From positions 1 through 64,000 of IMG/VR virus record IMGVR_UViG_3300021067_000001: a stretch of 64,000 nt of DNA; one strand, 5' to 3'. The notes under the pieces were generated by a model. The model searched no databases and had not been told where the DNA came from. It saw only the letters and a list, made by a program, of their open reading frames with translations. The DNA comes from a virus. The position numbers and the translations under genes are program-made. Shown here piece after piece: positions 1 to 64,000 of this stretch (positions within the stretch are counted from its first letter, which is position 1; every line of letters begins with the position of its first letter).

Positions 1-138
1 ATCCGACGTGGAGATGATATGTTTGATGAATCAGATGTCAAGAAGGTGGTGAAACTTAAGTTGGCTAGAGGCAAGCCTAGCAAGGGCACCAAGAAGGATA
101 TGCGTTTGAAGAAGAACCGCAAGCGCAAGAAGAGGTGA
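1..138 (+). CDS. 3' end of a CDS truncated by the window start (Lys/Arg-rich tail)
   Basis: Frame 1 is open from base 1 to TGA 136-138 (...KGTKKDMRLKKNRKRKKR*). The next gene starts 4 nt later. Identity (portal or another head protein) cannot be determined. Confidence 0.4.
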   Translation: MRRGDDMFDESDVKKVVKLKLARGKPSKGTKKDMRLKKNRKRKKR

Positions 139-141
139 GAA

Positions 142-405
142 ATGGCTGTCTCGCGGATGCCAAAGCAATTGCGACAAAGTTATTTGCGTGGCAAGGTTGC
201 GGCGAGAATTCGTTGGGGCACTGGCGGAGATTATGGGCGTTGCACTAAGCAAGCTACGAAACATGGTATGACTCCAGGGCAAGCCCATGGAGTTTGTCAA
301 ACTTTGCATAAAGCTGCAACTGGGATGTATACAGGAGACAAGCGCCACAGAAAAGGTAGAAACTCTACTGCTGGCGCTAGGATTAGGCGAAAGCTGGGAC
401 GCTAA
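142..405 (+). CDS. small basic phage protein with RIRWGTGGDYGRC motif
   Basis: ATG preceded by AGAGGTGAG; 87 aa. The motif RIRWGTGGDYGRC...GVCQTLHKAATG resembles small proteins I recall from actinophage head modules. Function unknown. Confidence 0.55.
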   Translation: MAVSRMPKQLRQSYLRGKVAARIRWGTGGDYGRCTKQATKHGMTPGQAHGVCQTLHKAATGMYTGDKRHRKGRNSTAGARIRRKLGR

Positions 406-1088
406 TGGCCATGGAGGTTGGCGTACTTGTTTGCGAATATCGACGTGTGGATGGTACGCCAGCCACCGGAAAGATAATTGTACAGCCAGTAAATAACTAT
501 GATGATGGGTCAATTGTCGTAGTTCCCTCGGCTGTATCTTATGACATTGAGCCGGATGGAAGTTTCGCTGCTTCTGTTTACGTGGACAATGTGGATATTA
601 CGCCTGATTTGTATCTGAAGATCACAGAGAAGATTGACGGCGTATTGAATCCAAAGCCATACATAATCAAGCCTGAAGGACAGGAGACAAATCTTGCTAC
701 CGCTGTTCGCTATACTCTTGGACCTTTGCTACCGAGCGGCGATGGAACTCAAGGACCACCCGGAGAAGCTGCAACAATCACAGTCGGAAGTACCACGACC
801 GGAGCAGCCGGAACAAATGCTTCTGTGGTAAATGCCGGCACAACATCTCAGGCTGTTTTGAATTTCACTATCCCGCGCGGTGCGCAGGGAGTGCAAGGCG
901 TGCAGGGGAATCCTGGCGTAGATGGCGAAGATGGAGCTGATGGTCAAGACACAAATTACCTTTGGGTAAATGTTGTCACCGGGAATGAAGCTAGACCTGC
1001 TGTGGATAATGTTCTCTGGATTGGAGGGTCCACAGAGCCGATTAATATCGCAATTGGCGATGTATGGCTTAAGGAAGCTGCGCCCTGA
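405..1088 (+). CDS. collagen-like (Gly-X-Y) repeat structural protein
   Basis: TAATG start/stop overlap. Gly-X-Y runs GDGTQGPPGEA and GAQGVQGVQGNPGVDGEDGADGQD. Sits in the virion module. Confidence 0.6.
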   Translation: MAMEVGVLVCEYRRVDGTPATGKIIVQPVNNYDDGSIVVVPSAVSYDIEPDGSFAASVYVDNVDITPDLYLKITEKIDGVLNPKPYIIKPEGQETNLATAVRYTLGPLLPSGDGTQGPPGEAATITVGSTTTGAAGTNASVVNAGTTSQAVLNFTIPRGAQGVQGVQGNPGVDGEDGADGQDTNYLWVNVVTGNEARPAVDNVLWIGGSTEPINIAIGDVWLKEAAP

Positions 1089-1834
1089 TGGCAGTCATTC
1101 TTAATGGAACCAATCAGGGCGTAAATTGCGGATTGAGCGAAATGCTTCTTTCGCAAGCCGGATCTGTATTTGTATATTTCGAGGTAGTTTCAACTCAGAA
1201 TTCTGATAGTGATTATGTGTGTATGGGAATGGGAGATGGAACAAGAGCTGTAGAAATCGTTGGGCTAGCCTCTGGAGTAACCTTCCAGGCGATGTCTATC
1301 AGCGGCAGTATTATCAGCGTGCAAATCACTGGCTCTATTAAAAATGGCGCACTTCGCCGAGTTTTTGTTGGGTGGAGTCAACAAACAGATCGGAGATTTG
1401 CATACGTTGATGGATCGCAGACGAGCCAATCTATTTTCGGTGGTTTCCCTGACCCCGACAATCTATCTCTTGGGATGACTACGCTGGGATATCGTCCTTG
1501 GACGGGAAATAATCGATATCTCGCAGGGCAGCTTTCAAATATAGCAATTTGGACGGGCAATACATTCGGAACAGAGGTTGCAGAGAATGCTGCGGCTTTG
1601 GCGTTGACGACAAATGCTGCGATTCCGCTAGAATATTCCCCCGATGCATTTTGGCCGCTGGACTATGATGCAAGGGACATGGGGCCAAACGGACTTCACG
1701 GTACCCTTGTCGGAGCCCCCGCATTCACTGAAGAGCCACCTGATCCTGCGTTTGAAAGTCGTTGGGTCAGAGGTGATGGTATTGGACTTCAACCCTTTTT
1801 GAAAACAGCTGACGGACTTGTGGAGATGGAGTAG
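1088..1834 (+). CDS. LamG/concanavalin-like lectin-fold protein (tentative)
   Basis: Coupled start (TGATG); 248 aa. The ...NRYLAGQLSNIAIWTGN... pattern resembles LamG jelly-roll domains. Recognised from memory only. Confidence 0.5.
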   Translation: MAVILNGTNQGVNCGLSEMLLSQAGSVFVYFEVVSTQNSDSDYVCMGMGDGTRAVEIVGLASGVTFQAMSISGSIISVQITGSIKNGALRRVFVGWSQQTDRRFAYVDGSQTSQSIFGGFPDPDNLSLGMTTLGYRPWTGNNRYLAGQLSNIAIWTGNTFGTEVAENAAALALTTNAAIPLEYSPDAFWPLDYDARDMGPNGLHGTLVGAPAFTEEPPDPAFESRWVRGDGIGLQPFLKTADGLVEME

Positions 1835-1836
1835 TT

Positions 1837-2316
1837 ATGGCAGGACGTTGGGTTGAAGCCCTTCATCCCCGTGACAGCCGGGGTCGTTTTCGCCGCAAGG
1901 GCAAGGTTTCCTTTCGCCTGGGAACGCGCAGCGCTAGCGTTTCTTATGGACGTACTATTGCAATTATTCCTGGTAAGGTTGGGTTACACCTTGGTGTTTT
2001 GGCTCGCATCGAAAGTTTGAGTGAGCGCCGGGGTTACCTCGCGCGACTCACAGATCGGATGCTGGGACAGCTAGCCAAGCGTGTTCCCGAGAAGCAGCGA
2101 AGCACTGTTCTTGACGTTCTTAAGCGTCGCAAGGCTCAGGTCGGTGGCGTACAGATTCATCAGATTGGCGGCCAGCGTAGAGCCGCCTCGCTGAAGATTA
2201 GCAAAGCAATTGCACCGGCAAAGCGTGCACAGGCCGGTGTACGCGCGCCAAACCGCAAGCCACGAACCAGATCGCTTGCTCGCAACTCCGCGCGGGGGAA
2301 GAGGATTGCTGCATGA
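1837..2316 (+). CDS. basic protein with N-terminal LHPRDSRGRF motif
   Basis: MAGRWVEALHPRDSRGRFRRKG. The HPRDxxGRF-type motif recurs in phage head-module and MuF-associated proteins. The rest is Arg/Lys-rich. Confidence 0.55.
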   Translation: MAGRWVEALHPRDSRGRFRRKGKVSFRLGTRSASVSYGRTIAIIPGKVGLHLGVLARIESLSERRGYLARLTDRMLGQLAKRVPEKQRSTVLDVLKRRKAQVGGVQIHQIGGQRRAASLKISKAIAPAKRAQAGVRAPNRKPRTRSLARNSARGKRIAA

Positions 2317-2624
2317 ATGAGATGGAACGACCAGAAGACACTGTTCGCAGATTTGCGCAGAAGATTGTAGAGCTGGAAGCTTGGCAAGCAAAGTATCGCG
2401 AAGCAGCGGATCTTTGGGAAGAGTTGCAGCCCGAGGAAGGACAGCAAATTGTTTCTGCTGTTCTAATTGGAAAGTTGGTAAACTTTGGAGGTGATACCAA
2501 AGAGGATCGCGCACCCTATGTTTCCGTGTCTCGAACAGATGATATGGACTGGATGGATCAAATGGGAATAATCGATGCAGCCCATGACTTTATTCATGCT
2601 GAGCCTTGGGGCAGGCAGGCGTGA
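2313..2624 (+). CDS. hypothetical protein
   Basis: ATGA coupling to the upstream gene; 103-aa acidic ORF in the operon frame pattern. Confidence 0.5.
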   Translation: MNEMERPEDTVRRFAQKIVELEAWQAKYREAADLWEELQPEEGQQIVSAVLIGKLVNFGGDTKEDRAPYVSVSRTDDMDWMDQMGIIDAAHDFIHAEPWGRQA

Positions 2625-2992
2625 ATGGGTCTATGCCAATTTGGTGCAAGGAAGAGTTGCAGCGAATGGCTGCGTCATCGCCAACGCGTGAAATTTGCGG
2701 ATTCATTATGCGTGAATGGAGAATCCACTTAATTGATAACATAGCTCCTGTTGATAGAGAATTCTACATGGATGAGAGTCAGCAATTAGATGCGATGCTT
2801 GAATGGCGAGGAGAAATCCTTGGGGTTTATCACAGCCATCCAAGTGGAAATCCAACGCCAAGTTGTAAAGACATCGAGAATGCTCCACGCGGGATGCGGT
2901 ACTGGATCATTACAATGTCTGAAGTAGTTGAGTGGGAGATTAAGAATGGCATCGCTCAAGCCAGAGAAGTTGACGCAGAAATCGTGGCTTGA
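2621..2992 (+). CDS. JAB/MPN+ (JAMM) metalloprotease-like protein
   Basis: REICGF...VYHSHPSGNPTPSCKD fits the E...HxHx7Sx2D JAMM signature. GTGA coupling at 2621 (alternative starts TTG 2606, ATG 2633). Confidence 0.75.
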   Translation: MNGSMPIWCKEELQRMAASSPTREICGFIMREWRIHLIDNIAPVDREFYMDESQQLDAMLEWRGEILGVYHSHPSGNPTPSCKDIENAPRGMRYWIITMSEVVEWEIKNGIAQAREVDAEIVA

Positions 2993-3884
2993 TCGATACA
3001 TTAAAGTGCAAAAGACTTATGACAGTGATCTGGTAAGGATTCTGCAAAAAGCTGCATCTGACGTTGAGCGCGAAATTCGAAAGCAGCAGATGAAGCAAGG
3101 CATCGGGGCTGCGACAAGGGCTGCTCAGCTTATGAGTGCTCGGGGATCGATTGGACGAACCCTTGCATATGTATGGAAGCAGATTGGGGATTTGGTGCGC
3201 TCTGGGCGAGCAGATGCGCAGGCTGCTGCAGTTATGCAAAGTTTCAGTTGGGAAGAATATTTGCTGTCTCGGGCAATCCCTGATGCCGCAGAGAGAAATT
3301 CCATTCTTCAATATTTGCTTGATAGTTCTGACAAGAACATTGATGCGATGCTGGCGAGAGTATTTAAGACACAACAGACTTTGAGCCAGCGAGTTTATCG
3401 CTCACAGAATTTGAGCAATGGATGGGTTTCTGATACTGTGAACTCAGCATTGGCTCGTGGAGCTACAGCAGCGGAACTAGCGGCTGAAGTCAGAGATATG
3501 ATTCGGCCAGATACGCAAGGTGGAGTTAGCTTTGCGGCGAAGAGGTTGGCTCGTACTGAAATCAACAATGCATACCATGCTCAAGCAGTTGACTCCGCGC
3601 GGGATAAGCCGTGGATTAATGGCATGCGCTGGAAGCTCAGTGATACGCATAAGATTCCTGATGATTGCAATAAATATGCTTTACAGGAAAATGGTCTGGG
3701 TGCAGGCATTTGGCCTGTGAACATGGTTCCAAATAAGCCGCATCCTCAATGTCTTTGTTATGTAATTCCTGAACTACCAAGTGTTGCGGAATTCAACCAG
3801 AATCTCCGACTTGGGCTGTATGACGCGTACTTTGACAGCAATTTTTCTGCAGATATTGCTTCTGCCGGAAAATTGGCCGGATAG
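2946..3884 (+). CDS. head morphogenesis protein, Mu F / SPP1 gp7-like
   Basis: AAKRLARTEINNAYHAQAV core typical of MuF-family minor head proteins. ATG 2946 with GGGAG RBS (the ORF opens at TTG 2928). Confidence 0.75.
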   Translation: MASLKPEKLTQKSWLDRYIKVQKTYDSDLVRILQKAASDVEREIRKQQMKQGIGAATRAAQLMSARGSIGRTLAYVWKQIGDLVRSGRADAQAAAVMQSFSWEEYLLSRAIPDAAERNSILQYLLDSSDKNIDAMLARVFKTQQTLSQRVYRSQNLSNGWVSDTVNSALARGATAAELAAEVRDMIRPDTQGGVSFAAKRLARTEINNAYHAQAVDSARDKPWINGMRWKLSDTHKIPDDCNKYALQENGLGAGIWPVNMVPNKPHPQCLCYVIPELPSVAEFNQNLRLGLYDAYFDSNFSADIASAGKLAG

Positions 3885-3966
3885 GCTATTCACAACAGCA
3901 ATTTTTGTTTTACGCTATGCTTCCGGGGATACGGTAGACTTACCCTGAACCCGGAGGTTCACTCTG

Positions 3967-4695
3967 ATGCGGCAGCGTCGCATAGCTCGCATGCCATGGC
4001 TGGGCCAGGCAATGCTTCTGAGGAAGACGCCCATCGCTTTCATTGACGGAGAGCCAATCTATCCGATTTTCGGATCTGATGGAGAAGGCAATTCTGGCGG
4101 TGAAAATGACGATAAGGACGCCGGTGGCTCCGGTTCGGGCGCAGATGACGATGCAGATGATGAAGGTGATTCCAAGGAGGAACCACCCACTAATCCCAAG
4201 GAGTACAAGGCTTGGTTGAAGAACCAAGAGTTGTCTCGGGAGAATGCAAGTCGTCGTCGCAAGAACCGTGAATTGCTAGATGCGCTTGAAGCTCGGGACA
4301 AAGAACTTGAGGCTATCAGGCAAAAGGATTTGACTGAGCTGCAGAAGGCGCAAACTGCAGCCACAAAGGCAGAGAAGACAATTTTAGAGTTGACAGCAAG
4401 GTTGAGAGATCAGCAGGTCGAGCTTGCTTTTCTCAAGCTGCCGAGGGAGAAGTATGATTGGGAATCTCCTGCTGCAGCCCTTACGCTCCTTATAGCAGAG
4501 CATGGTTCAGATTTGGAATTGTCCGATGATGGATCGGTTGAAGGATTGGATAAGGCAGTAAAAGCTTTGGCTAGCAAGCACAAGTTTCTTCTGAAGCAGC
4601 CCGCAGCCAGCAAGAATGGATCTACTGGAGGCAACTTCAGCGGTGATAGCGGCGGCGCACAGAAGGAAGATGCTGCGAAGCGTTTTCGGTTCTAG
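3967..4695 (+). CDS. scaffolding protein (by composition and position)
   Basis: GGAGG RBS. Acidic low-complexity N-part (GADDDADDEGD) followed by a long K/E/L/A coiled-coil-like region. Immediately upstream of the capsid genes. Confidence 0.6.
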   Translation: MRQRRIARMPWLGQAMLLRKTPIAFIDGEPIYPIFGSDGEGNSGGENDDKDAGGSGSGADDDADDEGDSKEEPPTNPKEYKAWLKNQELSRENASRRRKNRELLDALEARDKELEAIRQKDLTELQKAQTAATKAEKTILELTARLRDQQVELAFLKLPREKYDWESPAAALTLLIAEHGSDLELSDDGSVEGLDKAVKALASKHKFLLKQPAASKNGSTGGNFSGDSGGAQKEDAAKRFRF

Positions 4696-4710
4696 GAGAG
4701 GACATCACTG

Positions 4711-5169
4711 GTGGCGAGATACGACAAGTATGAGCCGTATGCGAATGGCTTTCGGGCCGTACTCGCTGCGGACTTCGGTTACACGGGCGGTTTGCCCGAC
4801 AGGAACCATGCTGACCTTGGACAGCCTTTTGCCGTTGGTTTGAATGCCAGCGGCCAGGTTGTCAAGGGCGCTGGGGTGACTGGTATCAAGGGCGTGATGA
4901 TTCTTACCATGCCAAAGGCCGCAGGTCAGGTCGTAGATGTCATGACCAGTGGTGAGATTCTTGAGTGGGAAACCACTGCAGGTGTTGCCGGTGTTGCTGG
5001 CACCAATTACTATGGCACAGCATCCTCGGGCGCTGTTGTTGTGGGAACGGGTGCCGGTGGTGTAACGCAACCCGCAGGAACGGTGCCTCTCGGCTTCACT
5101 GCAGAGGTTTCAACAACCAAGGGTGCTCGATTCATCATGCGCTATGTTGGCGCAACGGCGAGCGCGTGA
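4711..5169 (+). CDS. Gly/Val/Ala-rich head protein (decoration/DUF2190-like, tentative)
   Basis: GTG start with AGGAGAGG RBS; 152 aa. Lies between the scaffold and major capsid genes. Confidence 0.5.
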   Translation: MARYDKYEPYANGFRAVLAADFGYTGGLPDRNHADLGQPFAVGLNASGQVVKGAGVTGIKGVMILTMPKAAGQVVDVMTSGEILEWETTAGVAGVAGTNYYGTASSGAVVVGTGAGGVTQPAGTVPLGFTAEVSTTKGARFIMRYVGATASA

Positions 5170-5183
5170 GAGGGGGCGAAAAC

Positions 5184-6470
5184 ATGGCTTCGAGTACTTT
5201 GGTCAATCCGCTTTTCAAGCCAGGAATCATTGCGGCTCCATTCTCCGCTGATCCGGTGGCAGGCCATCGCCTTGTAGATTGGACTGAGTTCAATCTATTC
5301 CAGGCAATCGTGGGCGGCGAGGGTGGCTACCATGATGAGTCTGACATTCTGCCGGTTAGGACTACTGATGGCGTTGATATCAATGCTTTGTGGGCCGACT
5401 ACCAGGCGGTTCTGGAAGCATACAACCAGCGTCGACAGACTCTGGTGGATATTCTCACCTACCCGGTGCAGCAGCTGATCGAGAACGTTCCTGTCGTCGG
5501 CGATGCTGAGTTCGAGATTGCCTCCGAGTATGGCATCCCGAAGGCAAGCCGTATCGGCGTCGATTACGTTCAGATGGCGTATGACTTCGAGGACTACGAC
5601 GCTGCAATCCGATACACGTGGCGATTCCTCCGTGATGCGGATCAGCGTCAGGTCGACGCGGTTCACCAGGCAATGTTGGATGCAGACCGTCGCCTTGTGT
5701 TCCGCAAGGTGATGGAAGCGATTTTCGATAATCGCAACCGTGTCACAGACATCAATCACCAGAATTACCGTGTGTATCCGCTGTACAACGCGGATGGCAT
5801 GATTCCGCCGCCATACAAGAATAACACATTCTTGGGAACGCACTCTCATTACCTCACCAGCAACACTGCTGCTGGTGGTGGTGGTTACACGCTGATTGAC
5901 TCAGGCGACCTTGAGGACGCGTACGAGCACATTGCCCATCACGGTTACAACCGCGAGAATGGCACCACCTTTGTTGCCATTCTGAATGCGCGTGAGATGA
6001 AGGAAGTTCGGAAGTTTCGCGCGGGCGCTGTGAATAACAACAGCGTCACTGCGAATTACGACTTCATTCCTGCCCCAACGCAGCCGACCATGATTGTGCC
6101 GAACGAGGCTGGTTTGCTTGGCTCTCGGCCTCCGGCGACTTGGAATGGTCTGCCGGTGACGGGTTCCTACATGGACATCCTTCTGATTGAGGAAGATTAC
6201 ATCCCTGCTGGATACTTCCTCATGTTCGGAACTGGCGGTACCGGAAACCTGCAAAACCTCGTTGGCTTGCGAGAGCATGCAAATCCTGCCTACCGTGGCC
6301 TGCGCCTGCTTCCTGGCAACCAGCAGCGTTATCCTCTGGTTGACTCTTACTACAGCCGTGGATTCGGAACTGGCGTAAGACAGCGTGGTGGTGGTGTAGT
6401 TATGCAGCTCGTGGCTGGCACCACATATACGGTTCCGGCTGCCTACACTCGGGGCGGAGGTCTGATCTGA
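5184..6470 (+). CDS. major capsid protein (by position and size)
   Basis: ATG 5184 with AGAGGGGG RBS inside the longer ORF 4965..6470; 428 aa. Follows the scaffold gene. A strong terminator follows the next gene. Confidence 0.75.
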   Translation: MASSTLVNPLFKPGIIAAPFSADPVAGHRLVDWTEFNLFQAIVGGEGGYHDESDILPVRTTDGVDINALWADYQAVLEAYNQRRQTLVDILTYPVQQLIENVPVVGDAEFEIASEYGIPKASRIGVDYVQMAYDFEDYDAAIRYTWRFLRDADQRQVDAVHQAMLDADRRLVFRKVMEAIFDNRNRVTDINHQNYRVYPLYNADGMIPPPYKNNTFLGTHSHYLTSNTAAGGGGYTLIDSGDLEDAYEHIAHHGYNRENGTTFVAILNAREMKEVRKFRAGAVNNNSVTANYDFIPAPTQPTMIVPNEAGLLGSRPPATWNGLPVTGSYMDILLIEEDYIPAGYFLMFGTGGTGNLQNLVGLREHANPAYRGLRLLPGNQQRYPLVDSYYSRGFGTGVRQRGGGVVMQLVAGTTYTVPAAYTRGGGLI

Positions 6471-6895
6471 TGAGTCGGGAAGTTGATCTCACACAACCGC
6501 TGTCCGATGAGGATCGCAATTATCTTGAGGCGCGTGGTCGGCACGGCGAAGTTGCATACGCTGACTCGCGTTCACAGGCAGAGTTGAGCGATGACGAGCG
6601 TTATGAAATCGAGCAGCGAATGATCGCAGAGCAGAAGGGCAAGAGAATCCCTCTGCAGATGGACCCAGATGCTGTTCGTGATAATGTTTATGAAGAAGAC
6701 GAAGAGGAGCCAGAGCCCATTGAGCAGCAGGAGGGTGATGACCCTGACGATGTTGCTTATGTGGAGAAGGCTACGGTTGCTGATCTGCGAGAGCAGCTGT
6801 CTGCTCGGAGCCTCTCGACTTCTGGTAACAAGCCTGAACTTCAGCGCCGTATGCTGGATGCGCTGAAGCGGGAAACGCAGGAGTCTGAAGAATAA
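6470..6895 (+). CDS. acidic protein with C-terminal SAP/HeH-like motif
   Basis: TGATG coupling. Asp/Glu-rich centre. C-terminal ATVADLREQLSARSLSTSGNKPELQRRMLDAL matches a helix-extended-helix (SAP/Rho-N-like) pattern. Confidence 0.6.
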   Translation: MSREVDLTQPLSDEDRNYLEARGRHGEVAYADSRSQAELSDDERYEIEQRMIAEQKGKRIPLQMDPDAVRDNVYEEDEEEPEPIEQQEGDDPDDVAYVEKATVADLREQLSARSLSTSGNKPELQRRMLDALKRETQESEE

Positions 6896-6905
6896 GGTCG
6901 GTCAA

Positions 6906-6941
6906 GGCGGGTCTGAGGCAGACCCTCAGACCCGCCTTTTT
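6906..6941 (+). terminator. rho-independent terminator after the capsid operon
   Basis: GGCGGGTCTGAGG-cagac-CCTCAGACCCGCC gives a 13-bp perfect stem, followed by TTTTT. Confidence 0.8.
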
Positions 6942-6953
6942 GGCAGGAGAATA

Positions 6954-7277
6954 ATGGCAACCCAAGATGAAATTAGTGCCTTTAAGAATCTGCTGCCAAA
7001 GAATGCAGCCGATTATGGATGGACCGACGAACTCATCGGTCAGTTGATTGATGATGGAATTTCTCAGAACGCAATGCTTTTGCGGTACTGGGATAAGGTC
7101 GCTGCTGACACTTCAGAATATGTCGATATGAGCGAGTCTGGATCTTCCAGGGCTTTGTCTCAGATCCACAAGAGCGCTCTTGAGATGGCCAAGTTGTTCC
7201 AAGGGAGAATTGAGCAAGAGGAGAATCCGCCCGCGACAACTGCGGGAATTCGATCAAGGCCGATTGCGAGAGTGTAA
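6954..7277 (+). CDS. head-tail connector/adaptor (by position)
   Basis: First gene after the capsid terminator, with GGAGA RBS; 107 aa. Called by synteny only. Confidence 0.45.
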   Translation: MATQDEISAFKNLLPKNAADYGWTDELIGQLIDDGISQNAMLLRYWDKVAADTSEYVDMSESGSSRALSQIHKSALEMAKLFQGRIEQEENPPATTAGIRSRPIARV

Positions 7278-7678
7278 TGGTACAGCGAGGTCTAGATGTC
7301 AACAGAAGACTTACCAAAGCCTTCATTGACGATGACCCGCACACAATTACGCCGCATCGCCGCACCAAAATTGAATTGCCTGGAAATCAGTTTGAGTATG
7401 TTGATGGCCCAGCTTTACCCTCGCAAGTGGTAAAATTGGTGTATAAGGGAAGTGCCAGCAGCTTCGCTGGCGCTGAGGGATTGCAACTAACTTCAGATGG
7501 GCAAGAAACCAGATTCGATTTCACCATTGTATCCGAATGGGATGCAGATATTGAAGAGGGCGACTGGTTTCAAGACGAACAGGGTCAGCGATGGGAGATC
7601 AAGAAGGAAATTCCTCGCAATGACTATGAACGTAGGTTTGGCGTATCCGCGTATGGCGATAAGGTGAAAGGGGGTTGA
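7277..7678 (+). CDS. head-tail joining protein (by position)
   Basis: TAATG coupling; 133 aa. Called by synteny only. Confidence 0.4.
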   Translation: MVQRGLDVNRRLTKAFIDDDPHTITPHRRTKIELPGNQFEYVDGPALPSQVVKLVYKGSASSFAGAEGLQLTSDGQETRFDFTIVSEWDADIEEGDWFQDEQGQRWEIKKEIPRNDYERRFGVSAYGDKVKGG

Positions 7679-7679
7679 G

Positions 7680-8030
7680 ATGCCATTCTATTGGAATTCA
7701 GGGCAAATTCCCCGTCGGCTCGGCCAGCTGAGCCAACAGGTCGATCAGCGCATTGACATTATAATGGTGTCACAATCCCAGCGCGGGGAAGCTTACATGA
7801 AGTTGAATGCTCCTTGGACTGATAGGACTGGGGCTGCTCGCAACGGATTGTATTCTAGATTCTCTCGAAACAAATCGCAACGTGAGATTTTGCTATCTCA
7901 CAGCGTTGCTTATGGCATTTGGCTTGAAATAGCCAATTCCGGGGATTACCAGATTATTCTACCAACGCTGCGGATTATTGGGCGAGAAACTATGAAGCAG
8001 TTGGAAGATTTGTTTGGTGATTTGCGATGA
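7680..8030 (+). CDS. neck/tail-completion protein (by position)
   Basis: 116 aa, tightly packed. Called by synteny only. Confidence 0.4.
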   Translation: MPFYWNSGQIPRRLGQLSQQVDQRIDIIMVSQSQRGEAYMKLNAPWTDRTGAARNGLYSRFSRNKSQREILLSHSVAYGIWLEIANSGDYQIILPTLRIIGRETMKQLEDLFGDLR

Positions 8031-8464
8031 GTCGGGCTGCTGTAATTGAGATGCTTGGCAACGATTCTGTACTTGGTGATGCGCCATTCAATATCACTGA
8101 GAAGCATATATTTCCAACATATGCAATGCAAGGATCTCGTCGTCCCCCGATTGAAGCTGATGGGTATTTCTTTGTGTTGCGATGGGAAGAGACTTTGGAT
8201 GTCTTGGGAGACATCCAAGTTTTGACTGTTTGGGCGCATCGCAGCAGATCTGCTGGAGTAAATTTCAATGCTCTGCGAACTATGTTATTTAGAGCAAAGC
8301 ATATTTTAGAAGAAGCTGCATTTGTTACCGGGGGCGACGGTGATATTTTTGTGCAGGCAAAATATAAGGGTATGGGGCCTGATGCCAGCGACGAGGGTTA
8401 TGATACCCTCACGAAGTATGCCATTTTTGAAGTGAATACCAAAGTTGGGAGTACCAATGGCTAA
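8027..8464 (+). CDS. tail terminator-like protein (by position)
   Basis: ATGA coupling; 145 aa. Called by synteny only. Confidence 0.4.
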   Translation: MSRAAVIEMLGNDSVLGDAPFNITEKHIFPTYAMQGSRRPPIEADGYFFVLRWEETLDVLGDIQVLTVWAHRSRSAGVNFNALRTMLFRAKHILEEAAFVTGGDGDIFVQAKYKGMGPDASDEGYDTLTKYAIFEVNTKVGSTNG

Positions 8465-8819
8465 TCGCCAGCAGCCAGCTTCAGACGGAAGCACTGCACC
8501 TCAGGATGCTCCGCCCATTGACCAAAAGGCCGAAATTGTCGAGGAGGATATTACCAGCAAGCCGGGTGCGTTGCAGGCAGTTCGCCCACGTGAATCTGTT
8601 GAAGAATTGGAATCTGATGCAGATTACATCGAGTACAAGGGTCGGGCCACTGAGAGGCGAATTACAGCCGAACAGTGGGAGATGGCGCGAGTTAAGGATC
8701 AGTCTGAAGTCGTATGGAACGCAGCCAATGAATACAGGGTGCCTCTCAGCGACTTGAATTCCGCTGCAATTACTGCACTCCGTAGAGACGGGGCATTTGC
8801 AATTCCTGAAGGAAAGTGA
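8457..8819 (+). CDS. hypothetical virion-module protein
   Basis: ATG 8457 with TTGGGAG upstream (the ORF opens at TTG 8445). Acidic, 120 aa. Confidence 0.4.
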   Translation: MANRQQPASDGSTAPQDAPPIDQKAEIVEEDITSKPGALQAVRPRESVEELESDADYIEYKGRATERRITAEQWEMARVKDQSEVVWNAANEYRVPLSDLNSAAITALRRDGAFAIPEGK

Positions 8820-9010
8820 TGCAGGAAGACTTGAGATGCACAGGGAATAAACTCCATGGTGTTATCGGGCCCGGATGGATTGAATTCAAGTGCAACTCAG
8901 TCTTTTGCAAAGAGTCTCCTGAAATTGTTGTGATACACAGATGGTATTTCGACAAATTCAAGGAAGGCCCTGAAACCAGGCGGTATAAAGATCCAGGGAG
9001 GGAACGATGA
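8816..9010 (+). CDS. small Cys-containing protein
   Basis: GTGATG start overlapping the upstream stop; 64 aa with LRCTGNKLHG...EFKCNSVFC. Loosely Com-like, but the first Cys knuckle is incomplete. Confidence 0.4.
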   Translation: MMQEDLRCTGNKLHGVIGPGWIEFKCNSVFCKESPEIVVIHRWYFDKFKEGPETRRYKDPGRER

Positions 9011-9870
9011 GCAGTCCTCTGGCAACAGCTCTGCCTTATGGCATTCGAGACTGCAAGCTTACTCCATACGCTGATGAAGGCGGAACTGTTCTTGGGGACG
9101 TTTCTTATGACCTCCCGAACATGCAAACTTTCGCTTTCTCTGAGACGGAGGAATTCCAAGAGCTTCGAGGAGATGACCGCACAGTAACCACGCGCGGGCG
9201 AGGCTCGCAGGTTGAGTGGTCTTTGGAAGCCGGTGGATATGATATCGTCATTTGGTCGATTTTGACCGGTGGCGTAGTTATTGAAGAAGGCTTGACGCCG
9301 AACCGACGCGTTATCATGCGAAAGTTTAGCACGGCTTCTCGCAAATTCTTTCGGATGGAAGGGCAGGCATATTCAGACAGCGGCGGCGATGTGCATAGCA
9401 TCGTTTATCGTTGTCGTGCGAATGACACGGTCGAGGGCACATTCTCTGATGGTGAATTCTTCGTGACTTCTGCAAGCGGTGTTGGCCTTCCGCTTTTGGA
9501 TGCCAATTTCGATTTGCTTTATGATCACATCCAGAATGAGACTGCTGTTGCAATTCCGACTTCGCCGGTGCCGAATCCTTCGCTGATTGCTGCCCCCGTT
9601 GTCACCAAGGGGGCAACTACGGTGGATTCCCAGGTTCTCAACTGGGTGGATGTTTCAGATGCAACTGGATATCAAGTTTACGAGCGAGTTGAGGCTGGCG
9701 CTTGGTCTCCGGTAACTTCTGGAAGAGGTGGACAGCCTGGAGATGTGACCACTACCACGATTACCGGGTTGACTGCGAGCACTGATTATGAGTGGCGGAT
9801 GGTTTCCAAGAAGACTGGGTCCATTTCCTCCTACTCAAACACTGTAACAGCCACTACTCCAGCTTCCTGA
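9007..9870 (+). CDS. major tail protein with C-terminal FN3/Ig-like domain
   Basis: Lies upstream of the chaperone pair. C-terminal LNWVDVSDATGYQVYERVEAGAWSPV...ITGLTASTDYEWRMVS is a fibronectin type III pattern. Confidence 0.7.
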   Translation: MSSPLATALPYGIRDCKLTPYADEGGTVLGDVSYDLPNMQTFAFSETEEFQELRGDDRTVTTRGRGSQVEWSLEAGGYDIVIWSILTGGVVIEEGLTPNRRVIMRKFSTASRKFFRMEGQAYSDSGGDVHSIVYRCRANDTVEGTFSDGEFFVTSASGVGLPLLDANFDLLYDHIQNETAVAIPTSPVPNPSLIAAPVVTKGATTVDSQVLNWVDVSDATGYQVYERVEAGAWSPVTSGRGGQPGDVTTTTITGLTASTDYEWRMVSKKTGSISSYSNTVTATTPAS

Positions 9871-9899
9871 TTTAGGAATACGGCAAAAGGAGCACCAGG

Positions 9900-10511
9900 A
9901 TGCCTGCCGATTACAATATTTCTGCATGGACCCCGAAGAATGCCACTCGGGAGTTCACCACTTCTTCTGGCGCAAAATGTTTGCTCCGAGAGCTTGATAT
10001 GGAAGACCTCGTTGAGCTTGACATTGTAGACCAAATTGACTCCCTCACCGCCTTGGTGCAGACAGAGCATATCGAGCGCGTTTCAGGTAAGAAGTCCAAG
10101 CGTGAACGCGAGCGTGCTGCCATCGCTTCTGCAGAAGCTGAGCGCAAGTCGATGCTCGGATTGATGCGGGACAAGAATCGATTCAGACAAATCACTGAAT
10201 TGCTTGACAAGGTCGTCATGCGCTGCGTGATTTCCCCTGCTTTGCTCGACCCATACATTGTTGATCCGAATAACGTCAGCGCAGAAAATCCAACTGGGCG
10301 ACGGAAGCTTTTGCCTGAAGAGCGCGATGCTCGGGGGCACTATGTTGATCTTGTTCCCATGCGAGACAAGATGGGGATCTTTGGGGAGGTGTTCCAGAGC
10401 ATGGAGGGTCTGGAAAAATTTCGTGAAGAGTCCGAGGAAGATTTGGGAGATTTGGCAGACAAGCCAGAGTCTCCGGAAGACGCCAGCGGATCTGTTGGGT
10501 CTGCAGAATAA
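9900..10511 (+). CDS. tail assembly chaperone (G-like)
   Basis: AAAGGAG RBS; acidic, 203 aa. Immediately upstream of the tape measure gene, with an overlapping downstream ORF. Confidence 0.65.
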   Translation: MPADYNISAWTPKNATREFTTSSGAKCLLRELDMEDLVELDIVDQIDSLTALVQTEHIERVSGKKSKRERERAAIASAEAERKSMLGLMRDKNRFRQITELLDKVVMRCVISPALLDPYIVDPNNVSAENPTGRRKLLPEERDARGHYVDLVPMRDKMGIFGEVFQSMEGLEKFREESEEDLGDLADKPESPEDASGSVGSAE

Positions 10512-10701
10512 AATTCACGCTTATTGCTTCAACAGGGCCATTTGGCTATTTGGCTCAACCTTGGAGCGGCAACTTGAAGAGGTTGCCAACAAGGCTAAAA
10601 AGCCTGGCAGCGCCAAGGCAAAGCAAAGCTTGATTCTAACGCAGTGGCTTTGGGAACCTGGCGCAAAGGGGATGTTTAAAGATCCAGCTGCTTCTCTGTA
10701 G
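10258..10701 (+). CDS. overlapping ORF in the +1 frame of the chaperone (putative G-T frameshift extension)
   Basis: Open frame overlaps the 3' 250 nt of 9900..10511 and runs to 5 nt before the tape measure start. No plausible independent start or RBS after 10511. Confidence 0.45.
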   Translation: MLIRITSAQKIQLGDGSFCLKSAMLGGTMLILFPCETRWGSLGRCSRAWRVWKNFVKSPRKIWEIWQTSQSLRKTPADLLGLQNKIHAYCFNRAIWLFGSTLERQLEEVANKAKKPGSAKAKQSLILTQWLWEPGAKGMFKDPAASL

Positions 10702-10706
10702 ATGGG

Positions 10707-13700
10707 GTGAGTCCGATCACGGATTATGACCTTGGACGGGCCAGGGGCCACATCGTCATTGATTATGATGACAGAGGTACGCAGCAGGCGCAAGAAAGTT
10801 TTAGCGAGCTGGAGCAGCTCGTCGATGATCTTATTGGAATGTTTCACAAGCTAGCGTCTGCAGCAAGAAGCTTTGCTACAGATTTTGGAGACAATGCAAA
10901 AAGAATTGTTTCCTTCACGGGTTTACTCGCCGGTGGAGCGGCTATTCTGCTTGGGTTTAGCCGCTCTATTGGTTTCTTGACGCGAAGTTCATTGCAGCTC
11001 CGTGGCGTCATGGGAATTTTTGGATCCCTGGGACTATTGCTGGGAGGACTTCCCAGGAGTGTTCAGGGATTCCCAAGAATCATCAAGCAAATTATTACTT
11101 TGTCTGCAGCTATTACTCTTTTCACAAATCTTACACCGTTGATTAGCAGAGTAATAGTGCAAATCGGGCGACTCATCGGAAGCACTGCAATCATAAGGCG
11201 TTTTGCTGCAGCGTTTCCATTCTTGGCAAATGGGATGAAGGCTGTTGCAGGATTCATTCCCAGCCTTACCACTATTGGCAAAACAATCAATGGCTGGAGT
11301 AGGCCCATACATGTTATTGCAAACATGGCCCTGTCTCTTGGCGCATTAATTGCATTTTTCAGAACTGGCACCAAAGCGGCTCTGGCATTGACTCGGGGAA
11401 TTCTCAAGCTGGGTGCTGGAGCCGCTGTAATCCAGGGTCTGATCTTATTGGTGGCAGGACTGGGCGATGCAGTAACTCAGCTTTCGGGATTGCTTGGGTT
11501 GATTCCCGGCGCGCTTTCGGTTATTGGCGTATCAGCAGCAGCCGTGACAATTGGTCTTCAGGGATTTTCTGATGCTCTGAAGAATATGGGTGACGACGCA
11601 AAATTTGAAGAGGCATTAAAGAACCTTGCACCGAATGCGCAGGCTGCCGCGCGGGAGATTCGAGGGCTGCGCGACAACTGGGATAGACTCCGACGAGCTG
11701 TGCAGGATAGACTCTTTGCCGGATCTGCAGAAGAGATTCGTGATCTTGCTAGAATTTGGATGCCTCTGCTGCAGACTAGGCTTGGCAATGTCGCTTCTCT
11801 GCTTAATGGGATGGCAAAAGAGGTTTCCAACTTCTTTAAGCAGGTTTCGACAATTCAAGACGTGAATTTGATTTTCGATGCAATTGAGCAGACGTTAACA
11901 AATTTGCGACCTTTGGTTCAGCCCATTCTTTCCATTCTTATGGATATCTTTGTGGTATCCGCGCAAGTGTTTGCAGAATTCTCCGGCCAGCTAAATTCGG
12001 CAACTATTGGATTTGCAAAATTCATCCATGAAGCTCGCGAATCAGGGGCTTTGGCAGACTGGATTCGCAATGGTGTCGCTGGTTTAAAAAGCTTGATTGA
12101 AATTATTTGGAGCATCGGACAAATCTTCAATATTGTCTTTGATGCTTTTGATAGCAACTCTGATGGCTTCCTTGCATCTGTGGAGGCCATGACACAGCAA
12201 ATCAAGATTTTCTTGATGTCTGCAGAGGGACAGGAAATTCTGCAGACTTTTGTGGATCTACTACAAACTCTAAGCAGCGTCACTCAGGCTGTCCTCGGCG
12301 CCGGGATCTCTGAGCTTGGCCCAATTATCAAAGCGTTGCTGCCATTCTTGAAAGAGATGGCGACTACAATCAGCGCTGTTTTGGTTGTTGCGATTAAAAT
12401 TCTGGGGCCAATTTTAGAGGCAGTGGCAAGCACGCTTTCTGCGATGGCACCAGTTTTGGGACCTTTGGTTGGATTCTTTTTGGCATGGTCGATTACTATG
12501 TCGGCTCTGTCAGCTGGCATTGGACTTTTAGTAACTGTACTTGGGACTCTGATTACAGCTATAGGATCTGTAATCAAAGTTATTCGAGTTTTGTTTTTCT
12601 TAGTCAGTACATTCCCCTTGACAGCCATCGTAATTGCTATTGCAGCATTGGCCTGGATTATTGTTGAGAATTGGGACAAAATCGCTCCAGCTCTCAAAGC
12701 TACTTGGGAATGGATTAAGAGCGTTGCAGAAACGGTATGGGGTGCTATTTCAGATTTCTTTGTTAGAACTTGGAATAGCATTGCTAGTTTCTTTACGCGC
12801 ATTTGGAATGATATTGTTTCGGATGCAAAGGCCATTTGGGACGGAGTTTCAAATTTCTTTGTTGAAATCTGGGAGGACATTGAACGCACAACTAAGGCTA
12901 TTTGGAATTCAATTTCTGGTTTCCTAGAGGATAGCTGGAATTGGCTGGTTGAGACTTTCCGATTCATCTGGGAGCCTCTTGTCGATATTGCTAAATCTAT
13001 TGCCCAAATTATTTATGATGTTCTTACGATTATTTTTGGTGGCCTGGCAATTGTTCTTATTGCCATATGGAATGGAATTGTCGCAGGAGTAACTGCAGCC
13101 TGGAACTGGATTCTCGGGCATCTCAAGAGAATCTGGGGCGAGATTTTGATGACATTCCATGCATTCTGGGACCCGATTTCTGGATTCTTCCAGATGATTT
13201 GGGATGCTGTTGTTGCGGGGGTGACTACGGCTTGGAATTGGATTCTGGCAGAGTTAACCAGAATCTGGGGTGAAATTGTTGTTACATTCCATGCAATTTG
13301 GGACCCAATTGCAGGAGCATTCCAGGCGGTATGGGATGCGATTTCTACTGGTGTAAGCAACACATGGAATGCAATTGTAAACTTTATCAAGACCACGTGG
13401 ACTGGTGTAACTAATTGGTGGCGTGAGAATATTCAGCCCTGGGTAACTGCTATCAGCGATGTTTGGAATAGAATCAATGATGCGGTAAAGCGGGGCGTCA
13501 ACAATGTAGTTGACTGGGTTAGAGGTTTGCCGGGTAGAATTTGGGATTTGGTGAAGGATGCTGGTCGCTGGCTCTGGAATGCTGGTAAAGCAGTGATTAC
13601 GGGATTCCTGAATGGACTTAAGGATGCTTTCCGCGCCGTCCGTGACTGGGTGGGTGGAGTGGCGGATTGGGTTCGGAATAACAAGGGCCCGCTGGAGAAG

Positions 13701-14138
13701 GACCGGAGGCTGCTTATCCCAGCGGGTGAAGCAATTATGCTGGGTCTCTTGCAAGGTCTGCAGTCTAAGCAAAGCATTATTGAATCATTTCTTGGCGGGT
13801 TGACCACAGATATTCAGAATGGTCTTGGTAGCGCGAATGTGGCGCTTAGCAATTCCGCTAATAGCTTGGCGGCTTCCGCTACGCTTGGCATCGTTAGTTC
13901 CTTCCCGTCGAACGCGGAAGCCCTGGCAAGCTCTGTCACGCCTTTACAGGGGCCAGCAAACGGTATCTCCCGCGCGGCGGAGGTCGGAGCCCCGGCGACC
14001 GCGTCGATCACAATCGGAACTCTAGAGCTTCACATTGCCGGAAACCTTGATCCAACCAATCCAGCGGCTTGGAACGAAGCAATTAAAAATATCAAGGAAG
14101 GTATTCGCAGAGTCGAGCGAGGATATCCAAATGGCTAG
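10707..14138 (+). CDS. tape measure protein
   Basis: 1143 aa. Hydrophobic/Gly-Ala-rich N-half and periodic Trp repeats (...IWNxI...W...) in the C-half. Canonical position after the chaperone pair. GTG start. Confidence 0.9.
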   Translation: MSPITDYDLGRARGHIVIDYDDRGTQQAQESFSELEQLVDDLIGMFHKLASAARSFATDFGDNAKRIVSFTGLLAGGAAILLGFSRSIGFLTRSSLQLRGVMGIFGSLGLLLGGLPRSVQGFPRIIKQIITLSAAITLFTNLTPLISRVIVQIGRLIGSTAIIRRFAAAFPFLANGMKAVAGFIPSLTTIGKTINGWSRPIHVIANMALSLGALIAFFRTGTKAALALTRGILKLGAGAAVIQGLILLVAGLGDAVTQLSGLLGLIPGALSVIGVSAAAVTIGLQGFSDALKNMGDDAKFEEALKNLAPNAQAAAREIRGLRDNWDRLRRAVQDRLFAGSAEEIRDLARIWMPLLQTRLGNVASLLNGMAKEVSNFFKQVSTIQDVNLIFDAIEQTLTNLRPLVQPILSILMDIFVVSAQVFAEFSGQLNSATIGFAKFIHEARESGALADWIRNGVAGLKSLIEIIWSIGQIFNIVFDAFDSNSDGFLASVEAMTQQIKIFLMSAEGQEILQTFVDLLQTLSSVTQAVLGAGISELGPIIKALLPFLKEMATTISAVLVVAIKILGPILEAVASTLSAMAPVLGPLVGFFLAWSITMSALSAGIGLLVTVLGTLITAIGSVIKVIRVLFFLVSTFPLTAIVIAIAALAWIIVENWDKIAPALKATWEWIKSVAETVWGAISDFFVRTWNSIASFFTRIWNDIVSDAKAIWDGVSNFFVEIWEDIERTTKAIWNSISGFLEDSWNWLVETFRFIWEPLVDIAKSIAQIIYDVLTIIFGGLAIVLIAIWNGIVAGVTAAWNWILGHLKRIWGEILMTFHAFWDPISGFFQMIWDAVVAGVTTAWNWILAELTRIWGEIVVTFHAIWDPIAGAFQAVWDAISTGVSNTWNAIVNFIKTTWTGVTNWWRENIQPWVTAISDVWNRINDAVKRGVNNVVDWVRGLPGRIWDLVKDAGRWLWNAGKAVITGFLNGLKDAFRAVRDWVGGVADWVRNNKGPLEKDRRLLIPAGEAIMLGLLQGLQSKQSIIESFLGGLTTDIQNGLGSANVALSNSANSLAASATLGIVSSFPSNAEALASSVTPLQGPANGISRAAEVGAPATASITIGTLELHIAGNLDPTNPAAWNEAIKNIKEGIRRVERGYPNG
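13080..13343 (+). repeat. 132-bp in-frame tandem duplication inside the tape measure gene
   Basis: VAGVTAAWNWILGHLKRIWGEILMTFHAFWDPISGFFQMIWDAV is followed directly by VAGVTTAWNWILAELTRIWGEIVVTFHAIWDPIAGAFQAVWDAI (44 aa each). Confidence 0.9.
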
Positions 14139-15333
14139 TTCTACAGTTCGTGTGGGACGAATGATTCTGCGAGAAGATGACTTTGTTTCTGAGTCAATTG
14201 ATGCCGCAGGCAATCGAACCCTTGGATTCTCTGGACAAGAATCCATTCCTCGGCTAACTGCCATTCAAGTTGAACGCCAGCGCGAAGATTTGTTTGGCAT
14301 GAATGGTAAGTTTGTGCAAGTCGTATTCGATACCAAAACTTATTTGGATGGATTCTATCGCGTAACAGCTGCCAATGGATCCATTGAGGACTGGAATCAT
14401 GGGATGAAGGTTTTCCCCTGGTCTTTGACTTTGGATCGAATCGGCACAGAATCTGAAATTGACATTGAATCGCGGTTGAGCGGATCTGTTACGCGCCAAA
14501 ACAATTTTGCTGTTACGGGCGAACGCGTACATGCACCTGCGATCGGACATATCGCTTACTGGTCAGATGCAACGGTTAGCGGGGCTGTAAGTCGTGTTTC
14601 AGTTGATGGTGCAATAACTGTTTATAGAGGTATTGGCTCCACAATTTCGCCCCGATGGATGGTATCTCCAGCAAACTATCTGAAGGGGCGCGTTCGTTTC
14701 CTTGATGACGAAGGGCTTGAGAGATCCGGGACATATGTAAATTGCTCGGCCTCTGATTGGGAATTGAACAATGGATTAATCCGGGTGCGTCCATTGGCTG
14801 TTGGGGGAGCAATAGAAATTGCATCGTGGTCGGGCAGCGCCTGGCAGGGCAAGAATTGGGACCTCCGCGCGGGGATCGGGAGTCTTGCTCCATTCGACCA
14901 GTGCAGCTTGATTCAAAATGAATTTGAAGAAGTTACGATTAGATTGATGAAGTCTCTTTTGATCGGCAGGGTTTATGTAGATATCAAGTTACGACGCGGT
15001 TACAGATTTGCAGATGTTTATATTCAGAGCGAATTGGGAAGCACCCTCAAGATTGTCCGAGGAGTTGCAGAGGCAGGATCTTCTGCAACTGCTGGAATGG
15101 TAGTAGCTTCTGAAAATGATGCAGATGGGAATAAGTACGTAGTGGGATCTGCAAAAACATTCTCTGCAGATATAGTTAACGGCGGAATTGAGAAGGTATC
15201 AACGGCTACACTAGATGCATTTATCGGTGTAGTAGTTGGCGGGACTTCAGCTGTTTCGGGCGACGCTGCCGTTGATTTGCAAAAGCAATATATTGGGGCA
15301 CCTTCAGAGTTGGTGCAGGGAGTGCGGAGATAA
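14131..15333 (+). CDS. distal tail protein (by position)
   Basis: ATGGCTAG start overlaps the tape measure stop; 400 aa. First gene after the tape measure. Confidence 0.6.
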   Translation: MASSTVRVGRMILREDDFVSESIDAAGNRTLGFSGQESIPRLTAIQVERQREDLFGMNGKFVQVVFDTKTYLDGFYRVTAANGSIEDWNHGMKVFPWSLTLDRIGTESEIDIESRLSGSVTRQNNFAVTGERVHAPAIGHIAYWSDATVSGAVSRVSVDGAITVYRGIGSTISPRWMVSPANYLKGRVRFLDDEGLERSGTYVNCSASDWELNNGLIRVRPLAVGGAIEIASWSGSAWQGKNWDLRAGIGSLAPFDQCSLIQNEFEEVTIRLMKSLLIGRVYVDIKLRRGYRFADVYIQSELGSTLKIVRGVAEAGSSATAGMVVASENDADGNKYVVGSAKTFSADIVNGGIEKVSTATLDAFIGVVVGGTSAVSGDAAVDLQKQYIGAPSELVQGVRR

Positions 15334-18155
15334 TGGCTGTAACAGAGATTTTGCGAGGATTGGGGCAATGGTCTGTACAAATTGATATAAGCAGAATGGA
15401 TGAGCAAAGCTGGAGAAGAGTTGCTGATTCGTATTTTGGACACATCTGCATCCACGTAGGACGTCCAGATGTTAGAGTATCTGGCGATTCTTTATTGCGC
15501 AGCTCGCGTTATACCGGCGTGTATATTGGAACGGGCGATGCGGGGGATGTTGGTGCACTTGACGGTTTTGGCATGGCTTATTGGCTAGGTGACGCTGAGA
15601 ATAAGGGCGATATTCGCGAAACCTTGCTGACTTTTCCAGCGGCCACTCCCTTTGATGATGTTATTAGGGCATTGCTTCCTGCTTCAGGATCAGTTGTTGA
15701 AGGTACCATCCATGACATTCCTGAAACTTGGGAAGGTACACATCAATATCAAACGCCGCTGCAAGATATTGATTATGTATGCCAGACCAAAGGTGCTGCT
15801 TGGCGAGTAAATGGAGATGCCACTTTAGATGCGGGATATGAATCCCATCTATTTGCGGTCAATCCAAAGACCGTTGTTATGCGAAAGTTGCAGAATGGTT
15901 TCGATGAAGTTACTGCATATGATATGTTTATGCGGGGCTTGAACGGTACTTCGCAAACTTCAAGAGATACAGAAGATTTTACCACGCGCGTGGTACTTTT
16001 GGCGCAAAATGCTGAGGGTACCACTTCAACTGCAACAGCAGATATTCTGCCGGGTCTGAATCCATACAAGGATATGCATGGCAATTCGGTGAAGATTACT
16101 CGAATTGTGCAGGAATCAGACACTGATCCGACGAATGCCGAAGCTCGGGCACAGCTACAGCTAAATCGTTTTACCGGCACCCGCGATGCATTAACGCTGA
16201 GTACCGCTAATTATGATGTAAAGGGGCATCTCAGCGTAGGCGATTACATTTGGGTTTGCGATCCATTGATGGATCTTGTGGATCCAAGTAATGAAGTGAT
16301 GTTTCGTGGCAAGCTCATCAATCCCTTGAAACTACAACTTACTGAAACTACTTGGCCAATTGTTCAGGGTCATGCAGTGCTTTTCAGGACTTATGATGGT
16401 GAATGGATTGATTTAACTGACTTTGTAATTTGGGAGGGTGGGGAAACTAGTCTCGTTGTGGGAGGCTATAACAGATCTCTCACATCCGGTGGCGTTGGTG
16501 TATTTCCCGTTACTCCTCCTGAAGTTGACACTACGATTCCCGGTGAAGTTGAATGGGATTTGCCTTGGGTTCAATCTCAATATCAATCGCCAATTACTGG
16601 CGAGTCACGAGCTGAAGTTGAGTTGAAATGGCAGCAACCGCTTAATACCGATGGCAGTAGTATTACTGATGGACTGTATTACGAGATTCGTTATCGGCAA
16701 TCTGCTATTCCATTGGCTGAATTTACTGTTGCTGAGCTGGAAAATTATCAGCTCGATGAACTAAATACAGTGGAAAATCCGATTGCTCTGGATATTGCAG
16801 AGGAATGGCAGTATACCCGCGCGCCCTTTGAGGTGCTAAAATTTCGCTTGCAAGAGCTTACTCCGGGCATGACTTACGAGGCGCAAATTCGAGCTGTTGA
16901 TACCGCACGTCCACCGAATCTTGGCGCCTGGTCCGATGAAATTCAATGGCAGGCAAGTCGTGACATATTTCCCCCATTTACGCCAGCGGCACCGTTTATC
17001 GCCGCTGGACCTTTGGCAGTATTGTTTCGACACAACCTGGGGCGGGCCGACGGGGGCGAGTTCAATCTTGACCGGGATTTAGGCCACTTGGAATTGCATG
17101 GATCTTTGGATCCATTATTCATTCCGTCGAATGAAACGTTGATTGGGAAGGCTCCTGCGGATTGGGGCATGATTACCGGTGAGGTGCCGGTAGTAGCAAG
17201 CTTTCAGGTCACACAAGTTCTGCCAATGTATTACAAAATTGTCGCTGTGGATAAAAGCGGTAACAAATCTTTGCCAAGTGCAGGAGTTGTGGCAACTGCT
17301 GAGTTAATTGGAAATCAATACATCCAGAGTCTTACGGTAGACAAAGTTACGGCTGGAACTATTCAAGCCGATTGGTTGATTGGTTCGTATATCCGAACGG
17401 CCCGAACTGGCGCACGGGTTGAGCTGAGCTACGAAGGCATTCATGGTTATAACCATCTCAATCAACGTTTGTTAGATTGGCAGAGCAGTGATGGTTCTTT
17501 GAATGTCATTGGCGATGGTGGAATTAAGGTTCGTGGTGGCGGAAATGTAGAAATCACCGATGGAGCGTTGATTGTTTACAATGCTAATGGAAACAAGATT
17601 GTTGAACTTGGCGAGTGTGCCGATGGTCGCCACGGTTTGCAGGTCTACAAGGATAACGGTACCCGGACCACCCGTGTCGGAGAGCTTCAGTCAGGTAGTG
17701 AAGGCATTGAGACCATTAGCGATCTGGGTGCATTAGTACGTATCGATACTCTTGCGTTCGGCACCAAAGCGGCCAGCGTTGTCACCAAGCAAGGGCGAAT
17801 CGGTGGCTGGGGGGATCTAGCTACGGTGGGTCCGTTGCTGAACGTAGACATTGGAAATAGTGGACGCTGCATTGTCATTGTTTCCGCTGGAATTGAGTAC
17901 AACACCCTGGGTGGTGGAAACGCAGCAGTTGGATTCGATATGGCCGGGACCGGAGGATACTTTCGCGGAGCCAATGTGTTCGAAAGTATTTGGATGGCTT
18001 TACAGGCAGACAACTCCGTTAGCACCCTTTCTGTTACGAAGGCCATTTATGTATCCGGAATTACGCCTGGAAATCTCACAATTGCTATGAAATATTGGAC
18101 TGGTGGACAATCCCATAACTTTTTCGACCGCCATCTCATTGCTATTCCATTCTAG
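15333..18155 (+). CDS. large minor tail protein (Tal-like, with FN3-like segment)
   Basis: TAATG coupling; 940 aa. Second gene after the tape measure. The segment AEVELKWQQPLNTDGSSITDGLYYEIRYRQ looks FN3-like. Confidence 0.65.
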   Translation: MAVTEILRGLGQWSVQIDISRMDEQSWRRVADSYFGHICIHVGRPDVRVSGDSLLRSSRYTGVYIGTGDAGDVGALDGFGMAYWLGDAENKGDIRETLLTFPAATPFDDVIRALLPASGSVVEGTIHDIPETWEGTHQYQTPLQDIDYVCQTKGAAWRVNGDATLDAGYESHLFAVNPKTVVMRKLQNGFDEVTAYDMFMRGLNGTSQTSRDTEDFTTRVVLLAQNAEGTTSTATADILPGLNPYKDMHGNSVKITRIVQESDTDPTNAEARAQLQLNRFTGTRDALTLSTANYDVKGHLSVGDYIWVCDPLMDLVDPSNEVMFRGKLINPLKLQLTETTWPIVQGHAVLFRTYDGEWIDLTDFVIWEGGETSLVVGGYNRSLTSGGVGVFPVTPPEVDTTIPGEVEWDLPWVQSQYQSPITGESRAEVELKWQQPLNTDGSSITDGLYYEIRYRQSAIPLAEFTVAELENYQLDELNTVENPIALDIAEEWQYTRAPFEVLKFRLQELTPGMTYEAQIRAVDTARPPNLGAWSDEIQWQASRDIFPPFTPAAPFIAAGPLAVLFRHNLGRADGGEFNLDRDLGHLELHGSLDPLFIPSNETLIGKAPADWGMITGEVPVVASFQVTQVLPMYYKIVAVDKSGNKSLPSAGVVATAELIGNQYIQSLTVDKVTAGTIQADWLIGSYIRTARTGARVELSYEGIHGYNHLNQRLLDWQSSDGSLNVIGDGGIKVRGGGNVEITDGALIVYNANGNKIVELGECADGRHGLQVYKDNGTRTTRVGELQSGSEGIETISDLGALVRIDTLAFGTKAASVVTKQGRIGGWGDLATVGPLLNVDIGNSGRCIVIVSAGIEYNTLGGGNAAVGFDMAGTGGYFRGANVFESIWMALQADNSVSTLSVTKAIYVSGITPGNLTIAMKYWTGGQSHNFFDRHLIAIPF

Positions 18156-18165
18156 GGAGATTGCG

Positions 18166-18393
18166 ATGTATGAGGAAACGGGCGACGAAAGTCGAGTGAC
18201 TTTTGAGCGAGATGGCGATGTATTTACTGTGCATATGGATGATGAATCCTTGGCCAATTTGATGAATGATTCTTCCTGTAAAGTATTGGAAATTGAATTT
18301 GGATTTAAGCGCGAACCAACTACAGCTGAAATGTTTCAGCAAGTTGGGTCCGATGAAAATCCTGTTAAAGCAAATGAAGACGAGGTGAAATGA
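18166..18393 (+). CDS. small acidic tail-module protein
   Basis: ATG 18166 with AGGGAGA RBS (the ORF opens at 18103); 75 aa. Confidence 0.45.
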   Translation: MYEETGDESRVTFERDGDVFTVHMDDESLANLMNDSSCKVLEIEFGFKREPTTAEMFQQVGSDENPVKANEDEVK

Positions 18394-20258
18394 TGGTTGA
18401 TACTGATCGTCTGGACCTTACTCTGGTGGAGGGCACCGACACTATTGGCGGTACGGGTGGCTTCAAGGACAAAGTGAACGCAGCCCTGAGCAAGCTGGAT
18501 ACTGCTGTGGGATATGTTCTTTGCACTTCTACCACACGTCCGGGTGTTGGAGTTCGTTTCCCTGGAATGCAAATCAGAGAAAGTGATACTGGGCGACGTT
18601 ATATTTTGAGTGCGAATGATAAATGGACTCGAATTGGCGGAGATACTTTCGACTCCACTGGAAGCGGAAGTGTTCGGTCCATTCGTCCAGCTCGTCCGCT
18701 TGGGATGGATACTAATCACAGCGCTTTTCCCGCAGTTCTATATAAGCAAGATGGCGAAATCATATGCGTATACCGCCAAGGTAGTGACCATATTACAGCC
18801 CGCGACGGATATTTGCGGGTAACCCGCAGTAGTGATATGGGACGAACTTGGACTACCCCCTCCACTCTCTTGCAGATTGGTGGAATTGATCTACGAGATC
18901 CTGGACTTTCAGAGAGTCGGGATGGCACTAAAGTTTGGTTGACATATTGCAAGACAACTTCAGCAGTGCCTTTTGGTGGTGCTTATTTCCGAGTTTCCAC
19001 TGATGGTGGCGTAACTTTTGGTGCAGAGACTCGAATTGATCACGGAACTACGGCGGCTTGCGTTGCTCCAATCATCGAGACACTGAATGGCAATCTCCTG
19101 ATGCCTTGGTATGGAACCTTGGCAGGAGAAACAAACCGTTCTTCTTGGGTAAGTCGTTCCACAAATGGCGGCACAAGCTGGACGCATACGCGAATTGTGA
19201 ATGGTCATGTTGATGGGCGGATGTATGACGAGCCGTACCTGGCAATGCTGCCGGGAACAAATAAAATTGCATGTATGTTTCGCTGGGGCGCTATTCAGTC
19301 AATCGGATTCGCTCTGTCCACGGATGGGGGAACCATTTGGTCGGCTGCTGCAGAGAAGTTCCCTGGAACGGGCAAGCCGAATTGTTTTTGGGTCAATGAC
19401 AATACTCTTGCTGTTATCTTCCGAAAGTTGAACACGACGCAAGCCGTGGTTCGTTACACGCGGAACGACGGAGTAACGTGGTTCGCAGAAAAGCTCATTG
19501 AGCCCAAGCGATCCTCCGGTGGCTGGATGTCCTATTCGGATACCACACAGGTTCAGCGAGGCGTGTTCTTTTTCGCACTTGGACAAGAAACTCTGAGTAC
19601 TGCTTCTCGCATTTACTTTGGATATGTTGGAGAGGCTGGTTCTGCTACGCCCTTCGGAAACATTCCAAGCGAAGCCTTGGCTGCGGCGGAGAATAGTGAC
19701 AATGTTCTTCTTGCCACCAACTTTGATCAACCGGATGGATTACTTACGGACCCGTGGACTGTTTACGCAGGTAGTCTGACAGTTACCAATGGAGAAGTTG
19801 CCTCTACCACCGCTGATGCCACGCAAGATTTTGCGCGTGCCTATGTCGGCACAGGAGAGGTGGATGTCGAGGCTGAGTTTGTTGCACTTTCTACGGGAAC
19901 CAATACGGGATATGCGATTATTTTTCGCCATACCGATGCTAATACGCATCTTATGTTCACGAATGAAACGCTTGGGACTCGCCTACGGCTGTACAAATTT
20001 TTTGCGGGATCTCCGACAATGTTAGCCGAGGTAATTGCAGATCATCTTCCGGATACTTATCACAAGCTCCGAGTGGTGGCTCGCAACAGAATCATTCGTT
20101 GTTATTGGGATGACAATGTGGTGATTAGCCATCTTCTTTCCACTGGAGATTACGCAACATATGGAAGTGGTCTCACTCCTGGGTGGGTTGGATTCAGTGT
20201 ATGGAGTCGCACCGATAACTCTGTGACTAAGTGTCGACGATTTATTGCGAGGGGATGA
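18390..20258 (+). CDS. BNR/Asp-box sialidase-fold plus ConA-like lectin-domain tail protein (putative receptor-binding/depolymerase)
   Basis: Five Asp-box-like repeats: SSDMGRTW, STDGGVTF, STNGGTSW, STDGGTIW, RNDGVTW. The C-terminal ~190 aa look like a jelly roll. Last gene of the tail module. Confidence 0.7.
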   Translation: MMVDTDRLDLTLVEGTDTIGGTGGFKDKVNAALSKLDTAVGYVLCTSTTRPGVGVRFPGMQIRESDTGRRYILSANDKWTRIGGDTFDSTGSGSVRSIRPARPLGMDTNHSAFPAVLYKQDGEIICVYRQGSDHITARDGYLRVTRSSDMGRTWTTPSTLLQIGGIDLRDPGLSESRDGTKVWLTYCKTTSAVPFGGAYFRVSTDGGVTFGAETRIDHGTTAACVAPIIETLNGNLLMPWYGTLAGETNRSSWVSRSTNGGTSWTHTRIVNGHVDGRMYDEPYLAMLPGTNKIACMFRWGAIQSIGFALSTDGGTIWSAAAEKFPGTGKPNCFWVNDNTLAVIFRKLNTTQAVVRYTRNDGVTWFAEKLIEPKRSSGGWMSYSDTTQVQRGVFFFALGQETLSTASRIYFGYVGEAGSATPFGNIPSEALAAAENSDNVLLATNFDQPDGLLTDPWTVYAGSLTVTNGEVASTTADATQDFARAYVGTGEVDVEAEFVALSTGTNTGYAIIFRHTDANTHLMFTNETLGTRLRLYKFFAGSPTMLAEVIADHLPDTYHKLRVVARNRIIRCYWDDNVVISHLLSTGDYATYGSGLTPGWVGFSVWSRTDNSVTKCRRFIARG

Positions 20259-20267
20259 GGGGAAATA

Positions 20268-20672
20268 ATGCCTTGGCGAAGAAATAAAATTCAAAGGTGG
20301 GTCTATGGAATAAACTATGCTTTATTTTCTGTAGCAGGGGTATTTGCTTTTTTCTTCCCTTCCCAGGCACTAGAAAATGCTTTGCAAAGTTTTCTGGTAT
20401 TTGTTTGGGCAGGCTTTTTGGTTGCCGGGGGATTGGCATCTCTATACAGCCCATTGCGCAATACTTGGAAAGGAGAAATGGTAGGTTTACCTCTGCTAAT
20501 TACTTCCAGCTGGATTTTCGGCATTGCTTTGTTAGGATACGCGACGACACCGGCTGCTTTCGCCATAGCGTATATATTCTGTGGCATAGGATGCGGATTC
20601 CTAGGTCGTTGGCTGGACATCCGAAGATTTGCAGTCATATCTCAGGAGGTGGGGCGCGATGGAGCCGGTTAG
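20268..20672 (+). CDS. integral membrane protein (about 4 TM; holin-like candidate)
   Basis: 134 aa dominated by hydrophobic helices (YALFSVAGVFAFFF, FLVFVWAGFLVAGGLASL, LLITSSWIFGIALLGY, AFAIAYIFCGIGCGFLG). Confidence 0.6.
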   Translation: MPWRRNKIQRWVYGINYALFSVAGVFAFFFPSQALENALQSFLVFVWAGFLVAGGLASLYSPLRNTWKGEMVGLPLLITSSWIFGIALLGYATTPAAFAIAYIFCGIGCGFLGRWLDIRRFAVISQEVGRDGAG

Positions 20673-21000
20673 CGGCCTACTTGTTGCGTTGTTTGGGGCA
20701 GGCGGTGCCGGGGCTGTTTCCGGAATTATTGCGCTTATCCGTTTGATTCGACAAGGCAAAGTAGAAAATGAAGAAACTCTGATAAAACGATTGGATGCTG
20801 ATAATAAGAGGCATGCTGAACGAGCAAACAATGCAGAAGAACGCGCCGATAGAGCTGAGCGAGAGGCTGAGGAGTATCGTAGAGCGCGAGATCGGGCGCA
20901 GGATAATGCGGCGATATTACGTCGTGCGCTAATTGAAAGTGGAATTCCATTACCTAAATTGGAGACAGAGCGGAGCAGGTCGGATGACGACGGAAGTTGA
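20659..21000 (+). CDS. N-terminal TM plus Arg/Glu-rich coiled-coil protein
   Basis: ATG 20659 with CAGGAGGTGG RBS. LLVALFGAGGAGAVSGIIALI is followed by a charged helix (RADRAEREAEEYRRARDRA). Confidence 0.5.
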   Translation: MEPVSGLLVALFGAGGAGAVSGIIALIRLIRQGKVENEETLIKRLDADNKRHAERANNAEERADRAEREAEEYRRARDRAQDNAAILRRALIESGIPLPKLETERSRSDDDGS

Positions 21001-21652
21001 ACAATATATTGCAGAACATAAACGGCGTCATCTATCGCAAATTTTCGGTAATATTGCTGTGCTTCTCGGAATCGCCTGTCTTTCCATAGCAGTTGTAATT
21101 CTTTATATGCGGGATGAACAAAGTCAGTATGTAATCCAAGGGCAACAGCAAACTGTAAAGTATACTTGTGAAGCAGCCGAGGGCGAGCCACTTCCTGAGG
21201 ATATTCAGGAGGACTGTGAGGCTGCTAAGCGCAATGAATTGCCACAACGTATCATTGACGACCCTGATCCGAATGATCCTGAAATGCAGGATTTAGAAGA
21301 TCAGGAGCCTGAGCGCCAGGATCCAGAAATCCAGGAGAGTGAAACGCAAGATCCAGAAGCCCCTGACATTGAATCTAACGATCCAGATCCGCTTGATGAT
21401 CCCGATCCGCTTGACGACCCAGATCCAGATGATCCAGATCCTGATGACCCTGAAGAGCAAGACGAAGAGATCCAGGATGAAGAGATTCAGGAATCTGAGC
21501 AGCAAGAGGCTGAAGAGCAGGGTCGACCGGTTTGTAGAGATGGATATGTGGAAGCTGATTTTCATTACTTTGGGCCAAATGGAGTTGATGACGTAGAAGG
21601 ATCGCCTGGGGATGATGATGAAGATTGGCTAATCTGCAAGAGAGTTGGGTGA
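20984..21652 (+). CDS. membrane-anchored acidic Pro/Asp-repeat protein
   Basis: One TM helix (IAVLLGIACLSIAVVILY), then DPDPNDPEMQD...DPDPLDDPDPLDDPDPDDPDPDDPEEQDEEIQDEEIQ. Confidence 0.55.
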   Translation: MTTEVEQYIAEHKRRHLSQIFGNIAVLLGIACLSIAVVILYMRDEQSQYVIQGQQQTVKYTCEAAEGEPLPEDIQEDCEAAKRNELPQRIIDDPDPNDPEMQDLEDQEPERQDPEIQESETQDPEAPDIESNDPDPLDDPDPLDDPDPDDPDPDDPEEQDEEIQDEEIQESEQQEAEEQGRPVCRDGYVEADFHYFGPNGVDDVEGSPGDDDEDWLICKRVG

Positions 21653-21656
21653 GATT

Positions 21657-21830
21657 ATGACGCATGAACACACGATTGGATCGCCCGTTGATTTGCAGGC
21701 TTTCCATGGTCACGGCGAGGTAGGCGGTCCGGAACATGACCGTGATTTGCCAAACGCCTGGGAATTGCCGGAGTATGACAATGTAGAGGATTCCTTGGCT
21801 CCCCCGCTGGATGGCGATTTGGAGGACTAA
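21657..21830 (+). CDS. small acidic protein
   Basis: ATG 21657 (the ORF opens at TTG 21645); 57 aa, Asp/Glu-rich. TAATG coupling to the endolysin gene. Confidence 0.4.
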   Translation: MTHEHTIGSPVDLQAFHGHGEVGGPEHDRDLPNAWELPEYDNVEDSLAPPLDGDLED

Positions 21831-22714
21831 TGCCTTTGCTTTTGGTGCAAAAAGGGCATTGTTATAGAACAACCGGGGCTACAGGCACGACCGGTGAACA
21901 GCAATATGCAACGCAGGTTGCAGATGCTTGCGTTCGTTTGCTAGATGGTAAGAACGGTTGGGATGTCAAGGCGGTTCTGGCAGACATTTCTTTGGATTCT
22001 TACCGCGCTGACGCTTTTGCTGCAGTACATTGCGATGGATCTACCAATCCCACCGCGCGGGGATCTTCAGTTGGCTATAAGACTCCTGAAGGACAAAGAC
22101 TTGCGCAAGCCTGGGAGAGAGCTTATGCAGCTCGGGGTTGGCCAATTTTTCGCGATGACAATTACACGGCAGCTTTGAAGAATTACTACGGCGTTAGCAA
22201 TGCAATTTCAGCTGGCTGTCGCCGAGCATTCATCATGGAATGCGGATTCATGACGAATCCTGAAGATCGTCTATTGATGACGGAGCCTGGCGGCGTGGAT
22301 CGCGTCGCCCTGGCGTTGGGCGATGCACTTGGAATCCAAATGGAGGGTGACGTGGCTGAATCGCGGACGGATGTAACGCATGCGTATCGTTGGTGGTCAT
22401 TTCAGAAGGCTGAAGAGCGAATTCCTGCTGCTCATCGAGCTGCTGTTCCAGAGCTTTTCAATCCTCAAGGGCTTGGCGAAGAGTTGCCGATGGTATCGCA
22501 TCTTCTTTCTGAAATGGGAAGAGTTCAGGCCATGGTGCGGATGCAGGAACGCGTTAGCTTTGGTCCTGCGGGAAGAGTGACTGATGAAGGTCGCACAGGT
22601 GAAGTCAATCTACTCGCTCGTAAGTTGAACAAGATGGAAAAGGACATCGAGGAAATCAAGTCAATTCTTCTTGGAAGCGGTGGGCCGCTTCCTGGCGGCA
22701 GAGGGAGCGAGTGA
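21830..22714 (+). CDS. endolysin, N-acetylmuramoyl-L-alanine amidase (Amidase_3-like)
   Basis: AFAAVHCDGS and RRAFIMECGFMTNPEDRLLM fit the His...Glu zinc-amidase pattern. Adjacent to the holin gene. Confidence 0.8.
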   Translation: MPLLLVQKGHCYRTTGATGTTGEQQYATQVADACVRLLDGKNGWDVKAVLADISLDSYRADAFAAVHCDGSTNPTARGSSVGYKTPEGQRLAQAWERAYAARGWPIFRDDNYTAALKNYYGVSNAISAGCRRAFIMECGFMTNPEDRLLMTEPGGVDRVALALGDALGIQMEGDVAESRTDVTHAYRWWSFQKAEERIPAAHRAAVPELFNPQGLGEELPMVSHLLSEMGRVQAMVRMQERVSFGPAGRVTDEGRTGEVNLLARKLNKMEKDIEEIKSILLGSGGPLPGGRGSE

Positions 22715-22715
22715 A

Positions 22716-23195
22716 ATGATAAGCAATAGCGAGCGAATTACAAAGAACTGGGCTGGAAACACTTTTGACAGAGTTTGGCGAACTGGTCTCCAAGTGTTTC
22801 TTGCATATTTGAGTGTCGCTCAACTTTTTCACATGGTTCAATGGATTCCCGCAATTTCCTCTGCACTATTCGCAATGCTTCTTTCCGCGCTTACCAGTTT
22901 GGTTGCGATGCCGAGCTTTGGCGAGGCTTGGTATTTTCAAGTTGCTGAACGGGCAGTCAAGACATTTGCACAGTCTTTGCTGACTTTTATTGGCGCTGCC
23001 GCTGCATTCGATGAAGTTGATTGGAGAATGGGATTTTCCGCTGCAATTGTGGCGACAATCTACAGCGTTGGTACCAGCATCTTGACAACGCGCGTTGGCG
23101 AGCAAATTGCCAAGGGTAACGTTGATCTTACCATTCCAGATTCATATCGTCGTCCTACAGCTGCCAATGGTAGTTCAGGCGGAACGGGATTTTGA
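22716..23195 (+). CDS. holin (r1t/LL-H-like, tentative)
   Basis: ATG 22716. Hydrophobic helices and an ERAVKTFAQSLLTFIG motif. Last gene before a strong terminator. Confidence 0.65.
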   Translation: MISNSERITKNWAGNTFDRVWRTGLQVFLAYLSVAQLFHMVQWIPAISSALFAMLLSALTSLVAMPSFGEAWYFQVAERAVKTFAQSLLTFIGAAAAFDEVDWRMGFSAAIVATIYSVGTSILTTRVGEQIAKGNVDLTIPDSYRRPTAANGSSGGTGF

Positions 23196-23247
23196 AATTC
23201 GCGCATAGGGTAGGATAGAGTTAGCGACCATGCTGGCTCGCAAATTG

Positions 23248-23280
23248 GCCCCAGAGGTATGCAGCAGATACCTCTGGGGC
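23248..23280 (+). terminator. terminator hairpin ending the late (lysis) operon
   Basis: GCCCCAGAGGTAT-gcagcag-ATACCTCTGGGGC gives a 13-bp perfect stem. The downstream U tract is weak (tgattcgtattc). Confidence 0.6.
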
Positions 23281-23389
23281 TGATTCGTATTCGCGCGCTG
23301 GGTGACCTAGACCATCTTCCCTCCCAGGGGAGGTGGTCACCCTCCCTGGTGCAAATGCTACGCATTTGCCAAGGTGCGCGTCTAGGCTA

Positions 23390-23640
23390 CGCTGTACCTT
23401 ATCGCGTATCCGCGCCAGGAACAATCGCGGGGTAAACACATTCGCGCGCAAAAACGCGCGTGTGGCGACGCTGGCGCGATATCGCGCTGGCGCGGCAAAA
23501 CTACGGGCGCATATGCGCGCGCGTAGTATCATCGCGTACTGGCGCGCGAAAACACAATCGCTCGCGTATTTCATGTCTCGCGCGAATCCAGAGGAAGCGC
23601 GCGCGTTCATTTGTTTCTCGCGCGTGGGCGTCACTTTTAC
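23390..23640. repeat. CpG-dense palindrome/iteron-like block
   Basis: Perfect palindromes GCGCGATATCGCGC (23474-23487) and GCGCATATGCGC (23507-23518). CGCGCGcaaaaaCGCGCG at 23443-23460. Recurring CTGGCGCG x3, TCGCGTA x3, TCTCGCGCG x2. About 45 CpG in 240 nt by hand count. Confidence 0.8.
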
Positions 23641-23653
23641 AGATCGTCTTCCA

Positions 23654-23701
23654 CCCCCACCCCCACCCCTACCCCATAACCCCTTCCCCTCCCCCTCCCC
23701 C
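23654..23701. repeat. C-rich tract with eight runs of C4-5 (G-quadruplex/i-motif potential)
   Basis: CCCCCaCCCCCaCCCCtaCCCCataaCCCCttCCCCtCCCCCtCCCCC. The complement carries eight G4-5 runs. Confidence 0.85.
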
Positions 23702-23927
23702 TGCTTCGCGCCCGCGATCCTTATGCGCTTTCGCGCGTCGAGCCGCTAGGCCGAACGGAGTAGCCGCAAGTTACGCCATTCGGGGGATACCGCCGCCCAG
23801 GGGCCGTGGGGTAGCGTTCTCCTCGTTGGGCCGAACGGAGCGGAAGCCCCCGAAAGCCCCTCAAGGCTCCAGGGCCAGCGAGAAGGCGTAAGGCGCGCTC
23901 CAGCCAGGAACCTGCCGAAAGAGAAGC

Positions 23928-23956
23928 TAGACTTTTCCACGCAAGTCGGGTAAGGT
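23928..23956 (+). promoter_or_regulatory. promoter-like element P1 (TAGACT-N17-TAAGGT)
   Basis: cTAGACT, then 17 nt ending in GGG, then TAAGGTAC. The same architecture recurs at 24016 and 35941. Confidence 0.4.
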
Positions 23957-24015
23957 ACGAGTTAGCGCAAGGGTAAGGCCGGCAGAGGCTCCGAGCGCTA
24001 GGGCAAGACCCGGAC

Positions 24016-24044
24016 TAGACGCCCGGGGTAAGGTACGGTAAGGT
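24016..24044 (+). promoter_or_regulatory. promoter-like element P2 (TAGACG-N17-TAAGGT)
   Basis: cTAGACG, then 17 nt, then TAAGGTAC. The spacer contains a tandem copy of GTAAGGTACG (24028-24047). Confidence 0.4.
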
Positions 24045-24049
24045 ACGCG

Positions 24050-24533
24050 GTAGCGGGTCCGACCCCCGCATCGCAGAAGGAGTCGCCACAGCGGCTCGTA
24101 ACGAGGTCACGACAGGGTAACCCCTGAAGGCTGCGGCAGCATCAGCTGCCCGACGCAGCACGCAGGGCTCCGGTGATCACTGTGGATATGTGAATAGAGA
24201 GAGCGCGAGCCATACTCGCCGACGGCCAGTCCAAGATCCTCCGTAGGAGGGGAGACCGCCAGGGAACCGGATTAGCAACCCGGGAAGTCGAGCCGAGCAG
24301 ACGCAGAGGGAACCGGTGCGCACCATCGCAGCCGGAAAACTAGCCAAGAAGGGCGAAAACTCTGCAGGAACCGTAGCGCCGCTGGAAGAGCCGGAGAACC
24401 AGTAATAGGCCGGTAAGTCAGATGCCGCCAAGAGAACCTTAGCTTGTGATCGGCAGCCTACCCCTAGCCATTTAAATCGGCATGGAGTAGGCTGCCCTCC
24501 AGAGGTTAGGGATCAAGAACTTAGGGAGACGAG
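24050..24533 (+). ncRNA. candidate ~480-nt untranslated leader or structured ncRNA (unclassified)
   Basis: No ORF with an RBS. Purine-rich. AGGGAACCGG occurs twice (24261, 24307), with further GGAACC copies. A 10-bp stem GGCAGCCTAC/GTAGGCTGCC spans 24452-24496. Lies downstream of P1/P2. Confidence 0.3.
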
Positions 24534-24701
24534 ATGTTATTTTCGATTATGAACGGAACGTTGAAGGTAGCGGTTCGAGTGTTGCCGCCTAAGGTTGGAG
24601 AGGAAGTTATCGCATTCGTTTTTCCGGAACTTCCTTGGCGCTTCAAGGTAGTTTCGGTGAACGAGAAGGAGCGCACGGCTCACGTGCACCGCATCTACTA
24701 G
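24534..24701 (+). CDS. small hypothetical protein (55 aa)
   Basis: ATG with GGGAGAC RBS. MLFSIMNGTLKVAVRVLPPKVGEEVIAFVFPELPWRFKVVSVNEKERTAHVHRIY. Below the ORF-track cutoff. Confidence 0.5.
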   Translation: MLFSIMNGTLKVAVRVLPPKVGEEVIAFVFPELPWRFKVVSVNEKERTAHVHRIY

Positions 24702-24767
24702 CCGGTCGAAACGCCGCAAGGCGTCGGACGCAAGGCAGCGTCCCTGAAGATGACCTGAGGAGTAGAA

Positions 24768-25208
24768 ATGACCGAGATCACGGCCAACGAGACCACCGCG
24801 ACTGACGCCAAGACCGCGAAGGCCAAGGACTTCACCGCCTACGTCGCCAAGAAGCCGACCAGCCTTCACGAGCACTACGCGGCGTGGATGCTGGAGAAGA
24901 CCGGCCTGGAGCTGAACGTGCAGTCCGATGACGTGACGAAGATCGTGCAGCTGGCCGTCAGCCTCTACCACGACTACCAGGCCAGCCCGGAGAACAAGGC
25001 GCGGCGTGAGGCGGAGCAGGCCAGCAAGCCGGCCAAGACGCCATCCAAGGTCAAGCAGGAGCTGGCCAACAAGGATGCCGAAATCCAGCGCCTGAAGGCT
25101 GAACTGGAGGCTGCGAAGGCGACGCCGGCCAACGGTGCTCCGGCGGCTACGGCTACCGGTGAGGCATCGGCGAAGCCGGTCGGCCGGCGCACCGTCGCCA
25201 AGAAGTGA
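24768..25208 (+). CDS. Ala/Lys/Pro-rich-tailed protein, paralog A (putative nucleoid/DNA-associated)
   Basis: GAGGAG RBS. Conserved core DFTAYVAKKPTSLHEHY..W...KTGLEL...KIVQLAVSLY..YQASPENKARR, then an A/K/E/P low-complexity tail. About 60% identical in the core to 36014..36508. Confidence 0.75.
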   Translation: MTEITANETTATDAKTAKAKDFTAYVAKKPTSLHEHYAAWMLEKTGLELNVQSDDVTKIVQLAVSLYHDYQASPENKARREAEQASKPAKTPSKVKQELANKDAEIQRLKAELEAAKATPANGAPAATATGEASAKPVGRRTVAKK

Positions 25209-25286
25209 CATGATTCTCAAAAAACTGAATAGGAGGCCCGACCCCGAAATGGGGCAGTAAGCCAGAGTCGAATCTGGACGGGCCAC

Positions 25287-25394
25287 GTGAACCTCAAGAC
25301 AAAGGTTACCATCGGGGCTTTTCTCGGTGGCGCCATGATCGGTCTGGCAATTTGGATGATGCTCGGGTGCCCCGACTTCATCCCCGGAATTTGA
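25287..25394 (+). CDS. possible 35-aa membrane peptide
   Basis: GTG start. VNLKTKVTIGAFLGGAMIGLAIWMMLGCPDFIPGI. The RBS is weak and the ORF fills an otherwise empty 200-nt gap. Confidence 0.3.
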   Translation: MNLKTKVTIGAFLGGAMIGLAIWMMLGCPDFIPGI

Positions 25395-25409
25395 GTAAAG
25401 GAAAGCAAA

Positions 25410-25814
25410 ATGCGCAACACCACCATCGCGGACCTGATCCAGGACATCAAGGACATGGACAGCAAGCTCGGCATGGAGCCCCGCCCGGGGCTGAGCAAGC
25501 TGCGCAAGGCGGACCTGCTGGCCGAACTGGAGGACGCCGAGCGGTACCTGGAGCAGCAGCGTAGGCGGCTGGCCCACGTCTTCAACCCCTTCCGGCGACC
25601 GGGTCCGGCCACGGGGCGCATCGTCGAGCGCAAGGCCACCGGACCGACGATCACCGTGGTGGTGCAGGTCGGCGGCAAGCTCGTCTTCGCGGAGGTCATC
25701 GGCACGGTGACTCGACCGTCCGCCGTCAGCAAGAACTTGGTGATGGTCCGCCATCTCACCGACCTCGGCTACCCTCGTGTGACCCTTCACAGTCCAAAGG
25801 AGATCGCTGCATGA
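25410..25814 (+). CDS. hypothetical protein with N-terminal SAP/Rho-N-like helix
   Basis: AAAGGAAAG RBS. LSKLRKADLLAELEDAE motif. High-GC codon usage. Confidence 0.6.
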   Translation: MRNTTIADLIQDIKDMDSKLGMEPRPGLSKLRKADLLAELEDAERYLEQQRRRLAHVFNPFRRPGPATGRIVERKATGPTITVVVQVGGKLVFAEVIGTVTRPSAVSKNLVMVRHLTDLGYPRVTLHSPKEIAA

Positions 25815-26014
25815 CAAACAAATTCTGCCCGCTGAACGAAGTGCCAGATGAGCAGGTTCACATGAACCTGCACCACGGCAGCTGGCCGATCGCTACTGTT
25901 GGCGCCTACACGGGGGAGTTGGTTGTGACCAACTACCGTTGGTGCAGCTGCTCGTCGACTGGCAAGCCCTTCGTGCAAGGGAAGGAAGTGCTAATCTTCC
26001 ACTGGGAAGTCTGA
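25811..26014 (+). CDS. hypothetical protein
   Basis: ATGA coupling; 67 aa. Confidence 0.55.
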   Translation: MTNKFCPLNEVPDEQVHMNLHHGSWPIATVGAYTGELVVTNYRWCSCSSTGKPFVQGKEVLIFHWEV

Positions 26015-26088
26015 TCCAGTTGCGGGGTGCATAGACGGGGCTATGCATCTCCGCTGCTCGTTCAGGATCACATTTGAGAGGAAAGCAC

Positions 26089-26277
26089 ATGGGAAGCAAC
26101 CCCTACCCCAAGGGGACACCGGAGTGGCAGCAATGGATGAACGAGGAGATCGCTCGTCACGACGCCGAGCAGAAGAAGCGTGACGAGGCAATCGACGCGC
26201 AGCTGAAGAAGCAGGCGCAGGAGGCAGCTCGCAAGGCTGCTGAGGAAGAGGCCCGTCGCAAGAAGAACGGCAAGTAA
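26089..26277 (+). CDS. small charged helical protein
   Basis: ATG 26089 with GAGAGGAAAG RBS (the track starts at TTG 26074). K/E/A-rich helix. Confidence 0.55.
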   Translation: MGSNPYPKGTPEWQQWMNEEIARHDAEQKKRDEAIDAQLKKQAQEAARKAAEEEARRKKNGK

Positions 26278-26408
26278 TGGGCAGCAGCGGTAACGGTCAG
26301 GACCCGAGCAGCTACTGCACCACGTGCAAGCAGAGAATCAGGACCACTGACTCTGGCAACGAAGTCGGACACGCTGACTGGTGTGAGTGGAACCCGAAGA
26401 ACTCGTAA
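26277..26408 (+). CDS. 43-aa zinc-ribbon-like protein, paralog 1
   Basis: TAATG coupling. MGSSGNGQDPSSYCTTCKQRIRTTDSGNEVGHADWCEWNPKNS. Shares CxxCKQ.I...D.G.EVGH...C with 31046..31183. Confidence 0.55.
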   Translation: MGSSGNGQDPSSYCTTCKQRIRTTDSGNEVGHADWCEWNPKNS

Positions 26409-26518
26409 TTGAATAGGTAGTCCTGCAACAGCGCGTTCATAGCGCTGCTGGTAAGCGAGCAACGTCGGACCTCGCCAGGACACGCAAGCGGTAAACTTAC
26501 CTCCTGAAAGGGGCCAGG

Positions 26519-26968
26519 ATGACCGAAAGCAAGATTCCGAAGCAGGTGTTGGCTGTTGTGGAGATTTGTGATGCGGATGCGAGCAGCGGCAAGTCACAGT
26601 TCATCGGCAAGCGCGACACGATCCACGGAGAGATGTACATCTTTCAGGATGTGAATCATGGTGATGTCCAGTTCGGCGTGCGAGAGGGTGACTGGACGGT
26701 GTACAGCGGCCTGGACATGCAGCCTCCACCCCGAATCAACGGCATCTACTGGTCCACATATTGGAGCGCTGACGGGGAGCACGAAATCGGCGAAAACTTC
26801 GCTGACGAGACGCAGCGCTCAGTTAAGGCCCTGGAGATGCTTGGCAAGGGCTGGACGGTGGCCTACGGTGATTTCGCCGGGCTGCAGGAGAAGATGATTC
26901 AGGCCGCCAAGAAGCATGACAAGGGTGTCTGGGAACATCTTACCGATGAAAGCATGCCGGGCAAGTAA
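26519..26968 (+). CDS. hypothetical protein
   Basis: 149-aa ORF with an AAAGGGG purine-rich stretch upstream. Confidence 0.6.
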   Translation: MTESKIPKQVLAVVEICDADASSGKSQFIGKRDTIHGEMYIFQDVNHGDVQFGVREGDWTVYSGLDMQPPPRINGIYWSTYWSADGEHEIGENFADETQRSVKALEMLGKGWTVAYGDFAGLQEKMIQAAKKHDKGVWEHLTDESMPGK

Positions 26969-26975
26969 TCTTCAA

Positions 26976-27039
26976 TTGAGTCCGCCAGGAAGGTGGCGCT
27001 CCCCCGCGCGGGAGTCTGGTTCGAATCCAGAGACTCAGC
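26976..27039 (+). ncRNA. tRNA-like element (7-bp acceptor plus canonical T arm; non-canonical other arms; 64 nt)
   Basis: TTGAGTC/GACTCAG acceptor stem and TCTGG-TTCGAAT-CCAGA T arm. The other two arms are CGCCA-GGAAGG-TGGCG and CTCCC-CCGCGC-GGGAG, with 6-nt loops and no linker nucleotides. Confidence 0.4.
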
Positions 27040-27062
27040 AAAACCAAAATAGGAGGAAGAAA

Positions 27063-27458
27063 ATGAAAAGCTTCATGAAGAAATTGGCATTCGTTCTCAT
27101 CGCTGCGACGTTTGCGACAATCGGCGAAAGCTACCCCGATTCGGCAAGCGTGGAGCGGCCGTTGGGCGCGGCAGGGAACGGGCTTCAGCCGGAGCAGCAT
27201 CGGATCTACGATGTGCCGCAGTACGTCAAGGATGCTCGTGAACAGTGCTATCGCAGCGAAGAGAGACGCATCGAGCAGGAGTTTGCGGTTTACATTCCTG
27301 CAGATCCTGCCGTTTACGCTGCCTGGCACAAGCAGGGCGGTCCGGCTGTGGAGGCTTGGGCGCAGGCTACGTTGAGCTGTGTTCAAGAGAACACACAGGT
27401 TGGAGGTATGTGGAACTTGGACGGGCTGATTTTCATCGGCTACGGGCTGATGAGTTAG
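27063..27458 (+). CDS. secreted protein (signal peptide)
   Basis: AGGAGGAAGA RBS. MKSFMKKLAFVLIAATFATIGESY signal-like N-terminus. Confidence 0.6.
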   Translation: MKSFMKKLAFVLIAATFATIGESYPDSASVERPLGAAGNGLQPEQHRIYDVPQYVKDAREQCYRSEERRIEQEFAVYIPADPAVYAAWHKQGGPAVEAWAQATLSCVQENTQVGGMWNLDGLIFIGYGLMS

Positions 27459-27492
27459 GGGATCTGTGAACGGCTTTCGCAATTTTGTTGTC

Positions 27493-27612
27493 ATGGCAAT
27501 TCTTTGCATTCTATTAGTTTTCATTCTGAATGCTGCGGGATGCCAATTCAATCCGGTGCCAGATTGCAATCCTCTGGAAGAGGGCTGCGAATGGCGTCCA
27601 TTCGAAGGGTGA
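27493..27612 (+). CDS. 39-aa putative lipoprotein
   Basis: MAILCILLVFILNAAGCQFNPVPDCNPLEEGCEWRPFEG with lipobox LNAAGC. Alternative GTG start at 27466. Confidence 0.45.
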   Translation: MAILCILLVFILNAAGCQFNPVPDCNPLEEGCEWRPFEG

Positions 27613-27619
27613 CCTTGAA

Positions 27620-27886
27620 ATGAGCAGAATTCGCAAGCAGCGTCGCCCCCGTCGGTCGCGTTTCAGCGACGCGCCGTTCGCTGAGCAGCGAGCCAGCAGT
27701 ATGGCTGGACGGGACGGCCAGAGTCGGCGACAGCGCCGGGAGAGCACGAAGTCGCGAATTCGCAACAAGCGCAAGCATGGCAGTCCGGGCCGCGAGAAGC
27801 GGACGCAGAAGCGGATGCCGCTGGCAGCGGGTCTGTCCGTGTTCAGCCCCATCGATCTGGAGACGGGGAAGCCCGTTCAGGAGTGA
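27620..27886 (+). CDS. extremely Arg-rich basic protein (88 aa)
   Basis: MSRIRKQRRPRRSRFSD...QSRRQRRESTKSRIRNKRKHGSPGREKRTQKR. The ATG lies inside track ORF 27530..27886. Confidence 0.5.
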   Translation: MSRIRKQRRPRRSRFSDAPFAEQRASSMAGRDGQSRRQRRESTKSRIRNKRKHGSPGREKRTQKRMPLAAGLSVFSPIDLETGKPVQE

Positions 27887-27982
27887 CTCGCGAGAGGAGG
27901 TGATCGCTGTGGAATTCGATAACCACTGGCGTGACCGCGATCTTTGCTGATAAACGTCGTCTGTGTCGGGGCAGACGACTAA

Positions 27983-28055
27983 GCCTCATTAGCTCAGTGG
28001 ATAGAGCAGCAGCCTTCTAAGCTGCGAGTCGCTGGTTCGAATCCAGCATGGGGCA
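27983..28055 (+). tRNA. tRNA-Arg (anticodon UCU)
   Basis: Full cloverleaf. Acceptor GCCTCAT/ATGGGGC, D arm GCTC-AGTGGATA-GAGC, anticodon arm GCAGC-CTTCTAA-GCTGC, 5-nt variable loop, T arm GCTGG-TTCGAAT-CCAGC, discriminator A. Confidence 0.85.
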
Positions 28056-28086
28056 CGCCAACAATGGCAGATTTAAGGGAGCCAGC

Positions 28087-28377
28087 ATGGGCAATGATTT
28101 CGGACTCGACAGGAAGCGGCGAACGATTCTCAGCGTGGTAGCTGTGATCGCTCTTGGCGGCACCCTGGGTGCATGTACCAGTTACGCCAAGGGCGAGATC
28201 ATCGAAGTGGAGCAGGACCAGGGTGAAAACGGCGCCGTTTTGGAGCTGGAGGTGGTGCGAGATGCTTACGAGGGCACCGGCGCACCGAACAGCTACGAAG
28301 CGGACATCCCTGATGTGCCGGCGAACAATGGTTGCAAGGTTGGCGCAATTTATCCCGACTGCGTCGGCCAGAGGTAA
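28087..28377 (+). CDS. putative lipoprotein
   Basis: ATG 28087 (the track start 28048 would overlap the tRNA). ...ILSVVAVIALGGTLGACTSY lipobox. Confidence 0.6.
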   Translation: MGNDFGLDRKRRTILSVVAVIALGGTLGACTSYAKGEIIEVEQDQGENGAVLELEVVRDAYEGTGAPNSYEADIPDVPANNGCKVGAIYPDCVGQR

Positions 28378-28382
28378 CATCT

Positions 28383-28414
28383 GAAAGGGGCCGGTTTCAA
28401 CCCCGGCCCCTTTC
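28383..28414 (+). terminator. terminator-like hairpin
   Basis: GAAAGGGGCCGG-tttcaacc-CCGGCCCCTTTC gives a 12-bp perfect stem. Confidence 0.6.
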
Positions 28415-28428
28415 GATTGGAGAATTAG

Positions 28429-28707
28429 ATGGACGAGTTCCACAGCAAGTTTAATCCGACAGAACGCGCACATCGCGCGCAGATGCTGCAGATCATATAT
28501 GCTCTCAGCACGGAGCTGAAAAGCGAGCTGAGACATAAGATAAATTTCTTTGCGCATGCCAAGAAGCTTGGTTGGCTGCCAAAGTCCATTCGCATCAAAA
28601 AGCAGGCCTTGCCGTTTCTTGTTGCAGAGGCAACAGAGGGCTTTGGTTATAAACCTGGAACAACTGTCAAGCAAGCCTTGGCGATTTGCAAGAGGGAGGA
28701 GACGTGA
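28429..28707 (+). CDS. hypothetical protein
   Basis: 92-aa ORF with GGAGAA upstream. Confidence 0.5.
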   Translation: MDEFHSKFNPTERAHRAQMLQIIYALSTELKSELRHKINFFAHAKKLGWLPKSIRIKKQALPFLVAEATEGFGYKPGTTVKQALAICKREET

Positions 28708-28886
28708 TGGGCACGCGTGAGGCATTGCAGATGGCCTTGCAATTTCTGAGCGCAGCTTCTTTGACAACAGGAGCAGATGACGCTGCGCAGACCATCAGGA
28801 TGCTACTGGACCAGCGCGGCTGCGGCGAGATTCCTCCGGGCGACCAGACGCTGACCGACGCCATCGACATGGCGGTTTTCGGCTGA
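28707..28886 (+). CDS. hypothetical protein
   Basis: TGATG coupling with AGGGAGGAG RBS (the track start TTG 28686 is less likely). Confidence 0.5.
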   Translation: MGTREALQMALQFLSAASLTTGADDAAQTIRMLLDQRGCGEIPPGDQTLTDAIDMAVFG

Positions 28887-28896
28887 GGAGAAAAGC

Positions 28897-29163
28897 GTGA
28901 CATCGAATGATGAATCCAGGCAATTAGAAGTTAAGGTTTCTGCACTGGAATTGCAGATTCGCGATTTGCAATCTGCGCTGAAAGCGCAGGAGGATGCCTT
29001 TTGTGATCTGGCAAAAAATCTTGAAAGGATGCAGATAAATTTCGCAAATTTTCTGCAGAGCAATTACACCCCATTCGTGATTGCTTTCAATCAGCATGGG
29101 CATCAAGCACCCACAACGGTTGGGTATATGCCCACTAGCAGACCTATCAAGGTCGATGGCTAG
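28897..29163 (+). CDS. hypothetical coiled-coil protein
   Basis: GTG start with GAGGAGAAAAG RBS; 88 aa. Confidence 0.5.
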   Translation: MTSNDESRQLEVKVSALELQIRDLQSALKAQEDAFCDLAKNLERMQINFANFLQSNYTPFVIAFNQHGHQAPTTVGYMPTSRPIKVDG

Positions 29164-30067
29164 CATCAGATGCGCGCACTGCAAGAATACGCACAATTCC
29201 GTGCAGGAAGTGCGGGAGTGCGCGCAAGGAGTTGTCAGCCGTGCTCGCTGGGACTTATACTGGAAAGCTCACGAGGACATCTGGGGCGAGGATGATCACC
29301 CTGATGACGAACACACGCCCGAACGTCAAGAAGACTTCCAAAATTGGTTGACAAAGGTCCTGTCGAACCCCGATTTCTTTATCGCGCCAGGGGCTACGGA
29401 TGCAGATCGGAGAAAAGCTCATCTCGCCGTCAAGCCAGGCACCCTTCAGTCTCGCATGGAGGAGATGCGCCGCGAGATTGAGGGGCCACTGTTCTGCGGC
29501 CACATCGACAAGGCGGGCGACCTGTGCGCAGAGTCTCTTGAATTGACTGCGGATAACGAGCCCACGCACGAGGACAGATTAATCAACCTGGAACACAATC
29601 CACTTGCGGTCTCGCATGGTCAGCTCGACAGACTCCGCGCGGGGGAGTTTGTGAATGGCGCACAGCTGCAGAAGACGCAAGAGCGTCGGCAGCAGCGTAT
29701 GGAGCCAGTTGCCGAAGGATGGTATAAAGTCGGGGAAACCATCTACAAAGTGCAGCGCGCCGTGCATGGGAGCGGTAATCTGTATGCCAAAGAACTGGTT
29801 GTGGAGCCGCTAGCAAAAGAAGAGTTCACTCCGGCTCAATTTGCTTGGCTTGAGCGTGAACCAGAAAAACTTTTCCATCAGGCCAGGTGGGAATATGTTC
29901 CTGGTGCTATTCGTCAGATTCGTGGTGAACACAAGCTCTCCATTGAGGAGTGTCTGCAGTTCGGGAAACTCTATGGAGTGTGCGTTCGCTGTGCGCGAAC
30001 GTTAACCAAGGAAGAGAGCATTGCGCGAGGCATGGGCGATGTCTGCGCAGGGAAAGGGCTGATATAA
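29156..30067 (+). CDS. hypothetical protein with N-terminal CxxC and C-terminal CxxC...GMGDVC motif (DUF6011-like, from memory)
   Basis: ATGGCTAG overlap start. IRCAHCKNTHNSVQEVREC ... GVCVRCARTLTKEESIARGMGDVCAGK. Confidence 0.6.
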   Translation: MASIRCAHCKNTHNSVQEVRECAQGVVSRARWDLYWKAHEDIWGEDDHPDDEHTPERQEDFQNWLTKVLSNPDFFIAPGATDADRRKAHLAVKPGTLQSRMEEMRREIEGPLFCGHIDKAGDLCAESLELTADNEPTHEDRLINLEHNPLAVSHGQLDRLRAGEFVNGAQLQKTQERRQQRMEPVAEGWYKVGETIYKVQRAVHGSGNLYAKELVVEPLAKEEFTPAQFAWLEREPEKLFHQARWEYVPGAIRQIRGEHKLSIEECLQFGKLYGVCVRCARTLTKEESIARGMGDVCAGKGLI

Positions 30068-30486
30068 TGGGTGGACAGAGAATTTCACCGCAAATCATCG
30101 CGTATTTCCGTGAGCGGCCCAACAGGGTGCTGGCTTTGGATGTTATTGCCCGAGCACTGCGCCTGGAGCAGAAGCAGACGCAGAAGGCTATTCACCGTTT
30201 GGCATCCAGCGTGCAACCGGCTGACGGAATTTTGGCAGTTGTTCAGCGAGGCAAGTCCTGGAAATGGATTCCAACAGAAGTCACAGCAAACAATGCTGAT
30301 ATCATCAAGGACGATGGTATCAAGGTGGAGGTTCAGCATCCGCCGATTGTTCCGGGTCAGGAATTCGATGGCAGTTTTCACATCACCGGTTCATTGGTTG
30401 GGATTGACCAGCGTTTCAAGGGCACGGTTGTGCAGATTACTGGTCCCGGTTTTAGCAACAGACCCTACCTTCTGACGGAGATGTGA
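30067..30486 (+). CDS. hypothetical protein (possible winged-helix DNA binding)
   Basis: TAATG coupling. The N-terminal RVLALDVIARALRLEQKQTQKAIHRLAS is weakly wHTH-like. Confidence 0.45.
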   Translation: MGGQRISPQIIAYFRERPNRVLALDVIARALRLEQKQTQKAIHRLASSVQPADGILAVVQRGKSWKWIPTEVTANNADIIKDDGIKVEVQHPPIVPGQEFDGSFHITGSLVGIDQRFKGTVVQITGPGFSNRPYLLTEM

Positions 30487-30893
30487 TGGCCGGAAACGGA
30501 TTTCCCAGAGTGGATTTAAGTGACCTTGTGGACCTTTGGGCGCTCGGTAACATGGCTCAGCGATGGGCCAGGCAACCGGTGGCTTTGGGGCCGGATGAGT
30601 TCGACCGATTCCAGACTTTGGCGCATCGCTATGGCATGGAACCGGCGGAAGTTCTGATGAAATTCCAGAAGATCGAATTTGGCGACCGATGGGGCAGCGG
30701 GCCACACGAGATGCCAGAGGTTTCCGGGGCCGGAGTCCCCTATCCCTCTCCGCATCCTCGTCACGACGCTGCCGGGATGGAGCAATCGCCTCTTCTCGAC
30801 TACGCTCCTTCGCATCTCGCCCCATCCTCTCCAGAGGATGGATATCCGCCTCCTGACCAGGAGTACTTGGAAAATCTGCACGGGAGGGTTTGA
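30483..30893 (+). CDS. hypothetical protein
   Basis: ATGA coupling; 136 aa. Confidence 0.5.
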   Translation: MMAGNGFPRVDLSDLVDLWALGNMAQRWARQPVALGPDEFDRFQTLAHRYGMEPAEVLMKFQKIEFGDRWGSGPHEMPEVSGAGVPYPSPHPRHDAAGMEQSPLLDYAPSHLAPSSPEDGYPPPDQEYLENLHGRV

Positions 30894-31042
30894 TGGGGAA
30901 GAAGAATTTGGATCAACGTCTGCAGGAAATCGAGGACAAACGGGCCAAGGGCGAAATCACAGCCGCAGAACAGCGTGAGCTGAATGCAATCGCTGTGGAA
31001 AACGCTACACCGCCGCAGCTGCCGCCAAACACGTCAGGGTGA
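30893..31042 (+). CDS. 49-aa hypothetical protein
   Basis: TGATG coupling. MGKKNLDQRLQEIEDKRAKGEITAAEQRELNAIAVENATPPQLPPNTSG. Confidence 0.45.
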   Translation: MGKKNLDQRLQEIEDKRAKGEITAAEQRELNAIAVENATPPQLPPNTSG

Positions 31043-31045
31043 AAT

Positions 31046-31183
31046 ATGGCAAAGAACCCTCCTCCCAAGGACCCAAACACCGGCAATCGTCAGTACACCT
31101 GTCCAATCTGTAAGCAGAAGATTTTGGTGATTCACGATACCGGCAAGGAAGTTGGGCACGATGTTACTTGTCCCAATCTCTAG
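31046..31183 (+). CDS. 45-aa zinc-ribbon-like protein, paralog 2
   Basis: MAKNPPPKDPNTGNRQYTCPICKQKILVIHDTGKEVGHDVTCPNL. Same CxxCKQ.I...D.G.EVGH...C pattern as 26277..26408. Confidence 0.55.
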   Translation: MAKNPPPKDPNTGNRQYTCPICKQKILVIHDTGKEVGHDVTCPNL

Positions 31184-31186
31184 TTT

Positions 31187-31207
31187 CTGCTAGTTGGATC
31201 CTAGCAG
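31187..31207 (+). terminator. hairpin after the zinc-ribbon gene
   Basis: CTGCTAG-ttggatc-CTAGCAG gives a 7-bp stem. There is no U tract, so a terminator function is uncertain. Confidence 0.35.
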
Positions 31208-31212
31208 AATGG

Positions 31213-31301
31213 ATCGCTGTGACCACGGCATGGGGTCAGTTGGTCTGGAGCACCAAGCAGAATGGAGTTTGGTGTGGTTGGTTCGAATCCAACCAGCGAG
31301 C
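31213..31301 (+). tRNA. possible type II tRNA (Ser-like, anticodon GGA) with irregular geometry
   Basis: T arm GTTGG-TTCGAAT-CCAAC. Acceptor ATCGCTG/CAGCGAG with a 1:72 mismatch. D arm GACC...GGTC. Anticodon arm TTGGT-CTGGAGC-ACCAA. 20-nt variable region. Linker lengths are atypical. Confidence 0.4.
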
Positions 31302-31327
31302 GCATTAACACTACTCAGGAGGTAGTC

Positions 31328-31732
31328 ATGAGCAATTTTGAAAACGGTTGGAACATCGAAACTTCCGGGAATCCGAATTGGGATCGGCAATTCGATGCTA
31401 CAGATGCTAGATTGAATGTGCTTCTGCAGCGCGACTTCGAGGTCGTGCGGGATTCACTCAAGAAGCGTGCTGCAGAAGCGTTTGCCAAGGCGCACGAGGA
31501 GTGGACGGCGGAGCAAGAGCAGCTGGCCGGCAAGTACATTTGGATCCGTGCGGAGCAGATTGATGGTCGTACCACGATCTGTGAACAGGGTCACGGGCGC
31601 AAGATCATGCGGTATCGAGTCACCGAGATCCACCCTGCGCGGAGCCGTTTTGACCGCAAGGTTGTGGTAACAGTCGACAAGACAAGGCGCTGGGTTTACG
31701 ATCCCAAGGACCTTGTGATGGTGCTGGCGTGA
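31328..31732 (+). CDS. hypothetical protein
   Basis: ATG 31328 with CAGGAGG RBS (the track start 31262 would overlap the tRNA-like element). Confidence 0.6.
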   Translation: MSNFENGWNIETSGNPNWDRQFDATDARLNVLLQRDFEVVRDSLKKRAAEAFAKAHEEWTAEQEQLAGKYIWIRAEQIDGRTTICEQGHGRKIMRYRVTEIHPARSRFDRKVVVTVDKTRRWVYDPKDLVMVLA

Positions 31733-32211
31733 GCGAAGACGTTACTGTTCTGATTAGAGGCGTGCAGCACCATGGCACGCTTGTGAATGGATTTGTTCAT
31801 TTGGGAAAACGGCGAACTACGTATGGCTACCGTGGCCCTGATGGTAAATCCATTCGCGAAAGAATTTGGGATGAACTTGACGATGTCATGGATCTCATGA
31901 TGGCGTGCGGTGATCCTAATCCTTTGGATTACTCGTTTTTGGGGCATATGAAGGATGACGCGAAGCAATTTGGTAAATGGCAGGGCATCGCGGAAGCGAT
32001 GTGTTATGTCATTTGCATGTTCGAGGACCCAACCCACCCAGATATTGAAAGTGTGAAGGGCGAAGCGGTATTGCGCTGGCGCAGAAGACAGGAAGAAATG
32101 GAGACTTCTTATGGGGAGGCATCACAAAAAACGGTCCTCAGAGGTACGTTATCAAGCGTTCCCGATCGCTTGGGGAATCGGCTTGACGGGGATGCTGCTG
32201 CTTCAGGGTAG
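31729..32211 (+). CDS. hypothetical protein
   Basis: GTGA coupling; 160 aa. Confidence 0.5.
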   Translation: MSEDVTVLIRGVQHHGTLVNGFVHLGKRRTTYGYRGPDGKSIRERIWDELDDVMDLMMACGDPNPLDYSFLGHMKDDAKQFGKWQGIAEAMCYVICMFEDPTHPDIESVKGEAVLRWRRRQEEMETSYGEASQKTVLRGTLSSVPDRLGNRLDGDAAASG

Positions 32212-32285
32212 CGTGCTACCTTTGGGGCTGGCACTGGTCTTTGGATTGATCATTGAGCTTTGGGCGAATCAGGAGGTAAAGCAAG

Positions 32286-33071
32286 ATGGTCGATGCGCTT
32301 ACGCATATGTTGCGGGAAGCTGGCAAGCTGCAGAAAGCGGGCGAAGCCCATGGATGGGACGTCAAAGTAACGGACACCACCGATGGCCAGCATGGGACAG
32401 AGACTCTGCGAGTTGATTGCGTAGCGACTCGCGGGCAGGAGGTAATTTCCATTTGGTGGGAGGACAAGAAGCTTCTTGAAGCCCCCACCTACCAGCTGGC
32501 CGGCCGCGAAATCAAACTGCGTAATGCCAGCGCTTGCGTGCAGCAAATGTCCAAGAAGCCGGATTTCGAGAAGGCAGCACGTAAAGCCAAGGTCCGTCGC
32601 CGGCGCGGGCGCGACGATTTTGAGGATGTCAAGGCGGATGACAACACTTTGCCTTGGAAGTACTTTCAAGATGAAAACCACCCGGATTACATTGATCCGG
32701 AATTGCTAGAGGATCTGGGAGGACTTGACAAGCAGATTCTGCGAGCATGTTACGCCAGAACGATCGTGTATCGCAACAGCCTGACAAACGAAGTTTGTAC
32801 TGATGTTGTGTTGCGATCTTCCGATGCCTCTTTGCGAAAGGGGAATTTCAACTCTACGAATTATCACATTAGTCGTAGTTCGTCCGGGAGAGAGATCCTC
32901 AATTTCATCGGGGTGTTCGGATTCCGTTCTGTGGCTCTGGATTCTATTTTGCGAGTGGGAACCAGCGATGAGGCAGCGGAGAGAACCCGGAAGCATCTGC
33001 TTGCAGTAGCTGCAGGCGACGAGAAGGATCAGCGGAAAGACTCCAAGAAGTTCTGGAAGAAGCACGGGTGA
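32286..33071 (+). CDS. hypothetical protein
   Basis: AGGAGG RBS; 261 aa. Confidence 0.55.
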   Translation: MVDALTHMLREAGKLQKAGEAHGWDVKVTDTTDGQHGTETLRVDCVATRGQEVISIWWEDKKLLEAPTYQLAGREIKLRNASACVQQMSKKPDFEKAARKAKVRRRRGRDDFEDVKADDNTLPWKYFQDENHPDYIDPELLEDLGGLDKQILRACYARTIVYRNSLTNEVCTDVVLRSSDASLRKGNFNSTNYHISRSSSGREILNFIGVFGFRSVALDSILRVGTSDEAAERTRKHLLAVAAGDEKDQRKDSKKFWKKHG

Positions 33072-33074
33072 TGA

Positions 33075-33233
33075 ATGCCAGAGAATGAGCTGAAGACTTG
33101 GTTCATAGTTGGACTAATTCTTTTTGTGTTGCTCCTGAGCTTGGCCTTTTGGATCAACAACAAGATTCAGGAGCGCCGAATGCGGAAGAATTATGTCTGC
33201 CACGACGAAGCTGAATGGGAAAGACATGAATGA
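33075..33233 (+). CDS. possible 52-aa single-TM protein
   Basis: MPENELKTWFIVGLILFVLLLSLAFWINNK... Overlaps the start of 33193..33423, so one of the two starts may be wrong. Confidence 0.35.
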   Translation: MPENELKTWFIVGLILFVLLLSLAFWINNKIQERRMRKNYVCHDEAEWERHE

Positions 33234-33423
33234 GGACACCCATCTGGAGATGGACTACGAGGACCGAAACGGGTCGGCACTGCCAGAGCATCTGATGCAC
33301 GAGGAGTCTGAGGACATCTATGCAGGAACTGCAGCCAATGACGATCCTGAAGGTATGGAGAGTCTTGCGGACGTGGAATACGACCGTGAGGCCGACTCCT
33401 GGATGTGGAGTGATCGGTTGTGA
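33193..33423 (+). CDS. strongly acidic small protein
   Basis: 76 aa, rich in D/E (EMDYEDRNG...HEESEDIY...DDPEGMESLADVEYDREADSW). Confidence 0.45.
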   Translation: MSATTKLNGKDMNEDTHLEMDYEDRNGSALPEHLMHEESEDIYAGTAANDDPEGMESLADVEYDREADSWMWSDRL

Positions 33424-33671
33424 AGATTCCTCGCAATATCGAGCAGATCGACAAGATGCTTGATGAACTGATGGCCCCCAGATTCACCTACCTGATGGCC
33501 AGGGGTCGGATGGCAGCGTGCCTACGCGTGGGGAAGCAGAGCGATGCTATGCATAGAGGCGCACATGCGGCCATGATCAGTTCTGCCAAGGAGATTCACC
33601 GCATCGTCATGGAGTATCGAGCGCTGCCAATGGCGGCCATTGACGCAAAAGTGGTGCACGAGGAGGAGTGA
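33420..33671 (+). CDS. hypothetical protein
   Basis: GTGA coupling; 83 aa. Confidence 0.5.
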   Translation: MKIPRNIEQIDKMLDELMAPRFTYLMARGRMAACLRVGKQSDAMHRGAHAAMISSAKEIHRIVMEYRALPMAAIDAKVVHEEE

Positions 33672-35560
33672 TGGATATTCGAGTGGAGAGGATCGGCAAT
33701 CGAATTCATCTCAAGAGTCCGTACCGGCCTGATTTGCCAGAAAAATGTAGAAAAATCAACGGATATAGCTGGCTCAAAGAGAAGAAAGTCTGGTCTTTTC
33801 CGCTTGATTTCGGCACCTGTCTGAAGTTGCGGGAGTTGTTTCAACATGAACTCAAGATTGGTCCGGAACTTGGTGCATGGGCGCGCAAAGAAAAGAAGAT
33901 CCATGAAGAGCTTATGGCGCTTACTTCTGAGGTCCGGGCAGATCTTGGGCGTCTTGCCGAGGTTTCCCCCGCGCTCGCCAACGCGATGGCTAATCGTCCG
34001 TACCAACAAATTGGTTCGGCTTGGCTGGCTCGTGCCCGGCAGGCGCTATTGGGTGACCACCCGGGCCTTGGCAAGACTCTGCAAGCAATGGGTGCTATTG
34101 TAGAGGCAGAAATCACCGGCCCAATTTTGGTTTTTGCACCCAAGACGGCCGCCATCATTACATGGACCGAAGAGTTGTCCAAATGGCTGCCGAATGACAT
34201 GGTATACTGCGTCACAGCGCTAAACGGCAAAAAGCGTAATGAGGCATTGTCAAGTGTCATTGCATATTTTCAGGAGTGGGACACACGCGGACCTGCATCA
34301 GATCGCCCAGAGCCCCGCATGTGGATTCTCTGCAATATCGAGATGGCCCGGGTCAAGGTCTTGCAGAAGAAAGAGGCAGAGCTAGAAGGTGCCGAGGTAT
34401 TTGACCCCAAATACCCAGAGATATTCTCGATGCCCTGGTCTGCAGTTATTGTGGATGAGAGCCACAACGGCTTGATTACGCAATATTCAAAGCTGTCTCG
34501 GATGTCACAGACCCGCGCGGGGATGGCTAAATTGCCTCTGCGAGAAGGCAGTTTGAAGATTGCCATGTCAGGTACGCCGATGCGGGGAAAGCCCCAGAAT
34601 CTTTGGGGGACTCTGAATTGGCTTCGACCGGATTTGTACCCTGCCTTTTGGCGATGGGTTGGCAAGTACTTTGACGTATTCGACAATGGGTATGGCGTGA
34701 TCATCGGTGGTTTCAAAGAGGGCATGGAAGAGGAATTCAACCGTGACCTTGAGACCATTATGCTTCGTCGAACGAAGGCAGAGGTTTTGGCAGATCTGCC
34801 GCCGAAAATGTATGCTGGAACCAGGCTGGAGAACCAAAATCCCGCAGCAGCTCCTGGGCATTGGATTCCGATTGAGGGTCCCCAGCTGAAGACATATCGG
34901 GATGTAGGCAAAGATGCCGCCATCAAGCTTCAAGGCGGTACATTAACTCCAAATGGACATCTCGCTTTGGCAACACGACAGAAGCAATTTGCTTCAGCGT
35001 CAGCCAGAATTGATGAAAACGGCGAATACCAGCCTTGCTTACCAAGCAACAAATTCGATTGGCTCGTGCAATTCCTTGCCGAGCGAGGGATTTCAGCTGA
35101 GGATGAATATGGTGATGCCAAAGTCATTGTGGCAACGCAATTTACCAGGCTTGCCAATATGTTCCATCGTGAGCTTGAGTCAATTGGAATAAAAGCACAT
35201 CTTTTGACTGGTGAGGTTCGACCGCAAAAGCGAAAGGAAATCAAGGAGGAGTTTCAGGGGATTGGTGGTCCTCGGGTATTCATTTTGAATATCAAGGCTG
35301 GCGGCGTCTCTCTGACGCTGGATGCGGCAGATGATGTTGTAATTTTGGATGAAACCTGGAACCCTGATGATCAGGAGCAGGTTGAGGATCGCGCGCATCG
35401 TGCGAGCCGCATGCACCAAGTCACAATTCACTATGTGCGATCTATCGGCACAATCGAAGAGGAAATCGCTCTGGATTTGGGTGATCGTGAAGAGGCACAG
35501 AAACAAATTCTTGATGGCAGACGCGGCGTAGATTTCGTCAAGCAACTTTTGGGAGTGTAA
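33668..35560 (+). CDS. SNF2/RAD54-family helicase-like ATPase
   Basis: Motif I GDHPGLGKTLQA, motif II AVIVDESHN, and C-terminal LTLDAADDVVILDETWNPDDQEQVEDRAHRASR (motifs V-VI). Confidence 0.85.
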   Translation: MMDIRVERIGNRIHLKSPYRPDLPEKCRKINGYSWLKEKKVWSFPLDFGTCLKLRELFQHELKIGPELGAWARKEKKIHEELMALTSEVRADLGRLAEVSPALANAMANRPYQQIGSAWLARARQALLGDHPGLGKTLQAMGAIVEAEITGPILVFAPKTAAIITWTEELSKWLPNDMVYCVTALNGKKRNEALSSVIAYFQEWDTRGPASDRPEPRMWILCNIEMARVKVLQKKEAELEGAEVFDPKYPEIFSMPWSAVIVDESHNGLITQYSKLSRMSQTRAGMAKLPLREGSLKIAMSGTPMRGKPQNLWGTLNWLRPDLYPAFWRWVGKYFDVFDNGYGVIIGGFKEGMEEEFNRDLETIMLRRTKAEVLADLPPKMYAGTRLENQNPAAAPGHWIPIEGPQLKTYRDVGKDAAIKLQGGTLTPNGHLALATRQKQFASASARIDENGEYQPCLPSNKFDWLVQFLAERGISAEDEYGDAKVIVATQFTRLANMFHRELESIGIKAHLLTGEVRPQKRKEIKEEFQGIGGPRVFILNIKAGGVSLTLDAADDVVILDETWNPDDQEQVEDRAHRASRMHQVTIHYVRSIGTIEEEIALDLGDREEAQKQILDGRRGVDFVKQLLGV

Positions 35561-35908
35561 ATGGATTGGTCGTTGATCTGGATTGGAATTGCAGTTGCAG
35601 CGTTCGTGGGATTGCTTTTGTGCGCCACTTGGGCTGTGGCGCGTGATATCGGCTGGAACAAAGGGTTTATGGATGGATTTGAAGATGGTGAAAGATATGG
35701 TCGCGAAGAAGAAAAACAAGTTCAGCTAGCAAATCCATTCCACAAACAAAATCTACGAGCCAACCGAAGCGCTATGCCTCGCCCAGATTCTGCAGGGCCA
35801 ATTAGGGTGCATCAAGCCAAGATTAGAGGTGACTACATGCTGCCACAAAACCAACCAGGATTCCCGAATCCTACCAAGTTCAACATAAATCCAGCTGATC
35901 CGGATTAG
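35561..35908 (+). CDS. membrane protein (N-terminal TM)
   Basis: TAAATG junction. MDWSLIWIGIAVAAFVGLLLCATWAV. Confidence 0.5.
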   Translation: MDWSLIWIGIAVAAFVGLLLCATWAVARDIGWNKGFMDGFEDGERYGREEEKQVQLANPFHKQNLRANRSAMPRPDSAGPIRVHQAKIRGDYMLPQNQPGFPNPTKFNINPADPD

Positions 35909-35940
35909 ATTGCATTGCAATCAAGGCCGGAAAGATCGAC

Positions 35941-35969
35941 TAGCCATGGCCGGTCGAATAGGGTAAGGT
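35941..35969 (+). promoter_or_regulatory. promoter-like element P3 (TAGCCA-N17-TAAGGT)
   Basis: cTAGCCA, then 17 nt ending in GGG, then TAAGGTAA. Lies about 45 nt upstream of ATG 36014. Same architecture as P1/P2. Confidence 0.45.
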
Positions 35970-36013
35970 AATAAAAGTATCAGGCCAGCATGGTCCCAAA
36001 TTCGAGGAGAAGC

Positions 36014-36508
36014 ATGACTACCACCGAAGCCAACGAGGCTGTCGAGACTCCGGCAGAGGTTGTGCCGACGGAGGAGACGCCCAAGGCTGAGAAGTCCAAG
36101 GGCGAGGATTACACCAAGTACGTGGAGAAGGAGCCGACCAACCTTCACGTCCACTACTGGGACTGGATCAAGTCCAAGACGGGCCTGGAGCTTGCGGTGG
36201 CGGATGACGTTGCCGTCAAGATCGTGCAGATCGCTGTGAGTGCGTACCAGAAGTATCAGGCTTCGCCGGAGAACAAGCAGCGTCGTGTCGATGAGGCCCA
36301 GGCGCGCGAGGAGGCTGTCGAGGCAGCCAAGGCAGAAAAGGCCAAGAAGGCCGCAGCGAAGGCTGCGGAGAAGGCCAAGGCTGCTGAGGATGCCAAGACT
36401 GAGGCTGCTGCTGCCGGTGATGGCGAGGCCGCGAAGCGCCAGCCGCCGCCGCGCAAGGGCGCCAAGGCTTCTGCGACCAAGGCCGCTGCAGGCGAAGCTC
36501 CGTTCTGA
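36014..36508 (+). CDS. Ala/Lys-rich-tailed protein, paralog B (putative nucleoid/DNA-associated)
   Basis: GAGGAGAAGC RBS. Core DYTKYVEKEPTNLHVHY..W...KTGLEL...KIVQIAVSAY..YQASPENKQRR. Tail AAKAEKAKKAAAKAAEKAKAAEDAKTEAAAA resembles histone H1 or actinobacterial HU tails. Confidence 0.75.
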   Translation: MTTTEANEAVETPAEVVPTEETPKAEKSKGEDYTKYVEKEPTNLHVHYWDWIKSKTGLELAVADDVAVKIVQIAVSAYQKYQASPENKQRRVDEAQAREEAVEAAKAEKAKKAAAKAAEKAKAAEDAKTEAAAAGDGEAAKRQPPPRKGAKASATKAAAGEAPF

Positions 36509-37059
36509 TCTTCCGGGGGTACCTGGCGAGTTAGGTCACCAGGCTAAGTCGCGTGGACAGCATAGAAGCACGCAGCCCCATCCAAGCAGGGAGGTTCAGG
36601 GGTGACGACCTGAACATGTCAACCGGACCGGACAGTCTATGACTTATCCGGAACGTCACCGCTTGACACTCCCTTTTGTTGGCAGATGTGCTCCGGCACT
36701 ATCTGTCTTTTTACTCAGTGGGGATTGAGCCACACGGTCGGTCTGCCGGGGAAGGGTGGACCGGCCGCTGTGGTGGAGAATGAGTGGCCAAGGGCCATAG
36801 AAATAGAGTATCCTGCGTGTATCGCCCTGATTTTTAAGATACGCAGTGCCGCCTCTCATTCTCCTCCAGAGCGGTTTGTTGTGGTGGATAGTCAAGGTGC
36901 ATAAGTGTACACGGCTGGCTTATGCAGCAAGGTACGGCCAGAGGTGACAGCCTGCGACGTGACTACTGCTGGAACTCACAGCTGGTGAGCGCACGGTAGC
37001 CTGCGATCGTGACTGGTGAACTCTAAACAGTCCGCCTTGACTATCCTTCAGAGCGAAGT
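36509..37059 (+). ncRNA. candidate structured non-coding region (unclassified)
   Basis: 551 nt with no RBS-supported ORF. Stems GTTCAGG/CCTGAAC (36594-36615), 36813-36846 and GCATAAG/CTTATGC (36899-36926). Direct repeat AGCCTGCGA(T)CGTGACT at 36949 and 36998. Confidence 0.25.
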
Positions 37060-37074
37060 GTGGGAGGAGGGTCA

Positions 37075-37329
37075 GTGCCAAATAGTACAGAAAAGAATAG
37101 GCAACGTCGAGAGTTGCGCAAATGGGTCGCTGACCCAAATCACCGAAATAAGGGATACTGGAAGGCTCCATTACCAGAAGAAAAGCACGGACGATTTAGC
37201 ACTTATAGCAATTGGGGCTGCTTGTGCCCGCCTTGTGAAGAGGCAAATGAGGAGCATAGCAGAATTCAACGCAAGAGGGTTGCGAAGATTTTCCGCCGGA
37301 CATTGGATTACATTTCCGGTAATCGCTAA
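37075..37329 (+). CDS. basic protein with GCxCxxC motif (putative Zn/DNA binding)
   Basis: GTG 37075 lies 6 nt after GGGAGGAGGG (the ORF opens at GTG 37060). GRFSTYSNWGCLCPPCEEA motif. Confidence 0.55.
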   Translation: MPNSTEKNRQRRELRKWVADPNHRNKGYWKAPLPEEKHGRFSTYSNWGCLCPPCEEANEEHSRIQRKRVAKIFRRTLDYISGNR

Positions 37330-37368
37330 AATTGAATAGCATAAATTGGCACTAGCCCTCTATGGAGG

Positions 37369-38133
37369 ATGGCTATGCAGGGAAATCCCAAGAATGCAGG
37401 GCGTAGCAAGAAAGCGCTCTGCATTTCCTGTGCACGGAATAAGCACAGACAGTGTGATTTGCACGTGAATGACGGCGCATTCGATGCCGAAGACTTCATC
37501 AACGTTCGCTGTGATTGTTTCTGTGAGGGTCGAATTGGTACAGAATTCGATAGCCTCGTAGCAATGGCCGAACACTACGCCGAGCAAGTGCAGGAATTTC
37601 AGGAGGAGACTCGACAGGTTCGCATGCTTGCCGCGCGGGCTGCCGGTGTGGCTGATGAGGTGATGGAAATCATCAGAGCCCTTGATGCCCGCGCGAGGGA
37701 TGATGAGGGAAACCTGCTAATTTTGGATCACCGTGAGCACGTGGACCGTGTGCTGGACGAGTTCTTCCTGCAGATGAAAACGGTCGCTAACAAGAGCGAG
37801 GCTGTTCTGGCGCTGCTCGCCGAGGACAGCGGATTCACTGTGAAAAATCTTGTTAACAGACTTGTTGAAGTGCAAAGCTCTGATCCCTATGATGCCTGTG
37901 ACGACGATTTTGATGGACCCATCGGCGACGGTCCGCAGGGCGTGCAGAAGCGTGGTCCTGGCGTCCTTCAGGAAGGCCCGTATGCCGGGCGAGTAACTGA
38001 GCCTGGCGGTAGGCAGCGAGACGCCACATCTGACGAGATTGCCATGGTAGAGCAGTATCGGAAGGCGCAAGCTGTCCTCGCCGAACGTGCTAAGCAGCAG
38101 ATCAACGAGGATACAGGGTGGCCCGTTGATTGA
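37369..38133 (+). CDS. hypothetical protein with Cys-rich N-terminus
   Basis: ATGGAGGATGG upstream. CISCARNKHRQCDLH...VRCDCFCEG. 254 aa. Confidence 0.55.
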   Translation: MAMQGNPKNAGRSKKALCISCARNKHRQCDLHVNDGAFDAEDFINVRCDCFCEGRIGTEFDSLVAMAEHYAEQVQEFQEETRQVRMLAARAAGVADEVMEIIRALDARARDDEGNLLILDHREHVDRVLDEFFLQMKTVANKSEAVLALLAEDSGFTVKNLVNRLVEVQSSDPYDACDDDFDGPIGDGPQGVQKRGPGVLQEGPYAGRVTEPGGRQRDATSDEIAMVEQYRKAQAVLAERAKQQINEDTGWPVD

Positions 38134-39118
38134 GCTGCCTCTGCTCCGTACGTCGGAGCGCAAAGACTTTAAGCGCTGCCCGCAACGGTGGTGGTGGGCT
38201 TGGCGCGATGGCCTGCGGCCACAAGGTCCAGATCCCCTAAACCTTTGGTTCGGCACCGGAATTCATTTGGCTTTGGCTAAGTGGTATATTCCTGGCAAGA
38301 CACGCGGAGTTGACCCACGCGAGACATTCGAGGCTTTTGTAAAATCAGAGACTCGAATGATGAAGTTGACGCACAAGGATGAATTCGGCGAAGTTGAGAA
38401 AGACTTCGTTGAAGCCGGTGTCTTGGGCGAAGACATGCTTACCGGTTATCTCAATTTCTATGGATGGGATGAAGCCTGGGAGTTCATTGCTCCCGAACAA
38501 ACATTCTCTGTAGTTCTTCGGCATCCGGTGCACGGCAAGATTGTGCGATATGTCGGGACATTTGATGGCGTATTCATCGACCATGAGCAAGACGGTTCAT
38601 ATCGCTTGCTAGAAACGAAGACTGCCAAGGACATCAGCACAGCGCATCTTTCGCTTGATGATCAAGCCGGTGGTTATTGGGCGATTGCCACAAACACACT
38701 TCGTGCTCAGAATTTAATTCCCTCTGATGCGAACATTGATTACATTGTGTATAATTTTCTTCGCAAAGCCTTGGAGGATGACCGCCCCAAGGACCCGGAA
38801 GGCTTTGCGCTGAACAAAGACGGAACGCGCAGCAAAAGGCAGCCAAAGCCTCGGTTTGAGCGTTTTCCGATTGATAGAAATCCGCGTGAGCGAAATGTGC
38901 AGCTTAAGCGAATTATGGCTGAATCCATGGCTATGCGTCGCTTTGAAACGGGCGAGCAAGAAATGTACAAAACCTCCAGCTGGAATTGTTCATGGGATTG
39001 CCAGTTCTTTCAGATGTGCGAGCTGCACGAGCAAACTCCAGATTGGGAGGAATACCGCAACATGTCGATGCGTCGTCGTGATCCGTACGCAGATCACAGG
39101 AAGAGTGCGGCAGAATGA
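38087..39118 (+). CDS. PD-(D/E)XK nuclease, Cas4/RecB-like exonuclease
   Basis: N-terminal Cys (FKRCPQRWWW). GTFDGVFID...YRLLETKTAK catalytic core. C-terminal CSWDCQFFQMC Fe-S-type cysteines. The start is uncertain (alternative TTG 38126). Confidence 0.75.
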   Translation: MLSSRSTRIQGGPLIELPLLRTSERKDFKRCPQRWWWAWRDGLRPQGPDPLNLWFGTGIHLALAKWYIPGKTRGVDPRETFEAFVKSETRMMKLTHKDEFGEVEKDFVEAGVLGEDMLTGYLNFYGWDEAWEFIAPEQTFSVVLRHPVHGKIVRYVGTFDGVFIDHEQDGSYRLLETKTAKDISTAHLSLDDQAGGYWAIATNTLRAQNLIPSDANIDYIVYNFLRKALEDDRPKDPEGFALNKDGTRSKRQPKPRFERFPIDRNPRERNVQLKRIMAESMAMRRFETGEQEMYKTSSWNCSWDCQFFQMCELHEQTPDWEEYRNMSMRRRDPYADHRKSAAE

Positions 39119-39348
39119 GTGAGGATGCGCAGAAGATTGATGCTGATGTTTGGCTGCAGAACGACGAAATTCTCCCCTCCAGTCCGGGGTGGGTGTATCG
39201 AGATGTAGATGGGACCGACTATCCTGTGGTTGGATGGAAAACAAAGGGGATTTCGCTGGAAGATGAGGGATACATGATGGTCCCAATTCTCGGCGAACCT
39301 CATCCGGGCGGAAAGTTGTTTTTCCAAGGAACGGAGTTCACTCAGTGA
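39115..39348 (+). CDS. hypothetical protein
   Basis: ATGA coupling; 77 aa. Confidence 0.45.
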   Translation: MSEDAQKIDADVWLQNDEILPSSPGWVYRDVDGTDYPVVGWKTKGISLEDEGYMMVPILGEPHPGGKLFFQGTEFTQ

Positions 39349-40256
39349 CAGCGACAGTTGAGCTCCCCTCTGATATCATTGATCTCTCGGATTATGATGA
39401 GAGTATCAATCTGCTGCTTTATGCAGATTCTGGCGTTGGAAAGACAGTTTTCAGCGGCGGCGCCGGCTTGATTCTCGGCGTTGAGAAGGGCACAGTCTCC
39501 GCAAAGCGCCAGGGTAGCAATGCCAAGCTTTGGAAGATCAATTCCTGGAATGATCTGCAGAAGGCTTACTCTTGGCTCAGGAAGAATCCCAAGGTATTCT
39601 CTTGGGTTGCTATTGATTCTGCCACTGAGATGCAGCAGCTTGCGCTGAAATGGATTTTGGAAAAGGAGTACCGAGAGGCTGGCGGCGCACAAAGCAAACG
39701 GGATATTGATATCCCGCAGATTCAGGATCATCAAAAGTGGCAGAACATGTTCAAGAGGTTCATCAAGGGCTTTTGCGATCTGCCAATTAATGTTGTGTTT
39801 ACAGCGCTGCCTCTTCACGTTGAAGATGAAGAGGGAATGGCGCTGGTGCTCCCTGACTTTTCCGGCAAGGGATACCAAATTGCGCAGTGGGTTTGCGCGC
39901 AAATGTCCGTCGTCGGATACATGAAGAAGATCCGCAGGAAGACTGGCGAAGACGGCAAGGGCGAGGCAACCTACAAAGAAGTACGTAGAGTATACTTCCA
40001 GTATAAGGCGCCACACTTCGCCAAAGATCGATATAATGTTCTTGGTCCGTACTGGGACGACCCTACGTTAGCCGCTATCGATGCGCGCATCAAGGGTACG
40101 GATAAGCCGTCGGGGGACCCCGGCAACGTCGCAACGGCGAAGGGAGAGGCCAGCAAAGCCCGTCGTCCGGCCGACGACGCGGTTACCGAGGAGCCGTCTG
40201 ACACAACAGACGAATCGGATGATGTCGAAGACATCAATTTGGATGATGAGGAATAA
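39345..40256 (+). CDS. RecA-fold ATPase, AAA_24/Sak4-like recombination protein
   Basis: Walker A LLLYADSGVGKT. Walker B-like WVAIDSATE. Acidic C-terminal tail. Confidence 0.7.
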   Translation: MTATVELPSDIIDLSDYDESINLLLYADSGVGKTVFSGGAGLILGVEKGTVSAKRQGSNAKLWKINSWNDLQKAYSWLRKNPKVFSWVAIDSATEMQQLALKWILEKEYREAGGAQSKRDIDIPQIQDHQKWQNMFKRFIKGFCDLPINVVFTALPLHVEDEEGMALVLPDFSGKGYQIAQWVCAQMSVVGYMKKIRRKTGEDGKGEATYKEVRRVYFQYKAPHFAKDRYNVLGPYWDDPTLAAIDARIKGTDKPSGDPGNVATAKGEASKARRPADDAVTEEPSDTTDESDDVEDINLDDEE

Positions 40257-40258
40257 AA

Positions 40259-40939
40259 TTGCCTAATATCAAGTTCAAGGTTGGCGCTGATGCCAAGGAC
40301 GCCAAACCGTCCCAGGTTGGCTATGTTGGCTCTCGACCTCCCAAGGGCGTTTATCGAGTTTTGGTGAAGCGCCTGACTCTCACCATCAACAAGAACGGCG
40401 ACTACATGTTGAACGCGGTTCTTGAGATCAATGAACCTGAGAGTTCGCCCAAGGCGCGTTACAACAAGTACGGCTTCTGGTGGAATGGTAACGTCACCGA
40501 CGAAGGGGCTGGCTATATCAACCAGTTCCTTGACGCTATCAGCAACGGTAAGAGCGCGGTGAAGGACGCATTCTATGCGGGTAAACTGCGCACCTTTGAA
40601 GCTCCCAAGAAGGGGCACAAGGCTGCGGTAATGGCAATCGGCCCGCTGCGAATTCAGCAGGAGGGTATGCCCGCTATCGTCAATACCCGACTTGGCAAGC
40701 CCTACAACGGCGAGACGAACCTGGCTGTTGCTGATTGGCTGCTTCCGAGTCAGCTGGAAGAGCTTGAAGCTTCTGGATCACTTGATGGCGATGACGATGT
40801 CGCCGAAGATGATGTTGAGGTTGACATCGATGAGTCCGCTGACGGTGAGTCTGCTGACGGTGCTGCTGATGACGATGTTGCTGATGACGACAGCATCGAG
40901 TACACCGAGGAGGATGAAGACAATGAACCTCCCTTCTGA
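40259..40939 (+). CDS. putative ssDNA-binding protein with acidic C-terminal tail
   Basis: TTG start. Follows the Sak4-like ATPase. The C-terminus ...DDSIEYTEEDEDNEPPF resembles the SSB acidic tip (DDDIPF type). Confidence 0.5.
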   Translation: MPNIKFKVGADAKDAKPSQVGYVGSRPPKGVYRVLVKRLTLTINKNGDYMLNAVLEINEPESSPKARYNKYGFWWNGNVTDEGAGYINQFLDAISNGKSAVKDAFYAGKLRTFEAPKKGHKAAVMAIGPLRIQQEGMPAIVNTRLGKPYNGETNLAVADWLLPSQLEELEASGSLDGDDDVAEDDVEVDIDESADGESADGAADDDVADDDSIEYTEEDEDNEPPF

Positions 40940-41153
40940 TTTGAAGCCAGTATATCTGGCTGATTACGAGGGTTACGAGGATGGCCCTGTCATCGTCAAG
41001 ATCGAAATCACAGAGGTTCTTGATTACCCTGAGGGCGAAGATCTGACGGAATATCTTGGCACTCTGCTTTCAGACGCATTTGGATCAGCCGGATTCAACA
41101 TCGTAGTTGCGAATACGGCTGAAGCTGCGCAGGAGTCTCGCGGCGTACACTGA
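40923..41153 (+). CDS. small acidic protein
   Basis: ATG 40923 inside track ORF 40692..41153; 76 aa. Confidence 0.45.
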   Translation: MNLPSDLKPVYLADYEGYEDGPVIVKIEITEVLDYPEGEDLTEYLGTLLSDAFGSAGFNIVVANTAEAAQESRGVH

Positions 41154-41218
41154 GAACGTCCCCCGGTCAGTCGGTGAAACATCCGGCTGGCCGGGGCGAC
41201 CTTGCGACAAGGATTCAT

Positions 41219-41800
41219 ATGCAGACATTCCTTCCCTATATTGGGTGGAACAAGTCGTTGCAATGTCTGGATAATTTACGGCTCTCCAAACAGCGCGTTG
41301 AGGCAAAGCAGATTCTCATGATTTTGGCTGGCGAGAGTCAGGGATATCAACACCATCCGGCCATTCAAATGTGGCGAGGCTATGAGCGTGCGCTTTGTAT
41401 GTATGGCGCAGCGGCTTGCTATCAATGGAGAATAGTTAGAAATCGAAATTGCGACATGTGGCCTTGGTTCCCCGCCCGGGACAAGGCGTATGCTGATGGT
41501 ATTATGCCATGGGCTGCAGAACCGCAAATTGCTGCCGTGCCCCCTTGGGTAACAGATGCATGGCTTATGCGATCACACCGAAGTAATTTGATTCGCAAGA
41601 ATGCGGAGCATTACGGACCGCTGTTTCCGAATACGCCAGAGAATATGCCATACCTTTGGCCGGTTAATGACCCGGAAGAGACCAAGGGATATCGCTTGCT
41701 AGTTAGCATGGCCGATTATGGTAGAATTTGTCGTGGTGAACGAGTTATCCCATCTGGGCTTAGTTTTGATGAAATTAATCGGAATGTGACGGTGCGATGA
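41219..41800 (+). CDS. endonuclease V / pyrimidine-dimer glycosylase (Pyr_excise)-like protein (tentative)
   Basis: MQTFLPYIGW..SLQCLDNLRLSKQRVEAKQIL...GYQHHPAIQMWRGY resembles that superfamily from memory. ATG 41219 with AAGGA RBS. Confidence 0.45.
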   Translation: MQTFLPYIGWNKSLQCLDNLRLSKQRVEAKQILMILAGESQGYQHHPAIQMWRGYERALCMYGAAACYQWRIVRNRNCDMWPWFPARDKAYADGIMPWAAEPQIAAVPPWVTDAWLMRSHRSNLIRKNAEHYGPLFPNTPENMPYLWPVNDPEETKGYRLLVSMADYGRICRGERVIPSGLSFDEINRNVTVR

Positions 41801-42618
41801 GGGTCGCCATTTTCGGGTCTGGACCAAGCGGATTGCTTGCTGCACACGCTCTGGTTGTTTATGGTCACGCCGAGGTTTGGGATATTGATATATTTTCCAG
41901 AGGCGAGAAATCACCTCTTTATGGATGCCAGTATCTGCACCAGCCAATTCCTGCCATTAATTGCGGTGAGGACGTAACTGTCAAATACAATTTGATTGGC
42001 TCGCCGGAGCTTTATTACCGCAAGGTGTATGGATCCAAGCGCGTTACGGCTGTTAGTCCTGAAGAGTATGGTGGCGAACATCAAGCCTGGGACATTCGCA
42101 AGCTTTACGACCAGCTTTGGGATGCCTGGCAGCCTCGTGTAAAAGTTGCGATGGTTGATAAGCCAAATCCAGATGAATTTTGGGATATTTTTGCGCCAAC
42201 ATACGACAAGATTATCAGCACAATTCCTCGGAATAATTGGTGCTACAATGAAAAGCACAATTTTGAGGTGACTGAAATCTATGCGGTTGGCGATGCACCG
42301 GATCTCGGCGTTCGAGCGCCATTCCGACCAGCATTCGATAATGCGGTGATTTGCAATAGTGATCCTCATGTTGGCTGGTACCGAATGTCCCAAGTCTTCG
42401 GGTTTAGCACAATTGAATGGCCCGGGGATCGAAAGCCGCCTGTTGGTCGAGTAGCGCATGTCAAAAAGCCACTGCGAACTGATTGTAATTGCTGGACAGA
42501 GCACGAAGATGACGTTAGCTGGGGCGAGAGCATTTTGTTCGTCGGCCGATATGGCGAATGGAGGAAGGGTGTGCTTGCCCATGACGTCTTCTACCAAGTT
42601 AGAGATGCTTTCGCGTAA
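41797..42618 (+). CDS. Rossmann-fold FAD/NAD(P)-binding protein
   Basis: N-terminal MRVAIFGSGPSGLLAAHAL (GxGxxG). The C-terminal FVGRYGEWRKGVL recalls the tails of UDP-galactopyranose mutase / amine oxidase-type flavoenzymes. 273 aa. Confidence 0.6.
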   Translation: MRVAIFGSGPSGLLAAHALVVYGHAEVWDIDIFSRGEKSPLYGCQYLHQPIPAINCGEDVTVKYNLIGSPELYYRKVYGSKRVTAVSPEEYGGEHQAWDIRKLYDQLWDAWQPRVKVAMVDKPNPDEFWDIFAPTYDKIISTIPRNNWCYNEKHNFEVTEIYAVGDAPDLGVRAPFRPAFDNAVICNSDPHVGWYRMSQVFGFSTIEWPGDRKPPVGRVAHVKKPLRTDCNCWTEHEDDVSWGESILFVGRYGEWRKGVLAHDVFYQVRDAFA

Positions 42619-43255
42619 ACCCTGGGTTGGCATTGATATTGACGGTACCCTCGGCGATTATCACCGGCACTTCTTAATGTGCGCAGAAATGTTTTTGCAA
42701 CGGCCCATGCCAAAGCCAGAAGAAATCAACCCGTTGATGCCATTGCATAAATTCATCGGTGTAGACAAGCGCAAATATCGAGAAATCAAAATGGCATATC
42801 GGCAGGGTCGCTGGAAGCGATCTATGCCAGTCTTCCCGTACGCACGCCAGATGACCCTTGACCTTCGCCGCGCGGGGATATGTATAAGCATTTGTACGAC
42901 TCGACCATTCAATCAACTTGGCGAAGTTGATGCGGACACAAGATGGTGGCTCCGCCATCATGGAATTCAACACGACCTTCTCATTTGGGGGCCGCATAAG
43001 TATCGAGACCTGACAAGAGCTGCGGGAAAGAACAACATCGTTGCTGTAATTGATGATGAATTAGAGCAAATGGAGCGATGTTTCCGGATTGGCATTCCGT
43101 TCTATTTGCGTAATCAGCCGTATAACCAAACTCATCAATTGATAGCTCCACATCGGGGCTTGCGACATTCCAGCATTCGAGTGATTAGCCTGGAAGAAGC
43201 AACAAACCGAATTCTCAAAGATTTGGAAGGATGGAAAAGTGGACAACCCATTTGA
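42581..43255 (+). CDS. HAD-superfamily phosphatase (5'-nucleotidase-like)
   Basis: Motif I WVGIDIDGTLGD (DxDxT). Motif-IV-like AVIDDE. The start is uncertain (ATG 42581 or 42605; the track ORF opens at 42458). Confidence 0.65.
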   Translation: MTSSTKLEMLSRKPWVGIDIDGTLGDYHRHFLMCAEMFLQRPMPKPEEINPLMPLHKFIGVDKRKYREIKMAYRQGRWKRSMPVFPYARQMTLDLRRAGICISICTTRPFNQLGEVDADTRWWLRHHGIQHDLLIWGPHKYRDLTRAAGKNNIVAVIDDELEQMERCFRIGIPFYLRNQPYNQTHQLIAPHRGLRHSSIRVISLEEATNRILKDLEGWKSGQPI

Positions 43256-43652
43256 TAAAGATGCGCCGTTGATGGCGAAAACAAAAGATGGACAAAAGTG
43301 GGTTACTTATACGCTGGGTTTGGGTAGTGACAAGCCCCTTACGTGCACTGCATGGGATATCTTCTTGGGCGCAGGAGAGCCCAACGATTTGGGTGATTCT
43401 CTTTTGCAGGAATTCATGGAACGTTTCATGGAAAAACAGAGAGATTACGGCGACGCTGCCGATGATCTTGGTGCCCCAGGGCAGTATGCCGAAATTCACC
43501 GCAAGAAGGCAAAGCTCAAGAAGGCTTTGTGGGAAGGCGAGAAGCTGGTGGGTGAACCGGTTGATGAGGTTTTGATGGACCTTATTGGACACTGTTTCCT
43601 GGCGCTCCGGCATGTCAGACAAACCAACTACGGCGGGAGATTCAAGAAGTGA
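43239..43652 (+). CDS. DUF1599/Nmad1-like all-alpha (MazG-like) protein
   Basis: MEKQRDYGDAADDLG...EPVDEVLMDLIGHCFLAL fits my recollection of the DUF1599 (nucleotide-modification-associated domain 1) pattern. Confidence 0.55.
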   Translation: MDNPFDKDAPLMAKTKDGQKWVTYTLGLGSDKPLTCTAWDIFLGAGEPNDLGDSLLQEFMERFMEKQRDYGDAADDLGAPGQYAEIHRKKAKLKKALWEGEKLVGEPVDEVLMDLIGHCFLALRHVRQTNYGGRFKK

Positions 43653-43816
43653 GTGCCGAAGACGTCGCTTGGGATCTCAGCAACTTCCTCACCGAGAATC
43701 CTGATTATCGTTATCCTGGTTCGCCCTTGATGAGCACCGAGCTTGACGGAGCTTATGTCTTTGATATAACGCAAGAAGAAACCACCTACATCGTAACCGT
43801 GCAGGAGAAGCAGTGA
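43649..43816 (+). CDS. 55-aa hypothetical protein
   Basis: GTGA coupling at both ends. VSAEDVAWDLSNFLTENPDYRYPGSPLMSTELDGAYVFDITQEETTYIVTVQEKQ. Confidence 0.45.
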   Translation: MSAEDVAWDLSNFLTENPDYRYPGSPLMSTELDGAYVFDITQEETTYIVTVQEKQ

Positions 43817-44466
43817 ATTCGGAAAACATCGCAGATGCCGTAGATGAGATTGAAAGTGGGCGGTATTCTACTGTGTATAAAGCTGGCGACGGTGACAGTC
43901 CGCTGGCTTTTGCTGAATTTGGCCTAGACCGTATTCTCCCTGAATGGGTTATTCCAGATTGGGATTTCCCCGTCCTTGATCTTGGCCCAGGAAGTAAGCT
44001 GGTGCCCGGTGCTGTCCGATTGGACTGGCCAGAGTATGATTGGGAGTCGGAGTACACAAATGAATATGTGCATGATGGCAAAGGGTCCGTGCATCCCCGT
44101 GCAGTTCTCAGGCTCAAAAATAGCGGAAAGCTGCCGTACGAGGACAACTCTGTAGGCGGCATCTTCTGCGTGAACCTTTTGGAGCATCTGTGGGACCCTC
44201 GTCCGTTGATTTGGGAGATGGCGCGCGTTTTGCGACCTGGCTGTCCTATCAACGTATTCGTCCCACACGCAGATAGCATCATGTACAAGCAAGATTTGGA
44301 CCACAAGAAGCCATTCGTACTTGATACCTGGCGCAATCTGCTTGATCCGCACCCCTATTATGAGAAGGGGCATCAACCAACACACGGTTTGCGTCGAGGT
44401 GTTGAATTCAAGTTTGCAGTGAAGGAAGGAAATGAGGCATGTATCGCCCAGCTGATCAAGAACTGA
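43813..44466 (+). CDS. class I SAM-dependent methyltransferase
   Basis: Motif I VLDLGPGSK. Motif-II-like GGIFCVNLLEHL. 217 aa. Confidence 0.7.
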   Translation: MNSENIADAVDEIESGRYSTVYKAGDGDSPLAFAEFGLDRILPEWVIPDWDFPVLDLGPGSKLVPGAVRLDWPEYDWESEYTNEYVHDGKGSVHPRAVLRLKNSGKLPYEDNSVGGIFCVNLLEHLWDPRPLIWEMARVLRPGCPINVFVPHADSIMYKQDLDHKKPFVLDTWRNLLDPHPYYEKGHQPTHGLRRGVEFKFAVKEGNEACIAQLIKN

Positions 44467-44663
44467 AGCAAGCTGTTGAAGCCTTTCGCAAGGTCATGGA
44501 AAATTCAGCTCCTCTTTTCAGAGTCGTGGCAGAACAGTTCAAGATGGCAGCACAAAATCTTACACTGGCTCTTCAGGTATTTGGTGCAGAACTGAACAAA
44601 TCCATGGAGGAATGGTCGAATAATGATGGGGATGATGAGGAGAATACGGAAACAAGAAAGTGA
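44439..44663 (+). CDS. hypothetical helical protein
   Basis: 74-aa ORF overlapping the methyltransferase 3' end. Confidence 0.45.
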   Translation: MYRPADQELKQAVEAFRKVMENSAPLFRVVAEQFKMAAQNLTLALQVFGAELNKSMEEWSNNDGDDEENTETRK

Positions 44664-44818
44664 AAGAAGAAACAATTTCGACAATTATTTGTACTTGTCC
44701 TGCCAATGCGCCTGATTGGCCAGATGAACGTGAACATCTGCAGCAGGATGATTGTTTGTGTCAAGGTTGTGGCGAGCCCTTGAATGAAGGTCCACACGGA
44801 GGGAATATCTGCACATGA
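44660..44818 (+). CDS. 52-aa Cys-rich protein
   Basis: GTGA and ATGA coupling. VKEETISTIICTCPANAPDWPDEREHLQQDDCLCQGCGEPLNEGPHGGNICT. Confidence 0.45.
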   Translation: MKEETISTIICTCPANAPDWPDEREHLQQDDCLCQGCGEPLNEGPHGGNICT

Positions 44819-45582
44819 GTGTTTGGATTGTAGGTGGGACTAGCGGAATTGGCAAGGCCATCCATTCCAAGCTTCTGAGTGAAAATGATTCAGGATTTCT
44901 CTTTGTAACGGGCGAAGAAGTTGACGTAACGGATTCATCAGCGCTAGAGAACCAGCTGGTGCATATCAGCGACGCGACAACGGGTGAGATTGAGGACCCT
45001 CTGCGCACAGTGTATTTTTGTGCTGGGATCAACTACCTTGAGTGGTTGGGCAAGATGGGGGAACGCGGTCGGATCAACGCGCAAGAAGTAATTGACGTAA
45101 ATTTGATGGGATTCATTAATCTCATGGACGTTCTCGTCAAGGCATCTAGCGAGGATTTGCTTACCCCTCCAGAGTGGATTCGACCTAGAGTTGACGTAGT
45201 TGTCATCACCTCGGATGCAGCCGAACGCCCCATGCGAACATCTACGGCTTACTGCGCCTCAAAGGCCGGTCTCAACATGGCGATTCGTTGTGCTGCTAGA
45301 GAGCTTGGGCCAATCGGCTGGCGCGTATTCGGCATCGCTCCAGGGATGATCGAAGATACAAATAATTATCCCAGCAAGATGACACAGTATGTTGATGAAC
45401 GAGTATCCGAGGTTCGTGGATGGACTCGCGAGGAAGCTGGAGCATATGAGGCGCAGCAATCGGTTATTCGCAATCCATTGCGTATTCATCCGATGGACAT
45501 TGCCAATTTCGCGGTCAGTCTCGCTGACAGCGATACCGAGCATTTGAACGGAAACATCTTCACTGTGAATGGTGGTCGCTAA
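44815..45582 (+). CDS. short-chain dehydrogenase/reductase (SDR)
   Basis: VWIVGGTSGIGKAI (TGxxxGxG-type) and YCASKAGLNM (YxxxK). Confidence 0.75.
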   Translation: MSVWIVGGTSGIGKAIHSKLLSENDSGFLFVTGEEVDVTDSSALENQLVHISDATTGEIEDPLRTVYFCAGINYLEWLGKMGERGRINAQEVIDVNLMGFINLMDVLVKASSEDLLTPPEWIRPRVDVVVITSDAAERPMRTSTAYCASKAGLNMAIRCAARELGPIGWRVFGIAPGMIEDTNNYPSKMTQYVDERVSEVRGWTREEAGAYEAQQSVIRNPLRIHPMDIANFAVSLADSDTEHLNGNIFTVNGGR

Positions 45583-45752
45583 TGGAACTTCCGAAATTCA
45601 ATGCCTATCTCCTCCAAGAGGAGGCTAGGCACAACAAGGATCAACAGGCTTGGCCGCAGGTTTACATGCGAGCTGAAGGGGGCGAACCGCTGGAAGTCAA
45701 GTCAATCACTTTCGATGCCGTTCATAACCGAATCATCCTAGGAGCGTCATGA
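45582..45752 (+). CDS. 56-aa hypothetical protein
   Basis: TAATG and ATGA coupling. MELPKFNAYLLQEEARHNKDQQAWPQVYMRAEGGEPLEVKSITFDAVHNRIILGAS. Confidence 0.45.
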   Translation: MELPKFNAYLLQEEARHNKDQQAWPQVYMRAEGGEPLEVKSITFDAVHNRIILGAS

Positions 45753-45937
45753 CTCCAGAATACCACGTCGAAATTGCAGCAGAAATGCTGAAATCGATCG
45801 GAAGTAAGGACCAAATTCTCAAGCGTATCGGTCACGAAACAGATATCGCTTTGGCGACTGCGGCCTCAGCACATCTCAAGATGGCCGAGCTCAAGCTCAC
45901 TTGCCCGGAACTTTTCCTGAAAATGGAGTCTGCATAA
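45749..45937 (+). CDS. hypothetical protein
   Basis: 62-aa coupled ORF. Confidence 0.5.
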   Translation: MTPEYHVEIAAEMLKSIGSKDQILKRIGHETDIALATAASAHLKMAELKLTCPELFLKMESA

Positions 45938-45938
45938 C

Positions 45939-48900
45939 ATGAAGTACGTTTCCCTGCACCATCATTCTACATTCAGTTACATGGATGGGTATGGGATGCC
46001 AGATGCGCACCATGCCCGCGCGGCAGAGCTTGGCATGTCCGCTTTGGCATTGACGGAGCACGGAAACGTATCGAGCCATGTTAAGCACGAGCAGGCAGGT
46101 GCCAAGTATGGCGTCAAGCCAATATACGGATGCGAACTATATACCGCATCAGAAAGGACAAGATCAAAGTGGCACCTGACCTGCATCGCAGAGACGCAAG
46201 AGGGCTATCAGAATCTGAACCAGCTGGTGAGCAAAGCTTGGGCAGAAGGCTTCTACCAGTGGCCGACGGTCTTTGGGTACATGCTCAACGAACATCGTCA
46301 AGGCCTGATTCTGACCTCTGGCTGCGCCGATTCGCTCCTCAGCTGCACGCTGATGGGCGGCAAGAGCAACGGCCCGAAGCGGGAGACGATCACCAGCCAG
46401 GATCTGGACAATGCGGAGAAGGTGATCCGCAAGTTCCAGGAGGTGATGGGGAAGGACAACTACTTTCTGGAAGTTCAGCAGTTCCCTGGGCTTGCCCGCA
46501 CCTGCACACTAAATCCTGCGTTTGCGGAGTTGAGTATGCGGACAGGTGCGCCTTTGGTGGCCACATCTGACTGCCACTACCCTCTCCCGACTGATAATGA
46601 GATGCAGAAGATTCTACATGCGGCTGGACGTGGAACTGGGACGGTTGCGGCGGCTGAGGCGGGATGGGAATATGACATCCTGCTGACGCCGCCGACCTCG
46701 GACAAGGCCATTTATGAGAACTTGCGAGGAACCGGTCTAACCCGATTGCAGGCGCTTGAAGCAATTGATAACACAGCACTTATTGCATCTAGGTGTAACG
46801 TTCTTCTGCCAAAGAATGAATTGCTTCGCTTTCCATTGCCACAAGGCTTTGATACGCCAAAGGATTTGATTTGGCAGAAGTTGCGAGAAGGCTGGACGTA
46901 CCGCTGGGCACGTAATCCGCATATGCGCGCCAACAAAAAAATGTACGTTGAAAAGCTCAACTATGAGATGTCTGTGGTTGAACAGAAGGATGGATATCTG
47001 GACTACTTCTTGATGGTTTCAGATGCTGTCATTTTCGCTAAGGATTCAGGCATCGCTGTCGGCCCCGCGCGGGGGTCTGCGGCAGCTAGCTTGATTCTGT
47101 ATTTGTTGCGGGTAACCGAGGTTGACCCGTGTCAATTTCCCACAATGGTTTTCGAGAGGTTCATTGATGTTGCGCGTACAGATATGCCGGACATCGACCT
47201 CGACTTTGCTGATGACCGGCGAGATGAAGTCAGGCAACACCTCGTGCGAATTTACGGCAACGATCGAGTCGCAAACATTGGTAACTTTGTCCGATATCGG
47301 GGCAAGAATTCGATCGTTGACGTCGCACGCGTTTACACGATTCCAAAGTATGCGGCGGACCAGGTCAAAGACCTCATCATCGAACGGTCGGGCGGTGACT
47401 CGCGAATCAACGACAGTCTCGCAGACACCTTCGCGACCTTTGATGTTGCTCGCAAAATCTTAGATCAATTCCCTGATCTGAGCCGAGCAATTCAGCTCGA
47501 AGGCAATATGCGCGGCATGTCAGTGCACGCTGCAGGATTGGTTATTAGCAACCGCCCGATCACGGATACCTGTGCGATGTATACCAGAACTGTTGCTGGC
47601 GAGAGCAAGTCAGTTCTTGCATATGACAAAAAGGATGCCGAATACCTCGGCATGCTGAAGATGGACTTCCTTGGGCTTGCCGAGATGTCGGCGATTGACA
47701 TCGCGCTTCGTATGGTCGGTATGACACTTGATGAGCTTTACCAGGTTCCGCTAGACGATGCCGAGACTATCCAAGGCTTCCGGGAGACCGACGTCGTCGG
47801 CATTTTCCAATTCAAGGGCCGAGCCACCCGTCTGATTTGTCAGGATGTGGTACCCGATCATTTCATGCATCTTGCGGATATTAACGCTCTGGCTCGACCA
47901 GGGCCGCTGTTCTCCGGGATGACAGCACAGTATGTCGAGGTGAAGCACGGGCGAGCTGAGCCAGACCATTTGCATCCGCTAGTTTGGAAGTACACGCAGC
48001 ACACGTACGGACAAATCATCTACCAAGAGCAAGTGCTCAACATCATCCGTGAGATTGGCGGCTTCCCGGTTGCCAAGATTGGTGATATTCGCAAGATCAT
48101 TTCGCAGAAGCTTGGCGAGGCTTCATTCAATGCAATGAAAGAAACCTTCGTTGATGGAGCGAAGCGGCTGCACAATATTGATGCAGATTTGGCTGATCGC
48201 ATTTGGAAATTCATGGTGACATCAGCCACCTACTCATTCAACGTTGCGCACTGCATTAGCTACTCTATGCTGGCATTCTGGTCTATGTACCTGAAGCGCA
48301 AGCATCCGCTAGCATTTTATTCCGCATCGCTTCGCAAGACTTCCAAAGAAAATTGGCCCAAGCTACTCCGGGATGCCCGAAAGAAGAACATTGAAATTCT
48401 TCCGCCTAGCATGACGGAATCGGATTACAGTTGGTCTCCAGACCCAAGCGGCCACGCCGTCCGCGCGGGATTTGTACAGGTTGATGGCGTTGGCGATATC
48501 ACTGCAAAGAAGATTATCGATGCTCGTGCAGCCGACCCTCTCGGATACACTGAGTGGTCAGATCTGATGAAAATCTCAGGGATCGGGCCAAAGAAGATGG
48601 AGCGAATTCGTGAGTTTTGCGAATCCGATGATCCTTTCAATTTGGATCTTGTGGGTAAGACTCTGGGTATCTATCGGGAGGCCCTGGAGGCTGGAGAAGG
48701 TGATTGGGCTGGTCTACCTGTCCCTTCTCATACATCTGATGAGATTCCTCGCGATGCCATAAATCTGCCAGTAATCTGGATTGGCATTGTTGCCAAGAAG
48801 GAATACAAAGATCTCATTGAGGATGAAAGAGCGCGATCTGGCGATACCGTTGAAGAGATTTTGGCAAGGGTTAAGGACCCGGATTTGCGAAAATCTTGTA

Positions 48901-49106
48901 CTCTCAAGTGTTATGATGATGGTGATGAAGATGTGTATCTGCGTATCAATAGATGGGCATTCCCAGATTTCAAAGAGGCCATCGAAACGGTAAATTGTGA
49001 CAAGGACATTATCATCGTCCGTGGTTTCAAAAAGGGCGGATTTGGCGTCTCGCTGCACATCAAAGATATGATCGTGATCAACCCAGATGAGGATGAAGAT
49101 GATTGA
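45939..49106 (+). CDS. dnaE: DNA polymerase III alpha subunit (DnaE-type)
   Basis: 1055 aa. PHP-domain start VSLHHHSTFSYMDGYG. Pol III alpha core motifs (GPARGSAAASLILY, MPDIDLDF, LKMDFLGL). Confidence 0.9.
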   Translation: MKYVSLHHHSTFSYMDGYGMPDAHHARAAELGMSALALTEHGNVSSHVKHEQAGAKYGVKPIYGCELYTASERTRSKWHLTCIAETQEGYQNLNQLVSKAWAEGFYQWPTVFGYMLNEHRQGLILTSGCADSLLSCTLMGGKSNGPKRETITSQDLDNAEKVIRKFQEVMGKDNYFLEVQQFPGLARTCTLNPAFAELSMRTGAPLVATSDCHYPLPTDNEMQKILHAAGRGTGTVAAAEAGWEYDILLTPPTSDKAIYENLRGTGLTRLQALEAIDNTALIASRCNVLLPKNELLRFPLPQGFDTPKDLIWQKLREGWTYRWARNPHMRANKKMYVEKLNYEMSVVEQKDGYLDYFLMVSDAVIFAKDSGIAVGPARGSAAASLILYLLRVTEVDPCQFPTMVFERFIDVARTDMPDIDLDFADDRRDEVRQHLVRIYGNDRVANIGNFVRYRGKNSIVDVARVYTIPKYAADQVKDLIIERSGGDSRINDSLADTFATFDVARKILDQFPDLSRAIQLEGNMRGMSVHAAGLVISNRPITDTCAMYTRTVAGESKSVLAYDKKDAEYLGMLKMDFLGLAEMSAIDIALRMVGMTLDELYQVPLDDAETIQGFRETDVVGIFQFKGRATRLICQDVVPDHFMHLADINALARPGPLFSGMTAQYVEVKHGRAEPDHLHPLVWKYTQHTYGQIIYQEQVLNIIREIGGFPVAKIGDIRKIISQKLGEASFNAMKETFVDGAKRLHNIDADLADRIWKFMVTSATYSFNVAHCISYSMLAFWSMYLKRKHPLAFYSASLRKTSKENWPKLLRDARKKNIEILPPSMTESDYSWSPDPSGHAVRAGFVQVDGVGDITAKKIIDARAADPLGYTEWSDLMKISGIGPKKMERIREFCESDDPFNLDLVGKTLGIYREALEAGEGDWAGLPVPSHTSDEIPRDAINLPVIWIGIVAKKEYKDLIEDERARSGDTVEEILARVKDPDLRKSCTLKCYDDGDEDVYLRINRWAFPDFKEAIETVNCDKDIIIVRGFKKGGFGVSLHIKDMIVINPDEDEDD

Positions 49107-49332
49107 GGATCCAGATCGGCCGCCGCTGGCTGAAGACTCAGTTGCATTCCTTCCCGCAACGCTATCGCTGATTTTGGGATTACTTGCATTCTTTTCCCTG
49201 CAAGTTTATTCGTTGTTGGTTTGGGATTGGCGTTGGAGTGTTGTGGGTCTTATTGCATTGATTGCTGGTCTCTGTATCGGCGCGACTATGCAAGCACACG
49301 CAAACAAGCGAAAGCGAGCAGAAAATGTATAA
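49087..49332 (+). CDS. membrane protein (2 TM)
   Basis: LSLILGLLAFFSLQVYSLLVW and VVGLIALIAGLCIGATM. Confidence 0.5.
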   Translation: MRMKMIEDPDRPPLAEDSVAFLPATLSLILGLLAFFSLQVYSLLVWDWRWSVVGLIALIAGLCIGATMQAHANKRKRAENV

Positions 49333-49624
49333 TCCGATGGATCACAAAGTCTCGGATAACACTCTGAAAATCGTACAGGAGGCGACGGCAAAGGCCGTGC
49401 AAAAACATGGACACGCCGACACTCCGTTAAGCGATGGCATTCCGCGAGGCGACAAACTCGCAATCCTCATGGAGGAAGTTGGAGAAGTTGCCGAAGTTCT
49501 CTGTGATTATCGAATGGGAATTTGGACGCAAGAAGAAGCAATGGCGATGCTAAAGAAGGAACTGTCACAGGTTTCAGCGGTTGCTGCTATGTGGCTCGAA
49601 TGCGAAATCAACATCGGGGGATAG
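49325..49624 (+). CDS. MazG-like nucleotide pyrophosphohydrolase
   Basis: ATG 49325 within track ORF 49262..49624. KLAILMEEVGEVAEVL is an EExxE-type motif. Confidence 0.6.
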   Translation: MYNPMDHKVSDNTLKIVQEATAKAVQKHGHADTPLSDGIPRGDKLAILMEEVGEVAEVLCDYRMGIWTQEEAMAMLKKELSQVSAVAAMWLECEINIGG

Positions 49625-49625
49625 C

Positions 49626-49790
49626 GTGCATTTCGTTATTTTTGCCTTCGCTGTGTTTTTGTTTACAGCGCTCGGCATTGCTTCAGTATTTGTAAGGGGG
49701 TGGAAAAGTAGGCTAAAGATTTTGATTACAGGAGCATCTCTATTCACATTCTTCGTGATATTGAGCGGAGCAATATACTGGAGCGTTTAA
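49626..49790 (+). CDS. 54-aa membrane protein
   Basis: GTG start just after the upstream stop. VHFVIFAFAVFLFTALGIASVFV...LFTFFVILSGAIYW. Confidence 0.45.
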   Translation: MHFVIFAFAVFLFTALGIASVFVRGWKSRLKILITGASLFTFFVILSGAIYWSV

Positions 49791-49792
49791 TA

Positions 49793-49957
49793 ATGCTCAG
49801 AACGGTATGGCTTTATATTCAGCATCGCATCGCAGCTCGCAAAGAGTACCAAAGGTTTGCCGAGGAGCTGCAGCAAGAAGAGGATGAAAGATATGCCAAT
49901 GAAAGTTACTTCACTGGCATGAGATATGGAAAGCATAGGAGGAAAACTGATGGGTGA
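49793..49957 (+). CDS. 54-aa hypothetical protein
   Basis: ATG 2 nt after the upstream TAA. MLRTVWLYIQHRIAARKEYQRFAEELQQEEDERYANESYFTGMRYGKHRRKTDG. Confidence 0.4.
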   Translation: MLRTVWLYIQHRIAARKEYQRFAEELQQEEDERYANESYFTGMRYGKHRRKTDG

Positions 49958-50198
49958 GAGAATTCACTACAATATCCGCATCACCGTGGAAAAGGTGGAG
50001 CATGTGCCGGTGAAGGTCGAGCGAGGTCTGGCCCATGCGACAACCGGCGAAACCAAGCGCGTAGTCACTGAAGCTGGCAAGGTTGAGCTGAAGCACAGCG
50101 ATTTCGACACAGCAAAGAACTTGGCCGGGAAGCATTTGGAACTTTTGACAGAGTTCGATGGGGCTGATCCTCGAAAGGGCAATACGCGTGACTTCTGA
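49950..50198 (+). CDS. hypothetical protein
   Basis: ATG 49950 with AGGAGGAAAA RBS (the track opens at 49926). Confidence 0.5.
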   Translation: MGERIHYNIRITVEKVEHVPVKVERGLAHATTGETKRVVTEAGKVELKHSDFDTAKNLAGKHLELLTEFDGADPRKGNTRDF

Positions 50199-50709
50199 GA
50201 AGGCACCTTGCCCATATAGCGAAGAAATGCGTTGGGACTGGATTGACGAAGCGATTGAGTACGCAAAGCGATCTCTCTGCGATCGATCAAAAGTCGGCGC
50301 AGCCTTAATTCTCGCTGACGGAGATAAGTTCCTCGCGCACAACCAGGTGACACCTGGACATGGGAGTATCACCTGCAAATCCTTTTGCCCGCGCGGGGCG
50401 AAGACGTTTGCGGAACAACCGGCGTATGCTGAATACAATGACTGCAGCGCATTGCATGCGGAATTTGCTGTTGTGAACAAAGCTTTGTTTGCGGCAGGAC
50501 GCAACAATAGCGCTGAAGCGTTCGGTGAAATGGCTGATGGTTTGAAAACAAGTCAATCGACGTTGCGACAATTGTTTCGAAATTCGTGGATGTTCGTCAC
50601 TCGTGAACCCTGTGACGCATGCAAGATGTATCTGGAGGGCCTCGGCATTCGCTACCAGTGGGTTAACATCCGGAAGAGAAAGAGGGTAATCCATGTCAGC
50701 GATTTATGA
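50158..50709 (+). CDS. dCMP/CMP-type zinc deaminase
   Basis: CSALHAEFAVVNKAL (HAE) and TREPCDACKMYL (PCxxC). The start is uncertain (alternative GTG 50188). Confidence 0.75.
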   Translation: MGLILERAIRVTSEKAPCPYSEEMRWDWIDEAIEYAKRSLCDRSKVGAALILADGDKFLAHNQVTPGHGSITCKSFCPRGAKTFAEQPAYAEYNDCSALHAEFAVVNKALFAAGRNNSAEAFGEMADGLKTSQSTLRQLFRNSWMFVTREPCDACKMYLEGLGIRYQWVNIRKRKRVIHVSDL

Positions 50710-51139
50710 CGCTTACATCTGTGGGCCGATGGCCGGACACGATAAGCTGAACATTCATAAGTTCAGAGCGGTGAAGAATTACCTCAAATCTGCCCTGAAA
50801 ATGTCTGCAATCATTCCGCATGAGATTGCGCCGCATCCGCACGACCCGGATAATCCTCATTGTCCTGAAAGCTTTCGCAAGAATCCGAACAGCGAGCACG
50901 CAGAGTGTTGCTATCTTCGCGGCGACATTATCGTGATGCTACGCGATTGTAAATCGGTGTACATCCTTCCCGGCTGGAACGCTTCAAACGGTGGACGGCT
51001 TGAGCTTATGATTGCAGCTCAAGCCGGTTTGCCCACAGTGTTCATCGACCACAACCAGCTTGTGGAAATGATGTACAATTCGACTCGTAGCAATATTCTG
51101 AAGCCACCTTTGGGATGGAAAGCTTCTGTTGATGGTTGA
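50693..51139 (+). CDS. DUF4406 / nucleoside 2-deoxyribosyltransferase-like protein
   Basis: N-terminal AYICGPMAGHDKLNIHKFRAVKNYL is typical of DUF4406 as I recall it. Confidence 0.6.
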   Translation: MSAIYDAYICGPMAGHDKLNIHKFRAVKNYLKSALKMSAIIPHEIAPHPHDPDNPHCPESFRKNPNSEHAECCYLRGDIIVMLRDCKSVYILPGWNASNGGRLELMIAAQAGLPTVFIDHNQLVEMMYNSTRSNILKPPLGWKASVDG

Positions 51140-51383
51140 CAAATCATATGTCAATGCAAATGAATTGGGGCAACTTCGGGTGACTACTTTTCCCAATGAA
51201 GATGAATTGCGAATTCGCGCGATAGTCTGCATTCATCGGAATCTTGGGGCAAGTAAGGATATGCTTGAAATTGCAGAAATGCTAGGTTTGATCGATGGCA
51301 ATGCCGAGTACATCAAGGCTGATGAGGTTATGGGTCACACGAATAACCCGCATCGCCGAGGCATAGGGAATTGGATTGACTGA
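51129..51383 (+). CDS. hypothetical protein
   Basis: 84-aa coupled ORF. Confidence 0.45.
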   Translation: MMVDKSYVNANELGQLRVTTFPNEDELRIRAIVCIHRNLGASKDMLEIAEMLGLIDGNAEYIKADEVMGHTNNPHRRGIGNWID

Positions 51384-52519
51384 TGATCAGAGAATGTACT
51401 TGCGATAACCTCGCCTACCCATGTGACATCCACGACACAGAAAGTCCCGATGTAGTGCGCCCTGGTAATTCTATCCAGAAGTGGTCTGATGAGGCTATGT
51501 TCACAGCGGAGCCTAGCGATGCCACGAACGGACCGCGCGTCTACCTCTTGGCAGCACCGGCAGACCCGCTAGGGGCCGTAGCGGCGGCTGCAAAGATGTA
51601 CAAGGGCGAGGTCGTTCGGGATCTCGCGACAGTCACCGATGCGGATCGACGCTATTATCTGGGCGAGATGAAGAAGACCAAGTTGAAGATGCCGCTGGAG
51701 GCGGTGCAGCTGCATTTTCTCCTTGATGGCGTAACCCGCGCGTTCACCCATCAGCTTGTGCGTCAGCGAACCGCTGCATATGCGCAGGAATCCATGCGCT
51801 TTGCCGTGATTGAAGACAGCTTTGTGAATCGCGTAGCATTGCCCCCATCACTGGCTGGTACGCGTAGCTGGTCTGAGCGTGTATCGCAGACTATGGATGA
51901 CCTGCCTAATTCAACCTATGACCAGGCTGCGGATGCAACCGACCGTGCCTCAACCAAGCAAGAGCGTTGGCGCAGACGTTGGGATGAAGTTCTGGATGTA
52001 ATTCAGGAGAATTACAAGATTCTGGTGGATGCCGGCATGCCCGCCGAAGACGCGCGGGGATTGTTGCCAACTAACATAACCACCCGAGTGCACTACATCA
52101 CCAATCTTCGCTCGCTTCTGGACCATGCCGGGAACCGACTCTGCACACAGGCCCAGTTTGAGTGGCGCCAGGTTTTCGCGCAGATTTCGCAGGTGCTGCG
52201 TAATTACGAGCCTGTGTATTCCAGAACCTGGACATCTGGCCCCAACAATGAATGCGTCTCGCTCCAACACGGTTGCCGAGGCAATTGGCAGTATTTCGAG
52301 TTGTCACAGCTGCTACAGCCCGCTTGCTACCAAGTCGGCAAATGCGTGTTCGGCGCAGAATTTGACCGAAAGTGCAGTATTCGCAATCGAGTACAGATGT
52401 ACGCATCCGCTGGAGTTTCTAGCGATAGATGGGGTGATGGCTGCCAGGTGACCAAGGAATTTTCAATTGCGCCTATTTTCCCGGCTGAGTGGTTGTTGGA
52501 TCCAGGAGCTGCGCGATGA
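51383..52519 (+). CDS. thyX: ThyX-family (flavin-dependent thymidylate synthase-like) protein with variant motif and Cys-rich C-terminal extension
   Basis: FTHQLVRQRTAAYAQESMRF aligns to the ThyX motif RHRxxSxxxxSxRY but reads RQRxxA. ARGLLPTNITT...NLRSLLDH...RLCTQAQFEWRQV matches the second ThyX block. Confidence 0.7.
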   Translation: MIRECTCDNLAYPCDIHDTESPDVVRPGNSIQKWSDEAMFTAEPSDATNGPRVYLLAAPADPLGAVAAAAKMYKGEVVRDLATVTDADRRYYLGEMKKTKLKMPLEAVQLHFLLDGVTRAFTHQLVRQRTAAYAQESMRFAVIEDSFVNRVALPPSLAGTRSWSERVSQTMDDLPNSTYDQAADATDRASTKQERWRRRWDEVLDVIQENYKILVDAGMPAEDARGLLPTNITTRVHYITNLRSLLDHAGNRLCTQAQFEWRQVFAQISQVLRNYEPVYSRTWTSGPNNECVSLQHGCRGNWQYFELSQLLQPACYQVGKCVFGAEFDRKCSIRNRVQMYASAGVSSDRWGDGCQVTKEFSIAPIFPAEWLLDPGAAR

Positions 52520-52767
52520 CTGAAACGCCAATCTATGACCAGATTCGAAAAGAAATGCAGTTCAACTCAACTCCAGGTGTTCGGTTCTTCACGGACGAGA
52601 ATGGGCCGCCTGAGGGCGAATCCATTCTGATGGAAAATGTGCATGGCATGCAGATTTTCTGGAGTGGCAAGCGCTGGGTTGAAGCGGACCAGGCCGTGTA
52701 TTCGCAAAATTACGATTCTTGGCCACCCCGTGATTACGATGGGCCTTGGCGAGAGGTGCCGGAATGA
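52516..52767 (+). CDS. hypothetical protein
   Basis: ATGA coupling at 52516 (the track opens at 52489). Confidence 0.5.
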   Translation: MTETPIYDQIRKEMQFNSTPGVRFFTDENGPPEGESILMENVHGMQIFWSGKRWVEADQAVYSQNYDSWPPRDYDGPWREVPE

Positions 52768-52907
52768 TTTTCAGACTTTTGGTGACAGTTTCGATGCTGG
52801 TTGCCTTGGCATCCTGCAAACCAAGCGATGAAACTGAATTGCCAATTATTACTCCATCTACAGTAGTTCCAGTTCCAACCGGTCCTACGATTACCCTGGA
52901 GGATTAA
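52764..52907 (+). CDS. 47-aa putative lipoprotein
   Basis: ATGA coupling. MIFRLLVTVSMLVALASCKPSDETELPIITPSTVVPVPTGPTITLED with lipobox LASC. Confidence 0.45.
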   Translation: MIFRLLVTVSMLVALASCKPSDETELPIITPSTVVPVPTGPTITLED

Positions 52908-52908
52908 A

Positions 52909-53163
52909 ATGGCTGGCAGAATTTACAAACCTCTGATGGCCACTATGGCTGATGATATTGTCAAGCACTGTGCAGAAATGACGTTGCGGCAATATTCAAT
53001 GGAATGGCATGAATCCTGTGGAGCGGCTGCTCGAATTGCCTCTGCCACATTGGCTGCTATTATTGAAGATGCCGAATTTTGCGGCGACGAACAAATCAAT
53101 TTGAATCGGTTGAGGCAAATCCGAAACTTGCTGGATGAGAGGGCAGCTCTGACACATGTCTGA
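52909..53163 (+). CDS. hypothetical protein
   Basis: 84-aa ORF with GGAGGA upstream. Confidence 0.5.
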   Translation: MAGRIYKPLMATMADDIVKHCAEMTLRQYSMEWHESCGAAARIASATLAAIIEDAEFCGDEQINLNRLRQIRNLLDERAALTHV

Positions 53164-53365
53164 AATCATTTCAGTCGAAAAGGATTGGCGATTATTGTTG
53201 CAAGCTGCCGTAATCGAGGCAGCTTTCAATGGCGTTGAAGCGCTGGAAATTCAGCAACAGTTCGAAAATGAATTGGAGCTGTATTACGTTGGAAATGGCG
53301 ATCCAGAAAACCCCGACCCGGACAACGTGTATGACATGCTCAAGGACAAGGAGCTGGGAATCTAA
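53156..53365 (+). CDS. hypothetical protein
   Basis: 69-aa overlapping ORF. Confidence 0.5.
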   Translation: MSEIISVEKDWRLLLQAAVIEAAFNGVEALEIQQQFENELELYYVGNGDPENPDPDNVYDMLKDKELGI

Positions 53366-53679
53366 TGCGGAGTCGCGCTGAATTGCAATTGGCAGCGCAC
53401 CTTGGGTTCTGGGTGACCACGCCCGGAAATCGCAAGGTAGAGCTGCTTGACATCAAAAGACTGCAAGATGCGATTCGCACCAGAGTTCGCACTACCAGAC
53501 CTGCTACGCAGCAGGAGTGCGAGATGTGGGACCACATGGTCGGATTGGCAGAGATGCTAGAGGCGCAAGGCGGATATAATGGCGGCACGGCGGATTTGAA
53601 GGGAATGCCAGCCGAGGAGGCCCGCAATCCTTTGGGCGACAAGAAAACCGAACCTTTGGGAAATGAGCCGTGTGACTAA
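53365..53679 (+). CDS. hypothetical protein
   Basis: TAATG coupling; 104 aa. Confidence 0.5.
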   Translation: MRSRAELQLAAHLGFWVTTPGNRKVELLDIKRLQDAIRTRVRTTRPATQQECEMWDHMVGLAEMLEAQGGYNGGTADLKGMPAEEARNPLGDKKTEPLGNEPCD

Positions 53680-54425
53680 TGGGGAAATGGCGCGATTTCT
53701 TCAAGGCTGATGGCGGTGTCCCGTTAACTACTACAGTTAACCAACCTACTATCGGAGTTACAGTAAATTCAGATGTCAGCTCTCAAGCTCTCAAGAAGAG
53801 GCTGGATGAATTTGCTGTACTAAGCGAAGGGATCGATGTGGACAATCGACACCGTGGACGCGTAATCGGCGGCTGGCATGGTGCTGTTCCACTAGGGCAC
53901 ATGTGTTTGCCTCCCGACATCTATGAAGATGGCTGGGGGCCAGGTAGCCAATACGTTTGTCCCGCGTGTGGTTGCCCTTGGCTTGCAGAAGGCATTCGTA
54001 TGCGAGCTGAAACCTACCGATGGTTTGGGCATGGAGCCAAGATGGCTTATGGGCCCAAACGCTGGACGTACAACGGTCCGGCTGAAGCAAAGTATCACGA
54101 TCCTAGCGGCGAGGCAGCGGCAAGTCTTTCTGTGCAGGAAGGCTTATACGATTGGCGTGATTCTGGAGAGGGCCTTGCAGAGCGTTTGGATGAAGTCATT
54201 CGCATTCTTGCCCGGATGGGAGTCGTGGCGCATTCTCTTCTGGAAAATGCACACGATGCCGCTGCGCGGGGATCGCATGCAGCGACCAAAATTGTCCCTG
54301 CGGCAAATTACCCGCAAGGGGGTGTTGTCAGCGGCACAATCGGCGATGTGAATCGGGCGAAGCATCCAAAGCATTCTAAGCCAGCTGGGGGCAACGAATA
54401 TGGCGGAAAGGAAGGTGGTAGGTGA
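53679..54425 (+). CDS. hypothetical protein with CPACGC motif
   Basis: TAATG coupling; 248 aa. ...YVCPACGCPWLAEG... Confidence 0.5.
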   Translation: MGKWRDFFKADGGVPLTTTVNQPTIGVTVNSDVSSQALKKRLDEFAVLSEGIDVDNRHRGRVIGGWHGAVPLGHMCLPPDIYEDGWGPGSQYVCPACGCPWLAEGIRMRAETYRWFGHGAKMAYGPKRWTYNGPAEAKYHDPSGEAAASLSVQEGLYDWRDSGEGLAERLDEVIRILARMGVVAHSLLENAHDAAARGSHAATKIVPAANYPQGGVVSGTIGDVNRAKHPKHSKPAGGNEYGGKEGGR

Positions 54426-55240
54426 GTGCAAAATCAGGGAGATTTTTGCATGAGTCTTTTCGACCACCAAAACACAAACTCCCGATTAGCTCGCTGTGCA
54501 GCAGCGCCGTAGTAATCGCTGTTGATCCTGGGTCAACCACTGGTTGGGCTGTTTGGCAAGTGCATCCAGAAGCTTTGTCAAATCCAGAAATTCTCATTCT
54601 GGAGAATGTGCAGTACTGGGCGCATGGTCAAATAGATTGCGGTGCTACCAAAGGTAATGCCGGGAATTCGGCTGCTATTTCTGCAGTGGAAATTCTTGAG
54701 GCTGAAGCCGGACAATTGATGGATGGTGAACGCATTGAGGAAATCGATGTATTCGCAGATGGCACCCTAACGCCAATCAGAGGGGCAGATTCTCTTGGGA
54801 TCAGCACAACAGGAGAATCCGCAGGGGCGTCAGAAATCTTGCAGTTAGTTGAAGGCTGGCCCGGTGCTGCGATAGTGGTTGAGGATTTCATTCTCAGAAA
54901 ATTTGACCAGGGTCGAGATATCCTGTCGCCTGTACGAGTCATGGAGAAGTTTGAGTTTGGTCTCTGGGTCCTTGGGCGAGATGGGCAAGCCTTTCGGCAA
55001 CAGCCAGCATTAGCCAAGACAACCGCAACAGACGATCGTCTGCAGCGTTGGGGCTTTTATCGCAGAGAAGGAGGTTTGAAGCACGCTCGCGATGCCGATC
55101 GACATGCGATTACTTTCCTCAGAAGGTGCTCGCAGGGTAAGCAGGGTCGGCTGTTGCGGGAAAAGGCCTGGCCGCATTTGTATGGAATCATCCAGACAAA
55201 AGACGGGCCAGTTGAAGGGCCATATTACGTCGCGGCCTAG
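54422..55240 (+). CDS. RuvC-like Holliday junction resolvase
   Basis: VVIAVDPGSTTGWAVW (first catalytic Asp), VVEDF, and C-terminal HARDADRHAITFL. GTGA start. Confidence 0.7.
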   Translation: MSAKSGRFLHESFRPPKHKLPISSLCSSAVVIAVDPGSTTGWAVWQVHPEALSNPEILILENVQYWAHGQIDCGATKGNAGNSAAISAVEILEAEAGQLMDGERIEEIDVFADGTLTPIRGADSLGISTTGESAGASEILQLVEGWPGAAIVVEDFILRKFDQGRDILSPVRVMEKFEFGLWVLGRDGQAFRQQPALAKTTATDDRLQRWGFYRREGGLKHARDADRHAITFLRRCSQGKQGRLLREKAWPHLYGIIQTKDGPVEGPYYVAA

Positions 55241-55277
55241 TTTCTGCAAGATTGCCAAAGGCGTAGAATAGGGACAG

Positions 55278-55316
55278 CCCCTGTACCAGCTTGCCACGTT
55301 CTTGCTGGTGCAGGGG
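55278..55316 (+). terminator. terminator-like hairpin after the resolvase gene
   Basis: CCCCTGTACCAGC-13 nt-GCTGGTGCAGGGG gives a 13-bp stem with one G-U pair. No U tract. Confidence 0.5.
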
Positions 55317-55403
55317 CGACCCGAATTGAATATGTTATGGGCAGGGTTTCAAGTTAGCCGGGCAGCTAGACTTGAGTATACCTTGTCAGACCTCGCTGTC
55401 GCT

Positions 55404-55544
55404 AGTCGGCAAAAGGTATCGCATATTAAACCTGGAACATTGCGTATTTAGGTGCCAACTTCACTTGAATCCGTAATGGGTGCAGAAGCAGGAGAACTCT
55501 GCAAACCTGTGGAGCACGCTAATATGCGATACCTCTTATCGACT
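55404..55544. promoter_or_regulatory. long-range 25-nt inverted repeat upstream of the primase-helicase gene
   Basis: AGTCGGCAAAAGGTATCGCATATTA (55404-55428) pairs with TAATATGCGATACCTCTTATCGACT (55520-55544). 22 of 25 positions are complementary, with an uninterrupted 15-bp core and a 91-nt spacer. Confidence 0.7.
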
Positions 55545-55608
55545 GGCGCCAGCCTTCTCGTGGTTTGCGATATGGCGATTCGCAAATTAGGGCTGACGGG
55601 AGCTACGT

Positions 55609-58422
55609 GTGACAGTGCTTGAATTTCCCTTTGCTTATCAAGAAGGTGATATTGATCCTTTTCACCAGAACTATGTAAATGCCTATCGTAGATCTGGTTG
55701 GATCCATCTCATCGCGCTTCCGTATGGAAAGCAAGATCCGCCTCCATCTGGTTTCACTGGTCGAAATGGCAAGATTCCCGGCGTTGAGAAATACAAGGAA
55801 TGGATCAGAGATTCCCGCGCGGGGGTGAAGGCTGCTGTTGGCGGGGATAAAACTGCGGGACCTTTAAATATCGCAATCGTACACGGCCCTGATACGATTT
55901 CGATTGATGTTGACGATTATGATGCCGTCGACAAGAAGACAGGCGAGGTTAAGCGCAAGACCGGCGGCAAGACCCTGCGCGACCTTGAAAAGAAGTTGGG
56001 AAAACTTCCTGCAGCATGGATTAGTTCGGCTCGCGGTGAACCCGGCGACTATGGCAGCGGCCAACGTTGGTTTAGGCTTAAGCCCGAGCACCAAGGTCTA
56101 GCATACAACGACAAGCCTGGCCCAAGTATCGAAATCGTGCGGCATGGGCATCGTTATAGCGTTGTCTGGCCCAGTATGAATGCCAGATCTGGGACGCGGT
56201 ACGTTTGGTACAAAAAGGATGCATTCCAAAGCGATGTATGGCATTCGCACGATGGCGTTCCCAATAAAAAAGAATTGCCTTATCTACCAGACCGCTGGGT
56301 TGAATTCTTAACTAATGGCTTCTCAGAGGCGAGGAACGTCAAGAAATTTGCAGCCGGAACGTTCAATGATAGTGATATAGCGGAATGGCTGGAAGATCGC
56401 GCCAAAAATGGCAGCTACGATGACGCTGCGTCTATTGGCGAAGGTGTCGAGCTGCCGCCGTGTCGCAAGATGTTTATTGCCCTGCAAACCGCTACAGATG
56501 AGTTGCCAAATGGCGCGCATGATTCGTTGACTAAGAATCTCTATCACGCGATGAGTTTGGCGCATGAGGGCCATTCCGGCATTAATACCTTCCTGAAGGA
56601 ATTTCGCGATGCATTTGTGGAAGAAGTGCAAGGCCGGCGCGATGGCGGCCGTGTAACAGCTGAACAGGAATGGTTCCGGAGCTTCAGAGGCTCGTTTGAG
56701 CGTATCGCTGCCCGTGAGGACCCCGTTGGTTCGTCCTGTCCGTGTTTCCGGGGCGATGGCAGCGGTTTTGCGGGGATCGCGCTTGCTAAAGACCCCGCAG
56801 AGTATGACCGAAGCGATGACGGTAATGCGGAACATTTGGTTGACCTTGCGGCCGGTAGAATGCGTTGGGTGCCAGATTGGGGCACTTGGGCAGTTTGGGA
56901 TAACGAGCGGCGTATTTGGGTTGAGGACGCTGACAATGTATCAGTAGCATATGCTAGAATGGTTGGCCCAAATTACCAAGCGCGGGCCAAAGATCTGCTG
57001 GAGTATGCGCGTGAAATGCCGGAAGGCTCTGAACGCGACGACATTGTTGATACAGCAAAGGCATTGTTGAAGTGGGGAACGGCTTCGCGAAACAGCTCCA
57101 AAATTACTGGCATGATTCGGGTTGCGAAGTCTTATCCAGACATCACCAAGTTTGCTACAGAATTTGATTTGGATCCAGCTATCCTGGCTGTTGGCAATGG
57201 GACTGTTGAATTCTCCCCAAAGCGCTTGGACGGACAAAATACTAGCAGCGTAATTCTGCGTGAGACTCGCATGGAGGATTTCAATACACTTTGTACCGGA
57301 GTGGATTACATTCCCTGGGAGCAAATTAAGTCTGGCGGCAGTGGAGCCGGCTTAATGCGCGCCAAGAAGATGGTTGACGAATACCTCGGCATATTCTTGC
57401 CAGATCTATCTGTGCGCTTTTATGCACAGAAGGCTCTGGGATATGGAATGTTTGGCGCTAATCCAGATCGCAAAATCTTCTTCCTACAGGGCAAGACATC
57501 AACGGGTAAGTCAACCATTCTTTCTGCCATTAGTGGTGCGTTAGGCAGTTATGCGAGCACCTTCAATCTTTCATTGCTACGTGAAAAACAGGATGAGGGT
57601 CCCCGCGCGGAGCTGGTGCATACCTTGCAGAAGCGGATTATCCATGCCACTGAAGGAGGCAATGAATGGCATCTGCATGCAGATATGATCAAGCGTGTCA
57701 CTGGCGGTAGTGATGCGATCTCGGCACGGAAGTTGTATTCAAATGCCATGATCGAGCGAGTGCCAGCGTTCACGCCCTACATCGCATCTAACAGCCCGCC
57801 GACTATTGATGGGGCGGATGCAGCATTGTGGCGCCGGTTGATCGTCATTCCATTTGATGTGCAAGTTGGCATTGAGGGTGGTGCGATCGGTCCCGAAGAG
57901 GCAGTGCAAAAGTCTGGCATTGATGCTTTCATGGCCACTGATATTGGTTGTCGAATGGTTTGGCTCAGCTGGTTGATTGAAGGCTACAAGCATTGGGCAA
58001 ATGAAGGTCTGGAGAATCTCCCAGATCCTGTTCGCAAGCGGACCGATGAATTTAAGACAGGCGTTAGCGATCTGCATATGTTTATCAATGAATGCTTGCT
58101 TTCTGGGCCTGGCGCGCAAGGAAAGTCTGTTTCCATTAAGGCCGCTTACAGCGTGTATGAAATCTGGTGTCATGAGAACCGCGTGGCGGATAGATACAAG
58201 ATTTCTATGCATACATTTACGCGGCGCCTGAAGGCGAATGGTCTGGAAGTGTTTCCGAGATATGCTCGCAAGGGCGAGGATGGATACAGCCCGACGAACC
58301 GAAACCCTGCGATGTACTTAGCTAATGTGCAAATTCGCACTGCTACAAAACCCAAGAAGTTTGATATGGCTCAGTTTGAGAAGCAATTCGAAAACAAGGA
58401 TGGTGGCAACAATGAAGGGTGA
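55609..58422 (+). CDS. bifunctional primase-polymerase / D5-type (SF3) helicase
   Basis: N-terminal prim-pol-like region with a DTISIDVDDYD acidic motif. Central D5_N-like region. Walker A FLQGKTSTGKST. 937 aa, GTG start. Confidence 0.85.
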   Translation: MTVLEFPFAYQEGDIDPFHQNYVNAYRRSGWIHLIALPYGKQDPPPSGFTGRNGKIPGVEKYKEWIRDSRAGVKAAVGGDKTAGPLNIAIVHGPDTISIDVDDYDAVDKKTGEVKRKTGGKTLRDLEKKLGKLPAAWISSARGEPGDYGSGQRWFRLKPEHQGLAYNDKPGPSIEIVRHGHRYSVVWPSMNARSGTRYVWYKKDAFQSDVWHSHDGVPNKKELPYLPDRWVEFLTNGFSEARNVKKFAAGTFNDSDIAEWLEDRAKNGSYDDAASIGEGVELPPCRKMFIALQTATDELPNGAHDSLTKNLYHAMSLAHEGHSGINTFLKEFRDAFVEEVQGRRDGGRVTAEQEWFRSFRGSFERIAAREDPVGSSCPCFRGDGSGFAGIALAKDPAEYDRSDDGNAEHLVDLAAGRMRWVPDWGTWAVWDNERRIWVEDADNVSVAYARMVGPNYQARAKDLLEYAREMPEGSERDDIVDTAKALLKWGTASRNSSKITGMIRVAKSYPDITKFATEFDLDPAILAVGNGTVEFSPKRLDGQNTSSVILRETRMEDFNTLCTGVDYIPWEQIKSGGSGAGLMRAKKMVDEYLGIFLPDLSVRFYAQKALGYGMFGANPDRKIFFLQGKTSTGKSTILSAISGALGSYASTFNLSLLREKQDEGPRAELVHTLQKRIIHATEGGNEWHLHADMIKRVTGGSDAISARKLYSNAMIERVPAFTPYIASNSPPTIDGADAALWRRLIVIPFDVQVGIEGGAIGPEEAVQKSGIDAFMATDIGCRMVWLSWLIEGYKHWANEGLENLPDPVRKRTDEFKTGVSDLHMFINECLLSGPGAQGKSVSIKAAYSVYEIWCHENRVADRYKISMHTFTRRLKANGLEVFPRYARKGEDGYSPTNRNPAMYLANVQIRTATKPKKFDMAQFEKQFENKDGGNNEG

Positions 58423-59017
58423 TGAGCCTACGCCCGGTCGCTCGGACGGCCCGGCGCGCCCGGAAGGCGCTTTGTCGGCCGCTAGCTCGGCCGTAGCTAG
58501 CTTGCGCGGTACCCCGGGCGTTCCGCTTCCGTTTACCCTCGGGCAAGACTTCTGGCCGGGCTTGGAGGAGCTGACAGAGGCTGCAGCCGAGCTGTTGCAA
58601 ACTCTGCTTAAGCTCAGGTCTTCTGGTGGACATGTGGGCTTGCGCCAGGTTATTCTGCTTGGAAGAAAGCCTGATGGTGCTGCGGTGGAAATTAAAACCG
58701 ATGTGCAGGAACCAGTGTTGTATTATAAAAACACTGAGTATATTGGCCAAACCCGCGCGGCGTTGATCGGCTTGATTGCAAGCATTGACTTCTTCATTAT
58801 TTACAACGAAGACAACCTTGGCCCCAATTTGGAAGGTCTGTATGACCCAGAGGCTGCGGTTCCTCGCGACGTACCCGAGTTGATCGAGCAGGAGAAGTTT
58901 CGTACGCTTCGAGCCATGATCGAAAAGCATTCAACCTTGCTTGCAGAGCATGCGAAGGGTGAATCTGAAGTAGAACAGGGTGAATCTGAAGTAGAACAGG
59001 GGAAAAACGATGGCTGA
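58412..59017 (+). CDS. hypothetical protein (contains GESEVEQ x2)
   Basis: ATG 58412 overlaps the primase stop (the track opens at 58325). Confidence 0.5.
   Translation: MKGDEPTPGRSDGPARPEGALSAASSAVASLRGTPGVPLPFTLGQDFWPGLEELTEAAAELLQTLLKLRSSGGHVGLRQVILLGRKPDGAAVEIKTDVQEPVLYYKNTEYIGQTRAALIGLIASIDFFIIYNEDNLGPNLEGLYDPEAAVPRDVPELIEQEKFRTLRAMIEKHSTLLAEHAKGESEVEQGESEVEQGKNDG
58958..58999 (+). repeat. perfect 21-bp x2 tandem repeat (in-frame)
   Basis: ggtgaatctgaagtagaacag occurs twice in a row and encodes GESEVEQGESEVEQ. Confidence 0.95.
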
Positions 59018-59453
59018 TTATGTTTGGTCAGAGCGCGAAATTGCTCGAATGTCTGGTGAGGAATTTGCGCGGTTAGTGGAGAGGCCCCGGGAGAGGCCGA
59101 TGCCGATCCATTTTTGGACGGACCAGGAAATTCAAAAGCAGAGTCAAGTTATACAGCGTTTGCTGAAGGTTTTGCAGGAGAAATTGGCGCAGCCAGAGCC
59201 TGACTTCACATGGCTGAAATCTGGAATTGCTCCATCTATGGTGGGATGTAACGAGAGCTATTGTCGATGTGCAGTTGAGGTTTATCCCGCGCGGCGAGGG
59301 GATCGGCAAGATGAGGTATCGCCTTTTGTGCGTAGTTTGCAGCTTGCTGCTATGCGCAGACGTCGGGATCAGCAGGGGGATGCGGATGATGCTTCGCAAA
59401 TCTCTGCACATATTGATGCGGATGATGCGTTTTGGGAAGACTGGATGAGATGA
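59010..59453 (+). CDS. hypothetical protein
   Basis: 147-aa ORF overlapping the upstream stop. Confidence 0.5.
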   Translation: MADYVWSEREIARMSGEEFARLVERPRERPMPIHFWTDQEIQKQSQVIQRLLKVLQEKLAQPEPDFTWLKSGIAPSMVGCNESYCRCAVEVYPARRGDRQDEVSPFVRSLQLAAMRRRRDQQGDADDASQISAHIDADDAFWEDWMR

Positions 59454-59566
59454 GAATCTACAGAGTGCAAAAAGGATTCAAGGCTTTTGGTTTCGTGCGC
59501 TTGCCTGGCGATGGTTGGTCATTTGGGTTAATATTTTGGATCTTTACCAATGAACCTGGCGAATAA
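59450..59566 (+). CDS. 38-aa hypothetical protein
   Basis: ATGA coupling. MRIYRVQKGFKAFGFVRLPGDGWSFGLIFWIFTNEPGE. Confidence 0.4.
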   Translation: MRIYRVQKGFKAFGFVRLPGDGWSFGLIFWIFTNEPGE

Positions 59567-59591
59567 ACGATTTGAATCAGTAACGCAAGCG

Positions 59592-59930
59592 TTAATAGCT
59601 TTGTTCTAGTAGGTATTCGTTTGCGGTATGTTTTCCGTCCGATTCGTCCCTTTCGTACTTGTTGATCCTTTTCGAGGAAAGTAGTCGAGCGATTACGGAA
59701 GGTAGGTTTTTTCTTATATTACGGAGAGTAGTCGAGGCGAACGGCGTGAATTCTATATTGAATTTGAGCAGAAAGGGATCTAAAGGAACCTTTAGAAGGA
59801 CCGATATATCGGTTACTGTCAGTAACCATAAGAAGATTCTACTTAGGACTAAACCCACCCGAAAAACCGGAAACACACATGTTAACCCACGGCTAACTAA
59901 GTTATCTTGATGATTGACGGAGAGTAGCAT
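59592..59930 (-). CDS. only minus-strand ORF with a credible start (112 aa, hydrophobic); may be non-coding
   Basis: ATG preceded by AAGAGGAAGAAG (GAGG 6 nt upstream). However, the ORF spans the palindrome/repeat cluster of an AT-rich intergenic region. Confidence 0.3.
   Translation of the reverse strand: MLLSVNHQDNLVSRGLTCVFPVFRVGLVLSRIFLWLLTVTDISVLLKVPLDPFLLKFNIEFTPFASTTLRNIRKNLPSVIARLLSSKRINKYERDESDGKHTANEYLLEQSY
59680..59927. repeat. dispersed direct repeats (iteron-like)
   Basis: AGTAGTCGAG at 59680 and 59727. ATTACGGA at 59692 and 59718. ACGGAGAGTAG at 59721 and 59917. Confidence 0.7.
59780..59827. promoter_or_regulatory. cluster of three palindromes (operator/origin-like)
   Basis: CTAAAGGaaCCTTTAG (59780-59795), ACCGATATATCGGT (59800-59813) and GGTTACTGtCAGTAACC (59811-59827). 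Confidence 0.7.
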
Positions 59931-60046
59931 CTTCTTCCTCTTATCCTAGAAAAGCTGGGATTATTTGCACGAGCCATCGGTATTTATTTTAAATAGCGAG
60001 GGAAAGCGTTTAAATTTCGTAACAAGGGCGCGCTACCCCCGGGCGG

Positions 60047-60071
60047 TACGCGTTACGCGTAGGGATTTTTT
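60047..60071 (+). terminator. weak terminator-like hairpin plus T run
   Basis: TACGCG-tta-CGCGTA (6-bp stem), then GGGA and TTTTTT. Confidence 0.35.
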
Positions 60072-60110
60072 ATGCACTATTTTAGTTGCTATGCAATTAA
60101 TTTCTGTGAT

Positions 60111-60139
60111 TTTAGCCCAATCGTTTGGCAGGGTAAGAT
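60111..60139 (+). promoter_or_regulatory. promoter-like element upstream of the late small-gene block
   Basis: TTTAGC-N17-TAAGAT preceded by GGG (GGGTAAGAT; compare GGGTAAGGT in P1-P3). About 34 nt upstream of ATG 60173. Confidence 0.3.
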
Positions 60140-60172
60140 TTAATTAAAGTTTGATTAGGCGAATGGGCGATC

Positions 60173-60700
60173 ATGGATATCCTGTCTGATAGCAATTCAT
60201 TTGGACGCGAGTACGAACCTGTGTTCGTTCGGCGCAATGTTACTGGTAAGCCCAGTTTCAAGAACAAGCCATTCAGCAGATTCAAAAGCGAATTCACCAA
60301 CACTAACTTTTATGACGACTGTCACGAGATTTACCGCCAACTGCTTACTGCAGAACGGCGCACTCGTGACATCGACAAGCGTTTGCTGATTACGGGCAAT
60401 AGCCTTTCACAAGCCTTCGCTGAAATCCACCCAATCCTGCTCCGCGCGGGAAAGGTGGCTGATGCGCTGTATGAAGAGGCAGTGTTGGTTCCTGTGATTT
60501 GGCAGAGATTTGTTGATGGGAAGTATGCGCTTACTCCGATTTTGCGGGGATATTACACACTTGATCAAATTCAATATAGGCCATTGTTTATTCCGGGCGA
60601 GGCGCTGGAGACTGAGCGACCATTCATGACGCCCAGTGAGCGCAAGGAAGATGATGTTGTTCGGGCTGAACAAATTGCGTCAAGTCTTGAGGTGAGGTAG
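60173..60700 (+). CDS. hypothetical protein
   Basis: First gene after the 0.6-kb intergenic region; 175 aa. Confidence 0.55.
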   Translation: MDILSDSNSFGREYEPVFVRRNVTGKPSFKNKPFSRFKSEFTNTNFYDDCHEIYRQLLTAERRTRDIDKRLLITGNSLSQAFAEIHPILLRAGKVADALYEEAVLVPVIWQRFVDGKYALTPILRGYYTLDQIQYRPLFIPGEALETERPFMTPSERKEDDVVRAEQIASSLEVR

Positions 60701-60702
60701 TA

Positions 60703-60891
60703 GTGCGAATGGTTAAATCTATTGCAGGCATTTTGGCAATCGCAGCATTTTTGTTTCTAATGTATTTCGCTGTAAATGATGTGAGACGAGGGCAGCGAAG
60801 AACTAGTGCGAGGGTAATTGCTGAAGTTGTAGGAAGTTTGCTTGCATTGTTTCTGGGAATTGCTCTACTTGGCGAGGACGATGACGACTAA
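60703..60891 (+). CDS. small membrane protein
   Basis: GTG start. IAGILAIAAFLFLMYFAV and VVGSLLALFLGIALLG. Confidence 0.5.
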   Translation: MRMVKSIAGILAIAAFLFLMYFAVNDVRRGQRRTSARVIAEVVGSLLALFLGIALLGEDDDD

Positions 60892-61112
60892 TGTGGGTTG
60901 GCCAGAGAGACAAAATCTTTGTTCGCTGTGATTGCTGTAAGGCGGCAGAAGTGGTGATGCTGCGCAGAGAATTCACAGACGAAGAGTGGCAAGGCTTTGA
61001 GCCAGAAAAGGCTGTTTGGGAAAAGGCAGAGAAGCTACGCTGGACTGGTTGGCCCATGGACTCACGTTGCGGCAATTGTCCGCCATGGACGCCTTCTGGG
61101 CAATATCACTAG
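60891..61112 (+). CDS. small Cys-containing (zinc-ribbon-like) protein
   Basis: TAATG coupling. FVRCDCCKAAE...DSRCGNCPPW. Confidence 0.5.
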   Translation: MWVGQRDKIFVRCDCCKAAEVVMLRREFTDEEWQGFEPEKAVWEKAEKLRWTGWPMDSRCGNCPPWTPSGQYH

Positions 61113-61120
61113 GAGTTGTG

Positions 61121-61387
61121 ATGACGGGAATTCTGAACCCAAACATTGAACCTGGAGAAAGCGAGTACAGCCATGGAAAGGGAATTCTTGCTTCTCCAGC
61201 TCAACGAGCCCAGTACAGTGACCCCAATGATCCCGAAGGTCCTTGGGAGCCTGATGTTTATACTCAGGGCAAAGCCGCCATGCGCACTAACCCAGCTGAT
61301 CCTGCAGCTGTGGCTGACCCCACGTACACTACAGCTCCCGGCGAGCCAGCCAACTACAACCATGGATCAACTTGGGTCCGCGAATGA
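61121..61387 (+). CDS. hypothetical Pro/Asp-rich protein
   Basis: ATG 61121 with AGGAG RBS (the track opens at 61016). Confidence 0.5.
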   Translation: MTGILNPNIEPGESEYSHGKGILASPAQRAQYSDPNDPEGPWEPDVYTQGKAAMRTNPADPAAVADPTYTTAPGEPANYNHGSTWVRE

Positions 61388-61544
61388 ACTGTGTCCTAGC
61401 TGTGGCGCATTGACTCCTGTAGCGCGCGGGTGTCGTTCAATTTGGCATATGCGACGTTCACCAGGGAAATTTGAATTCTCAGTAAAGCAAGAAAGAAGCG
61501 CGCCAAATCTCTTTGATATGTGGAAGTCGGAAAAGGATGGTTGA
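61362..61544 (+). CDS. 60-aa protein with CPSCG motif
   Basis: ATG 61362 inside track ORF 61146..61544. MDQLGSANELCPSCGALTPVARGC... Confidence 0.4.
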   Translation: MDQLGSANELCPSCGALTPVARGCRSIWHMRRSPGKFEFSVKQERSAPNLFDMWKSEKDG

Positions 61545-61665
61545 AATACTTTTTCAGTCATTGATTACTTCATCTGCAATTACTTGCAGTATACTCACAG
61601 CATTCCTGCGAGAATGGCAGGGCGATGAAGAAGGCGAATGCAGTAACGGTGATCAGGTAGACTAG
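61537..61665 (+). CDS. 42-aa hypothetical protein
   Basis: ATG overlaps the upstream stop and is preceded by GGAAAAGG. MVEILFQSLITSSAITCSILTAFLREWQGDEEGECSNGDQVD. Confidence 0.35.
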   Translation: MVEILFQSLITSSAITCSILTAFLREWQGDEEGECSNGDQVD

Positions 61666-61699
61666 CTGGCAAAGGACGGGCGCAGACTTAGGGGACAAT

Positions 61700-62311
61700 A
61701 TGCTGATCCAGACACACGACCACCCATCGCTGAATGAGATGGACTGGGAAGACAACGAACTCGTCTCTGTGTATAATGGACAGCGCATTCCCACTGGCCG
61801 CAAATTTCGCAAGCGACGTTTGGGAGACGACCCTTGGGGTGACATCGACCCACCCAACACGAAGCTCAACCTGCTTTTACAGGGGCGCTTGAATCTTGCT
61901 GAACTTAGCAATGATGAAGTAAAGTATGGAATCCCACGTTGCGATGATGGGAAGTTCTCTGCCAAGGCTGCCTTTCAGGCCGCCAATCTTCCCAAGGCTG
62001 TACGTAACAGGCTCGCCAAAGAGTTGTATCGCCGCGCCAACCAGAAGATGGAAGGTGCGCTACTCGACTCTGTTGATTCAATCGTTGAGTTGGCTACCCA
62101 GCCTTGGGTCGATGACAACATTCGTTTTCAAGCGGCAAAATACATTTTCGAACGTTTGCAGGGAAAGACTCCGGAGCGCATCGTACACTCGCAGGAGGCT
62201 CCTTGGGAGATGGTATTCTCGAACATCCAAAGAGGGCCAAGGCCCGCGCGGGCAGAGCGACTTGAAGTTGAAGATGGTAATACACAAGACGCGGAAGTGG
62301 TAGATGACTGA
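61700..62311 (+). CDS. terminase small subunit-like protein (tentative)
   Basis: ...LDSVDSIVELATQPWVDDNIRFQAAKYIFERLQGKTPE resembles the C-terminal helix pair of small-terminase families. Lies upstream of TerL. Confidence 0.5.
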   Translation: MLIQTHDHPSLNEMDWEDNELVSVYNGQRIPTGRKFRKRRLGDDPWGDIDPPNTKLNLLLQGRLNLAELSNDEVKYGIPRCDDGKFSAKAAFQAANLPKAVRNRLAKELYRRANQKMEGALLDSVDSIVELATQPWVDDNIRFQAAKYIFERLQGKTPERIVHSQEAPWEMVFSNIQRGPRPARAERLEVEDGNTQDAEVVDD

Positions 62312-62622
62312 TGCAGACAATTTATAAGTATGAATTGGGAAGAAAGAATAACGCCGTCATCCCAGTTAATATGTTACATGGCGCTATTGTTTTGCATGTT
62401 GATTTCGATCCTGCTGTTGAGAAGTTTTGTGTCTGGGCAATTGTAGATACTGAAGAAGAGGCTACAGAGCAGCGGAAATTTTACATTGCAGATACAGGCA
62501 AAGACTTGTCTCGTGATTTGATGGGAACCGAGGAATTGCTCCAAATCAATAGTTTTGGATTCAACGATGGAATGCAATTTTGGTTCCACGGATTCGAGGT
62601 CGTATTTGCAGAGCCTGAGTAG
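62311..62622 (+). CDS. hypothetical protein
   Basis: TGATG coupling; 103 aa. Confidence 0.5.
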   Translation: MQTIYKYELGRKNNAVIPVNMLHGAIVLHVDFDPAVEKFCVWAIVDTEEEATEQRKFYIADTGKDLSRDLMGTEELLQINSFGFNDGMQFWFHGFEVVFAEPE

Positions 62623-62653
62623 GGTAGACTCGACCTCGAACGGGAGGTGCCAG

Positions 62654-62875
62654 ATGCCATTGTTTCAGAAGCCGGCGTATTACCCGCCAACTACTGCGGA
62701 TCGCGAGGCTGCCAGGGTACTCGCCATTAGGGTGCGAGTGCGCCAGCCAGTAGGCGGTGGCGCACCAAACCAGTTCCTTTCTGCAACTCCTGCTACAGCC
62801 GGAACTCGTATTGCTGGTGGAGCGAGCATTCGGGGCGGGTCTGTTGGCCCTACCAACAACGCGAAGTTCAAGTAA
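62654..62875 (+). CDS. hypothetical Gly/Ala/Pro-rich protein
   Basis: ATG 62654 with GGGAGGTG RBS (the track opens at 62555). Confidence 0.45.
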   Translation: MPLFQKPAYYPPTTADREAARVLAIRVRVRQPVGGGAPNQFLSATPATAGTRIAGGASIRGGSVGPTNNAKFK

Positions 62876-62910
62876 AGACTTCAGCAGTTAGCCGACGATG
62901 GCTGCTGGAG

Positions 62911-62941
62911 ATTCTGATCCTGCCGTGTTCTGGATCAGAAT
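62911..62941 (+). other. 10-bp stem-loop
   Basis: ATTCTGATCC-11 nt-GGATCAGAAT. Confidence 0.7.
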
Positions 62942-62979
62942 TGGTGTTCCTTCGGTGATTCAGTTGACCGCTGTGAGAT

Positions 62980-63010
62980 GGTCCCTGGACGGTCCCCCGG
63001 TCCAGGGACC
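62980..63010 (+). other. 11-bp GC-rich stem-loop
   Basis: GGTCCCTGGAC-ggtcccccg-GTCCAGGGACC. Confidence 0.75.
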
Positions 63011-63040
63011 GCAAGGGCGAGGTTGGATCCAGTTCCACTG

Positions 63041-63094
63041 CAGCAGAATTTAGATTCTGGGAACTATGCAGGTTCGATTCCTGCAAGCCCGCCA
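63041..63094 (+). other. tRNA 3'-half-like fragment (hairpin plus T arm plus acceptor 3' strand ending GCCA)
   Basis: CAGAAT-ttag-ATTCTG hairpin, then GCAGG-TTCGATT-CCTGC T arm, then AAGCCCGCCA. I found no complementary 5' acceptor strand upstream. Confidence 0.45.
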
Positions 63095-63181
63095 ACAAAT
63101 TTAATAGCATCCGATAAGTCTGGCTGCTCTTCGGTTCACTCGCCCGTTCACGATGTGTGCGCCGACGAAATCGGATACAAT

Positions 63182-63217
63182 GATCAACCCCGGCGCGTGA
63201 TCCCGCCGGGGTTGATC
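63182..63217 (+). promoter_or_regulatory. 14-bp perfect stem-loop immediately upstream of the TerL RBS
   Basis: GATCAACCCCGGCG-8 nt-CGCCGGGGTTGATC. It ends 5 nt before the AGGAGG of the terminase gene. Confidence 0.7.
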
Positions 63218-63232
63218 TGTACAGGAGGAAAT

Positions 63233-64000
63233 ATGACTGCGGCAGTTCCTTTGAGCGTCTGGGATGTGTATGACCAGATCGGGTACAAGCCGCATTCAGG
63301 CCAAGAAAAGATTTTGGCTAGTACTGCAAGACATCGAGTAGTTGCTGCTGGGCGACGCTTTGGCAAATCTGATGTTGGTGGACATGAACTTGTTCCAGAA
63401 GCTCTGTTTACCAGAGGATTGCGCCATACTCTGAAGGATGAGGGCAAGCGCCGCGAGTTTTGGATTGTTGGGCCAGAGTATTCCGATGCTGAAAAGGAAT
63501 TCCGCGTTGCCTGGAACGTCTTGAATAGACTTGAAGTTCCATTTGACAGGCCAGGCTCTTATAACAGTCCGCTCGATGGAAATATGCATATTTCTCTTTG
63601 GGATGGTACCTTTCAAATTCATGCGAAAAGCGCCAAGTATCCCGATACTCTTGTGGGCGAGGGTCTACATGGCGTTATCATGTCTGAGGCCGCAAAGATC
63701 AAAGAGCGCGTCTGGATCAAGCACATTCGACCCACTTTGAATGACTTTCGGGGTTGGTCAATTCACAGCTCGACACCCGAGGGCCGCAATTGGTTTTACG
63801 AGAATTACCAACGAGGCCAAGACCCTACTAAGCCAGATTGGGAAAGCTGGCGAATGCCAGCTTGGCGCAACCCTTATGTGTATCGATCTCCCACCAAGGA
63901 TCGCGATGTTGCGCTGTTGTTGGAAATGCTACGAGTGCAGCGTCGCTCAAGGACCTCCTGGCAACTTGTGCAGCGCTATGGTTTGCAGATCGATGAAGAG
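63233..64000 (+). CDS. terminase large subunit (5' part, runs off the window end)
   Basis: AGGAGG RBS. Walker A VVAAGRRFGKSD. Walker B-like LHGVIMSEA. The frame stays open to base 64000. Confidence 0.85.
   Translation, partial: MTAAVPLSVWDVYDQIGYKPHSGQEKILASTARHRVVAAGRRFGKSDVGGHELVPEALFTRGLRHTLKDEGKRREFWIVGPEYSDAEKEFRVAWNVLNRLEVPFDRPGSYNSPLDGNMHISLWDGTFQIHAKSAKYPDTLVGEGLHGVIMSEAAKIKERVWIKHIRPTLNDFRGWSIHSSTPEGRNWFYENYQRGQDPTKPDWESWRMPAWRNPYVYRSPTKDRDVALLLEMLRVQRRSRTSWQLVQRYGLQIDEE

Follow-up and report, generated by a model that had tools for sequence, protein, structure and literature searches.

The genes at positions 41219-45582 of the analyzed window, a 64,000-nt stretch of the viral record IMGVR_UViG_3300021067_000001 (all positions are in window numbering), form a single translationally coupled early operon, which we interpret tentatively (probability about 0.45) as a conserved, thymidylate-centred accessory module that belongs to the DnaE replication cassette of a large group of virulent actinophage-type siphoviruses and acts at the nucleotide level, before replication. 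The module core is a phage-only FAD flavoprotein (OxR), a predicted deoxynucleoside-monophosphate phosphatase of the NT5C type and an Nmad1-like protein, often accompanied by an SDR; the methyltransferase, a Pyr_excise-like protein and the micro-ORFs are additions in this lineage.

The locus comprises six enzyme-like genes and three interleaved micro-ORFs, one of them Cys-rich, as described in the earlier note; all are transcribed rightwards (+ strand) with overlapping stops and starts, and lead into a gene for a DnaE-type DNA polymerase III alpha subunit (45939-49106, +; Pfam PHP, DNA_pol3_alpha and finger domains, read from an identical contig gene). All junctions from 41219 through DnaE are either overlaps of 1-50 nt or spacings of 1 nt, and promoter- or terminator-like sites are no more frequent than in shuffled sequence. 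The cluster had been placed directly upstream of DnaE, and the coupling is as reported, with two additional micro-ORFs of 56 and 62 aa (45582-45752 and 45749-45937, both +) preceding the polymerase gene. The locus genes are real, as their exact proteins are found again on at least four metagenomic contigs and the full gene order is kept in relatives with 68% and 53% OxR identity.

OxR (41797-42618, +; 273 aa, motif FGSGPSG) anchors the module and belongs to a new phage-only family. Its AlphaFold2 model (pLDDT 94.4, pTM 0.90) indicates a minimal two-domain FAD-binding flavoprotein with a GR2 / D-amino-acid-oxidase-like fold, and Foldseek matches it in the PDB to D-amino-acid oxidase (DAAO), UDP-galactopyranose mutase (UGM), MHPCO, VioD and renalase at E values of 3e-8 or weaker and TM scores of only 0.4-0.56, with no close solved structure. 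With fold matches this generic (TM no higher than 0.56), oxidase, monooxygenase, mutase and reductase chemistries are all possible. Sequence searches of the PDB return nothing past the GxGxxG motif, and Pfam has no family for OxR, a match being seen just at the N-terminal GxGxxG region in 61 members; OxR does match phrog_8720 (3e-85), which is of unknown function. A profile search yields 994 clusters (50% identity, E<1e-10), all stand-alone proteins of ~250-330 aa. OxR occurs almost exclusively in this module context, and the family is essentially missing from cellular genomes, with just two matches among 185,579 species genomes.

The HAD phosphatase gene (42569/42605-43255, +; motif DIDGT) probably starts at the ATG at 42605, and its 5' part overlaps the 3' end of OxR. 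The window protein has no Pfam match of its own and matches phrog_415 (3e-18), and 25 of 37 orthologues match Pfam NT5C (best 4e-12); the DxDGT, TTRP, K and DD motifs are invariant in all 37. By family membership it is predicted to be an NT5C-type 5'(3')-deoxyribonucleotidase, a refinement of the earlier protein identifications, which are upheld. The adjacent Nmad1/DUF1599-like gene (43239-43652, +) encodes a helical protein that scores 16.7 bits (0.009) against Pfam DUF1599, under the cut-off of 25, the domain being matched by 7 of 36 orthologues (best 1.6e-6). The AF2 model (pLDDT 84.5) has an N-terminal beta-hairpin and a long helical hairpin with conserved acidic residues, and D69, D75, E85, E106, E110 and D114 are invariant among the orthologues. 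Foldseek returns nothing significant (best E 0.6), the list being headed by MazG, HisE, DR2231, YpjD and DCTPP1; from these non-significant fold matches and the resemblance in motif, we predict that this is probably an all-alpha NTP-pyrophosphohydrolase-like nucleotide-binding protein. In unrelated archaeal viruses Nmad1 lies in a dUTPase-ThyX-Nmad1 block, interpreted there as thymidylate synthesis.

Co-occurrence across phages, proposed earlier as a check on the cluster, is pronounced. Among ~160 related viral loci and cultured actinophages, OxR, HAD and Nmad1 (often with the SDR) constitute a conserved block beside DnaE; the gene set is not a chance assembly. Cultured phages from five actinobacterial genera carry the block, among them the mycobacteriophages PLot and PBI1, whose OxR proteins are gp61 and gp58, and phages of Gordonia, Microbacterium and Streptomyces. 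HAD accompanies 79 and Nmad1 51 of 85 OxR loci identified by tblastn, and among 45 OxR loci with full flanks DnaE, the invariable downstream neighbour, is present in 45, Nmad1 in 38, HAD in 37 and the SDR in 29. Wherever both genes are called (54/54 loci), HAD is found no more than 1.5 kb downstream of OxR, and in 34 of 48 loci the Nmad1 start is at most 100 nt away from the HAD stop. The genes stay together through 24 distinct gene orders, and OxR-HAD-Nmad1 adjacency persists at 37-45% protein identity, from phages of Mycobacterium to those of Streptomyces and Microbacterium, although these loci all stem from a single broad phage lineage and the co-occurrence is thus partly inherited rather than independently selected. 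The combination had not been recognised as a described pathway; it is itself recorded in SEA-PHAGES clusters D, DG, DV, EF, AE and BN (oxidoreductase, phosphatase, methyltransferase, FabG-like reductase and ThyX-like genes), but without a pathway assignment.

The gene most tightly linked to OxR lies outside 41219-45582, ~6 kb downstream, and encodes a divergent 378-aa ThyX-like flavin-dependent thymidylate synthase (51383-52519, +; 86.4 bits against TIGR02170, just below the cut-off of 87.9). Of 55 ThyX-anchored loci, 52 have OxR in the 10 kb upstream. ThyX is within 10 kb in 32 of the 45 full-flank OxR-anchored loci; in the other 13 it is not seen and may lie past the 10-kb flank. Eight of 103 loci have it within the OxR block, and in several loci the two are direct neighbours. 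The dUMP-binding residues (Q75, R78, R80, S88, R90, R147 and R174; 30 clade sequences) are common to canonical ThyX and this clade, whereas H53, H79 and H178 (T. maritima numbering), which we take to be the histidines lining the cofactor site in canonical ThyX, are replaced in 30/30 clade members. The roles of these T. maritima histidines were reportedly described by Koehn and colleagues in 2012. The ThyX-like protein also has Cys-containing extensions, and its clade has extra conserved cysteines. Neighboring genes in the window and relatives belong to pyrimidine-deoxynucleotide metabolism and encode dCMP deaminase, DUF4406 and ThyX, as well as a dCTP-deaminase-like protein, UDG and DUF6378.

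Two genes that had been read as pathway parts, the methyltransferase and the glycosylase-like gene, are lineage-specific add-ons and not core members. The latter (41219-41800, +) matches the pyrimidine-dimer DNA glycosylase domain Pfam PF03013 (Pyr_excise; 58 bits, cut-off 23, 1e-15, residues 1-71) and, over its full length, the MSMEG_6728 family NF038085 of NCBIfam (139.7 bits, cut-off 100); about 13 of 80 related loci carry it, always immediately 5' of OxR. Its glycosylase-type catalytic Glu, at the T4-endoV-type position, is not conserved among phage orthologues although this protein has it, and the family profile does not find endonuclease V in the PDB. The methyltransferase (43813-44466, +; motif VLDLGPG) is carried by 7-13 of ~80 loci, and by cluster D mycobacteriophages. 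It matches Methyltransf_11 (33 bits, cut-off 21, 8e-8) and phrog_6636 (2e-47), its closest PDB sequences are small-molecule O- and N-methyltransferases, and it is predicted to be a class I SAM-dependent enzyme of small-molecule type. The SDR (44815-45582, +; motifs GGTSGIG and YCASK) is a classical FabG-like member that matches adh_short (69.5 bits, cut-off 26.6, 4e-19) with the TGxxxGxG motif and Ser-Tyr-Lys triad intact, and 3-hydroxyacyl-CoA dehydrogenase and FabG among PDB sequences. It is a frequent module member of mobile position, located either after HAD/Nmad1 or right after DnaE.

Micro-ORF conservation was assessed against the relative at 68% OxR identity, in which the enzymes share 66-74% identity with those here. 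The 52-aa Cys-rich micro-ORF (44660-44818, +; CxC ... CxCxxCG ... C) is 84% identical over 43 aa, exceeding the flanking enzymes, and adjoins the SDR start in that relative as well; it matches nothing in Pfam or PHROG, and its cysteine pattern points to a small protein that probably binds metal and whose translation is coupled to that of the SDR. The 74-aa helical micro-ORF (44439-44663, +) has a counterpart at the equivalent position (42% identity, full length), the two micro-ORFs preceding DnaE are 43% and 36% identical, and none of these three has a family match above cut-off. The 55-aa micro-ORF (43649-43816, +), with no Pfam or PHROG match, is missing from this relative, the 53% relative having an ORF of similar size in that slot, and is either dubious as a gene or specific to the strain.

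The earlier proposal that these proteins act jointly on nucleotides is supported by the co-occurrence and adjacency of OxR, HAD and Nmad1 (and SDR), by the deoxynucleotidase type of the HAD protein, and by the archaeal Nmad1 genes alongside dUTPase and ThyX; its extension to DNA hypermodification is not, and the strongest link, that to the ThyX-like gene, had been overlooked. In concert with the ThyX-like enzyme and the nearby dCMP/dCTP deaminases, the module probably acts on free pyrimidine deoxynucleotides prior to replication. Gene identities, coupling, co-occurrence and ThyX divergence are observed, and we infer all substrates and the direction of flux: Nmad1 would bind a dUTP/dCTP-type triphosphate or hydrolyse it to the monophosphate, the ThyX-like enzyme would methylate dUMP, and HAD would rid the pool of a dNMP that is unwanted or a by-product. 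OxR, with its DAAO/glycine-oxidase-like two-domain fold, may be a dedicated redox partner of the ThyX-like enzyme that lacks the cofactor-site histidines, contributing either a one-carbon unit from amine oxidation or a flavin redox step, and the SDR and methyltransferase could tailor or regenerate a small-molecule substrate. Free formaldehyde is usable directly by ThyX (PMC8316439). A 5'-nucleotidase opposes net dTMP supply unless it is selective, which counts against the module reading.

It is unlikely, on balance, that the locus encodes a novel pathway for modifying DNA bases before or after replication, in which the ThyX-like enzyme would make a 5-substituted dUMP other than dTMP, OxR, SDR and methyltransferase would tailor the substituent, and Nmad1 and the NT5C-type phosphatase would exclude canonical dNTP/dNMP, as in base-replacing phages. 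The ThyX-like clade, with its retained dUMP site, altered histidines and added cysteines, fits such a scheme, as does the Pfam label of DUF1599, 'nucleotide modification associated', and the NTP-pyrophosphatase-like protein and dNMP phosphatase resemble the classical exclusion pair of NTP pyrophosphatase and dNMP phosphatase (PBS2, SPO1, T4). Known thymidine-hypermodification loci have FAD oxidoreductases beside the DNA polymerase gene, and OxR shares its size and two-domain GR2 architecture with NGTO (PaMx11 gp47), a 286-aa FAD oxidase able to flip a hypermodified thymine out of dsDNA, but by hhalign (probability 7-10%) the two have only the dinucleotide-binding motif in common. The hallmark enzymes are absent from the scanned ORFs, which contain no thymidylate-synthase-type hydroxymethylase, 5-hmdU DNA kinase, aGPT-Pplase, DpdA/TGT, glycosyltransferase, TET/JBP, DNA-type methyltransferase or dNMP kinase, and most family members have no methyltransferase. 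A gene of the UDG superfamily and dCMP/dCTP deaminases, expected with ordinary T-containing DNA, are found in many relatives, and a literature search on these phage clusters found no reports of modified DNA.

Somewhat more doubtful is that the genes are independent housekeeping-type auxiliaries with no shared pathway (a UV-repair glycosylase, a nucleotidase, a MazG-like pool sanitiser, and a generic reductase, oxidase and methyltransferase) held together by block inheritance of the early replication region. Every family is individually common in phages, the methyltransferase, Pyr_excise-like gene, SDR and micro-ORFs are variably present, and the synteny could reflect descent because the related loci all fall in a single broad lineage that shares Cas4-like, AAA_24, DnaE and primase genes; against this stand the adjacency through rearranged gene orders and low protein identity, the movement of ThyX into the block in some lineages, and the near confinement of OxR to the module. 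An anti-defence role, with a chain-terminating or cyclic host antiviral or signalling nucleotide degraded by pyrophosphohydrolysis, dephosphorylation and oxidation, would suit the order of the predicted activities, the confinement of the OxR family to virulent phages and the occurrence of Nmad-type domains in predicted bacterial defence systems. It is nonetheless improbable, as the module sits in the conserved replication core by DnaE and ThyX rather than a variable accessory region, co-varies with thymidylate synthase and not host range, and shows no similarity in Pfam or PHROG to known anti-defence nucleases or sponges. Nucleotide-sugar or cell-envelope chemistry, raised earlier as an alternative with OxR as a UGM-like enzyme and the SDR and methyltransferase tailoring a sugar, is highly improbable: UGMs are among the best OxR fold matches and the SDR and Methyltransf_11 families are frequent in sugar tailoring, but UGM is ~100 residues longer (TM ~0.5) with DAAO matching equally well, nucleotidyltransferase, glycosyltransferase, epimerase and dehydratase are all absent, OxR is partnered by a deoxynucleotidase and a ThyX-associated domain, and the hosts range from Mycobacterium to Streptomyces and Microbacterium, genera whose cell envelopes differ widely.

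Given that OxR is almost always accompanied by a deoxynucleotide phosphatase and an atypical thymidylate synthase, the nucleotide-level module is the reading we prefer, and the operon most likely reshapes the building blocks of DNA.

The window covers most of a metagenomic siphovirus genome of ~66.7 kb with a G+C content of ~50%. OxR, the predicted FAD flavoprotein of the operon (41797-42618; 273 aa), is encoded with exactly the same sequence on ena:ERZ27257325:k141_711483 (66,686 bp) and on further contigs. From 41219 to 45937 the plus strand is occupied by ORFs packed stop-on-start, followed by the gene for a 1055-aa DnaE (45939-49106). The run opens with a Pyr_excise-like gene (gene 1; 41219-41800; 193 aa), after which come OxR with its Rossmann motif, a HAD phosphatase (HAD; start at 42569 or 42605, end at 43255), a DUF1599-like gene (Nmad1; 43239-43652; 137 aa), the 55-aa micro-ORF m55, a SAM methyltransferase (43813-44466; 217 aa), the micro-ORFs m74 (74 aa) and m52 (52 aa), an SDR (44815-45582; 255 aa), and two more small ORFs before DnaE. 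Promoter-like and terminator-like sites within the run are at chance level, being no commoner than in shuffled sequence. A MazG-like gene, a dCMP deaminase, a DUF4406 gene and a ThyX-type gene (51383-52519, plus strand) lie downstream of DnaE. The earlier note described the genes at 41219-45582 accurately, and each ORF lies where it was placed.

The micro-ORF m52 (44660-44818, plus strand) is Cys-rich, with the pattern CxC ... CxCxxCG ... C, and is 84% identical in a relative whose adjoining enzymes reach just 66-74%; in both phages it abuts the start of the SDR. It has no family match; a small metal-binding protein that partners the SDR or its neighbours is its probable identity.

Elsewhere in the window, the stretch at ~23500-28800 has a strong AT skew and a G+C content of up to 0.61 (~0.50 in the rest of the window), and includes a tRNA-Arg(TCT) gene (27983-28056) together with the window's only long minus-strand ORFs (24537-25817, 26940-27569 and 27994-28767), the first of which (426 aa) has no Pfam match. 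It appears to be a foreign or divergently transcribed segment that separates the lysis/structural from the early genes. A 328-aa protein (29081-30067, plus strand) carries a DUF6011 domain (1e-12) at its C-terminal end and a CxxC pair at its N-terminal end, and the ORF called at 31262-31732 probably has a miscalled start, since a tRNA-Ser(GGA) gene (31212-31303, plus strand) overlaps it. Between an AAA_24 ATPase gene and the operon is a gene for a conserved 226-aa protein (40259-40939, plus strand), present in ~57 of 80 relatives. A PHROG labelled 'methyltransferase' matches this protein best (3e-22), a label that looks unreliable; the protein has no Pfam match and no SAM motif was seen, and its position and acidic tail suggest an SSB-like protein.

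There is no nucleotide similarity between this phage and known phages by megablast, and sensitive blastn matched only ~190 bp of the methyltransferase gene. At the protein level, the OxR homologues in GenBank phages (37-45% identity) are all encoded by actinophages, with hosts in Gordonia (46), Microbacterium (36), Mycobacterium (32), Streptomyces (9), Arthrobacter (2) and Nocardia (1). IMG/VR gave no match to the back-translated OxR protein alone, and homologues were retrieved with an alignment as query instead; 80 loci around them were fetched, and their ORFs called and clustered. The arrangement that recurs is Cas4-like nuclease - AAA_24 ATPase - g226 (the 226-aa protein) - ... - (Pyr_excise-like) - OxR - HAD - Nmad1 - (SDR) - ... 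- DnaE - (SDR) - ThyX, and the entire gene order is kept in relatives at 68% and 53% OxR identity.

Among 85 loci searched by tblastn, 79 contain HAD and 51 contain Nmad1. In the ORF-based survey, the 45 loci with full flanks contain DnaE (45), Nmad1 (38), HAD (37), ThyX (32), SDR (29), the Pyr_excise-like gene (8) and the methyltransferase (5); the HAD counts differ between the two surveys because some overlapping genes escaped the ORF caller. The distance between OxR and HAD is no more than 1.5 kb in all 54 loci compared, and Nmad1 starts no more than 100 nt from the HAD stop in 34 of 48. These counts and adjacencies define OxR-HAD-Nmad1 as the core, which the SDR often joins; this sub-lineage has added the methyltransferase, the glycosylase-like gene and the micro-ORFs. 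The earlier note had proposed checking co-occurrence across phages, and OxR, HAD and Nmad1 are indeed kept together in the related viral loci and in cultured actinophages; the module is co-inherited and co-localised. Because the related loci form one broad phage lineage, the counts overstate independent support, a bias that the diversity of arrangements and hosts offsets only in part.

Genes for a UDG-superfamily protein, a dCTP-deaminase-like protein and DUF6378 also recur nearby in the relatives. Five loci (L012, L024, L028, L035 and L042) have a gene for an Asn-synthase-like PP-loop ATPase (~330 aa, SGGVDS) between OxR and HAD, which is a further candidate pathway member; the window is without this gene. 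In ~29 related loci (e.g. L054:7499-8428) an upstream ORF of ~300 aa encodes the N-terminal PHP part of DnaE separately, and the DnaE gene is therefore split or interrupted in these relatives; in the window one ORF encodes all 1055 aa of DnaE.

OxR has no Pfam family, and across 61 members only the N-terminal dinucleotide-binding motif matches anything; PDB sequence searches likewise found nothing past this motif. Invariant positions of the family include G7, G9 and G12 of the N-terminal motif as well as Y46, H48, W194, Y195, R196, K224, R251 and K257, and the region close to the C terminus has a GRYGxWxKG loop. An AlphaFold model built from a deep alignment (pLDDT 94.4, pTM 0.90) has a minimal two-domain FAD fold, and OxR is predicted to bind FAD. 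Foldseek matches this model to D-amino-acid oxidase, UDP-galactopyranose mutase, MHPCO, VioD, renalase and flavin halogenases with a probability of 1.0 each, at TM-scores of just 0.4-0.56 and with the matched proteins ~100 residues longer; in the viral structure library only OxR's own family is close. The GxGxxG motif, the two-domain fold and the C-terminal G-rich loop are those of GR2 / D-amino-acid-oxidase-type flavoproteins. OxR does not fall into a specific enzyme family within this class (DAAO, UGM, PHBH or renalase), with TM-scores of 0.56 or less and Pfam matching the N-terminal motif only. A UDP-galactopyranose mutase was rejected because of the size of OxR and because partner genes are missing among the ORFs scanned, and a thioredoxin-reductase-like enzyme because no cysteine is conserved in the family.

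A profile search with OxR gives 994 clusters (50% identity) at E<1e-10, all of stand-alone proteins of ~250-330 aa. In this search of 1.84 billion representatives, only the OxR family itself was among the best 150 matches listed, which therefore offer no bridge from OxR to an annotated family. A GTDB scan of 185,579 species genomes yielded two matches, both on MAG contigs and with no cellular context, and the family is almost confined to viruses. One of the two is a homologue with 39% identity on CAZPLH010000002.1 (L088), a 34-kb contig assigned to a Saccharibacteria MAG; the contig is most likely phage DNA that was binned with the MAG, but could hint at a host outside the Actinobacteria.

The wyrdviruses of Asgard archaea contain a dUTPase-ThyX-Nmad1 (DUF1599) block, read by its authors as thymidylate supply, and a second IMG/VR scan was therefore anchored on the ThyX-type gene. 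The block resembles the operon described here in that Nmad1 is tied to a flavin-dependent thymidylate synthase and to enzymes processing pyrimidine dNTPs, although it is without the flavoprotein, HAD phosphatase, SDR and methyltransferase, and the viruses and their hosts are unrelated. OxR is present in 52 of the 55 ThyX-anchored loci with at least 9 kb of upstream sequence, and in the three exceptions the sequence ends just short of the expected OxR position. The 103 loci include 24 gene orders, and in 8 of these loci ThyX is upstream of DnaE and adjoins OxR, HAD or SDR.

The ThyX-like protein of the window matches PF02511, and scores 86.4 bits against TIGR02170, just under the cut-off of 87.9. 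Most clade members are 296-422 aa long. The ThyX-like enzyme exceeds canonical ThyX by ~100-150 aa; the PDB chain of the T. maritima enzyme has 232 residues. In an alignment to the T. maritima enzyme all 30 ThyX-like proteins keep the nucleotide-site residues Q75, R78, R80, S88, R90, R147 and R174; in the same 30, H53 is replaced by L/I, the His of the RHR signature by Q/S/T, H178 by Q/M, and E86 by Q. H53 of ThyX reportedly stacks on the folate, with H79 and H178 contacting the FAD. RHR is a conserved ThyX motif (PMC6514825); in the clade, the arginines and serine of the RHR-x7-S signature are invariant and its histidine is replaced. There are extra conserved cysteines at C254, C315 and C331. 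ThyX is able to use free formaldehyde instead of methylene-tetrahydrofolate (PMC8316439).

HAD motifs I-IV (DxDxT, T/S, K, DD) are invariant across 37 orthologues, 25 of which match the NT5C 5'(3')-deoxyribonucleotidase family (PF06941; best 4e-12); the window HAD has no such match at E <=0.1, and a PDB sequence search found no solved relatives. The window Nmad1 scores 16.7 bits against DUF1599 (PF07659), below the Pfam gathering threshold of 25, and 7 of 36 orthologues match this family, the best at 1.6e-6. The Nmad1 proteins share the pattern K-x2-DYG...G-x2-G...RK...LK...W...E-x3-E-x3-D and have six invariant acidic residues on helices, and the AlphaFold model (pLDDT 84.5) has a beta-hairpin followed by a long helical hairpin. 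MazG, HisE, DR2231, YpjD and DCTPP1 head its Foldseek list, none of them significant (best E 0.6); hhalign comparisons with DUF6378, phage MazG-like and window MazG families are not significant either, and a PDB sequence search found nothing. In L019-L022 and L015 the slot after HAD is filled by a DUF6378 protein (Pfam 9e-23), whose motif pattern, K-x-x-YG ... LK ... W ... D-x-x-GY, resembles that of Nmad1 (hhalign not significant); this suggests that DUF6378 may be a functional replacement of Nmad1 in these loci.

The remaining enzymes are of more familiar types. The Pyr_excise-like protein is a full-length member of the NCBIfam MSMEG_6728 family (NF038085; 139.7 bits, cut-off 100), and its N-terminal 71 residues match Pyr_excise (PF03013; 58.3 bits, cut-off 23; 1e-15). 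The Glu of its QRVEAKQ sequence is at the expected catalytic place, which we take to be that of Glu23 in T4 endonuclease V. Since this column is not conserved in 13 phage orthologues and the family profile retrieved no endonuclease V structure from the PDB, a glycosylase activity is uncertain. The methyltransferase matches Methyltransf_11 (33.2 bits, cut-off 21.2) and has motif I (VLDLGxG); its closest solved relatives by PDB sequence search are small-molecule methyltransferases, and it has no match to DNA methyltransferase families. The SDR (adh_short, 69.5 bits, cut-off 26.6; 58 PDB SDR sequence matches) is of the classical type, and its GGTSGIG cofactor motif and S...YCASK catalytic residues are intact.

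The same gene string can be recognised in cultured actinophages. Clusters D, DG, DV, EF, AE and BN contain the string oxidoreductase - phosphatase - (methyltransferase) - FabG-like reductase - DnaE - ThyX-like, for example in mycobacteriophages PLot, PBI1 and Erk16, Gordonia phage Xenia2 and Streptomyces phage Yara (oxidoreductase - phosphatase - ... - DnaE - ... - ThyX-like). A genome announcement notes the same phamilies in all six clusters and proposes no function. The genes are orthologous to those of the window phage and in the same order and genomic position; HAD, Nmad1, methyltransferase, SDR, DnaE and ThyX are 45-57% identical to those of Erk16, and OxR is 37-45% identical to its orthologues in the cluster phages. 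The window phage differs in having the MSMEG_6728/Pyr_excise-like gene and the conserved Cys-rich micro-ORF, and it has no nucleotide-level similarity to these phages. Their annotations are generic and assign no pathway; none is given for the Nmad1 orthologue, and the label of HAD is in some cases 'exonuclease'. The Cluster D phage Erk16 (L001) reads oxidoreductase - "exonuclease" - methyltransferase - gp64 - gp65 - DnaE - ... - ThyX-like, and some of its annotations look at odds with homology: gp62, the 'exonuclease', is the orthologue of the NT5C-type HAD phosphatase, and gp64 and gp65, both annotated as hypothetical proteins, are those of Nmad1 and the SDR.

Also comparable are the sets with which classical phages condition the nucleotide pool, and house-cleaning enzyme pairs, in which a MazG-superfamily all-alpha dCTPase/dUTPase is combined with a 5'-deoxynucleotidase such as NT5C. 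As in these sets, a triphosphate pyrophosphohydrolase-like protein and an NT5C-type dNMP phosphatase are encoded near a thymidylate synthase and deaminases. They are, however, without a flavoprotein, and the fold match between Nmad1 and MazG-type enzymes is not statistically significant.

Given its co-inheritance, and the tie of OxR to a dUMP-binding ThyX-like enzyme, we interpret the cluster as a nucleotide module centred on thymidylate and acting before replication; its identifiable members would act on free deoxynucleotides, and we infer all of the substrates. OxR would serve the ThyX-like enzyme as a redox partner or as a source of one-carbon units, and Nmad1 would be a triphosphate-processing protein, HAD a selective dNMP phosphatase, and the SDR and methyltransferase tailoring or regenerating enzymes. 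OxR and the histidine-less ThyX-like enzyme may further constitute a two-flavoenzyme system with a non-canonical role, to which we give roughly one chance in five, and which could follow either of two routes. In one, thymidylate synthesis would be folate-independent, with the one-carbon unit generated by the oxidase; in the other, a non-canonical 5-substituted deoxyuridylate would be made and would end in virion DNA, while the NT5C-type phosphatase and Nmad1 would remove the canonical nucleotide that competes with it.

A new modification route using the altered ThyX-like enzyme, with its substituted cofactor-site residues, is a less likely rival to the nucleotide module. The literature searched on DUF1599/Nmad1, MSMEG_6728, the FabG-like/oxidoreductase/phosphatase combination and actinophage DNA modification offers annotations only. 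Against a known hypermodification pathway, the ORFs scanned contain neither its hallmark enzymes nor the partner genes of PaMx11 gp47. Among the window ORFs scanned there is no ThyA-family dUMP hydroxymethylase (the only thymidylate-synthase-like gene being of the ThyX type), no DpdA/TGT transglycosylase or preQ0 synthesis gene of the 7-deazaguanine route, and no glycosyltransferase, TET/JBP or DNA methyltransferase; Pfam, PHROGs and NCBIfam searches of the operon and the other replication-region ORFs revealed no 5-hmdU DNA kinase and no aGPT-Pplase / amino-acid:DNA transferase. The earlier note had seen in these genes the kinds of parts that DNA hypermodification pathways use, a reading that is supported in part: the genes form a co-localised module that would act on nucleotides, and no recognised pathway of that kind was found among the ORFs scanned.

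The closest parallel on the hypermodification side is PaMx11 gp47 (NGTO), the FAD-dependent N-alpha-glycinylthymidine oxidase of the 5-NmdU thymidine hypermodification pathway, a 286-aa GR2 FAD oxidase that flips the hypermodified thymine out of DNA. Like OxR it is a phage-encoded, stand-alone, minimal two-domain GR2 flavoprotein of the same fold class and size, with FAD-binding loops at similar positions, and its gene is in a replication region with thymidylate-synthase-family and DNA polymerase genes. Sequence similarity is nevertheless not significant outside the GxGxxG motif: hhalign aligns the N-terminal motif alone (probability 7-10%), and neither hhalign nor MAFFT indicates a specific relationship. 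Structures of gp47 are in the PDB and are not among the top 50 fold matches of OxR. The PaMx11 partners, aGPT-Pplase gp46, acetyltransferase gp48 and a ThyA-family enzyme, have no counterparts among the window ORFs scanned, and whereas NGTO acts on DNA, the partners of OxR point to free nucleotides.

Nucleotide-metabolism modules are already known in phages, and this gene string has already been annotated generically in cultured actinophages. This one centres on the OxR family, with ~1,000 clusters at 50% identity and no Pfam model or close solved relative, which is locked to a thymidylate-synthase clade with a diverged cofactor site. The module can be tested directly, as orthologues are present in the easily grown and tractable M. 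smegmatis phages PLot, PBI1 and Adjutor. The two-flavoenzyme system, if true, would amount to a new nucleotide pathway shared by hundreds of actinophage lineages, cultured mycobacteriophages included. The chemistry of the module would show how widespread phages of Actinobacteria, those of Mycobacterium among them, make or alter a DNA precursor, and could reveal either new flavin chemistry on nucleotides or a novel modification of DNA.
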